NCBI RefSeq assembly: GCF_964213995.1 | Contig: NC_135818.1 | Span: 45,694,001-45,758,000, forward strand | Reading direction: 5' to 3' | Source of the DNA: Mustelus asterias | Taxonomy: Eukaryota | Length of the DNA: 64,000 nucleotides | Shown here: in pieces, positions 1 to 64,000 of the stretch | How the letters are laid out: each line of letters opens with the position of its first letter | Position numbering within the stretch: the first letter of the stretch is position 1 | Position numbers and translations under genes: made by a program | The notes under the pieces: generated by a model | Database searches by the model: none | Told to the model about the DNA's origin: nothing | Seen by the model: the letters and a program-made list of their open reading frames with translations, nothing else

Positions 1-450
1 CGAGCCGTAACAAATGCTCAAAAAGCTAAAATTGCATTTGCCTCTGTAAAATGGAAATGGGAAAAATGACAGATACTGTGTTCTTTTCAGGAAGCCAGTT
101 GGTGAAAGAAAGTACTGGAACTAATTTTCAGTCTCACACTCATTTACAGAGTTAAATACAAATTCCTAACTCAACTACCCTACAATTTTACTAAGTGTAT
201 CTTTGAATGTGCCCAAGTGACGTCACAATTAATGCCTACCACCTACATATAATTAAATATATTTAATAATTAACACCATAATATAGTTGTTTTTATCTGT
301 ATGGGTGTACACTGGAGCACTGTATGGAGCTCTCACCTGTTGAAAATATTTTATGTTCAACTCGTACTTACGTTGACGGCAGTAAATAAATTAATATAAC
401 CAAAAAGTAAGCAAATCAACGTAACATTTTATTGAAAATCATATACTTAC

Positions 451-657
451 AAAGGGAATACAGCTTCCTGTGTACAATGCAATGTGTTGATATAATCGGG
501 ACTTGGATTATAAAGCATTGTATACCAGTCTGAAAGCATCTTCACATGGCAGGATCGGATTTTTAGCTGTCCCATTGGATCATTCACCAACAATGTAACA
601 ATAGCTGCAACAGTACATTCCAATAAGGCTGTCACATGCTGAAAAAGTGCACTGGAA
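451..657 (-). CDS. JKAMP: JKAMP coding exon 4 (gene continues beyond the left edge)
   Basis: Translates as SSSALFQHVTALLECTVAAIVTLLVNDPMGQLKIRSCHVKMLSDWYTMLYNPSPDYINTLHCTQEAVFPL, recognisably JKAMP. Acceptor tttttttctatag and donor gtaagt; phase 2 at both ends. Confidence 0.95.
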
Positions 658-914
658 CTATAGAAAAAAAAAGTATCAGTAATTGTTAAGATGAACTTCA
701 GTCTTTTCCTTGAAATACTGACAATAGATTTCACTTGCACCGTTATGGAGGAAATGCAAAGAAGGGAAAAAACCAAAAAAAGAGGCTTTTCTCATTAGGA
801 TGACGGGGATTTGGGGTGATTTAAAATTATGAAGGAATGCGATGGAGCTGATAGAAGCAGGCTTTTCACTGTGATAGGGGGAGATCTAGACCTCAGAAAA
901 TAGCAGATGTACAC

Positions 915-1170
915 AGCAAGAGGAGCAACCCAAGATAAAATACTGGAGGGGACATAGGGGAGATTGAGAGGACCAAACCTGGATAAATCATGGACTGAGA
1001 GTGGACCAGCGAGAGAAATGACCCTGGATGAAATGAGGAGTGAGAGCAGACCAGCGGGAGAGCGAGGGGAATGACCCAGATAAAACAAGGAGTGAGAGTG
1101 GACCAGTGGGAAAGCAAGAAGAGCAACTCGAGATAAAACAAAGACCATAAGCAGAGAGGCAAGAGAGTAA
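915..1170 (+). repeat. Degenerate purine-rich ~50-bp tandem repeat
   Basis: About five units resembling gacccagataaaacaaggagtgagagtggaccagtggga; resumes at 3061-3235. Confidence 0.55.
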
Positions 1171-3060
1171 GAGGGGTCATAGAGTCGTACAGCGCAGGAA
1201 AGGCCCTTAGGCCCATCACAGTCCAAAGATGTGCGGGTTAGGTTGATTGGCCAGGTTAAAAATTGCCCCTTAGAGTCCTGAGATGCGTAGGTTAGAGGGA
1301 TTAGTGGGTAAATATGTGGGGGTAGGGCCTGGGTGGGATTGTGGTCAGTGCAGACTCGATGGGCCGAATGGCCTCCTTCTGCACTGTAGGGTTTCTATGA
1401 TTTCTATGATTTGCATCGACAATAACTACCACTAAAGCCATGCTAATCCCATTTTCCAGCACTTGTCCCATATCCCTGAATGTTATGATATTTCAAGTGC
1501 TCATCCAAATACCATTTAAAGGTTCTAAGTTTTCCAGACTCCATTGCCTTTCCAGGCATCCCAGATTCCCAGCACCCTGAGTAAATCTTTTTCCCAAATC
1601 CCCATTGAATCTCCTCACCCTAAAACTATGCCCCCTCATGATTGACCCCTCAACCAAGGGGAATAGTGCTTCCTATTCACCCTGTCTATACCCCTCATAA
1701 TCTTATACACCTCAATCATGTCCCCTCTCAATCTTCTCTAAATAAAACAATCCAATCCTAATCAGTCTCTCCTTATAGCTCAAATGCTCCATCCCAGGCA
1801 ACATCTTGGTGAATCTCCTCTGTATCCCCTCTTGTGCAATCACATCATTCCTATAGCGAGGTGACCAGAACTACACACAGTACTCCAGTCGTGGGCGAGC
1901 TAACATTCTGTACAACTCCAACATAACATCCTTGCATTTATACTCTACGTCATGACTGATAAAAGGAAGTGTCCCATATGCCTTCTTAACTACCCTAGTC
2001 ACCTGCCCTGATACCTTCAAGGATCTGTGAATAGATACCCCACGATCTGAGCTTCCGAGTGTCCTGCCAGTCATTAAATACTCCCTTGTCTTATTACTTC
2101 TTCCAAAATGTATCACCTCACACTTATCAGGGTTAAATACCATTTGCCACTGCTCTACCCATCTGACAAACTTATCGATATCTTCACTATTAACTACTCT
2201 ACCAATCTTGGTGTCATCTGCAAACTTACTTATCATTTCCCCCCCACATTATGATCGATATCATCCATGTATATAACAAACAATAAGGACCCAGCACTGA
2301 ACCTTGTGGTATACCTCCAGTCACTCAAACAGCCTTCTACCACCGGCCTTTATGTCCTATTCCTAAGCCAGTTTTGGATCCATTTCGCCAAGTTTCCCTG
2401 AATTCCATGTGCCTCAACCTTCTCAATCAGTCTCCTGTGTGGGACCCTGTCAAAGGCTTTGCTAAAATCTTTCTGCTAAACTACATCGACTGCACTTCTC
2501 TCATCCACATATTTAATTACTTTTTGAAAAATTCTATTTGTTAGGCATGTCTTCCCTCTGACAAAGCCATGTTGACTATTCCCAATCAAGCCTATGCATT
2601 TCCAAATGGAGATTAATTCTCTTCTTCACAAGTTTCTCCAATAATTTGCCTACCATTGACATGAGATTCACTGGTCTGTAATTCCCTGGTTCATTTCTAC
2701 CACCCTTCTTGAAAAGGAGAATCACATTAGCCATCCTCCAATCCTCTGGCACTTCCCCGGTAGCCAGAAAGGAATTAAAAATTTGTGTCTGAGCCCCCGC
2801 AATTTCCTTCTTCACCTCCCACAGAGCCTGGGATGCAATTCATCTGGACTGAGGGATATGTCCATTTTTAAGCCCATCAAAGCCTAGCCTCCAATACCTC
2901 CTCACTTCTTATTTCAAACTGCTCAAGGTCTTCACAGTCCTTCTTCCTGAATTCTATACCTATGTTCTTCTTTACCTGAGTGAAGACCAATGAGAAATAT
3001 TCATGTAACACCCTTCCAATGTCTGCGGCTTCACAGACAGATTGCCCCTTTGATCCTACT
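1170..3060 (-). mobile_element. Degraded CR1 LINE with a V-SINE (1219-1410) in its tail
   Basis: ORF fragments [11 protein letters not shown]...RPRLEYCV and VPEDWRMANV...NYRPVNL. Confidence 0.85.
1219..1410 (+). mobile_element. HE1-type V-SINE, 5'-truncated
   Basis: cagtccaaagatgtgcgggttagg...ccttctgcactgtagggtttctatgatttctatg. Confidence 0.85.
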
Positions 3061-3299
3061 GACCCTGGACAAAACAAGTGAGAGAATGAATCATCGAGAG
3101 AAGCAACCCAGAATAAACCAAGTACTGAGGGTAGACCACTGGGAGAATGAGATGCGCGACCCACGTTAAGCCTAGGTGTGGAAGTGGACCTGTGGGAGAG
3201 GGATGGAAAAAGCAGCTTGGCCCAGAAGATCAAGGGGTACAATGAGTATGGATAGGGATTAAGAATAATTAAGATCAGAAATCCGGTGGGAGTAGTTTA

Positions 3300-5620
3300 A
3301 ATTAATTATCAATTATACCACATAATTGGGGATAATTGGAGCTTTTAACAAAGGCAATGAAATTATCACAGGGCTCTTAAATCTTCAAAAAGGCAAACAC
3401 AGTCTGGAAGATAAATTGGTGGAAAGCTATTGTTACAGTTGCCTAGAACAATGCAGTGTGGAAGCATCTAGGATACACAGGATATACAGCACAGGAGCAG
3501 GCCATTCAACATAGCCCATCCATGGCAGTGTTTATACTGCACTCCAGCCGTGTCTCATCTTTCCTAATCTAAATTTACCATCGTAACCATGAATATAATT
3601 CTCAAATGCATCTGTTCAATCCAAGCACTCCCAGTAGTAGCGAGTTCCACAGTGTTGAAAAATACTTGAAAAGTTAACTGGATTGAAGGTTGATAAATCT
3701 CCTGGATTAGGTGAACTACATTCCAGAATGTTAAAGGAGATTGCTATACAGACAGTGGATGCGTTGGTGGTAATCTTTCAAAATTCTATAGATTCTAAAG
3801 GGAGTCCTGCAGACTGGAAAGTAGCAAATGTAACTCCAGTATTTAAGAAGGGAGGGGGAATAGAGAAATATAGACTTGTTAGTTTGACATCAATAGTAGG
3901 GAAAATGTTAGAATCTATTATAAAGGATGTGATAAAAGGACATTTTGAAAACAATGGTATAATCAACATGGATTTATGGAAAGGAAATCATGTTTTATGA
4001 ACCTTTTGGAAGTTATTTGAGTCTATTACTTGTAGCATAGGTAAAGAAGAATGAGTGAATGTGGTGTATTTGGATTTTCTGAAGGCTTTTATAGGGTCTC
4101 ACACAGGAGGTTGGTAAACAGAATTAGAGCATATGGGATTAGAGGTAATATACCACAATGGATTAAGAATTAGTTAACAGACAGAAAGCAGAGAGAAGGA
4201 ATAAATGGGTCATTCTCAGGACAGCAAGCTGTTACTCAAGGGGTACCACAAAGATCAGTGCTAGGGCCACATCTATTCACAATCTATATAAATTTAGATG
4301 TGGGACCGTTTGTAATGTTTCAAAATCTGCTGATGAAACAAAACTAGATGGAAATGTAAGCTGGGAGCAAGATGCAACGAAGCTTTAAGCTTTGGACCGT
4401 CTAATGAGCAAAAACGTGGCAGTTGGAATATAACGTAAGTGTAAAGTTAGTCACTTTTGTAGAAAACACAAAGTCAGAATATTTCTTGAATGGTGGGAGG
4501 TTGGCAAGTGTTGGTGTCCAAAAAGTGTCCTTGTTCATGAGTCACTAGGGGGATTTGATTACAGAAGTTAAGGTGTCTTGCTGAAATCATAGAACCTTGG
4601 TGAGAGCACACCAGGAGTGTTGTGTACAGTATTGGTCTCCTTATCTAAGAAAGGAGATACCGGCCACAGAAGGACTGCAACAAAGCTTCATCAGACTAAT
4701 CTCTGGGATGTCAAGATTGTCTCACGAGAAGAGATTGAGGAAACTGGGCCTGTATTCTCTACAGTTTCAAAGAATGAGGGGTGATCTCATTGAAACATAC
4801 AGAGTGTGACATAGTAGGTACAGATAGGAGGTTTCTCTTGCTGATCAATCTAGAGCCAGGGGATACAGTCTCAGAATAAGGACAGGCCATTTAAGATTGA
4901 GATTAACTGGAATCTCTTTACTCAGAGGGTGGTGAATCTTTGGAACTTTTTACCTCAGTTGGGTGTGAAAGCTCAATCATTTGAGCAAGTTCAAGACAGA
5001 AATCAATCGACAGATTTCTATAGACTAATGCCATTAAAGGATAGCACAGGAAAATGGCACAGAGGTAGACAATCTGCCATGATCTAATTGAATAGTGGAG
5101 CAAGCTCGCCAGGCTGACTGACCTTTTGTTCCGATGTTCCTAATTGTATAGTATTGCATCCTATTCTGGTCACCACATTTTCGGGGGTGAGGGTGTAGTG
5201 AGGTTGCAGAGATTTACCAGAATGGTTTCGGGAATTAGGAACTTTAGCTTCAGGTTTGTTTGGACAAGCTGGGATTATTTGTCCTTAGAGCAAAGGCGGT
5301 TGAGGGGAGATTTTAGAGGTAAAGAAAATTACTACAGATTTAGATAAGGTAGACAAAGAAAAGCTGTTCCGATTAGCTGATATTATAAGGACAAGGGACA
5401 CAGATTTAAGGTTTTGGGCAAGCAATACGAGGGGGAGTGTGAGGAAGAACTCTTTTTTTTATGCAGCACATAGTAGTGATCTGGAACCTGCTGCCTATGA
5501 GAGTGATGGCAGTGGAGATGATCACAGACTTAGGGAACAGGTTTACAGGAGTGGGATTATCTGAACTGCTCAACAGAGAACTAGTATTGACTTGATGGGC
5601 CTCCTCTGCGCTGTTATGAC
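3300..5620 (+). mobile_element. Degraded CR1 LINE fragments
   Basis: KSPGLGELHSRMLKE...WKVANVTPVFKKG...YRLVSLTS, VQYWSPYLRK and SLEQRRLRGD. Confidence 0.85.
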
Positions 5621-6029
5621 TCAATTATGAATTACATGATGTATTGCTCCAGTCAACTTAAAACAATACATCATCTGACTTATCAGCCATTCCCAGCTCA
5701 CAAGTCAAAAAAATTCAATATTCACCAAACTAAAGCAATTGCATTTAAAATTATAACAAATGTTGTTGTAAAGCAGATCAGTAACAATGCAACAGCATTT
5801 TCAAGTTTAAGGAAATAAATAGTTGCACAGTGCCTGCCAGAAACTGAATTAAGATTGCTCAATCTTAGCCCCTTGCATCAACCAAAGTTGATTTTACCCC
5901 CTTATTCTCTGCTAATCTATCTCCTACAGGTGAAAGTCCAATGTTTAACCTCCTGTGACACCTACACATCCAAAAGGCAAAATATTGTAACAACAACATT
6001 TATGTTTATGTTTCTCAAATAATACTAAC

Positions 6030-6184
6030 CTCTTTTTGCCTGAATACCATTCAATAAAGAACCAATGCAAAACCAGAGGTAGCATTGCCATGAAGCCAAG
6101 ATACAGCCAGTCATATAGCTCTGGTGAATCCTCACATTTACGACAAATCTTCACAGCATCCGTTCTTTCCCCTCTTGGGCATAC
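6030..6184 (-). CDS. JKAMP: JKAMP coding exon 3
   Basis: VCPRGERTDAVKICRKCEDSPELYDWLYLGFMAMLPLVLHWFFIEWYSGKK. Acceptor ctgcag, donor gttagt; 155 nt, phase 0 to 2. Confidence 0.95.
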
Positions 6185-7514
6185 CTGCAGAGGATTTTTT
6201 AAGTTATATTAAATATTTAGGTTGCCAACTCTTCCAGTTTTAATACATGTAAATACATTTACAACATTTGTTTTAATTGGAAAGATATTGCAAATTCCCA
6301 ACTGTTAGCATTCGTAATAACTAGAGTTTAATCTCTTCAATCTCAATTTCTAAAATGATTTGAAGTGACAATGCTTATTGGTGACAGTAGTTATATTTAA
6401 TTTAGTATAAGTAAGACTTAACACATATTCATATTTGAGTAAAAGGATTAAAGTACAACAGCATTATCATTATAACCTAGGTAAAAACGGGATCTCCCGG
6501 TAACTACTCCCTAGGGTTGCCCCAGATACCGTCATGCCAGTCAATACGACACACAATATCTTGGAACTATATCATCATTCCTTCACTGTTGCTGGATCAA
6601 AATTCTGGAACTCCCTTCCAAGAACACTGAGTATTCCTACAACAAATCAACTACAGTGGTTCAAAAAGGCAGCATACCATCACCTTCTCTAAGGCAATTA
6701 AGAATGGACAATAAATGCTGGCCTAGCCAGCGATGCCCATATTCCGTGAACAAATAAACCTCTGTAATCTATGTGCTCAGGGAATCTCCTCTTATTCATT
6801 CTTTACACAGCAAAGAGACCAATTTAACACAATCATTATCTATTATTTGAATAGTCATTAAGTAAGGATGTCATTTGCCCATCTGCCCACTCAAGCCAAG
6901 TCAGACTTTAAAGATGTCTGACCTCCCGCACTCAAGACGCCTGTCAGTTTATAAACATTTCAATGCTGCACCCTGGTCAAAGCAAGGAAAACATAGTGGC
7001 CTTGATGCTCAATTTTGTCTCAGCTCTCCCCATATCTGGGTCTCAGAGTTTCTGCAAATATATTTTTCTTAGGTTTCATGCAGCAGCCTATCTGTTTTCG
7101 TGCTCCGCTAGATTTCTGCAGAAGTTTACCTTTTCACAATTTGATCAATGAAAGCCCAAACCACAATTGTCATCATATAACCCAACAGTTCCTTTCACCC
7201 AGGGTGTATTACAAGCAAGAATAAAATAGTTCAGTGTAAGATTAAGTATAACAATGAAATGCAAAAATGTACAGCATTGTATTAATATGGTGTATTGAAG
7301 CTATTTTTCATGAATTAGCAAAAGAAAAACCATCACAGGGATTTCCCAGGATTATTAGACAGTGACGTGGAGGATGAAACAAAAATCAAGCTGGAGTTTG
7401 AAATTAGATCAGAATGTAGTGAAGTAACAAAACAACACACAATTAATTTGTTTCTGAACTCAAACTACGAATCCTTCCATTTCACCAAAATCAGAGCCTG
7501 ACATCGCCTTGAAT

Positions 7515-7950
7515 ACTAAAAGAGAAAAATGTTGGAAAATCTCAGCAGGTCTGGCAGCATCTGTAAAGAAAGAAAAGAGCTGACGCTTCGAGTTTTGAAA
7601 CATCAGCTCTTTTCTCTCCTTACAGATGCTGCCCTCTTTTTAGGTCAAACCAAATAAACAAACTCAGATTAAGTCAGGACAAAGTAAAAGGGGCAGCTCC
7701 CCAAAAGGAGGGGGAACAGCCCGAACAGAAATCAAAGTACAAAGGAAACTTAAAAACATCAAATTAAAATGTGATTGTCAGGGTCAATAACGCACCCCAA
7801 CCCCTGCGGTGCCCAGCGGGCGCAGAAGGCGTCAACCGCACCCATGGACACCGCATGCTCCCTCTCCAGGGACACCAGACCGGCTGAGATTTTCCAGCAT
7901 TTTCTCTTTTGGTTTCAGATTCCAGCATCCACAGCAATTTGCTTTTATCA
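7515..7950. mobile_element. Inverted pair of Penelope-type terminal-repeat fragments, interrupted by a Tx1-like 3' end
   Basis: Arms 7553-7590 and 7596-7633 are reverse complements (33/38). The right arm resumes at ~7876. Confidence 0.65.
7634..7875 (-). mobile_element. 5'-truncated Tx1/L1-clade LINE 3' end
   Basis: Minus strand encodes VSLEREHAVSMGAVDAFCARWAPQGLGCVIDPDNHILI-stop, followed by a T-rich 3' UTR and an A-rich end; resembles Tx1-clade ORF2 C-termini. Confidence 0.55.
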
Positions 7951-8565
7951 CCTTGAATACTTGTAGTTTGAGTCCAGAAGCGAATCACTGCCAGGGTATT
8001 CAGTGACTCACATCTAACTCAGTTTCAAATTCCAGGATGAATTATTTCTCATTCAAATCAGGTAATCTACAAGCCTCCTCTGAACATGTAATCATGATCC
8101 TTTAAACACACATGAATAGAGTGTGATTTATATATTGAGTCATAAAATTAAATACTGCAGCACTGCATATTGAATTCTGTGCATAAATTAGCCCAACACT
8201 TCCAACTTGCAAATGTACAGTCAAAGCTAATTACAAAATTTAGGGTCTCTCAAAAGAAAACAATGCATGCCAGAGTCCAAGCATCAAATTTTTATGTCCA
8301 AAGCATGTTTGGAATGAAACATGGATTTAAGATTGTATGATCAATACATGTCCTGCATAATAAACAATCATTCACAGAATAAACTATTGTTATATCTTAA
8401 AGAATATGTGTTATATCCTGGATAAAAAATTGTTGCTTGGGTGGTAGTTCTCATGCAATTACCAAGCGGGGCCAGTGATCTTTAAATACCAGTCCTACAC
8501 TACGATTATTAAGTACTATCAAATTTACTGAATGCAAGAATAGCAAAAAGTGCCAAAGAACTTAC

Positions 8566-8654
8566 CCCACAGTCTCCATACTGTGTCTGACTATCATTTC
8601 TGCTTTCTATTATTGATTTTCCACAGTATAATCCAGGGCACATCAGTTCAACAT
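8566..8654 (-). CDS. JKAMP: JKAMP coding exon 2
   Basis: (D)VELMCPGLYCGKSIIESRNDSQTQYGDCG matches the JKAMP N-terminal CxGLYCGK...YGxCG motif. Acceptor tttcag, donor gtaagt; 89 nt, phase 1 to 0. Confidence 0.93.
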
Positions 8655-9283
8655 CTGAAATCATTAACATTAAAAAAAAGATTGCTTCAACTGTTAAATT
8701 AATTTTACTACAAAGATTGTACAAAAATATTTTTATATATACCATTTATAAATAACTGGACCATCGAAACAGCATTTACTGAGTATAGTATCATGGAACC
8801 ATAGCAACAGTCCATGGCAGTCAAAAGCAAAACAACTCCAGTAACTGCAGTCATATCTGACACAATGGAAGGTTGTCAGAGGGCACTCATCACAGCCCTT
8901 GAAGAGTTTCTCAGGGAGTGTCAATGGTCCAAACAACTACAGATGCTTCAGCAAAGTCTTCCCTCCTTTATAAGGTCAGATTCCACAGTACTCAACTCTA
9001 TTCAGGAAGCATCCCATTCCGGTCTACTTTAGGATCTGGAGAAGATTCAGATTTGGGCTTAGAAATAGCAGATAATATTTGTGCCCACATAAATGCCAGG
9101 CAATAATCTTATCAAAAATACCCAACCATCTCCCCTTGACCTTTATTTTTGGGCTCTCCAATGAGGATCATCATTTACCAGAGGCTAAACAGGACCAGTA
9201 ATATTAACCAAGCAATCTGAGATGAGTGACTCATCCAGACCCATGAAAGCATCTCCACCATTTTAAAAGGTTGATGTCAAGAG

Positions 9284-10082
9284 TGTAACAGTGCTAAGAC
9301 GTCACATTATATCTTTATGAAATATATAAATATCACGGCTACTCTAAAATTTCTAAACCGGGACAAATACTTTTAAAAGGCTGAAGCCATGTCTGCCTTT
9401 AACCTTGAACAAAAGGAGTTTTCTGGCAGCCTCAGAGAAGGTGACACCCCATTATCTTTGAAGACATGCTAACCACCCTGTGACTGCAGAGACCAAATTC
9501 AGAGTGAATTATACAAAGACTATCTACATGTCTTAAGACACTGGAGTCTGCCAGACTGCTCGGGCATAGGCTCCTGCACCCTTCCTTTCAAATTTTTAAT
9601 AGTTGAACGTGAACAATCTCAAGAATATACATTCTTTGCCAAAGCCAAACTAGACAGGTGAGTGAAAAGTGAATTATCCAGCATCAGTCTTCAACCTGCC
9701 GACATCTGTGAAGAAATTCACTACTGGACTTTTGATTCTGAACCCTGGACTCACGTGAAGCAATAATTCTTTATTCTGTGGTCTTTGCCCTGTAAATGTT
9801 TCTTTATATCCCCTCTTTTATTGTACAAGTTAAAAAAGCAACATTGTAACCCTCCTCTCATGTTTGAATGTGTGAATAAACTATCCCAGAGTTTACCTGT
9901 CCCCAGAGTTTACCTGTCTCGAGAATGCTGCAGGGTTAATAGAAATTGAATCACACCAAAACTGAAGAGTTGGGAACTACACTGCTGAAAGGTGAAATTC
10001 AAAATTAAAACACCTTTCCATTTACAGACAGACAGAGGAGAAATCAGAGCTGTTTAAATTAAACCCTCTCCTGTCTGTAACA
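9284..10082 (+). mobile_element. Solo LTR (799 bp) in JKAMP intron 1
   Basis: TGTAACA...TGTAACA termini, 4-bp TSD AGAG (9280-9283, 10083-10086), AATAAA at 9875-9880. It interrupts a CR1-like sequence. Confidence 0.7.
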
Positions 10083-10129
10083 AGAGTGTGATGGAATACA
10101 GACCATTCAGTCAGATGGGTGCACCTGCA

Positions 10130-10420
10130 GCAACTTGTACTTATATGGCACTTTCAATGTAACAAAATATCCTAACGTGCTTTACTGGAGGATAATCAAA
10201 CAAATGTTAAACTGAGCTGTATAAAAAGAGATGTCAGGACATATGAGCAAAGCTTGATCAAAAAAGTTTTAAATAGCATCTTCAAGGAGGAGAGCATAGA
10301 GAGGCTTAGGGAGAGAATTCCAGAGCTTCGAGCCTAGGCAACTGAAGGCACATCAATCAATAATGGAGTAAAGAAAATTAAGGATGTGCAAGAGACCAGA
10401 ATTGGAGTACAGAGATGATA
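10130..10420 (-). mobile_element. L2 3' end fragment
   Basis: Minus strand gtgccttcagttgcctagg...ctctggaattctctccct...atataagtacaagttg; same family as 22490-22725 and 58116 onward. Confidence 0.55.
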
Positions 10421-10716
10421 GAGTAAGTAAGTAAGTTAAATTTATTTATTAGTCATAAGTAGGCTTACATTAACACTAATGAAGTTACTGTGAAAATCCC
10501 CTAGTCACCACCGGCACCTGTTCAGGTACACTGAGGGAGAATTTAGCATGGCCAATACACCTAACCAGCATGTCATTCGGACTGTGGGAGGAAAATCCAT
10601 GCAGACACAGTGAAAACGTGCAGTCTCTGCACAGACAGTGGCCCAAGCCAGGAATCAAACCTGGGTCCCTGACGCTATGAGGCAGCAATGTTAATCATTG
10701 TGTCACCGTGCTGTCT
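10421..10716 (-). mobile_element. V-SINE with alternative 3' tail
   Basis: HE1 head and V-domain, but tail ...ctccctcagtgtacctgaacagg...tgtaagcctactt...aataaataaa. Confidence 0.8.
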
Positions 10717-11068
10717 TTAGACAGTCAGGCTAAAAATTGAAAGCTCATGCCTGAGGGTTTCAACACCTGATGAACTGAAGCCAAATTGGCTCTATCCTCT
10801 CTCCACAGATGCTGTCAGACCTGCTGAGATTTTCTAGCATTTTCTGTTTTTTGTTTCAGATTCCAGCATCCAAAGTAATTTGCTTTTATTACAGATATTA
10901 TGACAATGGGTCGGTTAAAAATTCTAATCACATTTTTCACTTATTATTTAATTTAATATTTTAAATGAAATAATAGTTGTGTTTTGATTTATTTTAACCC
11001 CCTGTTGATCCTGGACTCTGTCCTGTTTTCACTCAGTCTGGCCTGAAAGGACATTGTCAGCTCCTTAC

Positions 11069-11072
11069 CCAT
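11069..11072 (-). CDS. JKAMP: JKAMP coding part of exon 1 (ATG G)
   Basis: Minus strand reads ATG G|gtaagg. Phase 1 joins exon 2 to give MDVELMCPGLYCGK, and the site lies in the GC-rich promoter head-to-head with L3HYPDH. Confidence 0.8.
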
Positions 11073-11193
11073 TGCGCTAATCCAGCAGCCGCCATTCCAG
11101 AGTCACCCACTTCCGCTCGCCGCCCACTTCCGGCAGCTTTGACCTTTACCCTTTGCCCCCCGGGGGCTGGCCGGTAGGTCACTGAGATCCCGG
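11073..11193. promoter_or_regulatory. Bidirectional CpG-rich promoter shared by JKAMP and L3HYPDH
   Basis: Only 121 bp separate the divergent ATGs. Contains two ETS/GABP-type CACTTCCG(G) motifs (11108-11115, 11125-11133), a YY1-like GCCGCCATT (11088-11096) and tandem DR1-like half-sites (11140-11159). CpG-rich sequence extends to ~11720. Confidence 0.8.
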
Positions 11194-11677
11194 ATGGAGC
11201 TGCTGTTGAGAGCGCCGCCGGGCCTGGGCTCCCCGCTCTCGGTGCTGGACATGCACACGGGCGGGGAGCCGCTGCGGATCGTCACCGGCGGCTTCCCCCC
11301 GGTGCTGGGGGACGACATCCTGAGCAAGCGGCGCTACGCGCGGGAGCGGCTGGACGGCCTGCGCCGGAGGCTGCTGCTGGAGCCCCGCGGACACTCGGAC
11401 ATGTACGGGGCGCTGCTGGTGGGCTCGGAGCGGCCGGACGCTCACCTCGGGGTCCTCTTCATCCACAACCAGGGCTACAGCACCATGTGCGGCCACGCCG
11501 TCCTGGCGCTCGGCCGCTTCGCCCTGGACTACGGGCTGGTCGCCCAGCCCAGCTCCCCCGAAAGCCAGGTCAACATCCACTGCCCCTGCGGCCTGGTCCG
11601 GACTTTCGTGCAGTACGACCGGGGCAAGAGCGGCCGCGCCCGCTTCCTGAGTGTCCCCGCATTCGTCTTCGCTACAG
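11194..11677 (+). CDS. L3HYPDH: L3HYPDH (proline-racemase family) exon 1
   Basis: Contains DMHTGGEPLRIV, EPRGHSDMYGA and YSTMCGH (catalytic Cys99 at 11488-11490). Donor ACAG|gtggga, phase 1. Confidence 0.96.
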
Positions 11678-11766
11678 GTGGGAGTGAGAGGCCAGCTGGG
11701 CACGGCCTCTGCACCGTGACAGCCTGCAGTCAGCACTTTTTAAAATGTCTTAGAGTGAATCAAATT

Positions 11767-12081
11767 CACAGAATCATAAAATCCTACAGTGAGGCAATTC
11801 GGCCCATCGGGACTGCACTGGCAACAATCCCACCCCATACCCTATCCCCATAACCCCATGCATTTACCCTGTGAATCCCCTTGGCACTAAGGGGCATCTT
11901 AGCATAGCCAATCCACCTAACCCGCACATCTTTGCAGCGTGCAAGGAAACTGGAGCACCCGGAGGAAACCCACGCAGACACGGGGAGAATGTGCAAACTC
12001 CACACAGGCCGTGACCTGAGGCCGGAATTGAACCCGGGTCCCTTGCGCTGTGAGGCAGCAGTGCTAACCACTGTGCCACCC
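11767..12081 (-). mobile_element. HE1-type V-SINE
   Basis: tRNA-like head (TGGCACAGTGG A box, GGTTCAATTCC B box), V-domain and CR1-like tail. Confidence 0.9.
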
Positions 12082-12139
12082 TCGATAATATCACTAGACC
12101 ATCCTGCCCTGCTCCCATTCCAAAATTATGTAGATATGG

Positions 12140-12530
12140 ACCAAATACTGCAGATGCTGGCAATCTGAAATGAACACTGTATTCCAGTACATGTATTTCA
12201 ATATATCTGACAATACTAAATCAAATTAAAACAGAAAATATTGGAAACACTCTGGCTGTATCTGTAGAGAAGGAAACCGAGTTTTCCTGTCTCTCCCTTC
12301 CCCCTCCCCCCACAGGAATCATAGCGGGCAGGACACGGACCATAGAAAGGTCCATTGACCTCGGGTGGGATTTTCCAGTCTTGGGGCATGTGTGGCCAGA
12401 AAGTCCCGCCCAATGTTTCAGGTCAATGACCTTTCATCAGAATCGGAACAAGTCATCAACCTGAAACGTTAACTCTGTTTACTTTTTCACTGTTACTGCC
12501 AGATCTGCTGAATGTTTCCAACATTTTCTA
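12140..12530. mobile_element. Head-to-head Penelope-type terminal repeats with an inserted MITE (~12284-12411)
   Basis: Minus-strand CTGATGA-A-AGGTC-att-GACCT-GAAA at 12412-12440; plus-strand copy ...ctgaaacgttaactctg... from ~12451. Confidence 0.55.
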
Positions 12531-13098
12531 TCACTTGGCTAAAGTCTATGCCCACTCACATGGCGCTTGCGACCACAACAACTTTACCTCTTACGCTTTA
12601 TGGTGCCAGGGTTGAGGACAGGGGCCATTTTCTTCTGCTGGCTTGTTTGATCATCATGGTTTGGGTGGGATTGCTGACCTTTTCTGTGATGAGAGTTCAT
12701 TGTAGGACCAATTAGTTCCCTTGCCTGTTTTTGATGTCATCATTGCCACTTCAATATGTTGGCATCTCATTCTACATAATACCTATTCCTTCTCTTGATA
12801 CAGTTCTGCCCTCCAAAATGTAGCTGACTTGGGCATTTGTGCACCATTTTAAAATGTGCACAAATGTCAAGAATTTGTATCATGAGCACAAACCTGTATA
12901 ACTATTCCTTCAGTGCCTTTAATAAAGTAAAATATTTCAGGCATTGGAAATAGTCATTTATGTTATTTCTCTTGGTGTTACACCAATCTCTTGAACATAT
13001 AGACAATAGACTCACTAAGAATCTGTGCATTAGGTAAGAGCCATTATGCACATATGTACATGCAATATTCAGTGCCAGCTTATTCATCTCTCTTGCAG

Positions 13099-13268
13099 AT
13101 GTTGCTGTTGATGTACCAGGACATGGGAAGATTGTAGTGGACATTTCATATGGAGGTGCTTTTTATGCATTTGTGAGTGCAGATCATTTTGGTTTGGATG
13201 TTCGTTCCTCCAGGATCCGCAATCTTGTAGATGCAGCAGTAACTGTAACTAATGCTGTGGCAGCACAG
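13099..13268 (+). CDS. L3HYPDH: L3HYPDH exon 2
   Basis: (D)VAVDVPGHGKIVVDISYGGAFYAFVSA...AVAAQ. Acceptor tcttgcag, donor gtacgt; 170 nt. Confidence 0.95.
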
Positions 13269-13775
13269 GTACGTAGAGAAGCCAAATATATTTCTGATTT
13301 GATCAGTATTTCCTCCTCACAATCTGATTGCAAATTAGTTTTGCCCCTCATTTTCTCAGAGGCTGGAATTGTAGCCATGTGTCTTTTTCATTGAGACTGG
13401 ATTCCTCCTGCCTCAAAACTGAGAATGAGTTCCTGAAAACATTTTTATTTAATTATAGTTTTCAAACCTAATTGACAGTCAGGAATTGTGCTTTTAATGA
13501 AAATTTAGGCAAAAATCCAACATGCTGTTCTGTGTTCAACCTCCCCAGACCATGCACTTGTGGGAACTCAACATAAAGATCTGACAACTTTACACACCTT
13601 TTGTACCCAGGAACAATGCAGGAACTTAAACTGTTGCAGATCGGGTTTGGAATTGGCATAACTTGCCAAGCAGGCCTATGGAGCTTGATCCATTATTTTA
13701 TGACTAAAATATTTTCCTGAATATCCCATAAAGCATTAAGAATGATTACTTGTACATTCTGGAGTTAGTAATATT

Positions 13776-14122
13776 TCATAGAATCATAGAAACCCTACAG
13801 TACAGAACGAGGCCATTCGGCCCATCGAGTCTGCACCGACCACAATCCCACCCAGGCCTGACCCCCATATCCCTACATATTTACCCACTAATCCCTCTAA
13901 CCTCTGCATCTCAGGACACTAAGGGCAATTTTTAGCGTGGCCAATCAACCTAACCCGCACATGTTTGGACTGTGGGAGGAAACCGGAGCACCCGGAGGAA
14001 ACCCACGCAGACACGAGGAGAATGTGCAAACTCCACACAGACAGCGACCAAAGCCGGGAATCGAACCTCGGTCCCTGGAGCTTTGCGGCAGCAATGCTAA
14101 CCACTGTGCTACCGTGCCGCCC
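13776..14122 (-). mobile_element. HE1-type V-SINE
   Basis: Full-length copy with the same head, body and tail. Confidence 0.9.
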
Positions 14123-15153
14123 TGATATTTGCATCAGGGTTGAATTTTTCAGTTTCCTAAGTTACTAACCAGATATAAAAACAATGTTCACTTTAAATTT
14201 TCTTCAAGTACATCAATGCTAGTGCAGCAGTTCGGAACTTTATTCCCCCAGACTAGCCCCCCTTGTGCCTTCCACCTGGTCTCCAAAACCTAACCTGAGC
14301 TCCCAACCTTCCCTCCCCATCCTCGTTATTGTTATTCCAATTCCTCCCTGCCCAAGACATTAAGACTTGACTTAATCCAGCCTCTATGACAGATCTTCCT
14401 GGGGACTCCCTTGAGCAGGAGCCAATACTAGCATCTGCCCCAGTGGAACAACTCAGTTGACATCCAATCAGATTGGATGCTCTCAAGGGTGGGATTTCCT
14501 CTCCCTGAGGGGCAGAAGTCCCACACTCACCTCATTATCACTGTAAGACAGCCCATGGGACTGACTTTTCTACCAGGGGTGGGGTGTATATCTTTGGCCG
14601 GTCAGTTCTGATGGGAATGATCTCTCCCTTCCTTTGGAGTCGAGTTTTTCCATCTCAGGCTCCAGGGACGTGTGGAGAATTCTTAAAAGATCGATTACCT
14701 ACCTTCTGTGGTTTTCTTCATTGCTAAAAATAATACAGGGGACATATATGCTTTCATTTACTTTTGGTCCAATGAGCCAGTGTGTGCATAAGAATTTTAT
14801 TCTGGGCAACTGAGCAGATTGGTGTCACTCAATGTCAGCTCAAACCTATTCCACGAGGAGACATTACCCACAAAATGGTTTGTCCAGAATTCACTCTCAC
14901 TCAATTTTGGCCTCTGAAGAGTATGTAATTTTAAAGAAACCTACCATCTGGTTGATTTTTTTTATTGTTTAATTCTAATTTAACTACTTTCATACGACTA
15001 GTTCACCTAGTACACATTTTGAGATTCTGAAGAGCACTTAAATATAACAACTATTAAAACAGACTTGGTGTTGGTATCTACCAAAAAAACAACTATTGCT
15101 ATTGATGCAATAAATTAATATCAAACTCTGCTCAATAATTTTTGTTTTTACAG

Positions 15154-15276
15154 GTTAAACTCCACCACCCTGACAGTGAAGACCTGGCCTTCCTCTATGG
15201 CACTATATTAACTGATGGCAAAGATGTGTTTTCTGAAGAGCCAACAGCAAATATCTGTGTTTTTGCAGATGCTCAG
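15154..15276 (+). CDS. L3HYPDH: L3HYPDH exon 3
   Basis: VKLHHPDSEDLAFLYGTILTDGKDVFSEEPTANICVFADAQ. Acceptor tttttacag, donor gtgggt; 123 nt. Confidence 0.95.
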
Positions 15277-15946
15277 GTGGGTAAAGTAACTATGATTAAC
15301 AAACCTTGTTACAATGAACTTACTACACACATTTGAGCAGGCCTTGAAGGGTAAACACTGTGCGATCTTTAGTGATTTAATCACAGCCGATTTATGAAGT
15401 GGCACAAAATAATCTACTTAATTTCTCAGCTGAGATTCCCAGTCAGACTTGTTTTAGGAAGTATCAATTAATAATGGAAGTTTATTTATCAAAGTGTATA
15501 TCGCATTCTTTGTGCAATAAATAAGAAAGAAAATATCACCTCAGATGTATTCAAAGTATTCCTGTTTAAAATACAAAATAAATTAATGAACTCAGTTGAA
15601 ATTTGATGATTTTGAAAATATCTTGTTTTCCGGCTGTTGGTCGGTTTCTTCCTCATTAAGGGCAGCTCCACAAAATCCACAATAGGAGAAATTTCCCTGT
15701 GTACTGGAGCAGCTCTACTGCAAACACTAGGGGTTAAAACAAAGCTGACTGTCACCTGAACAGTAATCAGAACTTGCACTTTTGCAAGCTCTTTATCAAC
15801 ATTTTAATACCCAAGGTCAAAATACTCGATCCATACCTATTATTTATTATGCAGTTAAGGAAAACATTTGAAAATATAAAGATCAAATATAATTCATGAA
15901 TAAAAAAACATTTTGAGCATTTTTTTGTTTAACTTATCCTGAATAG

Positions 15947-16084
15947 GTTGACAGAAGTCCCTGTGGCTCGGGTGTGACAGCTCGTATTGCACTGCAGTAT
16001 CACAAAGGATTAATTCTGCTGAATCAGACCAGGACATTTCAGAGTGGTCCAACAAGCTCGCTCTTCACAGCAAAAGCTGTAGAG
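15947..16084 (+). CDS. L3HYPDH: L3HYPDH exon 4 (absent from the ORF track)
   Basis: Manual translation: VDRSPCGSGVTARIALQYHKGLILLNQTRTFQSGPTSSLFTAKAVE. Acceptor gaatag, donor gtgatt; 138 nt, phase 0 at both ends. Confidence 0.95.
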
Positions 16085-19013
16085 GTGATTGACATATTAT
16101 AAGTATTGTTGCTTTTTGAAACCTAATACAACAGCACATTTTAACCCAAACCTCAACAGTTAGCAGCATTTATATTTTGTATTAAATGTCAAGAGCTAGT
16201 AGTCCCTATCTACGATATCTAGAAATTATAGTGTCACTATCCAGTATTCACCCAAAATTGTAGGAACTAACTTAAGCTTCAGAAATTAACGTTTATTAGA
16301 AATTTCATTTTTTAATTGCTCATGTAAGATTTTCTTCCAATTAATCTTCTTAATTGTTGCAATTATTTTAAACAAGACTTAGTCTATGATTCCAAATCTT
16401 TCAAATAAATAGAGGAAGTTTTTTTTCTTCATTATGAAGTTAAAGAAAAATCTTCCACAAAACTTGTTAAGACGGTAAATACAATGCAGTTTGCAGCAAT
16501 GCAATACTCAATCTTGTGCAGCTTCAACCAAGCACTCTGCAATGTGGATAAAGGTTTTCCATTGCGTTTCCTGGAAACTTTTTCAATGTTATTTTTTGTA
16601 ATGTCACTAGGGAGCCAATTCAACAATCCCCTCAGTTGTGTTTTAACTAACCATTTAAACGTGACCAGCGTCTAGTCATCAGTACACTGAGTTCCACTTT
16701 CACCAAGTTGAGAATTACATAGAGCGAGCAGAAGTTGGGTTTGTACACACCACTCAATCTGTCTTAAATCAAAAAATTGGAATATACTGTCCAGAATTGC
16801 ATCTGGACCAAGACTACAATTCTTTTTCTTGTTAATTAAGTGTGTCCCACTCTTAAGTTTCTGTCTGCAAGATTAGGATAAGGTAGCAAAGTCATTTGTA
16901 CAAAAGTTAAATTGAGAAATTGGACAAAATACCTATATGAAATGTAGAATGCTGCAAATGCTCAACAACTAATTCCTAAAAGTGTCTCTTAAATACTAGC
17001 AAATGGCAATTTTGACAGAATAAACATACTGGCAGTGCAAGAGGCAATTAGGAAACACCCAAGTGACAATGTGTGAATCAGACGACTTGCACAATCCCAC
17101 CACCTTGGGAAAGCCAGCTGCTGATTAGCATTTTTAAATATTTCCATTTTTTTATCAAAGCAGCTATCACCTACTTTTATAGAACAGAGTTAGTGATCCG
17201 CGAGAGACAAATGTGATGTGAGAAAATACATTTGGGGTGTGGAATGCACTGCCTGGAAGTGTGGTGGAGGCAGGTTCAATCGAAGATTGTCTCAAATAAC
17301 AAAATGAGGAAGGCACTAAGTCATGATGCTCGTTTGGGGAACCAATGCAAACACGATGGACCAAATGGTTTCCTTCTGCTCCATAATAAGTCTGTGATAC
17401 ACAGTTGGCAAATAATAAATATGCCAAAAACAAAAGACAAGCTACTATCCAGTTACTCAAGTTCAATGATAACAATAAACCTCCGCTTGCCTTCAAACTA
17501 TCTTGAAATGCTGCTTACTCAAACCTTTTGTTAGTTAAGGTTTTGTGCACGACTAGTTGTTCAGGTTAAGACTACAAAAGTACACGAGGCGAGTTCGTCC
17601 ATGTGCTTTGGCTTCTTAATATAGCGTTTCATTGAATAAATCTTATCATATTCCTTTGGTTCTTCAGTGCTTGTTTGTGCTTGGACTTGATATTGGAAGA
17701 AAAATATTATGATAGTGATAATGACTCACCTAACCAATACATTCACAATGCAATTGGAAAGAGGCAAAATTACAAATCTTTTAGGTATGCACAAATTTAG
17801 AATAGCTACAGTTAAATGTGCAAATGTTAATAATTCACCAATGCATTAAATAAATGTTTTTTGTCTTTCTATAAAGACTCTAAATGTTTACCCCTGGGGT
17901 AATAAGTAGAATGGGTAAGATGGGTATAGAGGGATATGGGCTAAATGCGGGCAATTCGGATTAGCTTAGGGGTTTTAAAAAAGAAAGGGCGGCATGGACA
18001 AGTTGGGCCAAAGGGCTTGTTTCCCTGCTGTAAACCTCTACGACTCTAATAACTAGTCTAGATTTTGTATTATTAACAGTAAAGCTAGTAGCATGCACTG
18101 TTATAGAGTAAAGAGACAGTAACTTTCAGAGTGCGAACATGTATAGTTAAATGTGGAATCCAGAAGCTGTGGTCTGCATTACTCAGAAGATGTACAGGCT
18201 ACGCTGTAACAGAACCTCAAATATAGCTTCAGCGTTGACATACATTTAATGGCATGAAGTTGGGGGGGTACTTACCACCAATTACTCACTAAACATACCA
18301 GAAAAGGTTAGGGTGTTGCAATTAGGACTAAGTAATTTTTTACATGGTGTGATAAGTGATAATTACTGCCAAGCAACCTTCCTGGCCCTGAAAATTTTAC
18401 TTGTACGGTGTCTCAGTCCTTCAGAACTTAGCCAGTATTGGAGATTTTGTAAAACAGTTTATTTTAGATTTTTTCTTGTGTCTCCCCTGCCTTGTCTGCC
18501 AATTTCATCGTTCTTTCTCAATCTTTATTTTACTTTCTGCACACAATATAAACCTAATTTATACTTTTTGCTTTAGGCTGCATGTCTCAGAAAGGATTCT
18601 TCAGTCTGCTCGATTGAAGAGCTTTCCTGTTCTTTTCCCTTTTCACGTTCCCAATAGAAAGCACTTAATTAAATGTTGGGCCAAATCCTCTGGTCTCTGG
18701 ATTGTGGAGACCACACGACTGAAGATATGCGTGGGACTCTGTGCAAGTTATGATGCGCGGAGCTACATGGAAACTACTCAGGAAGTTTCAACTTCCAATG
18801 GCAATTCTGACCGTCCGCAGGTAACTACACAACTGACCCCACCCCCCCCCCCCCCCCCCCCACCTCCAAAACCTCCCGATCTCCCGCACTGGCTTCCCTC
18901 AACTAGCCCCACCCACCCCTCTCCTCCCCATTGAACGCCCAACCCACCTACACCCCTCGAGCTAACCTGACTGCCATCTCAATTACCCACCTCACTCACC
19001 TATCCATCTCACT

Positions 19014-19300
19014 CGGGGGGAGGCGGTGGTCAAGTGATTTTATTACTAGACTATCCACCTGCTAATGTTCTGGGGACCCAGGTTCAAATTCCGCCATGGC
19101 AGATAGTGGAATTTGAATTCCATAAAAAAATCTGGAAATAAGAATCTATTGATGACCATGAAACCATTGTCAATTGTTGGAAAAACCATCTGGTTCACTA
19201 ATGTCCTTTAGAGAAGGAAATCTGCCATCCTTACCTGGTCTGGGCTACATGTGAATCCAGAGGCACAGCAATGTGGTTGACTCTCAACTGACCTCTGGAA
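19014..19300 (+). mobile_element. tRNA-derived SINE, second family
   Basis: ggaggcggtgg...ggttcaaattcc head and core ctggttcactaatgtccttta...aggaaatctgcc; shared with the 23906 and 54772 copies. Confidence 0.75.
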
Positions 19301-19739
19301 GTCGTGAAAAATTTTCAATCAAAGCAGCAATCCAGCAATCATTGCTGATGCTCAGAAGATCTGGCCTTTGTATTGTGGGCAGCCGTCAGCACAGTGACTG
19401 GGCGAACATGGCTGGCAAATCCCACTCTAAAGGTATCAAGAGGTATGGGGAGAGTGTGGGAGTATGGTGTTGAGATAGAGGATCAGCCATGATCATATTG
19501 AATGAAGGAGCAGGCTGAAAGGGCCAAATGTCCTACTGTTGCTATGTTCTATGTTTCTACACCTATTATAGTTGGGACCACCCTATTCACATGAGCACAG
19601 ATGTGTATCAGAAATCAAGTCTTTGAGAGGGAGGTCAGATGGTCTCATTGTTTTGAAGTATTGTGTTTTGTTGTGGACTTACTATTAGGAATAGCTCCCC
19701 ATTTATGGTCAGAGATAAAGGAAAGAAAAAGAGGAATGT

Positions 19740-20140
19740 AGAATACAAAGAATAGTACAGCACAAGAACAGGCCCTTCAAGCCTGCGCCGATCACGTTTA
19801 CCTACCTAAATCAACTGCGCTTAACCCTCTATTCCCCGTGTGTTCATATGCCTATCAAGATAAGTATTAAATGTGGCTAACGTAACTGCCTCAACCACCT
19901 CACTTGGCAGTGCATTTCAGGCCCCCACCACCCTGTGTGTAAAAAAAAAACTTCCCCCACACATTTCCATTGAACCTTTCCCCCTTATCTTGAACTTGTG
20001 CTCCCTTGTAATTGTCATTTCTGCCCTGGGACAAAGCTTCCAACTGTTCACCCTATCCATACCTCTCATAATTTTATAAACTTCCTTCAGGTCACCCCTC
20101 AGCCTCCATCTTTCCAGGGAGAACAATCCCAGTTTATTTA
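19740..20140 (-). mobile_element. CR1 3' end
   Basis: FSLERWRLRGDLKEVYKIMRGMDRV...FFTHRVVGA. Confidence 0.8.
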
Positions 20141-20691
20141 CAGTTTAGCATAAGTCAAGATTCCTGGTTGAGGGGTTGATTAGGTCCAGATGGAGATCAG
20201 AACAACAGCTGATCAGAAATGCTAAATAAGCCTGATAATAAGGATAATGTGTTAATGTTCCTTTAAGAAAAGTGACCAAATCGTAAGGTGGCGAGAATTG
20301 TTACAAATGTTTCCTGTTGTTGTTCTAATAACAAATGCAAAATAAACAAATTGTGGACATGCATTCTGCTCACTTCTTTTACTGGTGAAATAGTGTGCAT
20401 TCCAAAAGATTGGAGAAGCACACTTATATGCACATGTGAAAGAGACAATATCCAGTCCAGATTACAGCAATAACGTGGGTTATGAGTAGAATGGATGCAG
20501 AATCTCCCTGTTTCAGTGACTTGTACTGCAGAACTTCAGAATAGTTGAAGAATTGTAACCAGAGCATTAGGTTTAGAAAGATAGCTGTTTGAATTAATAT
20601 GGGATGAGTAACTATCAAAAATACATCTGTAAAAGCTGGTCAAAACCAAAGCATTTTTGATATTAGAATTAGAGTCCAGGTGATATTAAAG

Positions 20692-21026
20692 TTTTTTTTT
20701 ATTACTTTTCCAATTCAATCAAATCAAATCCAATTCAGAGTCTCAACAAGTCTCAGATCCAGGCTGACAAGACAGGGCGAGCGACCAAACCACCCTGTCC
20801 TGGGCCTGATCTACATGAGCCAAGCTGATTGGAGAAGGGGGAGGTTCCTCCTCCAAGACTTGAGCTCATTTGCATCTTAGCCAAAAGGCCGAGATGCCAC
20901 TTTTAAAAATTGCTTCATATGAAACATATGAAGCTTCAGTGTAACCTAATGACCTCAACCAAGTGCGGCCGACCATGGGCTGCCAACTATACTACACTTG
21001 ATCTTAGCCAAAAGGACGAGAGGGAT
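20692..21026 (-). mobile_element. U2 snRNA-headed SINE-like retroposon, copy 1 (L3HYPDH intron 4)
   Basis: Minus strand starts ATCCCTCTCGTCCTTTTGGCTAAGATCAAGTGTAGTAT (U2 nt 1-39). Internal exact match to U2 nt 7-27, A-rich tail, and colinear with the copy at 43339-43639. Confidence 0.8.
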
Positions 21027-21141
21027 AGCACAAACCTTGGTGACTCATGCCCTGATATATTTTTATGGTAATAACTATTATTATCATACCATGAGCAATA
21101 TTGTGAGAAGATTGCTAAAAATGTATTTTTCCCCCCCCCAG

Positions 21142-21267
21142 GAAACACAATGTGGCGATTTCAAAGCTGTTATAGTGGAAGTGTCAGGGCAAGCACATTA
21201 CACTGGAACAGCAAGATTTTACGTGGAAGATGATGATGACCTGAAAGACGGGTTTCTTCTCAAATAA
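21142..21267 (+). CDS. L3HYPDH: L3HYPDH exon 5 (terminal coding exon)
   Basis: ETQCGDFKAVIVEVSGQAHYTGTARFYVEDDDDLKDGFLLK-stop after a strong polypyrimidine acceptor. Spliced CDS totals 1041 nt = 346 aa. Confidence 0.95.
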   Translation, partial: ETQCGDFKAVIVEVSGQAHYTGTARFYVEDDDDLKDGFLLK

Positions 21268-21739
21268 AGCAGTAAAAGAAATTCCAATCAATAATGTTAG
21301 TGTCCTAAACCTGCATTCTTTATATGAACCTTAATACCTCAAGGGCATTATGAATTATTGTTGTATCATTAAGTTGATATCAGGTGCTTAGCTAAATCAT
21401 GAGTTAAAATATTTACTACAATGAATTTAGAACCAAATAATGCTTTTTTAAAATCTGTTTTACACTAGAAATGTTTAAATCTAAACTGATATTTTGATCA
21501 TCTTCATCATTTTCCTTAGTTATTACTGCATTATGCAGTGAAATTCTATGCAATATTAATTGTAAAGCAGACAATTATGTTTATCTTCAGAATATTTCAG
21601 CTGCCATTGAATCACACTACACTTGCTGCTATTGAAGTTATTAATCTGAAGCTTAGAATATGTATTAAAACCCAGAACCTGTGAAGTCATTGTTTCCAAA
21701 TATCAGCACTGCCATTTCAAAAGTGATATTTTTATACAT

Positions 21740-21907
21740 AATAAAAGGTTTTCAACTAAATTTTGCTACTAGGGTAAGTAATTATAAGAGCTACAACTTG
21801 AAATTTATACGAAGTGCAGGTGATTTTTCAAATAATAATTAGCTTAGTTTACATAATTCTGTATCTTGTGTATCTGTTTAATTTTTTAAAAACTGGTGAT
21901 CAATAAA
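21740..21907 (+). terminator. Candidate L3HYPDH polyadenylation signals
   Basis: AATAAA at 21740-21745 and 21902-21907; the second is followed by GT/T-rich sequence. Confidence 0.5.
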
Positions 21908-22489
21908 GCACATTATCCAACTTGATGTGTATTTAGTTTTGTTATGTGACATGGCCATTTTATGTGAAGTTGTGCAAAAACATAAGCAGGATAGCTGAGC
22001 CATGCCAGTTGCTTCAAATCTGGGATATTAAGATCCAGCTTCTTCTTGAGAATTAAACTCTGTGACAAATAGGAAAATATAATTCAGCGCAGTATATGTT
22101 CAAAAGCAGTTGGGACGTTATCCAAAGGCTTTTAATGAATGGCTGATTGAGTAAAGTTGCTGAATGTTAACCTTCATAGTTTCCTTGTTGGATAATAGAG
22201 CCTCATCAGAACCTAGCTACTGGATTTAAGAATATTCATAAACAAAGGAAGCAATTGGCTTTGGAATCCAAGGGGTATCCATACCAAAGCAAGTTGAATG
22301 TAGAAAATTTACCTAATTTGAAATTCTGATACTTTTTAAAAAATGTTCAAATATCATCACGTGAGATTTTCAACTCAGGACAGTGTAGACCAAGAAGATT
22401 CTAGGTTTCCAATGAGCTACTTAATCTCAGTTCTTCACAATAGCCTTGATTAAATAATTAATAACATTCCTAATGTTAATCACTTCACC

Positions 22490-22725
22490 ATTTGTTGCCA
22501 TGTCTTCAGCTGCCTGGACTCCAAACTCTGGAATTTCCTTCATAGCCCCTTCCTTCCCCCCCCCCCCCACACCTTTCATCCTTAAAGATGATCCTTAAAA
22601 CCGATTACTCCAATCAGGCTTTTGGTCACCTGACTTAAATATCTCCTCATGCAGCTAAGTGTCAAATGTTGTCCTCCAAAGTGGCTTGGGACATTGACCG
22701 AGTTAAAGGTGCTATCTAAATGTAA
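22490..22725 (+). mobile_element. L2 3' end fragment
   Basis: tgtcttcagctgcctgg...ctctggaatttcc...aaaggtgctatctaaatgtaag. Confidence 0.55.
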
Positions 22726-23905
22726 GCTGGTGTTCCTGATGACCACACACCAATTCATACAGGAAGCACACCAATACATCAAATATTGGATGAAGGTGGA
22801 ATGAGCTTCAGCCGTGATGTCTTCCACCATTCAAAAGTCTGCTGCCTCACTGGAAAATGGTCACTTGATGAGTTACCAAAGGGTGACTGTCAAGGTAAAG
22901 GACAAGCAAAAATTGGAAAGGTTGAATTACCTGAGATGATTTGGATCTATCTCAGAGTAGATCATTCAGCCCCTGAACCTGTTTACTAAAGGAAACTCAT
23001 CTCACTGTGATTAAATTTGCAGCTTTTTAATCTGCAGCCAGACACACATGCTGCATCCTGAGGCCACTATATTAACACAGATAATGTGTCGTAAAGAGAT
23101 GGAGAAGGTTACAATGTAACTATTATGTATTAGACTTAATGTCGAACATACATGGTAAGTCAATCTGAAAAGGTTGATGTATCTTGATTTTTTTTTACTT
23201 CAATTCGTATAACTCTGCTTCTTCATCCTTTTTAACTTTGGTTGGGAGGGGGTGGCTGTGGATAGTGAATGGATCCACAAACAACTGCAATTGGAGAGTG
23301 GTTGTGGGGCACTATGGCAATTCCCTGGAAATCGCCAATCACTCCTATTTACCTCACCCACTTCATCCCATTATCTCCTGCCACCCTGCACTTTCCCTAC
23401 CTCTTCTTTGAACTACAGCTCTGATCTTGTAACCCTCCCTCCCTTTTGCTCTATTGTCATCCTTAATGCACCTTTTTTAACCCTTTATTTGGTACTCAGC
23501 AGCATTTCAACATGTAACCTCCCTTTCTATTTTACTGAGGAGACTTCAATTACTCTTAGAAATCAACTTGCTACATTATGACAGTGATAACGCTTCAAAA
23601 ATATTTCATCTTGATGTCCTGTCATGAAAGGTGCTATATAAATGCAAGTCTCCTCCGGGAAAAGGGGGAGGGGGGAGGTTAGAATGATGAAAAACACTAA
23701 TTCTATGTCATTGTAAATAATTGGCAAAAGTGTTTCCATTTAGAAAACTAAACGAAAATTACTCCATGTCAAAATTCAGTTGGTGTTTTTCAGCAGAACG
23801 TCTATTAACTGATTCTCTCTTTGCAGCTAACTACACTTTCCAAACTTTACAAAGTTTAAGTAGTTAGAATACTTTTTCTTTCAAACAGCCACTCTGCGTT
23901 ACAAA

Positions 23906-24270
23906 GAGGAGGCAATGACCTAGTGGTATTATCACTAGACTATTAATCCAGAAACTCAGCTAATGTTCTGGGGACCTGGGTTTGAATCTCGCCATGGCAG
24001 AAGGTGGAATTTGAATTCAATTTTTAAAAATCTGGAATTAATCTACAGAAGACCATAAAATCATTGTTGATTGTTGGAAAAACCCATCTGGTTCATTAAT
24101 GTCCTTTCGGGAAGGAAATCTGCTGTCCTTAACTAATCTGGCCTACATGTGACTCCAGAACCACGGCAATGTGGTTGCCTCTCAACTGCCGTCTGAACAA
24201 GGACAACGAGGGATGGGCAATAAATGCTGGTCAGCCAGCAACGTCCATGTTCCACAAATGAATAAAAGGA
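23906..24270 (+). mobile_element. tRNA-derived SINE, second family, with CR1-type tail
   Basis: Tail gggatgggcaataaatgctgg is shared with LINE 3' ends at 6560-6760 and 31340-31765. Confidence 0.75.
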
Positions 24271-27200
24271 ACACAGTATAAACTTTGCTGATAAAACTCT
24301 TGAAAAGGACTTTTTCAAAATAAATTGAAGAAAATGTAGGAATTACTAGATGTTGAAAGAAAAGTTTCTCAGTATAGCTAGCTGAATGGTATTGATGCAT
24401 CTTAGTAAATCAGGCAAATATGTATTATTTAGTATAGCACAGAAACAGACCACCTGGCCCACCAGCTCCACTACATTACTATTTATAGTCACTTGTAGTA
24501 CAAAACTCAAGTATTGCTGAAAAAAGATCTGTTGTCAAAATTTTTTGTTTTGCACTCATCAGGATAGATGTAAGAATGTCAAATTTCAAAAGGAGCAGTA
24601 ATTTATACTGCATGAGAAATTGATGCTGATTGGGTGGCAAGTTAACTTTGGTTGTGTTGTTGCCATGGAGAATGTACCATAGAACGGTTGTTCCTCATGT
24701 TTGTTTAATTCATGAAAGGTACAATGCCTGGACATATTTCTTTTGGCTGCGGAGAACAGGTCTTTGTGCATGAATTTATGTAGCTTCTAGCAAGTATTGT
24801 AGCTGCAGCACATTGTGTACTCGACTGATAATTTTAAATGGATTGTTAGTGAAATTCTTAGCAAACTCAGGATTGATCAGCAAGGGCTGTCCAATTATAG
24901 AACCACATCTCACATTAAACTTCTACATTCTGAGTTTTTCAAGCAGGGGTTGGCTGAGTACAGTCAGCGCATAGCCTATTGCAAACTGCCAACAGGATAT
25001 GATCTGGCATTGTTGGGACATATGGCCATTTGGTAGGCAGAACATCTTTTTGGCTTGACAACAGCATCACAGTACTGGGAAATTCCATATGTGTTGCTAC
25101 TGCATTCTTGAAGGGGCCCAATGGCACTGATGGCTGGTGTGGACAAGATTGGTGTCACCAGCACAGAGTCGAACCATGTTCTATCTGGGGTGTATTCGGG
25201 ACTTGTCTCTGTGGTGAAGGTCACGACACTGTGGGGTTGGTCTTTCCTTCAGGCAGAGAACTTAAGAGCTAAAAACTAGTAAGCAAATTACTGAGATGAG
25301 CTAAGTGAAAACGCCATGATTTCCTACTCTGTTGCAAGAGTACAGGAAAGTTGTAGCTTTCAGGCCTTTGTTAAAAGTAATTACTGTTCGATCACGATAG
25401 AAATCCAAACCTAACAACACAATTCACTGAAGGGCTCTGCTCTGAGCCCATTAATGAAAGCAGATCTTAGCTTTGAAGCCATAAAAGAGCAAATTCACTT
25501 GCCAGGTTGTGTTGTGTTTAGAAAATTGTTTTCTCTCACACTCTACAGTGTGAGACAATTCCTGAGTCACTGCATTTAAATACATTAACAGTATTCCCCA
25601 CATACTGGCAAAATGCAACGTGACATTTACAAATACGGAGCAGCATCAGGACCAATACTATCTCGAAGTTCTGGGGCGGAGGTTGCAATCAGTCACTCGA
25701 ATTTATAATATACGCACAACCATTCAAAAACAAAAGTTAAAAAGGTCACGCATGTCAAAAAGAATGAAAGTGTATTGGTTAGGACAGTGGAAAATGTCAG
25801 AATGGGGAATCTGAGCGACATTTCCAGAATTGTAATAAAATCATATGCTACACAGAAAGGCCTTTCAGCCCCTCATGACAATGCCAGCTCTCTGTAAAAG
25901 CAATCCAATTACACCAACTCCCTTGTTCCTGCCAGTTTCTTTTCCAATTTGCTTTTAAAAATGCTCACAATTCTTCTCCCAAGATTGTCCCTGTACCTGG
26001 TGTGTGCTTTGTCAGCTGAAAATGTGACATTAGGACTGAGAGGAGATTGTTTTTTCACTCTGGGTTGTGAATTATTGTAATTCTTTCCCTCAGAAGGTTG
26101 TGACTGCTCCACCTTTGAATATATTTGGGACTGAGATAAATTGTTCCCCTCGGGAAATTCAGGGATGTGAGGAGAGGGCAGGAAAGTAGAGTTTGAGATG
26201 GTATTGAATAGTGGAGCAGGTTCAATGAACAACATGATTTGTCCCTTTTTCTTATGTTCAACGTTAGTAAATATAATTATTGAAAAAGTGTTGACACTTC
26301 ACTCTTCCTCGTTGATAATAACAAAAATCGTTGATAATTGCAACCAAAAACAAAATTCAGCATTTAATTTCATCAATAAAATGTATTTCTGAATCTTTGG
26401 AAAGTTGTCAATGGTTTTAACAATCCGCATGACCCTCATCTCTTTCGATCGTTCCCTTTAACCGGGATGTCTCTGTGTTGGAATTATTTGGACTGGTTCC
26501 TAACTAAGTGGATGCATTGACCATCGAATTTACCCGTTCCTCGGTGTCTCCTCAAAAGACCCCATCATTTTTCCATGTTTTTAAATTCCCTGACTTTGCC
26601 TGTACATACTCAACAATTTCATAAATTGAGAGGATGCCCTTAATTTTCCGTTCCGAACTGGAACCTGCCTTTTGCTAATTTTCTAGAATGCTGCTTCCGA
26701 GTTTGCTGCTGAACCGGCATTTCCAATTCCACCGTCAAAGCCCCGAAATGCTGCCTCCTGCAGTGATATGAGTTATACCCTAAACAGATATCAATGTGAC
26801 ACAGATGGGCTAGTGGCTGTATATTGGCTGTTGTCACATCAGAAAGACTAAGGACATTGACTGGGAAGGAATCTCAGATTGTTAGCGACCTTTTTAAGTG
26901 GTGTGTTTCACTGCTTATGTTGCTGCTGTGTCACTGAACATGTTTCCATATTTAACCGCTATGTCTTGGTGTTAAAACTATTTGGATTGTTTTTTTAAAC
27001 TAAAAGTGGGTGCGTTTACTATCAAATGTAGCTATTCCCCGGGGTCTACTTTAAAAAAGAGCTCCTCCCCCCCTTCCCCGCCCCAACCCCAGGAACTTGC
27101 CTATGGATGGTGTGCCAGGGTTGCTGTTTGACGCATTACCAACCCCTGTTGCTGTTATTCCAGCCTCACCTCCTGCACTGGAGGTACTGACACTGAATAA

Positions 27201-27958
27201 CACTCACATCAATCCTCCCCATGACTAAATGCTCAATGCTAAAACACCTCCGGAGCCCGGACTGCAACCCAACCAACAACAAAAAGAATCCACCGCAAAA
27301 TACACAATAATACAATCCATCAGCTGCATCCTGGTGCAGTTCCGCTGTAGGTGGGCGGTGTTTACGTCATGACCATGATCATGTGATCCTCAGGTCATGT
27401 GACTGGTCTTTTGTTTTCTCTGTCTCTGGCCACTGGCTGCAGATCGGTGGAGCTCCTGCTACTCATGTAAGTTCACTTATTTTATAGCATGCTCCATTCG
27501 TTCATTCATTAATGTGCGCTCTGCTCAAAGGCAGGGGCTTGCTTCATTGATGCTTCATCCTGGGCTGTTTGCTTGGCAGATTTCTTTTTTGTCAGTGGTG
27601 GTTTGTCCTTACCTTCCACTCTGAGGGGCAGCTCCCAGAATCTAGACTGGGAAACGAGCCCACGCCGGTGCTGTTCTGAATGTCACGCCTAATCAAATGT
27701 TCTTTCTGATGCCACAGGGTTACAGCCGCTGTTTGAAGAGATACCAACCCGTGGGAAATCATGCATAGAAATTGTGCAAGTGATGGGGATGGTGGTGAGA
27801 GGGCTTCCCCCCTGGAGCCTCTGCAGCCCGAGCCAGAACCAGGCACCAGGGCCTGTAACCCGCATTCACCTGCAGCCGTTTCCATCGCCGGTTGTGTATC
27901 GCTGTTAGGAAGGAGCAAGTGATGAATCCTCCACTTTGTGGATGTGTCGTTCAGCCTA

Positions 27959-29266
27959 ATGGATCTTTCCACCGAGATTCCACTGTTATACAACCTCACG
28001 GAAACCAACAGCTCAGACACGCCAGTCACCTCGCCCACTGTGATCAGCAACCAAACTGGGGCAGCTCAGCAGGACCAAGCCAGTGGGCAGCCTCACACAA
28101 ACTCCCTGCTCTATGGCATGGCCATGGCTTCCAAAGCTCTCATCCTCCTGCTGATTTTCCTGTTGTCCTGTCTGGGCAATTCGGCCGTCATTGTGATGAT
28201 CATCAAGCACCGGCAGCTGAGGACAGTGACCAATGCCTTCATCATGTCCCTGTCTCTGTCCGACCTCCTCACTGCCCTGCTGTGTGTGCCCTTCTCCTTC
28301 ATCATGCTCTTCACCCAGGAGGGGATTTGGATCTTTGGCGACCAGTTTTGCATCGCCAATGGCTTCTTCAACTCTTGCTTTGGGATTATCTCCACCCTCA
28401 CCATGACCCTCATCTCTTTTGATCGTTACTATGCAATCGTCAGGCAGCCCCAGGAGAAGATTGGCAGGCGTAGGGCCACCCAGCTGTTGGTTGCTGTCTG
28501 GCTGACTGCAGTCCTGTTCTCTTTCCCCTGGTATCTCATCTCACAAGTCCAGGGTCCACTGATAGTCCACAAGAAGGGGTTCTACCACTGCATGTACATC
28601 TTCCACTCGGGCAGCTCCCGCATGGGCACAAGTTACAGCATCACCCTGATTGTTATCTGCTACCTTCTGCCTTTCTCTTTGATGTGCTTCTGCCACTACA
28701 ACATCTGTAAGACAGTGAGGCTGTCAGAGATTCGGGTGCGTCCAGTCACCACCTACGCCCATCTACTGCGCTTCTACAGTGAGATGAGGACGGCTACAAC
28801 TGTGCTGATCATGATCGTCTTCATCATCTGCTGCTGGGGCCCCTATTGCATAATGGGCATCATCACAGCCACTGGCAACTTCCACTTCACCCCCATCATG
28901 GACACTGTCGCCATCTGGCTGGCTTGGGCCAACGGAGCCCTCAATCCGCTCATCTACGCCACTAGAAACCCGAACATCTCCATGCTCTTGGGCAGGAATA
29001 GGGAAGATGGCTACAGGACTAGAAACATAGCAGCCTACTTGTCCAACCAGAGCCATGAGGCCAGGAGCAGGGTGGACAGGTTAAGGGATCGATATGTCAG
29101 CCGGCAGGGTTCCGGCAGCAGGATGTCTTCCTCCAGCCCGGCAAATGGAGATGTTGCAATGTGGGCCTGTAAAAACCCAGCCGTGCTCTTCTGCAGAGAT
29201 GGACAACCCGACACAGTGTCTGAGCTCATTGTTCCCAAATCACAGACTGCGGACACGAGTCTTTAA
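27959..29266 (+). CDS. GPR135: G protein-coupled receptor 135 (class A orphan GPCR), 435 aa, single coding exon
   Basis: 7TM protein with GN, LSLSD, DRY, CWGP and NPLIY motifs. Characteristic segments [34 protein letters not shown] and [10 protein letters not shown]; synteny with L3HYPDH/JKAMP. First in-frame ATG is at 27959 (the ORF track starts at a GTG). Confidence 0.96.
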
Positions 29267-29834
29267 CTGCTATTCTAACCTGTTAGTGCAGATTATTCAC
29301 AATGGAGAGGTTTAACTTCACAATCTTTCTTGAAAGCACAGGAATTTGTACCAGTTTCTGATGCAAACCTGTTTACGATACGTTATAAACTATATTTGAA
29401 TAAACTGCAATTTCGACTTGAGGTGATATAATCCTCAATAACCAGAGTAAACGTTCCAGTTTCCAACAAAATAATCTGAAGCACCAATGAGAACTCTTTC
29501 AAATCTACCGTATGTATTACAATAATGAGACCTAATTTTAGAACATGTTGTTAATGTTCTGAAGTGCTGAGCACAACTAAATTGCAATTTATACCAACTG
29601 ATAATGGAACATTAATAACAGTCAGAAAATATCCTTTTCCCCAATTCAGTGGACGTCGCATTATTTTTAGTTGTTACATAATTTGTTCTCTCTGATAGTT
29701 TAAAGGACCATACGATATGTCTTTAAGATTCAAGTGCAACAGTTGGTCTGTTTGGCAGTATGAGTCACTGATGCATCCAGAGCACAAAATCCCAGCTTTG
29801 ATTCTCAGTGTTTATTCAATTAAAGAATAAAGGT

Positions 29835-30150
29835 CACATTTATATAGTACCTTAGACAGCACTTCATAACCCAATTAAATCATTTTGAAGGGTAGTCATT
29901 GTTGTACGCATCAGCCCATTTATGAACAGCAAGGCCAGACTAACAACAACACAGCAAATCGACTGGTCATCTAATGTTGGTGGCGCTGGCCGAGTGTTGT
30001 TCAGGACATCAAGGATAATCCTCCTTCAAAGGAGTGCCAGTGGATCCTTCGCATTCACTTGAAGGGGCCTCAGTTTACATTGATCTGAAAGGCAGCACTG
30101 CTGGCCGTGCAGCACTCCCTCTGTCCTGCATTGATGTTTCAGCCTACCTG
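29835..30150 (-). mobile_element. DeuSINE (SacSINE1/AmnSINE1-like), old copy downstream of the GPR135 stop codon
   Basis: Minus strand gggagtgctgcac...ctttcagat...aaactgaggcccc...ggatccactggcact, a Deu-domain-like core. Confidence 0.6.
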
Positions 30151-32199
30151 TGTGTTGATCTTGGCTGAAACGGTAGGTTCACCTAATCTGGCCTCAGCAG
30201 CAGTGGATTAGAAAGCGAGAGGGGGGAAATCAGACACAGCTCTTCATTGCTATCCCTGGAATTCTGCTACACATGTGCAGCTTAGACAAAGATAGGATCA
30301 CAGTCATGATGATCTGCAGACCCTGCCCCCTTCTTCCCCATCCTATAATTTACTGTCGAAACTCACACATAAATAATAACCACCTGGATGAAGTTTCGGA
30401 GGGTGATCACGCCACCTACAGAATGATGAAGCCAACACTTTGAGGGAGAGCAAGCAAAGTTGGTGAAAATATGAAAGAAAATTAATGAGCAAGCCAGTAA
30501 AAGTACCGCAGGCGTCAGTTAACACTATATAACGAAATGTTGAAATGTGCCAGCACTTTGACAACTTTATAAGCAACTATAGAGGGTACACTTACAAATG
30601 TGTCAAAATACCTGTGTCCAAAGTGCTAAAGCAACAGGTGAAATTGTGTTTATTAAAAGAAATTGGTCTGTTGGACATGTATCAACTGAAAATCATGTAA
30701 TTTGAGCTTTATCTGCCAAAATTTAATTGGGAATGCTGGTGCCTAACTCGTCAAACACGCCAGCAGTGATGTCACCGGTTTTTATCAAAGCTTGCGTTAT
30801 ATTTTCGAACAATCCTAATCAGAATACAGTGAACACACAAAAGCTTCTTTACAAAGCCAGTACCTCAGAGTTTATTGTTTCCACATTTTGAAAATGTGGC
30901 CTAACATTTATTGGTTTGAAGTATTGAAACTTTGCAGTATTTTATTCCTCAATTGCCTTTCCAAATGAGGATCATAAAAGGAGCCAACACTTGCCTGTGC
31001 AGCATTTTAAACCTAACATAAATGTGTCCTTCAGGATTTGCTAATGTTTGTGAAAAATATTTTGTAAACAAATGATCTTGTATTTTGTGTATTTTAATGT
31101 TGCTTTATATTCTAAGGAAATGATACAAAATGTATTTTGCTGCATATGTATTGTATGGTGTCAAACCATGGGAGTTATTTGTGTATGCTCGTACCTTCTT
31201 TGTTCTGTTATTATTAAAGTTTAATTTTAAAAATATTTAGTGTTGTCAATGAGTCATCAGGGGAAATGTTGCTATATAGAAATGTACAAAAATATTCAGT
31301 GAAATATATTGACAAAATATATTTCATGGAAGAGAAGGCACCGTGCTTGATTGGCACCTCATCCACCATCCTAAACATTCAGTTCACCACCCTAAATATT
31401 CACTCCCTCCACCATTTATGGGCAGTGGCATCAGTGTGTGTACCATCTACAAGAGGCACCATAGCAACTCACCAAGGCTTCTTCTACAGCACCTTCCAAA
31501 CCTGCAGTTTCTACCACCTCAGAGGACAGGGTTAGTAGATACAGTGGAATCTGCAAAATTCCTCACCAAGTCACTATCCTGACTTTTAACTATATCACCA
31601 TTCCTCCACTGCTACTGGGTCCAAGTCCTGGAACTCTCTCCTTCACAGCACCGCAGTTCAAGATGGTGGTTCATCACCATCTTTCACAGGGGCAATTAGG
31701 GATGGGCAATAAATGCTGGTCTAGCCAGTGATGCCCACAACCCATGAAAGAATGAATTTTTAAAATGCTGGAAATCTGAAATTCAGAACAGAAAACGCTG
31801 CAATGCAGCTCTGCGAGCATGTGTGGCGAGAGAAAAGCAGTTAGTGCGCCAGATCTCCTGATCGGTGGTGAGGCTGTGTGCATCACATGGATCAGGACTT
31901 CCCCAAGGCTCTGGGGTAATGTCAGTGCGTCACTGCTCCCGATACTGGAAGACTTGACCCACAGTTTCAGGTTGATCACCTTTCGAGAGAACCAGTAGTT
32001 TAGTCTTTGAGTAAGTTAAATCAAAAGTCCAAAATAACTTCAGCACCTATCCTAGGCTTCCACCCACTCCTTTTTCTATCAGACCCCCAACTCCAATTTC
32101 TCTCTTATCAGCTCATACGTCAGTAGATAGACAGCTGTCCTCACCTCTGGTGGGCAAATAATACATGTCGACTTGTTGTGTACTCTGGGCTGTTCAATG

Positions 32200-32747
32200 A
32201 ATCATAGAATCCCTACAGTGCAGAAGGAGGCCATTCAGCCCATCATGCCTGCGCCAACAACAATCCCATCCAAGCCCTATGCCCATAACCCCATGCATTT
32301 TCCCTAGCTGGTCCCCCTGACACTAAGGGGCAATTTAGCATGGTCAAATAACCTAACCCGCATATCTTTGGACTGTGGGAGGAAACCAGAACAACCGGAG
32401 GAAACACACATACAAGGGGAGAATGTACAAACTCCACACAGACAGTCACTTAAGGCCGGAATTGAACCCAGGTTCCTGGTGCTGTGAGACAGCAGTGCTA
32501 GCCTTGTGTCTGCATGGGTTTCCTCTGGGTGCTCTGGTTTCCTTCCACAGTCCAAAGATGTGCAAGTTAGGTAGATTGGCCATGCTAAATTGCCCCTTAG
32601 TGTCAGGGGGACTAGCTAGGGCAAATGCATGGGGTTATGGGGAAAGGGCCTGAGTGGGATTGTGGTCGGTGCGGACTCAATGAGCCGAATGGCTTCCTTC
32701 TGCACTATAGGATTCTATGGTAACCATTGTGGCACCCATGCTGCCCC
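32200..32747. mobile_element. Nested HE1 V-SINEs: plus copy (32501-32720) inside the head of a minus copy
   Basis: The minus-copy head breaks at ...cagtgcta| and resumes at |taaccattgtggcacc. Confidence 0.85.
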
Positions 32748-33139
32748 TCTGAAGGTGACACATAGGAAGTGACAAGTGATAACCACAGAAACATTGAGGC
32801 GTAAAAGAGATGGGACAGAAAGGAGAATCACGTAGAAAGATTGACAAAAGATGTGAGGGTCAGTGAGAAAAAGAGATAATTGAATTATAAAATGACAACA
32901 ATGGAGAAACCATTTGAAAAAGGAAGAATTACTTTTTTCTTTTAAAAATTCCTGAGATGATCAACTTGTATAAAATAAATTTAGTGGAGGCAGTTAAAGC
33001 TTGTAAAACAAACCTTGGAATTCACCTCAGCTTTAGTTGTATCGTTTATGATGTGTGTAAATATTCCATGTCTATAATGGTTTTAGTATAGACAAAGTTG
33101 AGCAATTTGGTAAAGTTACAGGACAGCATGGTTACATAA

Positions 33140-33728
33140 TTAGAAATTTATGGCAAAGAAGGAGGCCATTCAGCCCATTATATCTGTGCTAGCAAAACCA
33201 AACCTTTCAGTCTAATCCCACTTTCCAGCTTCTGGTCTGTAACTTTGTAGATTACACTGCTTGAAGAGCGTTTCCTTTATAAAAAGTGATGAGGGTTTCT
33301 GCCTGTACCAGTCTTTTAGGCAGCGAGTTCCAGACACTCCCATCCTCTGAGTGAAAACATTTCTCATCACCTCTCTAATCCTTCTACCATTAGCTTAAAT
33401 TTATGCCTCCTGGTTATTGACACCTCTGATGGAAATATGTCCTTCCTGCCCATTTTATCCCTCATATTTTTATACAACTTTATTAGCCCTCAGCCTCCAC
33501 TGTTCCAAAGGTAACAGCCCCATCCTATCTAAGTTTTTCTTACAGCCAAAAGTCTCCAGGTCAGGCAACATCCTCGTAAATTTCCCTGTATTCTCTCTCC
33601 ACATCTTTTCTATAATGCATTGACCAGAACTGCACACAGTACTCCGTCTGTGGTCTAACTCATGTTTACAGTTCCAGTATAATCCCCTTACTTTTACATT
33701 CAGTGCCTCAGCAAATAAAGACATGTAT
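33140..33728 (-). mobile_element. CR1 fragment
   Basis: KFTRMLPDLE...LEQWRLR. Confidence 0.65.
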
Positions 33729-34089
33729 CCATAGAAACCATAGAACCATAGAAACCCTACAGTGCAGAAAGAGGCCATTTGACCCATCGAGTCTGCACCG
33801 ACCACAATCCCACCCAGGCCCTACCCCCATATCCCTACATATTTACCTGCTAATCCCTCTAACTCTCACATTTACCCACTAATCTATGCATCCCGGGACA
33901 CTAAGGGGCAATTTAGCTTGGCCAATCAACCTAACCCGCACATCTTTGGACTGTGGGAGGAAACCGGAGCACCCGGAGGAAACCCACGCAGACGCGGGGA
34001 GAATGTGCAAACTTCGCACAGACAGTGACCCGAGCCGGGGATCGAACCCAGGTCCCTGGAGCAGTGCTAACCACTATGCTACCGTGCCT
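33729..34089 (-). mobile_element. HE1-type V-SINE
   Basis: Same consensus as the other copies. Confidence 0.9.
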
Positions 34090-34466
34090 TCTTAAGCGCT
34101 TGTCCTTTTAAAGATCAATAGAAACACATTTCGAGGCTCTTCTGTTCCTCAACACTTACATTTTTCTTTAATTGCAACATTTTCTGTTTTTATTTCAGAT
34201 CCCCAGCACCCACAACACTTTGCTTCTGTATTGGGTAATAATGGAAGCAGGCAAAGTTCTCGAAGGGAGGTGGTGATGGAGATTCCCTAACAGTTGATAA
34301 TCTATTACTCATTGGTGTCATTCCAGCTGGGAATTGATGTGAGCAGTCGAAATGCTTTTTTTTCTACACTGCCGACCTGCTCGGAAAATGGTTGCAAAAC
34401 ATGAAAATAAACAAACGATGGACAGAAGAGAGATATTCCTGTTCCATACATTTAGCTACATTTTGC

Positions 34467-34787
34467 TGGGACAGCACAGTGGTTAGCACTGGTGCCTCAC
34501 AGTGCCAGGGACCCGGGTTCAATTCCGGCCTTGGGTCACTGTCTGTGTGGAGTTTGCACATTCTCCCTGTGTCTTCATAGGTTTCCTTCAGTTGTTCCAG
34601 TTTCCTCCCACAGTCCAAAAAGATGTGTGGGTTAGGTGCAGTGGCCATGCTAAACTAAAAAAACCTAGTGTCAGGGGGATTAGCAGGGTAAATAAAAGGG
34701 GTTACGGGAATAGGGCCTGGGTGGGATTGTGTTAGGTGCAGACTTGATGGGCTGAATGGCCTCCTTCTGCACTGTAGGGATTCTATG
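34467..34787 (+). mobile_element. HE1-type V-SINE
   Basis: Same consensus as the other copies. Confidence 0.9.
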
Positions 34788-35864
34788 AAACGTTGCACTT
34801 AAAGATAAACACAGGCACACACATGAAAGGAAGATCATAATTACATTTTAAAAATGGAGTAAAAGAATGAAAACTGAGAAACACCGATGAGAGTTAACAA
34901 TAAATAGTTTTAAACAGATGCAATTTGTTGCAACAATTGATGCCAAAAATATAAGAATCATTGGTTCATGAACAGAAGTGACATGTCCTGTTTCTCAACA
35001 CTGGTTTTGCAGGAGGAGAATTATGCTCGAAATGCATTTTCGTTTTAAAAGAATAAGGTTATTTATTCAGTTAACCCTCTACAAACTTGCTCCTGCATTT
35101 CCTAGCTAAGCCACATGGTGGCAGAATTGTACCACAACACCATCAATACTGCTGTCTCCCCAGAGCCAAAGGAATTAAATAAAGGTCCCGGTATTTTTTG
35201 TACACAATAGTAAATGTAATTTTTTTCTTCTGATGAGCTCTTTGCATTTTTCCAATGCCTGAAAACATTAGTGAGGTTTCCGTATCCTGTTCCCTCCCTC
35301 CACCCCAGCCCCTGCTCCAATAAACCTTGAACTAAATGTCTTCCTCTGCAGCTCTGTGCTTATTGGCAGAAGTACCACAAAAGGCTGCTGCTGTAAGTAA
35401 GACCAACATGCTCTCCCAGAGAGAAAAAAAAATCAGTCGGTCCCATTTGAAATGAATTATTAAAACGTCTTTACAAAAATCTGTAACTGTGAGCACTTTA
35501 TCCATGCTGGATAGAATGAGTGAAAACACATCCCGTTAAGATGAAAGGTAGCCTGCAGCACGCCTGCCTGCAGTCCCAGAAGACATATTGAGGACAGCTG
35601 GTGTGGTAGAGAGAAAAGTCAGGAGTTGTTTCCTGCAGATGAGGATATACAGCAGAGGTGGAGTCTGCTGGAACAATGTGATCTTCCTGAGCTAAGGGAA
35701 GGAAGCAGTTATATTATTGTGGAAATGGACAAAAGTAACAAGAATCCAATCAATTGTTTAACTGCATGGTTCAGGTTAGGCTGTTGCTAACGGTGGCAGT
35801 GTGAATTCTAATTGGTTACAAAGAGCATCAATAAAAGGCTCAATAACGTGCCTAATGCGCTCAA

Positions 35865-36027
35865 AGCTGCGCGGGTTAGGTTGATTGGCCATGCTAAACT
35901 GACCCTAGTTTCAGGGGATTAGCAGGGTAAATATGTGGGGTTACGGAATAGGGCCTGGGTGGGATTGTGGTTGGTGCAGAATCGATGGGCCGAATGGCCT
36001 CCTTCTTCACTGTAGGGATTCTATGAA
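35865..36027 (+). mobile_element. HE1-type V-SINE 3' half
   Basis: Same tail consensus. Confidence 0.8.
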
Positions 36028-36029
36028 TG

Positions 36030-36540
36030 CGCATCTCTGGGCATCTGTGCCGCATCCTCCACATCACATCACATAACACAAAGTTACCAATGAAGCAAAG
36101 GGCAAACATGTCAAGCATGCCAGCGCTAATCGAGCAAAGGCAGCTTCGTTGGCTTAGGCAGCGCACAAGAGGAAACACAGCCACGTCCGCAAAGATAGAC
36201 AATACAGGGAGGTAGCCCGTATCAACAGACCAGGTCACCCAAAGCTGCAATTCAAGGATTCGGTCAATAGAGACATGAAAGCATCTCAACATAAATCAAG
36301 AAAGTTGGGAACAATAATTAACGACTGATGCAAATAGGTACATCAGTTAATCGCCATGACTACATGAAGTTTCGGAAACTCCAAACTAAGGAGATCAGCC
36401 TGCACAAATACACGGAACACCTTCACATGTGGCAGACTGTACCTTTCAGAATCAGCTTGTTCAGCCATTAGAAACCTGCAAGATCCAAAGCTCAGAAGCT
36501 GCATTTCCATCATGTTTCACAGATCGAGGCACGCCCATCT
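36030..36540 (+). mobile_element. RTE-clade LINE fragment
   Basis: HLCRILHI...ANMSSMPALIEQRQLRWL. Confidence 0.6.
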
Positions 36541-37057
36541 CTAAGAGCATCTGGAGATGTTGTGCAGGTAGAACATGTGCGTAGAATTTTATAGCACACG
36601 GCATTGGTCTCCTGAAGGCTGTGCCAGCACTTTGAAAGAACTCTCCAATTAGTTCCACTCCCCTGTTCTTTCCCCGTAGCCCTGCAAATTTTTCCTTTTC
36701 AATATCTGTCCAGTTTCCTTTTGAAGTTACCACTGAATGTGCTTCAAACACGATGCATTTCAGATCATAACTAACTGTGTACACAAATCTCACCGGCCCT
36801 CTGGTTAATTTGCCAATTACTAAACCTATCCTTTGGTTGCCAACCCATCAGTGGAAACAGTTTCTATCCATCAAAATCCCTGGTGCTACTGAGCAGCTCT
36901 GTCAAATCACACCTTTGTCTTAAGCAGAAGATTCCCAGTTTCACTGCATTCTACAGAATTAAAGGACTTGGTCTCTGGCATCATTCTGGTAAGTCTCTGC
37001 TCCCTTTCCAAACCCTTGCCATCCCTCCAAAGTGTGGCGCCTAGAATTGGACACAAT

Positions 37058-37165
37058 GCATGGTGGCACAGTGGTTAGCACTGCTGTCTCACAGCGCCAG
37101 GAACCCGGGTTCGATTCCTGGCTTGGGTCACTGTCTGTGCGGAGTCTGCACACTCTCCCCATGTG
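37058..37165 (+). mobile_element. V-SINE head fragment
   Basis: ggtggcacagtggttagcactgctg...gggttcgattcc. Confidence 0.8.
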
Positions 37166-37994
37166 TGGAGGAAGCACCATCAACCCACAATCAGCAATTT
37201 GCGAGGTATCCTCTTCCCCCTCCCCACGTGCTCCCCACCTCCCAACAAGCAGGCATGAGGTTTATTCAACCCGACTGCCCTCTCAGGCCCCCTTTCCTCC
37301 AGAGAGCCCCCAAACATTCCCCTTCCATCCCAGAACCCCCACTCAGCCCCCTTCACCCGCAGACTCCCCATTCACCCTCCCTTAAGGCCACGCGCCTCGA
37401 CAGTGCCAGAAGTGCACTGCCCCCAGGCACCTTGGGCCCTGGGGGAGGGAGGGGGGGTTAAGGAGGTAGGTCCATAGTGGACATTTGCCCCTCTGCGGTT
37501 TCCAGGCTGCAAGGACAGGTCCTTCAGGGGTCCTGGATTTGGTGGGCTCGGGCTGGGGACAAGGGATTGACCTCCCCATTCTCCATCGGGATGGGCGTGT
37601 CATGGCTCGACTGCCCCTTCTAGTCCTGGCAGACCTGAAGATCATCCCTGCCATGGTGATTTCTGCATTCCTGTGTCAGCTGTGCAAATTCTGAAGGGGT
37701 CAGGTCACTTTAACTTCCATGTGCCTGGTCACTTGGCAGGATTTTAAACAATTGCAGCACTCCATTCTGCAGCAGTGATTTTCCTTCTGTCCTGTCAGAA
37801 GCAGCAGGTGAGAGCAGACCCCTTTGAAGTCCTCTGACAAAGAGGAGATGTCAATATCACCTGGGAGTGGGTTCAGTTTGCCCAGCTGTGCACTCAGCCC
37901 CAATGTATGCACACAGCTTTGATTAGAAGTTACCGTGGCTTCCCAGCAAGCAGAAATCGTTGAAACTCTCTCCATTGCACTTAAAGCCTTTAAT

Positions 37995-38317
37995 CTGTGG
38001 CACAGTGGTTAGCACTGCTGCCTCACAGCACCAGGGACCGGGGTTCAATTCCAGTCTCGGATTACTGTCTGTGTGGAGTTTGCACATTCTCCCTGTGTCT
38101 GCGTGGGTTTCCTCTGGGTGCTCCAGTTTCCTCCCACAGTCCAAAGATGTGCGGATTAGGTTGATTGGCCATGCTAAATTGACCCTAGTGTCAGAGATTA
38201 GCAGTGTAAATATGTGGGGTTACAGGAATAGGGCCTGGGTGGGATTGTGGTTGGTACAGACTCGATGGGCCAAATGGCCTCCTTCTGCACTGTAGGGATT
38301 CTATGATCTATGATTCT
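37995..38317 (+). mobile_element. HE1-type V-SINE
   Basis: Same consensus as the other copies. Confidence 0.9.
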
Positions 38318-40160
38318 AAGTTCAGTGTGCAATGCCTCAAACCCCCCACCGAGGGTAAAAGATTCAGTTGTCAGCTCAATGGAATTCTATCATCCTCCAG
38401 CCACCTGTGTTTATTTTTATTTCCCTTCAAGGTCGACTACAAGTACCCATTGATCTTGACCCCAATGTAGACAGAGTCTAATCCTGATTGACAGCCTGTG
38501 GTTTCACTTCATCTTTTGCAAACCACTTCAAGTTATTCAACATTCCCTGTTTTGCAGTTGACAATGATACATTATATTCGTAATGAAGCTTATTTTGTAA
38601 ATATAATGTTATTCTACAATCTTATAAAACCTAAATACATTTTCCTGGCTTCAAGACATTGGCCCTGATTTCGGGGCGGGCGAAGCTTACAGGACGGCAT
38701 TCTCCATTGACCTCGGGTGTGATCTTACAAGCCTGGGGCGGGCGGGCTGATAAAATTCCCATTGTTACCATCCCAATTCTTTAAACTCTCGATAGGACAT
38801 CTCCAGTCACATTGCATTGCAGGCCGAAATAATTTTTAGGATTAGTGATTGCAACATCAAACTCCAGCGCAACAGCCTTTGGATCTTAGTTTGGAATTGT
38901 TCTAGGAACAAGGTTGTGGGTCCCTTGGTTTACCATTCTTCATGGTGCTTTTTAAAATCTGTATTGGATTGTGCACAGTCTGGACACTGGGATAGCATTT
39001 TGATGGAGCCAAAGGTTTTAAAATTTGTTTGGTTTGGTTAACTTGTCAAGAACAACATTGCTGATTGCTGGCAAAGCATCTGACTTCTGGGTATTGGCAG
39101 CTGTGAACCCAAGGAGAAATTACATCATACTGCTTCTCACCCTCTGCATGCAGCAATTCCCTTTGTTCTCCATTTATACTAGACACAAAATTGTCACCAG
39201 GGATTCCATTGTATGAATCAGACTCTGAACCACTCTGTTCAGTTTGGATCCCCTCATCTCCATTTTCGTCTGTGTCTGAATGCTTTTTTCATGTTTTTGA
39301 AAAAGGTTTCAACCAACCAAACATCAGCGTTGTCCTTCATAAAGATTGAATTTGCCTCATCCTGTTTAAATTCAAGATCATTCTTAACTGAGTTCTTCTC
39401 GCCCATTTAACTCTTTGGTTTCCTTTCCCAGGAGATGCAAACAGTTCATTTTCTGTTGAGTAAAATCCTCTTGCTGCTTTAAGAACTTTGTGAAGGTTAC
39501 GGCGATGTTCAGCTAAGAAATCTGTTCATCCTGTGCATGAATTCTTTTGATTCCTTTTTGCTCTTCGCTGTCTCACTATTGTTGAGCTTTGTTTAAATTC
39601 AGTTCTGGCAAGAGCTACTGCACTTTTGTTTGGAAGTTTTAATTTATTTTCATGAACACATTCTTCCTCACAGCTCTATAGTATCAGCACCGGACTTAGC
39701 TTGGCTACTCTTTCAAAGCACATTTTCCATCTTTTTCATCATGAGCTTTGAGTCCTATTGCTAACTGCTTCACCTCACCTTGCTCATCATTTTTCAACAT
39801 TTTCAATTCAGTTGGCTTTCCATTGTCTTCAACTACTCTTAGATTTTTCTTTTCAGCCTGATGCTCCAATGTCCTTTTACAATTAGCAGACTAAATTTCC
39901 AACTCTTTGGGCACATCTTTGGTTGAAACTTTAACTCTCACAGCAGGTTTATAGAAAGTCATGGAATTTTTTAAGTCATCTGGATTTTCCTGCACAATTT
40001 TGGTTTTAACAGCCTCAACGAGCATCCCTGAAAACACTGGAGATGGTAATACCTTATCCCCTGCTAAGTCATTTCCCAACAAGAAGTCAACACTTCCGAT
40101 GAGTAAAGTAGGAACGACACCCACAACAACAGGACTTCTAACTAAGCCACATTAACACAT

Positions 40161-40655
40161 CCATTGACTCTGTCTACACTTCAAACTGCCTCAGAAAAGC
40201 AGCCAGCATAATTAAGGACCCCACGCACCCCGGATGTACTCTCTTCCACCTTCTTCCGTTGGGAAAAATGTCTGAGGTCACGTACCAACTGACTCAAGAA
40301 CAGGATAAGTGCAAATTACTGCAGATTCTGGAATCTGAAACCAAAAGAGAAAATGCTGGAAAATCACAGCAGATCTGGCAGCATCTGTAAGGAGAGAAAA
40401 GAGCTGACATTTCGAGTCCAAATGACCCTTTGTCAAAGCTGACTCAAGAACAGCTTTTTCCCTGCTGCCATCAGACTTTTGAATGGACCTACCTCACACT
40501 AAGTTGATCTTTCTCTACACCCTAGCTATGACTGTAACACTGCATTCTTCACTCTCTCCTTTCCTTCTCTATGTTTTGGCTGTATAGCGCGCAAGAAACA
40601 ATACTTTTCACTGTATACTGATAAATGTGACAGTAATAAATCAAATCAAATCAAA
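40161..40655 (+). mobile_element. Rex1/Babar-like LINE 3' end nested in the Gypsy element
   Basis: Degenerate KAASIIKDPTHPG..LF.LLP.G..RT..LKNSFFPAAIRLLN-like reading and an AATAAA(TCAAA)n tail. Confidence 0.6.
40304..40438 (-). mobile_element. Penelope-type terminal-repeat fragment with variant hammerhead, 15-bp TSD
   Basis: TSD CTGACTCAAGAACAG at 40289-40303 and 40439-40453. Minus strand reads AGCT-TTGACAA-A-GGGTC-atttg-GACTC-GAAA-TG-TC-AGCT. Confidence 0.7.
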
Positions 40656-42539
40656 CATTTTATATTAAACCTATACAAAAGAAAGGGTAAACAATTTCCA
40701 TCAATACTCTGAAACAATAACTTTTAATTCAATGAACCTTTTGGAGAACGCTTCATGTCACCGCCAATATCAGTGTCAGTGCTGATCTTGTATTTCTAAC
40801 AATACTAATCAATTTGCCTATCTAACCCGATGAACATGGGGACACTTAACCCTTGAACAAAAAAAGCTCTATATGTTTCCATCACCCGATTCACACTTTT
40901 AGTGAATGTGCGGGAGATTCCCTCCTCATCATAAACTTTACCAATAAGGACAGTGTCACCTGGGGGAAACACCCATAAATGGACAAATGTGACACGTCTG
41001 TTTTTTTAAACTTCTGGCATTCAGCCTTCACATGTCCTTTCTCATGATAAAAGTAGTAGGTTGGTTCCCTTGAATCTAATCTTCCCTCTAAACCTTCACT
41101 CCTAGTAACCCGAGAAGGATTTGGGAATTCACCCAGCTTCCTCAGCATAGCTGCACCTCTTCAAAGTCAACCTTCCTCTATTTACAGTTTTTCTGGAAGG
41201 TTCAAAAGTGGGTCCTGTTAGTAATCATTTTATGAGTAAACTCAAAATAATCTTCCATAACTGAGGCTTCCCTAATCTTATGAACTTTGTGATCTTCCAG
41301 GTAAGACCCTAACCCCAAAGGGACACTATTTTTGACTTCCTCCACCAACATCATCTCCTTAAGGTCTGTTCAGTCTTCATTGACCTACACCACCTACTGA
41401 ATGCCATTTCCTTTTCCCCGGACAACTTTATATGGGCCTGACCCTTTCAACTTTGGCCTATAGGCCTCTGGCATCAACCCATGAACACTGACTATAGCTT
41501 GTCTTTCCTTGTCTTCACGAGTGTTCTGCTAGAAGAGGTGAGTGCACCTCCAAAACCTTCCCTATCTTTGAAGGAGCTTAACACCCTGTTCTCTGCACCA
41601 GTTCAGATTTGTGGAAATGTTCTCGAATGACAGGAAGTACATTATCACTCTCTTTGAAGCAAAAATTCTTCAACTCAAAAAGGAGTTCTCTCTGAATCAG
41701 TCCCGCATCTCGTAATGACGCATGTTCCATTGGGATTTTTCATTCCTTTCTTGCTAATTTCTCTCCTAAGTCAACCTTTCTTAGTCCCATTTTCTTCTTT
41801 AATTCTGGGATCCTTTCTTCCTTGAGCCTCAGATGCCTGGACAATTCTTCAGAGATCTTAGCTCCTACTCTTATGTTTATCCCTATTTCACGCTCTTTCA
41901 AGTCTCAGAGTTAGACCTCTCTTCCAACAATAACCTAAGCCTCAAAGGTAATCGGGTCAATTTCCGAATACAAAATAGCTGAAGCTAATGTGAAACTTTG
42001 TTTAAATGCTGGAAAGTTTCAGTGAATATGTTTCAGTCTCTGGGTTAATATCTTCAAATTGAGCCCTCGATTGTGTTAGCATCTCCCGGGTGGGGTGGGG
42101 GGGGGGGGGGGGGAGGAAGCCATACATTAAACTTTTGTTAGATGAAGATCAACTTTTTGAAAGAGAGGAGCTGAAATTCCTCATGAGGACGACAAGAGGA
42201 TTGTTTGAGACTCTCACAGCACTGATGTCTGGGTGGGTTACTGAAAAATTCAGGTGACCTGTGTTGGTCATGTCTGCCAGTTAATGTGCAGTCTGGGGTG
42301 CGTTTAACCACAGTTTCCTTGTTAATTCACGGTTACTTCTTATCAATTCTGGATGTTAGAGCATAAGATTGATAATATTGACTGCTTTGTTCACTCTTGT
42401 ATAGTAACATTTATTCCATTTATATGAAATTGTGATATTTTATGGCGCTATTCTCTTATTAAATATCGAGGAGTTCAAATTTTGTCTACAGAGATTACTG
42501 GCCCCTAACTAAATCGTAACACCTCCAACAACCACAACC

Positions 42540-43765
42540 ATCATTCTCTGTGTTAGGTTTGACTCCAACCAACTATTGGAGAGTTTTCCCCAATTCCCAC
42601 TGACTGCAGTTGTGCTGGGACTTTTGATTTTGCACTCAGTCAAATGCTGTCTTGATATCAAGAGCAGTCACTCCCACCTATTCAGTTCAGGTCTTCTGTC
42701 CATGTTTGTAGCAAGGTTGTAATGAGGTCAGGAGCCTAGTGGAACCTAAACTGAGCAATGAGTAGGTTGTTGAGTAAGTGCTGTTCGATAGCCCTGTCAA
42801 TGGCATTGTCCATCGCTTTGCTGATGATCAAGGGTAGACTGATGGGGCTAATTGTCTGAGTTGGATTCGTCCTGCTTTTTGTGGTTAGGGCATACTTGGG
42901 CAACTTCTGTGTTTTGGGGTAGATGCTGCTGTTGCAGCTACACTGGAACAGTTTGGATAGGGACGTAGCCAGCTCTGGAGCACACACCTTCAATACTATT
43001 GCCGGAACCTTTGCAGAGTCCACAGCTTTGCAGTATCCAGTGCCTTCAGCCATTTCTTGATATCACTTGGAGTGAATCAAATTAGCTGAAGACTGGTATC
43101 TGTGACACTGGGGACGACTGGAGGAGGCTGAGATAGATCATCCATTTGGCACTTCTGGCTGAAGATGATTGCAAATGCATCAGCTTTGTCTTTTGCACTG
43201 ATGGGCTGGGTACTGCCATCATTGAGGATGGGAGTATTTGTGGAGCCTCCTCTTCTTATCAGTTGTTTAGTGGCCCACCAACATGCACGTGGCAGGACTG
43301 CAGAGCTTAGATCTGATTTATTGGTTATGGGATCACTTTTTTTTTGTTACATCCAATCAAAGTCCAATTCAAAGTCTCAACCAGTGAGATATTAGAGATC
43401 CAAGCTGACAAGACAGGCTGCCCTCTTCCTGTCTTGGGCTTGATCTACATGATCCAAGCTGATAGGAGCAGGCATTGCACCCCCTCCAGTGCTTGATCTC
43501 ATTTGCATCTTAGCCAAAAGGCCTAGATGCCATTTTTAAAAATTGCTTCAAATGAATCCTCAGTGAAACCTCGTTGACTCCTATCAAGTGCAGCACAGCA
43601 AAACTACATTTGATTTTAGCCAAAAGGCCGAGGAGCAATTATGGGATCACTTAACTCTGTCTATCACTTACTGCTTTGCTGTGCGATATACAAGTAGTCC
43701 TGTTATCGCTTCACCAAGTTGACACCTCATTTTAAGGTATGCCTGGTGCTGCTCCTGGCACACTC
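42540..43765 (-). mobile_element. CR1-like LINE fragment hosting the U2-headed element
   Basis: KAVDSAKVPAIVLKVCAPELATSLSKLFQCS...PISLPLIISK...QFRF. Confidence 0.7.
43339..43639 (-). mobile_element. U2 snRNA-headed SINE-like retroposon, copy 2, with 13-bp TSD
   Basis: Head matches U2 nt 1-37 at 33/37 positions; poly-A tail. TSD TATGGGATCACTT at 43326-43338 and 43640-43652. Inserted into a CR1-like fragment. Confidence 0.85.
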
Positions 43766-43890
43766 TCCTCGGTATGTTTTGTAGACACATCCTCAAGCAA
43801 TATTAATAATTGAATGAAAATCATCCCATGTACAGAAAGTCCTCGGTTAAGGTTGGCAATTGGAAAACACAATGTTATGCAAAACATGGT

Positions 43891-44220
43891 TATAGAATCC
43901 ATACAGTGCAGAAGGAGGCCATTCGGCCCATCGAGTCTACACCGACAACAATCCCACTCAGGCCATATCTCTGTAATCCCACGTATTTACCCTGCTAATC
44001 CCCCTAACCTACACATCTTGGGAAACTAAGGGGCTAATTAGCATGGCCAATCCACCTAACCCGCACATCTTTGGACTGTGGAAGGAAACAGGAGCACGCA
44101 GAGGAAACCCACGCAGACACGAGGAGAATGTGCACACTCCACACAGACAGTGACCCAAGCCGGGAATCGACCCCAGGTCCCTGACGCTGTGAGGCAGCAG
44201 TACTAACCACTGTGCCACCG
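43891..44220 (-). mobile_element. HE1-type V-SINE
   Basis: Same consensus as the other copies. Confidence 0.9.
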
Positions 44221-44373
44221 ACAGAAACCGACAGAATTTTAGAAATGGGGATTACATTCCTGGTGGAAGGCTTTTGGAAAACATTCTATTTAAAATGGAT
44301 CATGCCTCCCTCCTCTACTTTGACGAGGATCAGAAGTTGCACTGTGGAGATGTCAGGCTGAACAGACACATTA

Positions 44374-44715
44374 TCATAGAATCATAGAAACCCTACAGTG
44401 CAGAAGGAAGCCATTCGGCCCATCGAGTCTGCACCGACCACAATCCCACCCAGGCCCTACCCCCACATATTTTACCCACTAATCCCTCTAACCTACACAT
44501 CCCAGGACACTAAGGGGCAATTTTTTAACCTGGCTAATCAACCTAACCCGCACATCTTTGGACTGTGGGAGGAAACCGGAGCACCCGGAGGAAACCCACG
44601 CAGACACGAGGAGAATGTGCAAACTCCACACAGACAGTGACCCGAGCCGGGAATCGAACCCGGGACCCTGGAGCTGTGAAGCAGCAGTGCTAACCACTGT
44701 GCTACCGTGCCGCCC
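44374..44715 (-). mobile_element. HE1-type V-SINE
   Basis: Very similar to the copy at 13776-14122. Confidence 0.9.
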
Positions 44716-45262
44716 TCTGACTACCTCTGACCAGGCCTGTGCCTCTGTCTGGAGGTACAGCTGTTTAATTTTGACATAAGAACATTAAATGCTGGTAACA
44801 ATCAGATGTGGAGATGCCGGCGTTGGACTGGGGCAAACACAGTAAGAAGTCTCACAACACCAGGGTCATCAGAAGGCCAGGATCCATCAGTGGAGGGAGA
44901 GATAGAGATAACATTTCACATTGAAGACTTTTCATCAGTTTACCAGGATCTGCATAACCCTTTGCTCTTATTTATATTTTACTGTGCTCTTTGGCAATAT
45001 TTCAGATGACTTTGCTATTCACACATTGATTGATAAAAGTCGTACCAGCTGCCAGACAGCTTCAGACTTAGCTCAGAAAGAAGACGTTCAGTTGATTTGG
45101 AAGATTGAGGTGGTCCTTGCTGGTCTTTAGTTATTGGTGGCTTCAGCTTTAAGAAGAATGTAAGGAGTGTGCAAACACATTGTACCACCATGAAAAGTGA
45201 CCGAGCTTGCAGAAAGCATCCCTGAAATTATTTTGTCAGATACTGCTACTGCCGCCGCCTTT

Positions 45263-47695
45263 TAGAACATAGAACATAGAACAGTACAGCACAGAACAGG
45301 CCCTTCGGCCCACGATGTTGTGCTGAGCTTTGTCTGAAACCCAGATCAAGCTATTTCCTCCCTATCATCCCGAAGTATTCCATGTGCCTATCCAATAGCT
45401 TCTTAAATGTTCCTAAAGTTTCTGACTCCACTATCCCTGCAGGCAGTCCATTCCACACCCCAACCACTCTCTGAGTAAAGAACCTACCTCGGACATCCTT
45501 CCTATATCTCCCACCATGAACCCTATAGTTATGCCCCCTAGTTACCGCTCCATTCACCCGAGGAAATAGTCTTTGAACGTTCACTCTATCTATCCCCCTC
45601 ATCATCTTATAAACCTCTATCAAGTCTCCTCTCAACCTCCTCCGCTCCAAAGAGAAAAGCCCAAGTTCCCTCAACCTTTCCTCATAAGACCTACCCTCCA
45701 AACCAGGCAGCATCCTGGTAAATCTCCTCTGCACTCTTTCCAGTGTCTCCACATCCTTCTTGTAGTGAGGTGACCAGAACTGCACACAATATTCCAAATG
45801 TGGTCTCACCAAGGTCCTGTACAGTTGCAGCATAACCCTACGGCTCTTAAACTCAAACCCCCTGTTAATGAACGCCAACACACTATAGGCCTTCTTCACG
45901 GCTCTATCCACTTGAGTGGCAACCTTCAGAGATCTATGGATATGAACCCCAAGATCTCTCTGTTCCTCCACATTCTTCAGAACCCTACCTTTGACCCTGT
46001 AATCCACATTTAAATTTGTCCTACCAAAATGAATCACCTCGCATTTGTCTCCATTTGCCATTTTTCAGCCCAGCTCTGCATCCTATCTATATCTCTTTGC
46101 AGCCTACAACAGCCCTCCACCTCATCCACTACTCCACCAATCTTGGTGTCATCAGCAAATTTACTGATCCACCCTTCAGCCCCCTCCTCCAAGTCATTTA
46201 TAAAAATGACAAATAGCAGAGGACCAAACACTGATCCCAGTGGCACTCCGCTGGTAACCGGTTTCCAGTCCGAAAATTTTCCATCCACCACCACCCTCTG
46301 TCTTCTGTTAGATAGCCGGTTACCTATCCAATCGACCAAACTTCCCTCTATCCCACACATCCTTACTTTCTTCATAAGCTGACCGTGGGGGACTTTATCA
46401 AACGCCTTACTAAAATCCATGTCCATGACATCAACTGCACTACCTTCATCTACACACTTAGTTACCTCCTCAAAAAATTCTATCAAATTTGTGAGGCAAG
46501 ACTTGCCCTTCACAAATCCGTGCTGACTATCCCGGATTAAGCTGCATCTTTCTAAATGGTCGTAAATCCTATCCCTGAGGACCTTTTCCATCAACTTACC
46601 GACCACCGAAGTAAGACTAACCGGCCTATAATTACCAGGGTCATTTCTATTCCCTTTCTTAAACAGAGGAACCACATTCGCCACTCTCCAGTCCTCTGGC
46701 ACCACCCCCGTGGACAGTGAGGACGCAAAGATCAATGCCAAAGGCTCTGCAATCTCATCCCTTGTCTCCCAAAGAATCCTAGGATATATTTCATCAGGCC
46801 CAGGGGACTTATCAACTTTCAGTTTATTCAAAATTGCTAGTACATCTTCCCTCCGAACATCTACTTCCTCCAGCCTATCAGCCTGTGACACCATCTCTTC
46901 CTCAAAAACATGGCCCCTCTCCTTGGTGAACACCGAAGAAAAGTATTCATTCATCACCTCTCCTATCTCTTCTGACTCCATGCACAAATTCCCACTACCG
47001 TCCTTGACCGGCCCCAGCCTCACCCTGGTCATTCTTTTATTCCTCACATAAGAGTAAAAAGCCTTGGGGTTTTCCTTGATCCGACCCGCCAAGGACTTCT
47101 CATGCCCCCTCCTAGCTCTCCTAAGCCCCTTTTTCAGCTCATTTCTTGCTAACTTGTAACCCTCCATCGAGCCAACTGAACCTTGTTTTCTCAACCTAAC
47201 ATACGCTTCCTTCTTCCTCTTGACAAGACATTCCACCTCTTTTGTGAACCATGGTTCCCTCACTCGGCCATTTCCTCTCTGCCTGGCAGGGACATACCTA
47301 TCAAGGACACGCAGTATTTGTTCCTTGAAAAAGTTCCACTTATCATTAGTGCCTTTGCCTGACAATTTTTGTTCCCATCCTATGCTTCCTAATTCCCGCC
47401 TGATTGCATCATAATTACCTCTCCCCAATTGTAAACTATGCCCTGCCGTATGGCCCTCTCCCTCTCCTTTGCAATAACAAAAGACACCGAATTGTGGTCA
47501 CTATCTCCAAAGTGCTCTCCCACAACCAAATCCAACACTTGGCCCGGCTCATTTCCCATTACCAAATCCAATGTGGCCCCACCTCTTGTCGGCTTATCCA
47601 CATATTGTGTCAGGAATCCCTCCTGCACACACTGCACAAAAACTGCCCCATCCGAACTATTCGACCTATAAAGGTTCCAATCAATATTTGGAAGT
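45263..47695 (-). mobile_element. Relatively young 5'-truncated CR1 (HER1-like) LINE, ORF2 split by frameshifts
   Basis: ORFs 47389-47811, 46034-47428 and 45351-46061 contain LDLV/SDH endonuclease motifs, [32 protein letters not shown] and RPHLEYCVQFW, plus a (TTCTATG)n tail. Confidence 0.93.
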
Positions 47696-48365
47696 GGGTG
47701 CAAATCATGCCCTTGACATAATCTCACTTCGTGCCAGCAACACCTCACCTGAAGACTCTGCGAGTTTGTTGGACTCAGTACCCTGAGAAAGCATGAGGCC
47801 AGACACTGCATATAGCTATAATTACAGACACAAAATGACCACCTGGAACCTTACCGTAGCTGTGTCAACATTGGATTTTCCTTTGACAACCGCCCTCTAC
47901 CTGGAGGTGACTACAAGGTGAATGTGTACAGAGGAGAATTCTCAGGGAGGTCCCAATGAGTTGGACAACAGTCCTGGTACACTACTGATGGTAAATCCAC
48001 CAATGAAAAAAATCCAGCCTTTTGCCTCTGTATTTGGCCATCAACTCAGGCTATTTCAGCAACTTACACAACTAGATCTCCTCTAAACTCATCGCCACAT
48101 TCTGTCAACTTTGATCATGATACTAATCTGGAAGAAAATATGGTACGAATTAGATGTACTTGAAAAATAAGCTCGTTTCTATTCCCCTCTCTCCCAGTCT
48201 CAAAGTCTGCTATCTACAATCTACTGAAATGTACAATATATCTCCCTTCCTATAATCCTACACTCATCTTTCACGAACCCAATTAGTCCCTGCTGTTTTT
48301 GATTACCATCCATTATCTGTCCCATCTGCTGCTTTACTGATAACTGAGTAGTGAACCTGTCAAAG

Positions 48366-48693
48366 CATAGAATCATAGAATCCTACACTGCAGAAGGAGG
48401 CCAGTCGGGACTGCACTGACCACAATCCCACCCAGGCCCTATCCCCATAACCTCATGCATTTATCTTAGCTAATCCCCCTGACGCTAAGGGGCAATTTAG
48501 CATGACCAATCCACCCAACCCGCACATCTTTGGACTGTGGGAGGAAACCGGAGCACCCAGAAGAAACCCACGCAAACACGGGGAGAATGTGCAAATTCCA
48601 CACAGACAGTGACCCAAGCCGGGAATCGAACCCGTGTCCCTGGCACTGTAAGGCAGCGGTGCTAACCACTAACCCCTATGCCACTGTGCCGCC
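48366..48693 (-). mobile_element. HE1-type V-SINE
   Basis: Same consensus as the other copies. Confidence 0.9.
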
Positions 48694-49837
48694 TCAATAT
48701 GGCTCAATAGGTACATTCCCAAATTGGCCACATATCATGAACTCACCAAGTCCGTGCCAGATCAAAATAGATGCCACTTAACAGGAATCTGATCTCGTTA
48801 ATTCTTTAGAAGACCAAGGACAGTGGGATGAAAGTGGCATTTGGAATTCAATGCCAGTACCTGTGAGGGGATGCTTTTTTGTGGAAAAAACAACAAAAAT
48901 TATGCTCTGAAGTTGTCTCAGTAATATAAAAGAGCAAAAGGGAGTTGGGGTACAAGTCAGTAGAACATAAATGGCAGCACTGCAGCCAATGAAACTGTGG
49001 TAAAAAGGAGAAGAGATTCTAGCTTTCATACCAAAAGACAAGCCCACATAAAGAACCATTAAGACCTTTGTTAGTGTCGTGAACTTCACACTACACAAAA
49101 GATAGGGGCTTTAGGGGGGAAGAGCACAGATTATTTGGGATTTGATATGAGGAAATATAAATACAAAAATAGTTTTTCATTAAACAAATTATGAGATTAG
49201 CCATTTTAAAATTGCGTTTTAGGTGAATAAAAACAGATTTTCTCCAAGGGCTGAGGCTCCACAGACACAAGAATAGCTCTTTGTGTAAATTATCCAAGCT
49301 TTATCCACGATTGACTTAATTCCCCACACTTGCTCATTCCCACTTGTGTATTTTCTGATTACACTGTGAAGCCACTGCTGCTTCGTATTCTCCGTGTCAG
49401 CCGTTCACACTCACCTTTTCAAAAAGCTTCTGCTAAGGCATGGCACGGCAGAATAATGACTAAGATCAGAGCAGACCGTGTCAGAAGAAGCAGAATGGAC
49501 AGCAAGCTGGCTCCAGAAGAGAAAACTTCTCACATTGTCAAAAGATGGGGAGGGGCATTCCAGAAGGATCTACGCTGGGACTGCTGTTGTTCAGAATTCA
49601 TATGAGCGCTTTTGACACAGGATAGGAAGTAGCATTTCAAAATCTGCAGTAGCATCAAATTGGGGGATAGACTGAGGAGCGCCGTGACAAAGTAATAAAC
49701 TTGCTGAATGCACATGTAATTAGCTAATGTATTCCAATATAGGCTATGAGATGGTGCCATTTGGTAGAAAGAATGTGGGAACCACATTCTGCTTGGAAAA
49801 TAAGAATCGAAAAGGGGCAGAGGAACAAAGCATGAAG

Positions 49838-50152
49838 GGAATCCCTACAGTGCAGAAGGAGGCCATTTGGCCCATCGAGTCTGCACCGACCACATTCCCA
49901 CCCAAGCCCTATTCCCGTAACCCCACATATTTATCCTGCTAATCCCCTGACACTGGGATCAATTTAGCGTCGCCAATCAACCTAACCCGCACATCTTTGG
50001 AATGTGGGAGGAAACCAGAGCACCCGGAGGAAACCCACGCAGACACGGGGAGAATGTGCAAACTCCACACAGACAGTGACCTGAGGCTGGAATTGAACCC
50101 AGGCCCCTGGCGCTGTGAGGCAGCAGTGCTAACCACTGTGCTATCATGCCAC
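49838..50152 (-). mobile_element. HE1-type V-SINE
   Basis: Same consensus as the other copies. Confidence 0.9.
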
Positions 50153-52344
50153 CCAGTTCACTAAAAGTAATAACATAGGTTAATGAGTCCATTAAACAAA
50201 ACATAGCAAACATAAGATGCAGGTCTAGAGAGGAGAACTGAAAAGCGTGAGGTTTCCATCGCAGCTTTATTAGACCATACTTAAAAAGATTCCTGTGCGC
50301 AATTCTGATATCCATTAAACAAGAAAGATATAGGACTGGATCTCATATTCAGCGCCAAAGCAACAGCACTTGCCACTGACCTCAAAGAAAGCTGTTCACA
50401 AACATTTAGTAACTTGTGGCATGAAGTTTCTCCCTCTCTAAATTAATCTGGCATCAAATTAAAGGGACCTTCAGGCATCTGGATAAACAGCCAATCACAT
50501 TGAAGCATCCTCATGGCTAGCAAACCAGGAAGTAAAATAACTGATTACCTTTCATTTTTAAATTAAATTTTACAAAATGAAAACAAAAAAATTGATACAT
50601 ACACAGGAGATTATGGTTGAAGCTAAATTAGTTTTTATTTTAAATATATTGGAGGCATTTGATGTTCCACAGATGAGTTTTTTGTGGTCGGAAGAGTTGT
50701 TCAGCAGTGACGACAAACTTAGTACTTTAAAACACACATTTACACATTATTCAACAGGATATAGATTTGCCCAAGGATTTTTAAGAAGAGACAAATTGTG
50801 TAAACAGGGCAAAATTGATTTCTAACGGATTGCGGTCTGGGTCACTTCAAAAACACATCCTGTGGAGAAGCAGAGAATCACGGAGCAACTTCTGGATTCT
50901 GCATCGAACTGTCTGGATTCCAGAAGTTGCTGCCCGTTTCAGAGGAGAAAATGAGGGTGAATGCTGACGGTTTCATTGTCAGTCCTGTTGCAGAATGAAA
51001 ACTTTCGAAGCACCGGAGAAAGCACAAAAAAAAGGCTTACAAGATTGATGTCAGATCTGAAAGAGTAAGTGAAAGGAAAGACTGGAGAGAAAACCAAGAA
51101 GTGGTCCAATCGACTTTTTGTTGTATAGTTGTGTAGAAGTAGGAAAAATAATTTCCACTGGGTGGGGCGGGGGAGGAGCGACCAAAACAAGGGGCTATAA
51201 ATTATAAATGTCTGTCTGAAAAGTTAGTCAGCAATCAATCCAAGAAAGTAAAAGTTGCCACCACAGGAATTTTTGAGGCGGACAGCATAATTCATTTGAG
51301 TGGGAAGATAACTCGGAATAGAAGGTTATATCAACAGGGTTGGATGAAAAGGGTGGGGTAAAAGCCACATGGAACATAAATTCCAGGATAGATTAGCTGG
51401 CCAAATGACCTGCAGCCCCTCCCAATAGAGGCAATGAGGGAAACTCCAGTCACTCCACAAGACCCTACTACGACAGTAATTTCCTCACACTGCTCTGTCT
51501 GCAGCTATGAAAGTAACTTCATTCAATTTTAATAGCACTAGGCATACGCTTAGGCAGTATAGCGGATAATATCCTTAATATCAGGGTTAAGTCAAGGCCT
51601 AGGCATGCTTTTCTGAAGAGCTGTGAATTCAGAGTGTTTTCAAAGCAAAGTAACCGAATGCAGGGCAAGTTTTTAAAATGGGGGTTTTGCCTTTCTGAAG
51701 ACATGGGGAACAATAGATACGGTGGTTTCAAGCTGCCATAGTTAACCCCCCTCACCTTCCCTAAAAGGCAATGCTTCCAGCTCTCTGAGTGTAGAGATAG
51801 CAGATGATTACAACACAAATGAGCAAAATGTGACAATGCAAGATTTGCAAAATTACCTTGATGCACACAGCCTTTGGAATTTAGCCCTCCCTGGCTTCAA
51901 GAAAACCAATTATGGAAACTAACTGGTAATGGCTGGCTGGGTTTGCGCCTCTCCTGCTCACCCCCCACTACCCCCCTCCTTACCCCCCCCCCCCCCCCAC
52001 CCCCCGCCCCCACTCTCATTTGATGTGACTCCTAAAACATTCATAGATAGCAGCAGATAAATATTACAGTGAAGTACATGCCTTTGTTGGTGATCATTAA
52101 AAGGACCAATGGATCTTAAAGAAACACTTTTGCTGTCTTGTCAGGTCAGGTCATGCAGTTTGCTCTAACTAATATGTCCTGTAGACACTTGTAGCATTTT
52201 AGTCATGGAGAGAGCTTTGAATTTGACTGCTGACCAGGTGGCCACCACTGCTTTGGAAACAGAAATACATCCAGGTTACAACACACAAATCAGCTATTCA
52301 CGCTGGCATTTACTAGAATTGTTATTTTTTCCAACCCTGTTCCT

Positions 52345-52414
52345 TCCCCACCACCATCCCCTCCACCCCCCCACTGCACCCCCCGCCTCCCCCCCCCCCC
52401 CCACCACCCGCCTC

Positions 52415-52445
<31 letters not shown>

Positions 52446-52452
52446 ACACTCA
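52345..52452. repeat. Poly-C tracts plus (CA)n microsatellite
   Basis: Seen directly; similar C/G homopolymer tracts at 18836-18865, 42087-42113 and 51960-52010. Confidence 0.85.
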
Positions 52453-54771
52453 CAATGAGTTTGTAGATATGGTTCTTTATTTTACAAATTCTCCATTAGT
52501 CTCCTCTTACTCAGAAACATCAAACATCAATCACCATCATCCCCCCCAGACTTTGAGAATTATCACGAGTCTACAGGATAACAAGTATAGCCAGGATTTC
52601 CAGAGCTCAAGTTACTTTTAACCTGGGCATTTTTACTCCATCCCTCTATTAGACTTTTAAGTTCAAATCTATTTTCAATACGCACTTGGCTACTTCTGCC
52701 ACCATGTCTCAATGAACGAGAATCAACTCAAATCAAGTACACTGCTGAAGTAAGAACCATCTGCTGTCCATTTATTACAAATCTCCTCCCTAAACCATGT
52801 TAATTCATAAAATTCAAATGGACTTAAGGATACCATGGAAACCCATGTTGTATCTGTATTAAATCCAGGGCAGGAAGTTCAGAGTTTGGAAGCTTTTCTT
52901 TTGATGACCAAATGATAGGTACATTTCAAACAAATTTAATCTGTCAATAAATGATAAACAGTGTCTGTAAGGTTGCTGGATTGCATATAAATGACAACCA
53001 AGGACTAACGACTTAAAATGTTTCACTTTGCGTTCTTCAGCAACCCTTAGAGTGTGGTTATGCAAGGGAGAACTCCCAGGCTCCTGACATGTCACATCAT
53101 GTGTACAGGTCATCTCAACATGCACATGAACACCCAGACTACAGCTTCCCCATTTTCGTTGGGATGTCCCGTATCTGCACGCACGTGACAATGTTAGATG
53201 GTGGTAACAGGACATAATGCCCACAGCACAGACTTGGACCACCAAACCTGGTGCAAAACCAACACAACACTTCCAGCCCTTTTTCTTTTATAAAACACAG
53301 CCCATATGTACACCAAGTCAGTACATAGTCCTTGAGCTTGGAGCTTGTTCTGCTCCGCCATCCCAAGTGTGTAATTGTAACAGTTGGTTCTGCTGGGGAT
53401 GCACCCAGATTGTTGTCCACTGGGCAGGTGGCATCGGGTGTGCCTAGGCTGTGTACAATGGCTGCAGAGTTTGTTGTGTTGGTGTCTGGAGGGGCGTCCT
53501 TCACCACTGCTGCAGGCGGTGCAGATTGTGAACTCGACATGTTAAGCCCTGTAGTAGGGTGATGGTGCTGGTTCGGGACCTGTAACAAATGCGCCAGTTC
53601 TTGACATAGAAACCACCATCTCAGGCAAGCACATAATGGTTTGGTTAGGGGACATGGCTCTGGACCACTGGCATTTTGTTACAGTTGCATATGGTTTGCA
53701 CTCTGACTGGCCCTATTCTAAAGTGCAGAGTCTGCGGGCGTTGCAATCATTATATCTTTTCCCTCTTCGTCACTGTTTCATGAGGGCTCCACCCACATTT
53801 GTTCCCACTTTGGGTTACAGAAGTGCCTTGGCGACAGGGATCATGGTTCTGGTATGTCTGGAAAACATTCTATCTGCTGACAGGGGCAGGGCCTGTCTAG
53901 AAATCAGTGTAGACATCAGTGTTGACACAGACATTTTTCAAGGAAGTGCTTTACTGAGTATATTGCCTGCTCTGCCAAACCATAACTGTGGTTAGAGGGG
54001 GCTGCATGTAATGTGTTCAAAGTCTCAAATGTGTGCAAAGTCCTGGAACCCCCTGGAGGCAAACTGCCAGGTGTTGTCTGTCAGCATCCTCTGGGGAATG
54101 CCATGTGTAGCGAAGTGTCTCTTCAGCTTTCCACTCACTGTGATGTTCTTCATGTCGAGCAGATGGTCGACTTCATACCAGCCTGAGCATGAAATCGACA
54201 AGAGCCAGATGTTGTTTCCCATTCCATTTGAATGGATCTGCCACTGAGCAACCATGGAAGGTCTGGGACCCCCTGGAGGTGCAGTGGTTCATTGGTTTGA
54301 TGAGGCTTGATCATGTTGCATGGCACACATCTGGACACTTTCATCTCTATGTCTGCATATGTTGAAGGCTGGTACATGGTTTTTTTTGCCCTACACTTTG
54401 TTGCTTCCATCCCTGGGTGTCCTTGGTGGAGTTGCTAGGTGCAGAACCTCTGCAGAGAAGTAGGGATGACAAACCACTGGCCGCACAGTATCAGTCCGTC
54501 TCGCACGGTTAACTCCTCTCGCACGGTGCAAAGGTCATGGGGAAGCTCCTTTGACATCACGGGCCATCCTGACATAATGATTCCTGGAGCTGCCTGCATG
54601 CGTGAACTGAGTTCCTCAATTCTGCAGGATGACAATACTTGAATCACAACAATATCAATGTCCTCATTCTTGATCGGTGGTGGGTAGGTAAGCCTGAAGA
54701 GGGCAACTGCAAGGTACATCTCTTTAGTGCACTTGTAAATGACAGAGAGGTTGTAGTGTTGTAGCTTTTTT

Positions 54772-55095
54772 AATTCATTCATGGAATATGAGCATTGCTG
54801 GCTGGGCTAGCATTTGTTGCTCAATCTGAATTGTCCTTGGACTGTTTGGCCATTTAAGAGTCAACCACATTGCTGGTGATCTGGAGTCACACATTGGCCA
54901 GACCAGGTAAGGACGGCAGATTTCCTTCCCTCAAAGACATTAGTGAACCAGATGGGATCTCACGATAATAGTTTCATGGTCGTCATTAGACTTTTTAATT
55001 ACAAATGTTTATTGAATTTAAATTTCACCCGGAGCATTAAACTGGGTTTCTGGATTACGAGCCCAGTGAGAATACCACTGCGTCACCGCCTCCCA
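54772..55095 (-). mobile_element. tRNA-derived SINE, second family (inside the Gypsy element)
   Basis: Reverse complement of the 23906 copy. Confidence 0.75.
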
Positions 55096-56072
55096 CTTGA
55101 GCATCATCTGCTGCAGGCACGGGGATGCCGTGTGAAGAGGGTTTTTTTCAGGCAGGCCAGAGATGAAAGCAATAAGTTTCTGACATGCAAAGGGGTTGCT
55201 GCTCAATCTGTGCAGAATGAGTGCTCAGTGCCATTGATGGTCTTTGATGCGAAGGTGACTGGTCTGAAATTTTGGATACAGATTGCACCAAGTCCGTGCT
55301 AGGAGGCATCTGCTGATAGGAGTATTTGTAGCACTGGAGGAGCTGAAAGCAGGTGTTTGATCTTGTTGAACACAGCAGTGTGGTGGTCCTGGCAACACCA
55401 TTCTACATCCGAGTGGGAGAACTGACAGAGGGCCCAGTCACCTCTCAGTAGCAGTGAATGAACTTTGACAAAGTTGTCTTACCAAGGAAGCGCTGCAGGG
55501 CATGCTTGCCCACAGAAACCCACTGTGTGGCCTCAAATATTTGCTGTATTTGTTGTCTTGTCTGGACCTGGTTTCATACCATCAGCTGTGACTAAGTGAC
55601 TTTCATAGGGAGCCTGGGTGACTCTGAATCTGCATGTAGAAGGTTGAGCATCAATCGTATAGTCCTGATTCTGTTGAGGACCAAACGCAAACATGCATCA
55701 TGTTCTTTCATTGTACGCCCCAGACCAGGATATCATCAACGATGACTCCACAGGCTGTCATGCAAAGAGTTGTACCATAGACCATTGGAAGACCTCGCTG
55801 CCAGTGGAAATCCCAGAGGGTATAAGGAGGAAGTGGTATCTATCCATTGAAGACATGAGCGTGGTGAGCTCCGAAGATTCTTCATCCAGTTGAATTTGCC
55901 AAAATCTGCACTTCACATCCAGGATGTTTAAGATCTTAGCATTAGGCATGTCAGCTATGACCTGTTCAACTGCCTTCGTAAGGTGATGGGTTCTCAAAAG
56001 TACCTCGTTTAGGTGAACCAAGTCGATGCAGACTCAGACTGTGCAGTCTTTTTTTTAACCACAGCTTCCATC

Positions 56073-56353
56073 TCAGTGGCACAGTGGTTAGCACTGCTGC
56101 CTCACAGTGCCAGGGACCCGGGTTCGATTCCCGGCTTGGGTCACTGTCTGTGCGGAGTCTGCCTGTGTCTGCATGTGTTTCCTATGGGTGCTCCGGTTTC
56201 CCCCAACAGTCCAAAAGACGTGCTGGTTAGATGCATTGGCCATGCTAAATTCTCCCTCAGTGTACCCGAACAGGCGCCGGAGTGTGGCAATTAGGGGATT
56301 TTCACAGTAACTTTACTATGGTGTTAATATAAGCCTACTTGTGACACTAATAA
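56073..56353 (+). mobile_element. V-SINE with alternative 3' tail (inside the Gypsy element)
   Basis: Same tail as the 10421 and 62940 copies. Confidence 0.8.
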
Positions 56354-56787
56354 TTTTTTTTAAATTACAGAAACCCACTGTTGGCCTCACATATAGGGCT
56401 ATGACCCCCAGTCTTGTAATTCAATTCAGTTCATTGACTACCTTCTGTTTCATAGCGAGGGTTACTCTTCTTGGAGCATGGACAGTGCACGTTACTGAAT
56501 CATCCAGCCTCATGTGATATATGATGGGCAGCTTTCCAATAATATCACAGTCGAACAGGTCTTTGCATTCTAACATCTTGGTGGCTTGGTGCTCCAGAGT
56601 GTGTATATCCAGTCTAAGCTGGATTAGACCCAGTGCAATGCCATCCTGTGGATCCAACAGCAGTTTTACATCTTGGTCGCCTATGTGGAATTGGAACTTG
56701 CCCTGCGTGCTGTGCTGGGTGATTACGCCTTCCATGCGTATGTTTTGTCTACCATATGTAACAATATTTACCCTGGTGGTGGAATCT

Positions 56788-57003
56788 GGTGGTGAAATCA
56801 TTCGCATTCTAATCAGTATTCTGTAACTTGATTTTGTGTCTCTGTATGCCCTGTTTGAGAGCAGATATCCACTCCATCTGACGAAGGAGCAGCGCTCCGA
56901 AAGCTAATGGCATTTGCTACCAAATAAACCTGTTGGACTTTAACCTGGTGTTGTTAAAACTCTTACTGTGTTTACCCCAGTCCAGTGCCGGCATCTCCAC
57001 ATC
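56788..57003 (+). mobile_element. Short Penelope-type non-autonomous element containing a hammerhead ribozyme
   Basis: 10-bp TSD GGTGGAATCT at 56778-56787 and 57004-57013. The 3' end recurs inverted at 44806-44863. Confidence 0.75.
56874..56910 (+). ncRNA. Type I minimal hammerhead ribozyme
   Basis: CCAT-CTGACGA-A-GGAGC-agc-GCTCC-GAAA-GC-TA-ATGG: complete core, 5-bp stem II, 4-bp stem I and a palindromic minimal stem III. Confidence 0.75.
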
Positions 57004-58115
57004 GGTGGAATCTAGTGCAGCAGAGGGCTCGATTTTCTGCAGAAGCAGTTTTGACAAAACATTACAGTTTGCTCTGGTGTTGATTATGATTTTCTATTTT
57101 GCGTTGCTGTGTTAACTGTTTAACATAGTAAATATTTCATCTTTCTGTAATAAAGTCAACACTTTCGCAGTAAAATGTTTTGAGAGGCTCAGTACTCGGG
57201 TTGTTTTAATTTACCTCCAGCTCATTTACTATTCGTGCTCTGAACCTTGGAGGGGTAACCAGCTGCAGCACGGGTGGTGGCAAGTTGCTGAGGCTCGGAC
57301 CTGCAACACTTGGCAAAGTGATTCCGTTTGCCACAGTTTTTGCAACATTTTATTAAATGTGAAACACATACTTTTTGTGGATGCTGGCTGCTGCAGTTCA
57401 AGCATGGTGTGTTGGAAAGCTTCTGTTTCTCTCCTTAGTTCCTTGGTGCTTCTCTCTCTGACACTCAGTTAGCATGCAGTTACTAATGGCGGATTGTAAC
57501 ATGATTTTTTTTTCCTCAGAGCAAGTGCTTGCACACAGCAGCACTGTGTATTCCACACACTAAACGGTCTCTTATCAAATCATTAGTGAGGGCACTGAAC
57601 ACACTTTTTCTCCAGAATTTTCGAAATTGAAGCTTTTGATTGTACCTATTTATCAAGTTCCTGGTTAGTGGTGTTAAAAACGTGTCTGTCCAAGATGACA
57701 TTTTTTTACTGGCATGCATAGCTGTTCGAATTTTCTTTTAAAACAGCACTCAGGGACCTTTTGATCTTCTTCCCCTTGGAAGGCAAAAAATTCCAATTTT
57801 TTGACCACCTCTGGACCTGCTAGGTTTAAGTGTGTCTTGTACCTTCCTCGATTTATTAGTGAGACCAGCACAACAGTAGACACACCATTCTTTTTCAAAC
57901 TCCTTCCAGTTGGTGGCAAATGCTTTCATCGAAGATGAGTGGGCCAATGTGACAAAGTCCTTGTGTCATCTCAGCCACCTCCTGACTCGGTGTAAAATTG
58001 CTGTGTTGTATGGAAATGACAACCAAGGACTGACGACTTAAAACAGTTCTTTAGCAGCTCTTATATGCCGAGTGTGTGGCCATGCCAGAGAGAATTCCTG
58101 TGTATAGGTCATCAC

Positions 58116-59260
58116 AGTGAGGAGAATGACATAGAGAGAGACAGCAGTGTAGGGAGGAATTCCAGAACTTGGGGTCCAGACAACTGAAGGCACAGCCACC
58201 AACTGTAGAGCAACCAAAATCAGGGATGCACAAGAAGCTAGAAACAGAGGAGCGCAGATAGCTTGGGAGGATTGTGAGCTGGAGAAGATTCCAGGGATTG
58301 CAAAGAGAGAAGTCATGCAGGGATTTGAAAACAAGGATAAGAATTTTAAAATCAAGATGCAAGTTGACTGGTAGGCAATGTAGATCAGTGAGCACAGGGG
58401 TGCCAGGGGAATGGGACTTGGTGCAAGTTAAGAGACAGGCAGAGTTCTGGATAATTTTACACAGGGTAGGACATGGGAGACCAGCCAGGAGTGCAGAAAT
58501 AACTAGATGAGACAAGTGAAGTCGGGCGATAATATAGAGGTGAGAATAAACAGTCTTAGTAGTGGCATGAATAGGAGGATGGAAGCTTATCCCCCAGGTC
58601 AAATGCGACTCCAAGATTGTGAACAGACTAGGTTAATCTCAGAATGTTGGCAGGAAGGGGGATGGGGTCTGTAATTATGGAACAGATCTTGGAGCGGAGA
58701 TCGGACATTTCTGCTGGCTCAGGACTCAATGTTGGATAGGCAGTTTGATAATTTAATATTGGAGAAGTGGGGGGAGCTGGTGGTGAGGTAGAGCTGGATA
58801 TCGACACCGTACACATGAAAAATAACTGTGATTTTGGTTGATGACATTGAGGTGCAGGCAGTTGATAAGAAATAGAAGGTAGCCTAGAAGAGATCCTAGA
58901 GGGACAGACACCAGAGATAACGGTGTGGGAGCAGGAAGATTAAGCCATTACATATGATTCTCTACCACAGTTTGATCATTGAGATTGGAGCTAGGTGAAA
59001 GCAGTCCGCATAGCTGGCTGACAGTGGAGGTGGTGTTGGAAGATAATGAGGTTAACCATCAGATTGTAGACAGTCGAGAAGGACGAGGAGAGGAAGTTTA
59101 GATTTGTCACAGGCACATTGGATGTCATACGGGACTTTGATAAGAGCTGTTTCAGAATTGTGATGAGTGGGAACCTGATTTTAGGGATTCAGTCAGAGTT
59201 CTGGGAAAGAAATGAATGCATTTGGGAAGCAACAGCATGGACATAGGAGAGGAATAGAAG
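58116..59260 (-). mobile_element. L2 LINE fragment
   Basis: LLAGLP..TL.KIIQNSA.LLT.TK.H..TPVLTDLH.LPV....DFKILILVFKSLH...GGCAFS..PKFWNS, typical of the L2 ORF2 C-terminus. Confidence 0.8.
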
Positions 59261-60029
59261 TTAATACATTGAATGCCAATTTGTAAGGGCAAAGTTTTCT
59301 CTTTTCAACACATTTCCAGTAAAACACACAAAATCCAGATAAGATATTGCATGATATGGTATATCAGTACCATAATGCAGAATCAACTAACAGATTAATA
59401 AATACTGACACTTCTGTCTGTGTTGCCTGTTCATTTTTCTTAGAAGAGCCAAGAGGCAGTAATGTCAAAAATGTTAAATTTCTTCTGTATATCACTGTAT
59501 TTGCTTCCTTTACTTCTGTCAAAGGAGCAAGCAATTGATTTATTCAGAAATTTTATTTCTCAGATTAAGCAATTCTGTTGAGACATTTGGAATTTATTGG
59601 ACATAAACCTGATTATCTCTGACACGAGGACTCCGGTTTAAAAACGTGTGCACTGATTTTTTGTGTTCGAGTGACAGTACCACTAGTCTCAGAACATTCT
59701 TTCTGCAGATTATAGTCGCAAAATGATTCTTGTTACAGTTGGTCATGAATACACGGAATAGGAGATTGCATGGGACAGTGTTGTGTGGTCAAGAACAGTT
59801 CCATTTCCTTTCCCTAGTAAGTAAATCCTAAATAAGAAAATAAGAACTGTGAGCATTTACAATCAGCACAGTTCATCACTTTCATGCCCTTTCAGCAGTT
59901 GAATTTCATTGATTACTAAATTGATGTGAGGTAAAAAGGAAAACAACATGGAGATTGTGAGTAGATTTCTCGATTAAAATGGAGGGTGGGGGTAAGGCTG
60001 AGGAGACTCTGATGTGCCAGATCAGTCTT

Positions 60030-60950
60030 TGACCAACAGGGAAAACTATATTTGAGGACTAGGGTCTCAAACTTGGAGCTGTCAAGGTTTATGGGACAGC
60101 AGTGGTTTCAATACTCTAATATGCTTCGGAGCCAATGACAACCGACAATGAGTACCTCAACACTGGAGTAGTACCTTCAGCGGTGCCATCGTAATATCCT
60201 CTAAACCTGGCGGTAATTAAGGTGGCTAACAGCAGCATCCTCTCCCAAACCAACATGCCCAGATCAAGGTGCTAATCACTCAAATCCAGCTCCACTGAGC
60301 TGGACATATCATTCGTACTCCTGACAACAAACTTCCAAAGCAATTGTTTTACTCAGAACTCAGTGCCTGAGGCAGGCGGCTTCCAGGACAACAGAAACAC
60401 TTTAGGGATGCCCTAAAAGCATCCCTGAAGAGATCAAACATCCCTGTGACTTGTGGAAGTCCTCGTCTTCTGACTGACCAAAATGGAGGTGGTTTATTTG
60501 GGAAGGCACTGAACACATTAAGGCATTTGTCAGGAGCACATAGATGACAAAGAAATCCAATGCTTGGATCAGATGGATTAGGCAGTGTTTAATGAGGCAG
60601 GTGGGATGCTAGGATTTTGGAATGCTCCTTCCACTTGGTCTCCACCTCAGCCTATCAGAGATAATCTAAAATGGTTAGCACCTTTGTGGATGCTTTTTCT
60701 CTAGTGGGGTATCTCAAGCAAGATATTCCAGATATCTGTGGGGATGTTGCATTTTTTCAGTGAGGCTGTGAGGATGTCCCTGAAATGTTTCTTCTGCCTT
60801 CCTGGTAACCGCTTACCGTAATGAAGCTCTGAGTAGAAAACTTGTTTTGGGACTCTTGTGTCAGGTATGCAAATGAAGTGGCCTATTCAACGTAGCTGAT
60901 TTGCCATAAACAATGCCTTGATACTGGAGATGGTGGACTGAGAGAGGACA
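60030..60950. mobile_element. RTE-clade LINE fragments (plus, then minus orientation)
   Basis: Degenerate KVYGTAVVSIL.YASE and IRTPDNKLPKQLFYSEL motifs on plus; a related QVFYSEL motif on minus at ~60640-60950. Confidence 0.55.
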
Positions 60951-62939
60951 CTTATTGTTTTATTCATTCAAGAGATGGGAGTGTCGCTGGCTAGGCCAGC
61001 ATTTGTTGCCCTCGAGGTGGCGGGGAACTGCCTTCCTGAACTGTTGCAGTCCATGTAGTGGAAGTACACTCATGGTGCTGTTAGGGAGTTCCAGGATTTT
61101 GACCCAGCGACAGTGAAGGAGCAGTGATACATTTCCAAGGCAGGATGTTGGGTGGTTAGGAGAGGAACGTCTAGGTGGTGGTGTTCCCATATGGCTATTA
61201 CACTTGTCCTTCTGAATGGTAGTCATAGGTTTGAAAGGTGCTGTCTAAGGAATCTTGCCGAGTTCCTGCACTGCTTCTTGTACTACAGTAGTAGAGGGAG
61301 TGAATACTTGTGGTTGGGATGCCAATCAAATGTGCTGGATGTTGTTGTGCTGCTCGAGTGTTGTGCTGCACTCAATGTTTGATCACACTCCTGACTTGTG
61401 CCTTGTAGATGGTGGAAAGACTTCGGGGGGGGGAGGAGGAGGAGTTATTTGGCACATGATTCCTAGCCTCTGACCTGCTCCAGTCGCCACTGTATTCATA
61501 TGGCAGATCTAACCAAGCTTCTGGTCAATGGCAACCCCCAGTGATGGTAATGCCATTAAATGTCAAGAAATGTTGATAATTAACTACTATTGCATGACCA
61601 AATGTGGTAGCTTAAAGATCACAATTTAGATTTAGCAGTCACCCCAAAACTGAATGGACGCAAGTCATCTTGAATCCAGAAGAACTGCCCAAAAGGTTAA
61701 AAGCAGGAGCTGAACAATTAAATGAAATTCTTAAGCAAACTAAATGTAGTCCTCTTCCAACACCTAGTGGTGTGCAAAAGCAGATTTTCATCTGTTTCCG
61801 TAATGGGGTTTTTCCTGGAATAAGCCACTAGCCTGTCAGCAAGGGCTTGTAACTTGAGGACTGCCACTCTTATCAAGCATGTCTTCTCTGCTGCCACTAT
61901 GTTGGTCATGTAGTAGTTCAGTAGATTCTGGGTCTAAAGCAACAGGATGACAAGTTAATGGCTGTATGGAAATGCTTATGTAGAAAACAGGAAATTAAGG
62001 TCACATCACAGCAAAGTGTCATCCAAGAAGGGGCACACATCAGTAAATCTTACATTTGGGATATAATCTCTGTGCAGTGCACAAACAAGTGAAAAATTAA
62101 GGAACCTCAAGTGTACTTTGTCAATTCTCTGCCTACACAGAAAGTATTTCAGATTGCAGTTGTTTGCAGCAACATTTTACTAGTTTTAACGCAAACCAAA
62201 AGAGGTACCCCCCTTGTTTGAAATACAGATTCAAAACTGAATGTGTCATCTTTGTATTTGCTGCCAAAATATAATGGCCAAATAATTTTACAGGTTTATT
62301 TCCAAAAAGGAGTGGCAGTTTCTTGTTCATCAGAGTTACACTTGACCATTTCCAAGATTGAGCTATGTTCAACTAAAATTTGAGCTGCAGTCATTGTTTT
62401 TAAATACTGCAAAACATATCTTTTCAATAGTCTATTCTGGCATGTCATGATACATGTGTTACAGCAAGTAGTCTAAATGATTTTGATACTACCTCTGAAC
62501 ATATCCTATGCACGAGCAATATAATTTTTCTTGAACCACTTGTTTAACAACTTTGTTGGCTGACCTATCAGGAGTGAGGTGAGCAGTTCATTTCACATTA
62601 GACCCCCATAAAAAGAAATGTATTCCACGAGTCTGGGATACATTTAAATTTGGATTCCAGACATTAAAAGTGAGAAAATACTTACTGTTCTTCTGTTCTA
62701 ATAGCTGCACAATTTTTGCTCAGATACTAGCCAGTACCTAGGGTATCAATTACTATTTGATCCAACTCAAGTCTAGGAGATCTTACTGACCAGATACATT
62801 AACTGATCACAGTTATCTTTTACAAGATGCAATCTCTGTTTCAGCCAAGAATCATTCAAATCTAGCTCTTGGAGTGCAGAGAAATCGCATACATTGCGAA
62901 AGCCAGCAACACAATCCAGAAGCTCACTACTCAAGAGAA

Positions 62940-63208
62940 AGCACTGCTGCCTTTCAGCGCCAGGGACCCGGGTTTGATTCCCAGCTTGGGTCACTGTCTG
63001 TGCAGAGTCTGCATGCTCTCCGTGTCTGAGTGGGTTGCCTCCCACAGTCTGAAGGATGTGCTGGTTAGGTGCATTGGTCATGCTAAATTCTCCCTCCGTG
63101 AACCCGAACAGGCGCCAGAGTGTGGTGACTAGGGAATTTTCACAGTAACTTCATTGCAGTGTTAATGTAAGCCTACTTGTGACAATAATAAAATAAACTT
63201 ATAAACTT
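62940..63208 (+). mobile_element. V-SINE with alternative 3' tail
   Basis: Same tail as the 10421 and 56073 copies. Confidence 0.8.
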
Positions 63209-63597
63209 CCTAACATTTAGTCCATCCTTATTTTTGTATAATTTAAATGCCATCCCTCGTCCTCTCCAAGTTTTCACACTATGCACCTAATCTAGCCCTT
63301 TCATTATTTTATCTATAAGGAGGTGCCTTTACGTTCTACATTGCTCTGAATAAATGGACTGATCCCTTAAAAGTCTGAATTAATTCAAGATGTAGGATTC
63401 CAACAAAAGTTTCCCCAAGGATAAAACTATGCAAGTAAATTGCAATGAACAATATTCCCAGCTTTGTAGCCTAAAGGTCTTTTACAATTTTTAAAATTTG
63501 ATTTTGAACCATTTTTATTTCATATTTCTAAAATTTCATGACTATTTTCAATCAGAACCAATAGCTATATTTGTTCGTGATTGAGTCTAAAGACAAT

Positions 63598-63965
63598 GCC
63601 AGCTGTGGCTCAGCAGGTTGCACTCACCCCTGGATCAGAAAGGCTTCAACTCTGACACTCCAGTGTAGTACTGAGTGCTACATTGTCAGAGGTGTTAACT
63701 TTCATCTGAAAGGACCCGTTTGTTATCTCAAGTGAATGCAAGAGATCCCATACTACAATATCAAAGAGCAGCAGAAAAGTTATAACCAGTGTCCTGGCCA
63801 TTATTTATTCTTCAATCAATAAGACATTGGTCATTATTACACTGCTACTTGTGGAAGCTTGGTGTGCACAAATTGGCTGTTGTAATTCCTATATTGTGAC
63901 AGTACTATATTTCAACAGCAGTTCATTAGTTGTTATAGATTTTGGGATATCCCGAGGTTATGAGA
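63598..63965 (+). mobile_element. DeuSINE (SacSINE1-like)
   Basis: ctgacactccagtgtagtactgag...agatcccat...gtgtcctggcca...tgtgcacaaattggctg. Confidence 0.65.
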
Positions 63966-64000
63966 CCATAAGACATAGGAGCGGAATTAGGCCACTCGGC

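What the first reader, a model, noticed from the sequence alone, without database searches (positions are those of the whole stretch)
15947..15976. Shark L3HYPDH has a racemase/epimerase-type Cys/Cys active site (DRSPCGSG) instead of the dehydratase Cys/Thr pair
Seen: exon 4 reads GTT GAC AGA AGT CCC TGT GGC TCG GGT = VDRSPCGSG, placing Cys265 at 15962-15964. Exon 1 supplies Cys99 in MCGH (11488-11490). The gene is otherwise intact, with canonical splice sites and no stops. Established: human L3HYPDH (trans-3-hydroxy-L-proline dehydratase) uses Cys104/Thr273 (DRSPTGSG), whereas proline racemases and hydroxyproline 2-epimerases use two cysteines (MCGH and DRSPCG). The engineered human T273C mutant is reported to lose dehydratase activity and gain 3-hydroxyproline epimerase activity. 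A Thr codon (ACN) differs from TGT by at least two bases, so a single sequencing error is unlikely. Inference: this may be a natural vertebrate (hydroxy)proline 2-epimerase or racemase, implying D-(hydroxy)proline metabolism or a different route for collagen 3-Hyp catabolism in cartilaginous fish.
Basis: partly seen in the sequence, partly recalled or inferred. Interest (0 to 1): 0.85.

Follow-up and report, generated by a model that had tools for sequence, protein, structure and literature searches.

The report
Shark hydroxyproline enzyme with swapped catalyst
In every shark, ray and chimaera sequence examined, the enzyme that breaks down a collagen-derived amino acid (3-hydroxyproline) has a cysteine where bony vertebrates have threonine, which probably lets it also flip that amino acid to its D-form, although no shark enzyme has been assayed.

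Summary
The five-exon gene encodes an intact 346-aa protein with Cys99/Cys265, identical to NCBI's Mustelus asterias L3HYPDH. It is not an error or a one-species change: 11 of 11 chondrichthyan clusters (9 genera, chimaera included) carry Cys; 0 of 102 bony-vertebrate sequences do. Hemichordates, echinoderms, a brachiopod, a priapulid and related bacteria have Thr; molluscs gained Cys independently (AU p=0.0009).

The rest of the pocket (Tyr71, Tyr184, Tyr233-Gly234, Phe255) is dehydratase-type, which argues against a proline racemase or 4-hydroxyproline epimerase. The human Thr-to-Cys mutant is cited as a 3-hydroxyproline epimerase. However, a Bacillus Cys/Cys protein with the same six pocket residues appears to belong to a group reported as dehydratases, and a Ser/Cys enzyme is bifunctional.

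Best reading: a trans-3-hydroxy-L-proline enzyme that gained 2-epimerase activity and probably kept dehydration (0.5); pure epimerase 0.25; dehydratase only 0.17. No paper on the shark variant was found, but the key 2012 paper was unreadable. New variant of a known family; directly testable.

The parts
11194..11677 (+). L3HYPDH exon 1 (ATG to codon 162); holds Tyr71 and MCGH
   Evidence: matches 7QPO at E 1.8e-63
11404..11406 (+). Tyr71 (R1 specificity site; Phe in proline racemases, Val/Ser in 4-Hyp epimerases, Tyr76 in human)
   Evidence: sequence; alignment; PMC1964878 passages
11488..11490 (+). Cys99, first catalytic cysteine (MCGH)
13099..13268 (+). exon 2; holds Tyr184 (human Tyr192)
15154..15276 (+). 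exon 3; holds Tyr233-Gly234 (15196-15201) and Phe255 (15262-15264), dehydratase-type pocket residues
15947..16084 (+). exon 4; VDRSPCGSGV motif
15962..15964 (+). Cys265 (TGT), second catalytic position; Thr in bony vertebrates
21142..21267 (+). exon 5 to stop (TAA)
11069..11193 (.). short G+C-rich stretch between the probable JKAMP start (ATG at 11072-11070, minus strand) and the L3HYPDH start; two CACTTCCG motifs at 11108 and 11125; likely bidirectional promoter
   Evidence: sequence; (GC 0.68, CpG o/e 0.79 over 11000-11700); promoter role and ETS-site label are inference/recall
450..8660 (-). exons of a JAMP-family gene (JKAMP), head-to-head neighbour
   Evidence: Pfam PF05571 at 450-665 and 6026-6190; 8560-8660 read by eye
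27926..29266 (+). single-exon rhodopsin-family GPCR downstream, same strand (GPR135 by recall)
   Evidence: gene name recalled

Best explanation
This is the chondrichthyan orthologue of L3HYPDH, in which the ancestral Thr at the second catalytic position became Cys on the cartilaginous-fish stem. It still binds trans-3-hydroxy-L-proline in a dehydratase-type pocket. Cys99 removes the alpha-proton. The carbanion can then lose the 3-OH to give pyrroline-2-carboxylate, as in the human enzyme, or take a proton from Cys265 on the opposite face to give cis-3-hydroxy-D-proline. Most likely it does both (dehydratase/2-epimerase). Because epimerisation is reversible and dehydration is not, net flux would still run to pyrroline-2-carboxylate and L-proline, and the D-epimer would also become degradable. 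Shown: gene, residues, distribution, fold. Inferred: all chemistry and physiology.
For: Cys in 11 of 11 chondrichthyan clusters and 0 of 102 bony-vertebrate sequences (97 Thr; 4 isoforms without the motif; 1 Ala). Thr in 8 of 8 non-mollusc invertebrates and 12 of 12 close bacterial relatives. Y71, M98, Y184, Y233, G234, F255, S267, D69 and R262 are invariant in the chondrichthyan rows that have them and are the consensus of bony vertebrates; human Y76, M103, Y192, Y241, S275, D74, R270 are the pocket or closure residues in PMC9309405. The model (pLDDT 92) is closest to the human and Thermococcus dehydratases. The human Thr-to-Cys mutant shows T3LHyp epimerase activity (PMC3958920 passage). PA1255 (Ser/Cys) does both reactions on this substrate (PMC5144071 text and supplement). 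A BC_0905-type Bacillus protein is Cys/Cys, shares Y/C/Y/YG/F with the shark enzyme and lies beside an ornithine-cyclodeaminase-family gene; PMC4113996 says purified members of the Bacilli cluster with that neighbour catalyse dehydration. No Thr-type chondrichthyan protein appeared among the 120 listed hits of any of three searches, so keeping dehydration would explain how the pathway survives.
Against: No assay exists for any chondrichthyan protein. I could not read the primary human-mutant data or Tables 1-2 of PMC4113996, so the epimerase/dehydratase ratio of both models is unknown to me. The link between my Bacillus locus and the assayed cluster is indirect (primer matches and neighbour gene; another species; 36% identity to the shark protein). 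Invariance of Cys265 among chondrichthyans is weak evidence of selection: 223 of 341 columns are invariant across 8 genera. Each homology search listed only 120 of 4,239 to 7,976 hits, so a Thr-type paralogue is not excluded.
Confidence: 0.5

Rival explanations
1. Pure 3-hydroxyproline 2-epimerase: dehydration is lost, cartilaginous fish make cis-3-hydroxy-D-proline and clear it by another route such as D-amino acid oxidase.
For: Secondary sources say the human enzyme is converted to an epimerase by this one change and that Cys-to-Thr converts an epimerase into a dehydratase (PMC8142540). The human enzyme is by far the closest assayed relative. The published rule is Cys-Cys = racemase/epimerase.
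Against: No passage read states that dehydration is lost. Cys-bearing natural relatives are reported to dehydrate this substrate. No Thr paralogue was seen to take over catabolism. No data on D-hydroxyproline in sharks turned up.
Confidence: 0.25
2. [quoted passage not shown]
For: The pocket is otherwise unchanged. Cys and Thr alternate repeatedly among proteins with the Tyr71/Tyr233-Gly234 pocket (20 Cys, 46 Thr), even between two abalone proteins. The Bacilli cluster is reported as dehydratase.
Against: The same swap in the human orthologue gives epimerase activity. The column is Thr in all 97 intact bony-vertebrate sequences, so it is not a freely drifting site. The change needs two base substitutions.
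Confidence: 0.17
3. Proline racemase or 4-hydroxyproline 2-epimerase making D-Pro or cis-4-hydroxy-D-Pro.
For: Both catalytic Cys motifs are present; Phe255 matches the racemase site 5.
Against: R1 is Tyr, not Phe/Val/Ser; R2 is Gly, not Cys/Leu/His. Cys/Cys proteins with Tyr or His at R1 showed neither activity (PMC1964878). The tree places the protein inside the dehydratase clade, apart from racemase-type pockets. NCBIfam ranks the dehydratase model first, all below cut-off.
Confidence: 0.05
4. Catalytically weak or dead protein kept for another role (human L3HYPDH has a reported antiviral activity).
For: PMC10875296 reports anti-EV71 activity and leaves its link to catalysis open.
Against: All pocket residues are conserved and branch lengths are ordinary (stem 0.12).
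Confidence: 0.03

Closest known systems
[quoted passage not shown]
   Same: Orthologue: best sequence and fold match, same pocket residues, same second Cys that forms the regulatory disulphide (shark C132, human C137), JKAMP-family neighbour.
   Different: Cys265 in place of Thr273; Gln93 where most bony fish have Glu (human Asp98 per PMC9309405).
Engineered human Thr273Cys mutant (Visser et al. 2012, PMID 22528483; known to me only through citing passages)
   Same: Same catalytic pair in the same scaffold; cited as 3-hydroxyproline epimerase.
   Different: Here the change is natural and shared by sharks, rays, a skate and a chimaera; activity unmeasured.
Bacillus cereus-group BC_0905-type proteins (inferred to be the 'navy' cluster of PMC4113996)
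   Same: Cys/Cys pair with the Y/C/Y/YG/F pocket; cluster reported as t3Hyp dehydratase.
   Different: 36% identity; bacterial, next to a cyclodeaminase-family reductase gene; SPCGTGT rather than SPCGSGV; separate origin of Cys in the tree.
Pseudomonas aeruginosa LhpL/PA1255, bifunctional t3Hyp dehydratase/2-epimerase (PMC5144071)
   Same: Cys at the second position; both reactions on the same substrate, the behaviour proposed here.
   Different: Ser/Cys pair, distant subfamily, low dehydration efficiency.
Proline racemase (T. cruzi 1W61, EC 5.1.1.4) and 4-hydroxyproline 2-epimerase (EC 5.1.1.8)
   Same: Fold, MCGH and DRSPCG motifs, two-cysteine proton transfer.
   Different: Specificity residues R1 and R2 differ; about 32% identity or less.
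Molluscan L3HYPDH-like proteins
   Same: 16 of 17 sequences are Cys/Cys in the same clade.
   Different: Independent origin, several copies per genome, and some carry further changes towards the racemase pattern (Y71F in 5 of 15, V269T in 5 of 15) that sharks lack.

Membership tests
Proline racemase superfamily (Pfam PF05544) | Profile match above gathering score and two-domain fold | tested here: met
   351 bits against cut-off 27; TM 0.87-0.94 to 7QPO, closed chains of 6R76, and 1W61
L3HYPDH orthologous group | Falls inside the jawed-vertebrate L3HYPDH clade | tested here: met
   27 jawed-vertebrate rows form one branch, 92/100
L3HYPDH orthologous group | Conserved neighbourhood JKAMP - L3HYPDH - GPR135 | tested here: met
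   JAMP-family exons upstream on minus, single-exon GPCR downstream; the human order and the name GPR135 are recalled
[quoted passage not shown] | Cys/Thr catalytic pair | tested here: not met
   Cys99/Cys265
[quoted passage not shown] | Pocket Tyr76, Met103, Tyr192, Tyr241, Ser275, Asp74-Arg270 (human numbers) | tested here: met
   Y71, M98, Y184, Y233, S267, D69, R262
[quoted passage not shown] | Forms pyrroline-2-carboxylate from trans-3-hydroxy-L-proline | not testable with these tools
   needs an assay
Proline racemase (EC 5.1.1.4) | MCGH and DRSPCGxG with both cysteines | tested here: met
Proline racemase (EC 5.1.1.4) | Phe at R1 (T. cruzi Phe102) and Cys/Leu at R2 | tested here: not met
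   Tyr71 and Gly234; the R2 register is read from the ungapped alignment to 7PB3
Proline racemase (EC 5.1.1.4) | NCBIfam NF010576 above cut-off | tested here: not met
   276 against 556; prokaryotic model, and the Thr-type coelacanth protein also misses every cut-off, so weak evidence
4-hydroxyproline 2-epimerase (EC 5.1.1.8) | Val/Ser at R1 and His at R2 | tested here: not met
   Tyr71, Gly234
3-hydroxyproline 2-epimerase or bifunctional dehydratase/epimerase | Thiol on the face opposite the first base, in a 3-Hyp pocket | tested here: met
   By alignment to 1W61 Cys300 and 7QPO Thr273; atom distances in the model were not measured
3-hydroxyproline 2-epimerase or bifunctional dehydratase/epimerase | Forms cis-3-hydroxy-D-proline | not testable with these tools
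   needs an assay

The most novel reading that the evidence does not exclude
Cartilaginous fishes as a class replaced the vertebrate 3-hydroxyproline dehydratase with a true cofactor-independent amino-acid epimerase, have no Thr-type backup, and so make cis-3-hydroxy-D-proline from collagen turnover as an endogenous D-imino acid; molluscs reached the same switch independently and some copies went further towards proline racemisation.
Probability: 0.25. Interest if true: 0.75.

Novelty: new variant of a known kind. Interest (0 to 1): 0.55.

Why it matters
Vertebrate L3HYPDH is described as a Cys/Thr dehydratase, and the lack of the second cysteine is why vertebrates are thought to have no proline-racemase-type activity (PMC1964878). 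A whole vertebrate class carries the natural version of the laboratory switch mutant. If it epimerises, it is a candidate vertebrate two-cysteine, PLP-free amino-acid epimerase and predicts a D-imino acid in shark tissue; the database name 'dehydratase' would be incomplete for sharks and most molluscs. If it only dehydrates, the one-residue rule used to annotate this family fails in its closest natural test. Either result comes from one cheap assay. The likely physiological weight is modest, since 3-hydroxyproline is a minor collagen residue.

Tried and rejected
Sequencing or assembly error: rejected, 9 genera agree.

Pseudogene or relaxed gene: rejected; intact frame, invariant pocket, ordinary branch lengths.

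Contaminant or transferred bacterial racemase: rejected; introns, JKAMP-family neighbour, position inside the vertebrate clade.

Single origin of Cys shared with molluscs: rejected, log-likelihood 72.7 lower, p-AU 0.00086 (LG+G4 without mixture; groups named before the test but after the tree was seen).

Cys as the ancestral animal state: less parsimonious, but untested with lamprey, hagfish, tunicate or amphioxus, none of which appeared among the listed hits. The gene tree nests chondrichthyans among bony fish on weak branches (85/79), against the accepted species tree, so its inner vertebrate order should not be trusted.

Co-changes in the pocket: 9 chondrichthyan-diagnostic columns; only 265, and perhaps 93, touch residues named as functional.

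More species from within the 90% clusters, and names for the unnamed representatives, could not be obtained.

Literature: 0 papers hold both 'L3HYPDH' and 'shark' or 'proline racemase' and 'shark'. Searches were too loose and returned irrelevant papers; one search listed nothing on shark D-proline. Visser 2012 is not held and may already mention Cys-type animal homologues. Tables 1-2 and supplements of PMC4113996 were not visible and bear directly on the Bacillus argument. Metagenome and viral contig collections were not searched.

Full report
Observation. The window holds a five-exon gene on the plus strand (11194-11677, 13099-13268, 15154-15276, 15947-16084, 21142-21267) with AG/GT intron ends. 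It encodes 346 residues, with MCGH at 98-101 and DRSPCG at 261-266; Cys99 is TGC at 11488-11490 and Cys265 is TGT at 15962-15964. The protein is identical to NCBI's 'trans-L-3-hydroxyproline dehydratase' of Mustelus asterias. Human L3HYPDH (7QPO) is the best PDB match (E 3.8e-162) and has Thr at the aligned site; proline racemases 1W61, 7PB3 and 6J7C have Cys. JAMP-family exons lie head-to-head upstream and a single-exon GPCR downstream, which is the human neighbourhood as I recall it.

Distribution. Of the 120 hits listed I used the 107 with organism names. All 11 chondrichthyan clusters (Mustelus, Carcharodon, Chiloscyllium, Heptranchias, Narcine, Pristis, Hemitrygon, Rhinoraja, Callorhinchus; two genera with two isoforms) are Cys/Cys. 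Of 95 bony-vertebrate clusters 90 are Cys/Thr, 4 are isoforms without the motif, 1 has Ala and also lacks MCGH, and none has Cys. With seven more the count is 97 Thr of 102. Three hemichordates, three echinoderms, Lingula, Priapulus and 12 of 12 close bacterial proteins have Thr. Molluscs are the surprise: 16 of 17 sequences have Cys, often in several copies; one abalone protein has Thr. Amniotes other than human, cyclostomes, tunicates and amphioxus were not among the listed hits.

History. A 64-row tree built without column 265 gives chondrichthyans 100/99, molluscs 98/88 and jawed vertebrates 92/100, and needs three changes. Forcing sharks and molluscs together is rejected (p-AU 0.00086). 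With Thr in the outgroups, the simplest reading is a Thr-to-Cys change on the chondrichthyan stem, another in molluscs and one reversal or paralogue in abalone. A gain earlier in chordates with reversal in bony vertebrates costs one more step and is not excluded. A wider quick tree (101 rows: 18 named, one Bacillus, and 82 of 150 representatives; 68 dropped for length, missing motifs or a mammal-like motif) shows that among proteins with the Tyr71/Tyr233-Gly234 pocket 46 have Thr and 20 have Cys, on several separate branches. The switch is recurrent in this clade.

The pocket. Apart from residue 265, the shark site is that of the dehydratase: D69, Y71, M98, Y184, Y233, G234, F255, R262 and S267 are invariant in the chondrichthyan rows that have them and are the consensus of bony vertebrates. 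They match the human residues named in PMC9309405 (parts 1-2 of 6, Discussion and passages read). The AlphaFold model (pLDDT 92, pTM 0.90) is closest to the human and Thermococcus dehydratases. PMC1964878 (passages and first part of Results) shows that two cysteines are not enough: racemases need Phe at R1, 4-Hyp epimerases Val/Ser at R1 and His at R2, and Cys/Cys proteins with Tyr or His at R1 had neither activity. The shark has Tyr71 and Gly234. A proline racemase or 4-Hyp epimerase is therefore unlikely, and the substrate should remain trans-3-hydroxy-L-proline (inference).

What the cysteine does. For epimerisation: passages in PMC3958920, PMC10875296 and PMC8142540 cite Visser 2012 for the human Thr-to-Cys mutant being a 3-hydroxyproline epimerase. 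I saw nothing of that paper, and none of the passages says dehydration is abolished. For retained dehydration: PMC4113996 (passages and one section; Tables 1-2 not held) reports that purified proteins of a Bacilli cluster with a cyclodeaminase-family neighbour catalyse dehydration. Its Bc0905 forward primer found one exact match in the genome collection, in Bacillus dicomae; the Bc0905 reverse and Bc0906 forward primers match the same locus with 2 and 1 mismatches. That gene is Cys/Cys, shares Y/C/Y/YG/F with the shark enzyme, is 36% identical, and is followed by a cyclodeaminase-family gene. PMC1964878 also lists both Bacillus anthracis homologues as Cys/Cys. The link from this locus to the assayed proteins is indirect. 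PMC5144071 (passages and supplement passages) shows that PA1255, a Ser/Cys enzyme, is both dehydratase and 2-epimerase for this substrate. I recall curated records calling some Bacillus cereus-group proteins bifunctional; I could not check this.

Mechanism. Shown: residues, conservation, fold. From family knowledge (PMC4113996; PMC4364671, parts 1, 3, 4 of 5): racemases use two opposed cysteines for a 1,1-proton transfer, and the dehydratase uses one base whose conjugate acid helps the 3-OH leave. Inferred: in sharks Cys99 makes the carbanion, which partitions between loss of water and protonation by Cys265 from the other face. Epimerisation is reversible and dehydration is not, so a bifunctional enzyme would still drain 3-hydroxyproline to proline and would add salvage of the D-epimer. 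This fits the absence of a Thr-type shark protein among the listed hits, though those lists were truncated. I put bifunctional at 0.5, pure epimerase at 0.25, dehydratase only at 0.17, racemase or 4-Hyp epimerase at 0.05 and non-catalytic at 0.03; some epimerase activity therefore has about 0.75. Against adaptive readings: 223 of 341 columns are invariant among eight chondrichthyan genera, so fixation alone does not show selection for a new function.

Novelty. The family, both reactions and the switch mutant are known. A natural Cys/Cys L3HYPDH across cartilaginous fishes was not found in print in the held library: no paper holds 'L3HYPDH' with 'shark' or 'proline racemase' with 'shark'; broader searches (listings only) showed none. 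Subscription papers, including Visser 2012, were out of reach. Passages of PMC8779045, PMC4417235 and PMC4141209 describe the animal enzyme as a dehydratase or restate the Cys-Thr rule. Verdict: a real, class-wide, apparently unreported variant of a known enzyme; the function is open but one assay decides it. Interest 0.55.

Noticed in passing
protein hits P0002, P0121, P0123, P0127, P0128, P0132, P0135, P0139, P0140, P0157, P0173, P0326-P0330: Molluscan L3HYPDH-like proteins are Cys/Cys (16 of 17), expanded to several copies in scallops and clams; some also have Tyr71Phe (5 of 15) or Val269Thr (5 of 15), changes towards the proline-racemase pattern. Candidates for molluscan D-proline formation.
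   Followed up: partly
P0139 and P0160: Two close abalone proteins differ at the switch: Haliotis asinina Cys, H. cracherodii Thr. Recent reversal or paralogues; a natural pair for assay.
   Followed up: no
L001:1773-2777 and 2797-3774: BC_0905-type Bacillus protein is Cys/Cys although its cluster appears to be the one reported as t3Hyp dehydratase; conflicts with the Cys-Thr annotation rule.
   Followed up: partly
P0134, P0159 and JGI proteins: Proteins of Magnetovibrio, Kiloniella and metagenome bacteria are about 60% identical to animal L3HYPDH and sit in an unresolved fork with the animal sequences, hinting at gene transfer; direction not tested.
   Followed up: no
window 11069-11193: About 120 bases separate the probable JKAMP start from the L3HYPDH start, in a CpG-rich stretch with two CACTTCCG motifs; an out-of-frame upstream ATG (11095-11093, minus strand) precedes the JKAMP start.
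   Followed up: partly
window 11470-11472 (codon 93): Gln93 is fixed in 11 of 11 chondrichthyan clusters where most bony vertebrates have Glu; the human equivalent Asp98 is described as stabilising the open conformation. Possible co-change.
   Followed up: no
window 45354-47497, minus strand: Long reverse-transcriptase frames (Pfam RVT_1) of a LINE-like element (CR1-type by recall); similar decayed pieces near 1500-3000.
   Followed up: no
window 54028-56903, minus strand: Fragments of an LTR-retrotransposon-like pol (RVT_1, Integrase_H2C2, rve), broken into short frames. One search scanned 61 of 117 frames beyond 29300 and found no other gene family.
   Followed up: no
window 11750-12085 and 13775-14125: Two copies of a short interspersed repeat in introns 1 and 2, with related copies elsewhere in the window (seen by eye).
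   Followed up: no
P0098 (Sinocyclocheilus anshuiensis): Has Ala at the switch position and lacks MCGH; probably a decaying duplicate or a faulty gene model.
   Followed up: no

Follow-up and report, generated by a model that had tools for sequence, protein, structure and literature searches.

A probable family of U2-headed, SINEU-type retroposons in the shark Mustelus asterias

Two dispersed copies of a short element beginning with the 5' part of U2 snRNA are present in the window, that is, the whole 64-kb stretch of DNA analyzed here, and they are probably members of a SINEU-type family of short, non-autonomous shark retroposons. The proposed unit would consist of two U2 modules, the first comprising U2 nt 1 to approximately 39 with a fold-back arm, the second U2 nt ~4-33 with two duplicated hairpins, and would be closed by a polyadenylation signal and an A tail. 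As we rate it, the novelty lies in the host lineage, new among vertebrates for elements of this type, and in a fold-back arm and a hairpin chain.

Two copies and the insertion of copy A

Both minus-strand copies reported in an earlier note on this DNA, which was based on the letters of the sequence, are present at their positions (A and B, Table 1). They are 71.5% identical over 312 columns (BLASTN inside the 64-kb window, E 3e-43). An nhmmer profile built from A and B identifies no third copy in the window (next match E 0.13), and neither BLASTN nor the profile finds a headless copy of the body across the 64 kb. No stray copies were detected in bacterial and archaeal genomes and plasmids, a negative that is uninformative, since a eukaryotic repeat is expected to be absent from them. 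The element is non-coding, as the two open frames of at least 85 aa overlapping copy B have no Pfam match within it.

The 5' end coincides with U2 nt 1 in both copies, and the earlier claim that U2 sequence extends from there to nt 37-39 is borne out by Rfam and by alignment by eye with human U2 (the 5' sequence printed in S1 of PMC4640811). The head of copy A has 33 matches over U2 nt 1-37, and that of copy B 36 matches over nt 1-39 with one gap. The 3' end of the head is not sharp, since one further gap could carry the match to approximately nt 44. The Rfam U2 model (RF00004) gives 33.9 bits in A and 33.5 bits in B, both below the gathering score of 46; at E up to 10, Rfam reports nothing else of note for either copy. 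The body has some resemblance to U4 or U1, but an origin from these was rejected, as neither family is returned at this threshold.

At the 3' end, the A-rich tail described previously is present in both copies as an A run, though a short one (7-9 nt): each copy has nine A, the final two in copy A belonging to the target site duplication (TSD). Copy A carries AACAAA in the position equivalent to AATAAA of copy B. A PSE-like stretch in the tail of copy A was dropped, being absent from copy B, and a loose descriptor of HDV-like ribozymes has no match in the element.

The two TSD copies flanking A are identical in 13 of 13 positions (14 bp with the first A of the element included), while exact repeats of at least 11 bp were found in none of 1500 random site pairs. 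Copy A splits a decayed LINE ORF2 fragment of the endonuclease-RT type, for which phmmer finds 18 relatives. Three of these (P0004, P0010 and P0012) match both flanks of A and contain the TSD codons once; endonuclease and RT domains were found in P0014, one of the six relatives scanned. No empty-site copy of the host LINE is present within the window. The TSD of A is a genuine insertion scar splitting the LINE ORF2, and the clean 13-bp duplication claimed earlier is thus confirmed by the random controls and by the single codons in the LINE relatives. For copy B, no TSD above chance was found, the best candidate being 7 nt with two mismatches.

The target of A reads TT/AAGT. Its TSD (43652-43640) has a 6-nt core in common with the preferred target duplication of SINEU-3 as given in PMC4494074; this likeness is probably due to chance.

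Table 1. Positions of the two copies, their parts and the insertion site of copy A within the window
Feature	Position	Strand	Basis or remark
Copy A, whole element, 301 nt	43339..43639	-	BLASTN, copy-versus-copy alignment, nhmmer
Copy A, U2 head (U2 nt 1-37, possibly to 39-44)	43601..43639	-	Rfam and comparison by eye
Copy A, fold-back arm pairing with U2 head	43569..43594	-	fold and duplex energy
Copy A, Sm-site-like AATTTTTA, without 3' G	43537..43544	-	T5 run as well
Copy A, second U2 segment (U2 nt ~4-33), remodelled as extended hairpin H3	43498..43530	-	
Copy A, octamer ATGCAAAT inside H3	43501..43508	-	
Copy A, hairpin H4	43451..43502	-	
Copy A, hairpin H5, tandem duplicate of H4	43397..43450	-	0/1000 shuffles
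Copy A, 3' end, GTAAC and A run	43339..43350	-	degenerate AATAAA
TSD of A, 5' copy	43640..43652	-	
TSD of A, 3' copy	43326..43338	-	
Decayed LINE ORF2 fragment, split by copy A	42690..43760	-	endonuclease-RT type
Copy B, whole element, 335 nt, without TSD	20692..21026	-	antisense in last intron of L3HYPDH-like gene
Copy B, U2 head (U2 nt 1-39, one-base gap)	20989..21026	-	Rfam and comparison by eye
Copy B, fold-back arm pairing with U2 head	20945..20966	-	fold and duplex energy
Copy B, Sm-site-like AATTTTTA	20904..20911	-	
Copy B, second U2 segment (H3)	20865..20897	-	
Copy B, octamer ATGCAAAT inside H3	20868..20875	-	
Copy B, hairpin H4	20817..20869	-	
Copy B, hairpin H5, duplicate of H4	20756..20816	-	4/1000 shuffles
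Copy B, 3' end, AATAAA directly continuous with A tail	20692..20703	-	

Anatomy, folding and divergence of the body

The body of ~270-300 bp is shared by the two copies, as previously stated, but it is not wholly non-U2, since it contains a second U2 segment of ~30 nt, and the label "non-U2 body" has to be corrected accordingly. The first reading of the sequence mentions neither this segment, nor the arm that folds back onto the head, nor the duplication of the hairpins.

The arm situated behind the head forms a predicted duplex with it of -17.4 kcal/mol in copy A (as stable in 0/1000 shuffles) and of -21.3 kcal/mol in copy B (as stable in 2/1000). Plain reverse-complement identity between arm and head is weak (21/1000 and 389/1000 shuffles), so that the case for the arm lies in its duplex energy, G-U pairs included, and not in identity. 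Stem-loop I, the native fold of the head, is scarcely formed in the full predicted RNA, with pairing probability 0.09 in A and 0.00 in B; since, moreover, the arm pairs with the head in both copies, the head appears to be an integral part of the element. In the predicted ensembles, pairing involves U2 nt 20-22 and 26-30 in both copies; A has nt 33-37 paired too, while nt 35-38 are unpaired in B.

Further downstream, a block of 16 nt around the Sm-site-like run AATTTTTA is identical in A and B, and in neither copy does the run have the final G of an Sm site, an A standing in its place. The score of the second U2 segment is reached by 0/1000 shuffles in either copy, and its core 17-mer has four matches in the window against 0.18 expected. 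One inserted base and one substitution relative to U2 lengthen the stem of H3 and create the octamer ATGCAAAT, which occurs six times in the whole window and is perfect and conserved in both copies. The same octamer is given in PMC3544641 as the consensus of the distal element (DSE) of snRNA genes.

The segment is followed by hairpin H4 and its duplicate H5. Two other candidate relationships were rejected: long-range pairing of the fold-back arm with H4 is at the level of chance (150/1000 and 574/1000 shuffles), and homology of the first hairpin to H4/H5 falls short of significance (118 to 1278 of 2000 shuffles).

Compared with dinucleotide shuffles, folding yields z of -3.85 for A and -7.29 for B, values reached by none of 100 shuffles in each case. 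The two separate folds, with 96 and 113 column pairs, have 60 of these in common. The tips of the hairpins vary between A and B in both length and sequence, while the basal stems are almost unchanged: columns paired in both folds differ in 13 of 155 cases, against 45 of 126 elsewhere. This contrast is reached in none of the neutral, substitution-only simulations (150 from each of two ancestors), and it holds away from indels. For columns paired in either fold, the enrichment is matched by 2 and 3 of 150 simulations and disappears after columns near gaps are dropped. Of the 53 core pairs of B, eight are disrupted in A, which is not fewer than under neutrality (P 0.13-0.82). The basal stems contain one double change and several wobble changes; the covariation test (255/500 shuffles) was applied to two sequences, which carry no information in this respect. 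Clustering of substitutions has P <0.05 for only two of six statistics. Altogether, the evidence for selection on structure is mixed.

Transitions make up 28 of the 58 differences between A and B, compared to 334 of 495 (67.5%) among copies of the tRNA-type SINE (p 0.003), and the excess of transversions sits at the hairpin tips (picked by eye). Such a low share of transitions, with transversions at the tips, speaks for the replacement of whole blocks in source elements and against decay from one master, and suggests that A and B come from two source variants that had their hairpin tips exchanged in this way. We read this replacement as the result either of selection on the basal stems or of template-switch mutation at hairpins, and the data fit both. 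The heads of A and B differ in 7 of 37 positions, and their H3 segments in 1 of 28.

Origin, mobilization and rival explanations

SINEU elements, according to PMC4494074 (Kojima 2015), are defined by U1/U2 heads and poly-A tails, and their insertions are accompanied by TSDs, by truncation or by unaltered sites. SINEU-1 shows recurrent 5' addition of U2 and partial duplication. The text of that paper reports SINEU in no lineage outside crocodilians, in agreement with what the earlier note had stated, and leaves the mode of transcription open; in the available text of PMC5786205, PMC7245038, PMC4758252 and PMC5381603, SINEU are cited solely via Kojima 2015.

The shark element, set beside SINEU by the description in the text of PMC4494074, shows four characteristics of SINEU: a head from U1/U2, a non-coding A-tailed unit of less than 500 bp, retroposition, and oligo-T without a tRNA head. 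With SINEU-1 and SINEU-3 it has in common the U2-derived 5' head, the short (<500 bp) non-coding sequence with a poly-A tail, TSDs of ~10-16 bp (here in A) and internal oligo-T, and with SINEU-1 in particular also repeated U2 segments and partial duplications. Transcription by Pol II and mobilization of the Tx1 type are presumed for both. It differs from SINEU in its host, a shark instead of crocodilians, in having no U1 part and in that neither copy lies in a Mariner element, as far as is visible. The fold-back arm, the internal octamer and the conserved hairpin chain are unmentioned in the text of PMC4494074. Head and body occur together in both copies, that is, in two copies only.

In the proposed mechanism, Pol II would transcribe a source locus from U2 nt 1, most likely using an upstream snRNA-type promoter kept from an ancestral U2 gene. 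The RNA would then fold as a chain of hairpins locking, according to predicted folding, the U6-pairing part of both U2 segments; being so locked, it would be compact and unlikely to act as U2, which may be of benefit to it. Polyadenylation would be followed by target-primed reverse transcription (TPRT) by an endonuclease-RT of the L1/Tx1 type, so that the copies would be full length and carry an A tail and a TSD of ~13 bp, such a scar being observed for A only. Priming on poly-A and TSDs of ~13 bp are typical of the L1/Tx1 clades. A and B themselves would be promoter-less daughters of two distinct source variants.

Several observations bear on this scheme. T runs of at least 4 nt are found four times in copy A and three times in copy B (T4/T5), and ARAGORN detects no tRNA in either copy; these features fit Pol II and argue against Pol III, as for SINEU. 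No octamer or PSE-like motif is present within 300 nt upstream of A or B, and neither U2 nt 39 onward nor a 3'-box-like motif within 300 nt downstream, although the shark consensus may differ from the PSE and 3'-box patterns used, and the flanks of A are LINE sequence. Due to this absence both copies look promoter-less. No partner LINE sharing the 3' end of the element was found in the window. The Pfam scan, which covered 79 of the 108 open frames of at least 85 aa (the other 29 coincide with copies of the tRNA-type SINE or, in a different frame, with exons already known), gives RT-domain matches at a level that does not resolve the Tx1 and L1 clades.

The earlier description of a U2-headed, A-tailed, non-autonomous retroposon with a shared body stands as regards its SINEU-like character and TPRT, the latter via the TSD of A, while a source in a U2 gene would be conjectural: a flanking check of the kind suggested for such a source (PSE/DSE upstream, U2 nt 39 onward downstream) gave no match within 300 nt of A or B. 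The expectation that 5' ends pile up at U2 nt 1 holds for the two copies in the window. A high genomic copy number had been suggested as well, on a weak basis: two copies per 64 kb correspond to a 95% interval of 4-113 per Mb (0.4-87 per Mb with the triggering copy discounted), and the tRNA-type SINE has 17 copies in the same window against two of the U2-headed element.

Like U2 snRNA (RF00004), the element contains nt 1-37/39 and, in A, a U-rich Sm-like run at a similar distance, but it was rejected as a U2 snRNA gene, as both copies score below 46 bits, the Sm run has no G and the model is unmatched after nt 37-39. The TSD in A is a feature shared with U2 pseudogenes (PMC5322556), of which the tailless ones are described as 3'-truncated RNA running straight into the TSD. 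In contrast to both U2 snRNA and its pseudogenes, the shark copies continue after the U2 piece with ~260-300 nt of additional sequence common to A and B and with an A tail; it is this body and A run that rule out a tailless retropseudogene. The common body (E 3e-43) also supports the previous statement that these are not simple U2 pseudogenes.

One of the rival explanations is the origin proposed in the first reading, namely an internally deleted Keno (Tx1) or Utopia element inside a U2 gene, read from the promoter of that gene. It is a sub-case of the SINEU-type explanation, compatible with it, and in this specific form we regard it as doubtful. The junction of Keno and Utopia insertions lies at U2 nt 38/39, so that U2 downstream of them starts at nt 39 (PMC4640811, PMC6136364); this agrees with the earlier remark that they insert near the end of the head, and the U2 segment of the shark element indeed stops at nt 37-39. 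Moreover, the crocodilian Tx1-Mar groups with Keno, and some families are U2-headed (PMC4494074). Still, the boundary of the head is ambiguous as far as ~nt 44, and, unlike Keno and Utopia, the shark element has no ORF, is not followed by U2 nt 39 onward in either copy and occupies dispersed non-U2 sites, neither of which resembles the Keno/Utopia target. Since these sites are a LINE ORF2 (A) and an intron (B), the enzyme was not U2-specific in mobilizing these two copies. The turtle and crocodilian Utopia 3' ends given in the supplements of PMC4640811 are without an A tail and, by eye, unlike the A-run tail found here.

It is also possible, though unlikely, that the copies are not a selfish SINE but processed pseudogenes of a cellular, shark-specific family of U2-derived snRNA-like genes under selection. 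Both copies start at U2 nt 1 and are full length, and Rfam aligns A colinearly over model positions 1-192, with the Sm-like run of A at element position 96, near its place in U2, and with two hairpins after it, where U2 has stems III and IV. The U-rich block identical in A and B is partly unpaired in the predicted ensembles, and the basal stems are kept. Against this, the Rfam scores are under the gathering cut-off, the Sm-like run lacks its terminal G, the region of stem II is replaced, the signal of selection is mixed, and the arm is predicted to lock the U2 positions listed above (in both copies, and nt 33-37 additionally in A). The AATAAA-type signal of the tail, moreover, is a mark of a polyadenylated transcript rather than of 3'-box processing, and thus does not suit such a gene.

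A further reading, which we also find unlikely, is that of a "defused U2" source, either a shark-specific, structure-constrained U2-derived RNA gene or a SINE master of this kind. Its antisense arm would lock the U6-pairing and branch-recognition strand, allowing the snRNA promoter and capping to be used without poisoning splicing, and the octamer of H3 would serve as a built-in distal enhancer for the next tandem copy; in tandem arrays it would fall ~180-200 nt upstream of the start of that copy.

Finally, independent chimeras, in which an unrelated SINE or LINE 3' fragment took up truncated U2 by template switching at each insertion, are very improbable: U2 chimeras and 3'-truncated U2 retrocopies are documented (PMC4494074, PMC5322556), repeated addition of snRNA is known in SINEU-2 (PMC4494074), the heads differ more than H3, and the anti-U2 arm might anneal to cellular U2 and so favour a jump there, but the head has the same junction in both copies, the 64 kb contain no body without a head, and the body itself includes a fixed second U2 segment.

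The SINEU-type family thus remains the preferred reading. No report of snRNA-headed SINEs in sharks was found in the literature covered, which includes a minority of the subscription papers, and nothing relevant to such elements is contained in the parts covered of PMC9826928 and of the supplements of PMC8455134. The family may already be catalogued in Repbase or Dfam, in which case the value of the present data falls to structural annotation. An elaborate shark family would imply either a second origin of the snRNA-headed design or a much greater age than has been assumed. The element may also reveal how snRNA-headed retroposons get transcribed: as both copies start at U2 nt 1, source loci should show whether an external snRNA promoter drives it. 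The "defused U2", if true, would be a retroposon driven by an snRNA promoter in a lineage other than crocodilians, on which the question of SINEU transcription could be tested directly. The fold-back arm offers a concrete idea of how a U2-headed RNA could spare the spliceosome.

Genomic surroundings

The window contains exons with a Pfam JAMP domain (450-791 and 5948-6208, minus strand) and a gene with a Pro_racemase domain (11143-21264, plus strand), which we take to be JKAMP-like and L3HYPDH-like, respectively. A single-exon ORF of 435 aa at 27959-29263 (plus strand) is GPR135-like, with 94% identity to the Carcharodon and 92% to the Scyliorhinus protein; these best matches point to a galeomorph shark as host. 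This cluster of JKAMP-like, L3HYPDH-like and GPR135-like genes presumably corresponds to the same neighbourhood in mammals.

Copy B lies ~115 nt before the inferred 3' splice site (21140-21141) of the last intron of the L3HYPDH-like gene. Since it is antisense there, the L3HYPDH-like pre-mRNA carries a U2 complement: positions 20990-21002 (plus strand), which lie ~140-150 nt before the inferred 3' splice site, are perfectly complementary over 13 nt to U2 nt 26-38. Judging from its sequence, this stretch could bind U2 snRNA, and antisense intronic copies such as B would generally put a U2-complementary stretch near 3' splice sites.

The 17 copies of the tRNA-type SINE (for example, 37991-38320, 43892-44221 and 44373-44705) presumably belong to a family resembling the shark HE1; in two of them, at 37056 and 56070, ARAGORN calls tRNA-Cys. 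An inverted repeat of 37 bp with a 7-nt loop is located at 7553-7633; it has weak Rfam microRNA matches below the gathering score, is related to 40336-40417 and, via 40305-40404, also to 10789-10889, and is probably a small DNA-transposon-like repeat. A fairly intact LINE ORF2 with an open frame of 487 aa and an RT domain occupies 45354-47850 (minus strand) and is related to a more decayed copy at 1676-2847. Decayed fragments resembling an LTR retroelement, with weak integrase and RT matches, are found at 54028-56903 (minus strand), and a dispersed repeat of ~280 bp is present in three copies (19019-19297, 23908-24267 and 54769-55029).
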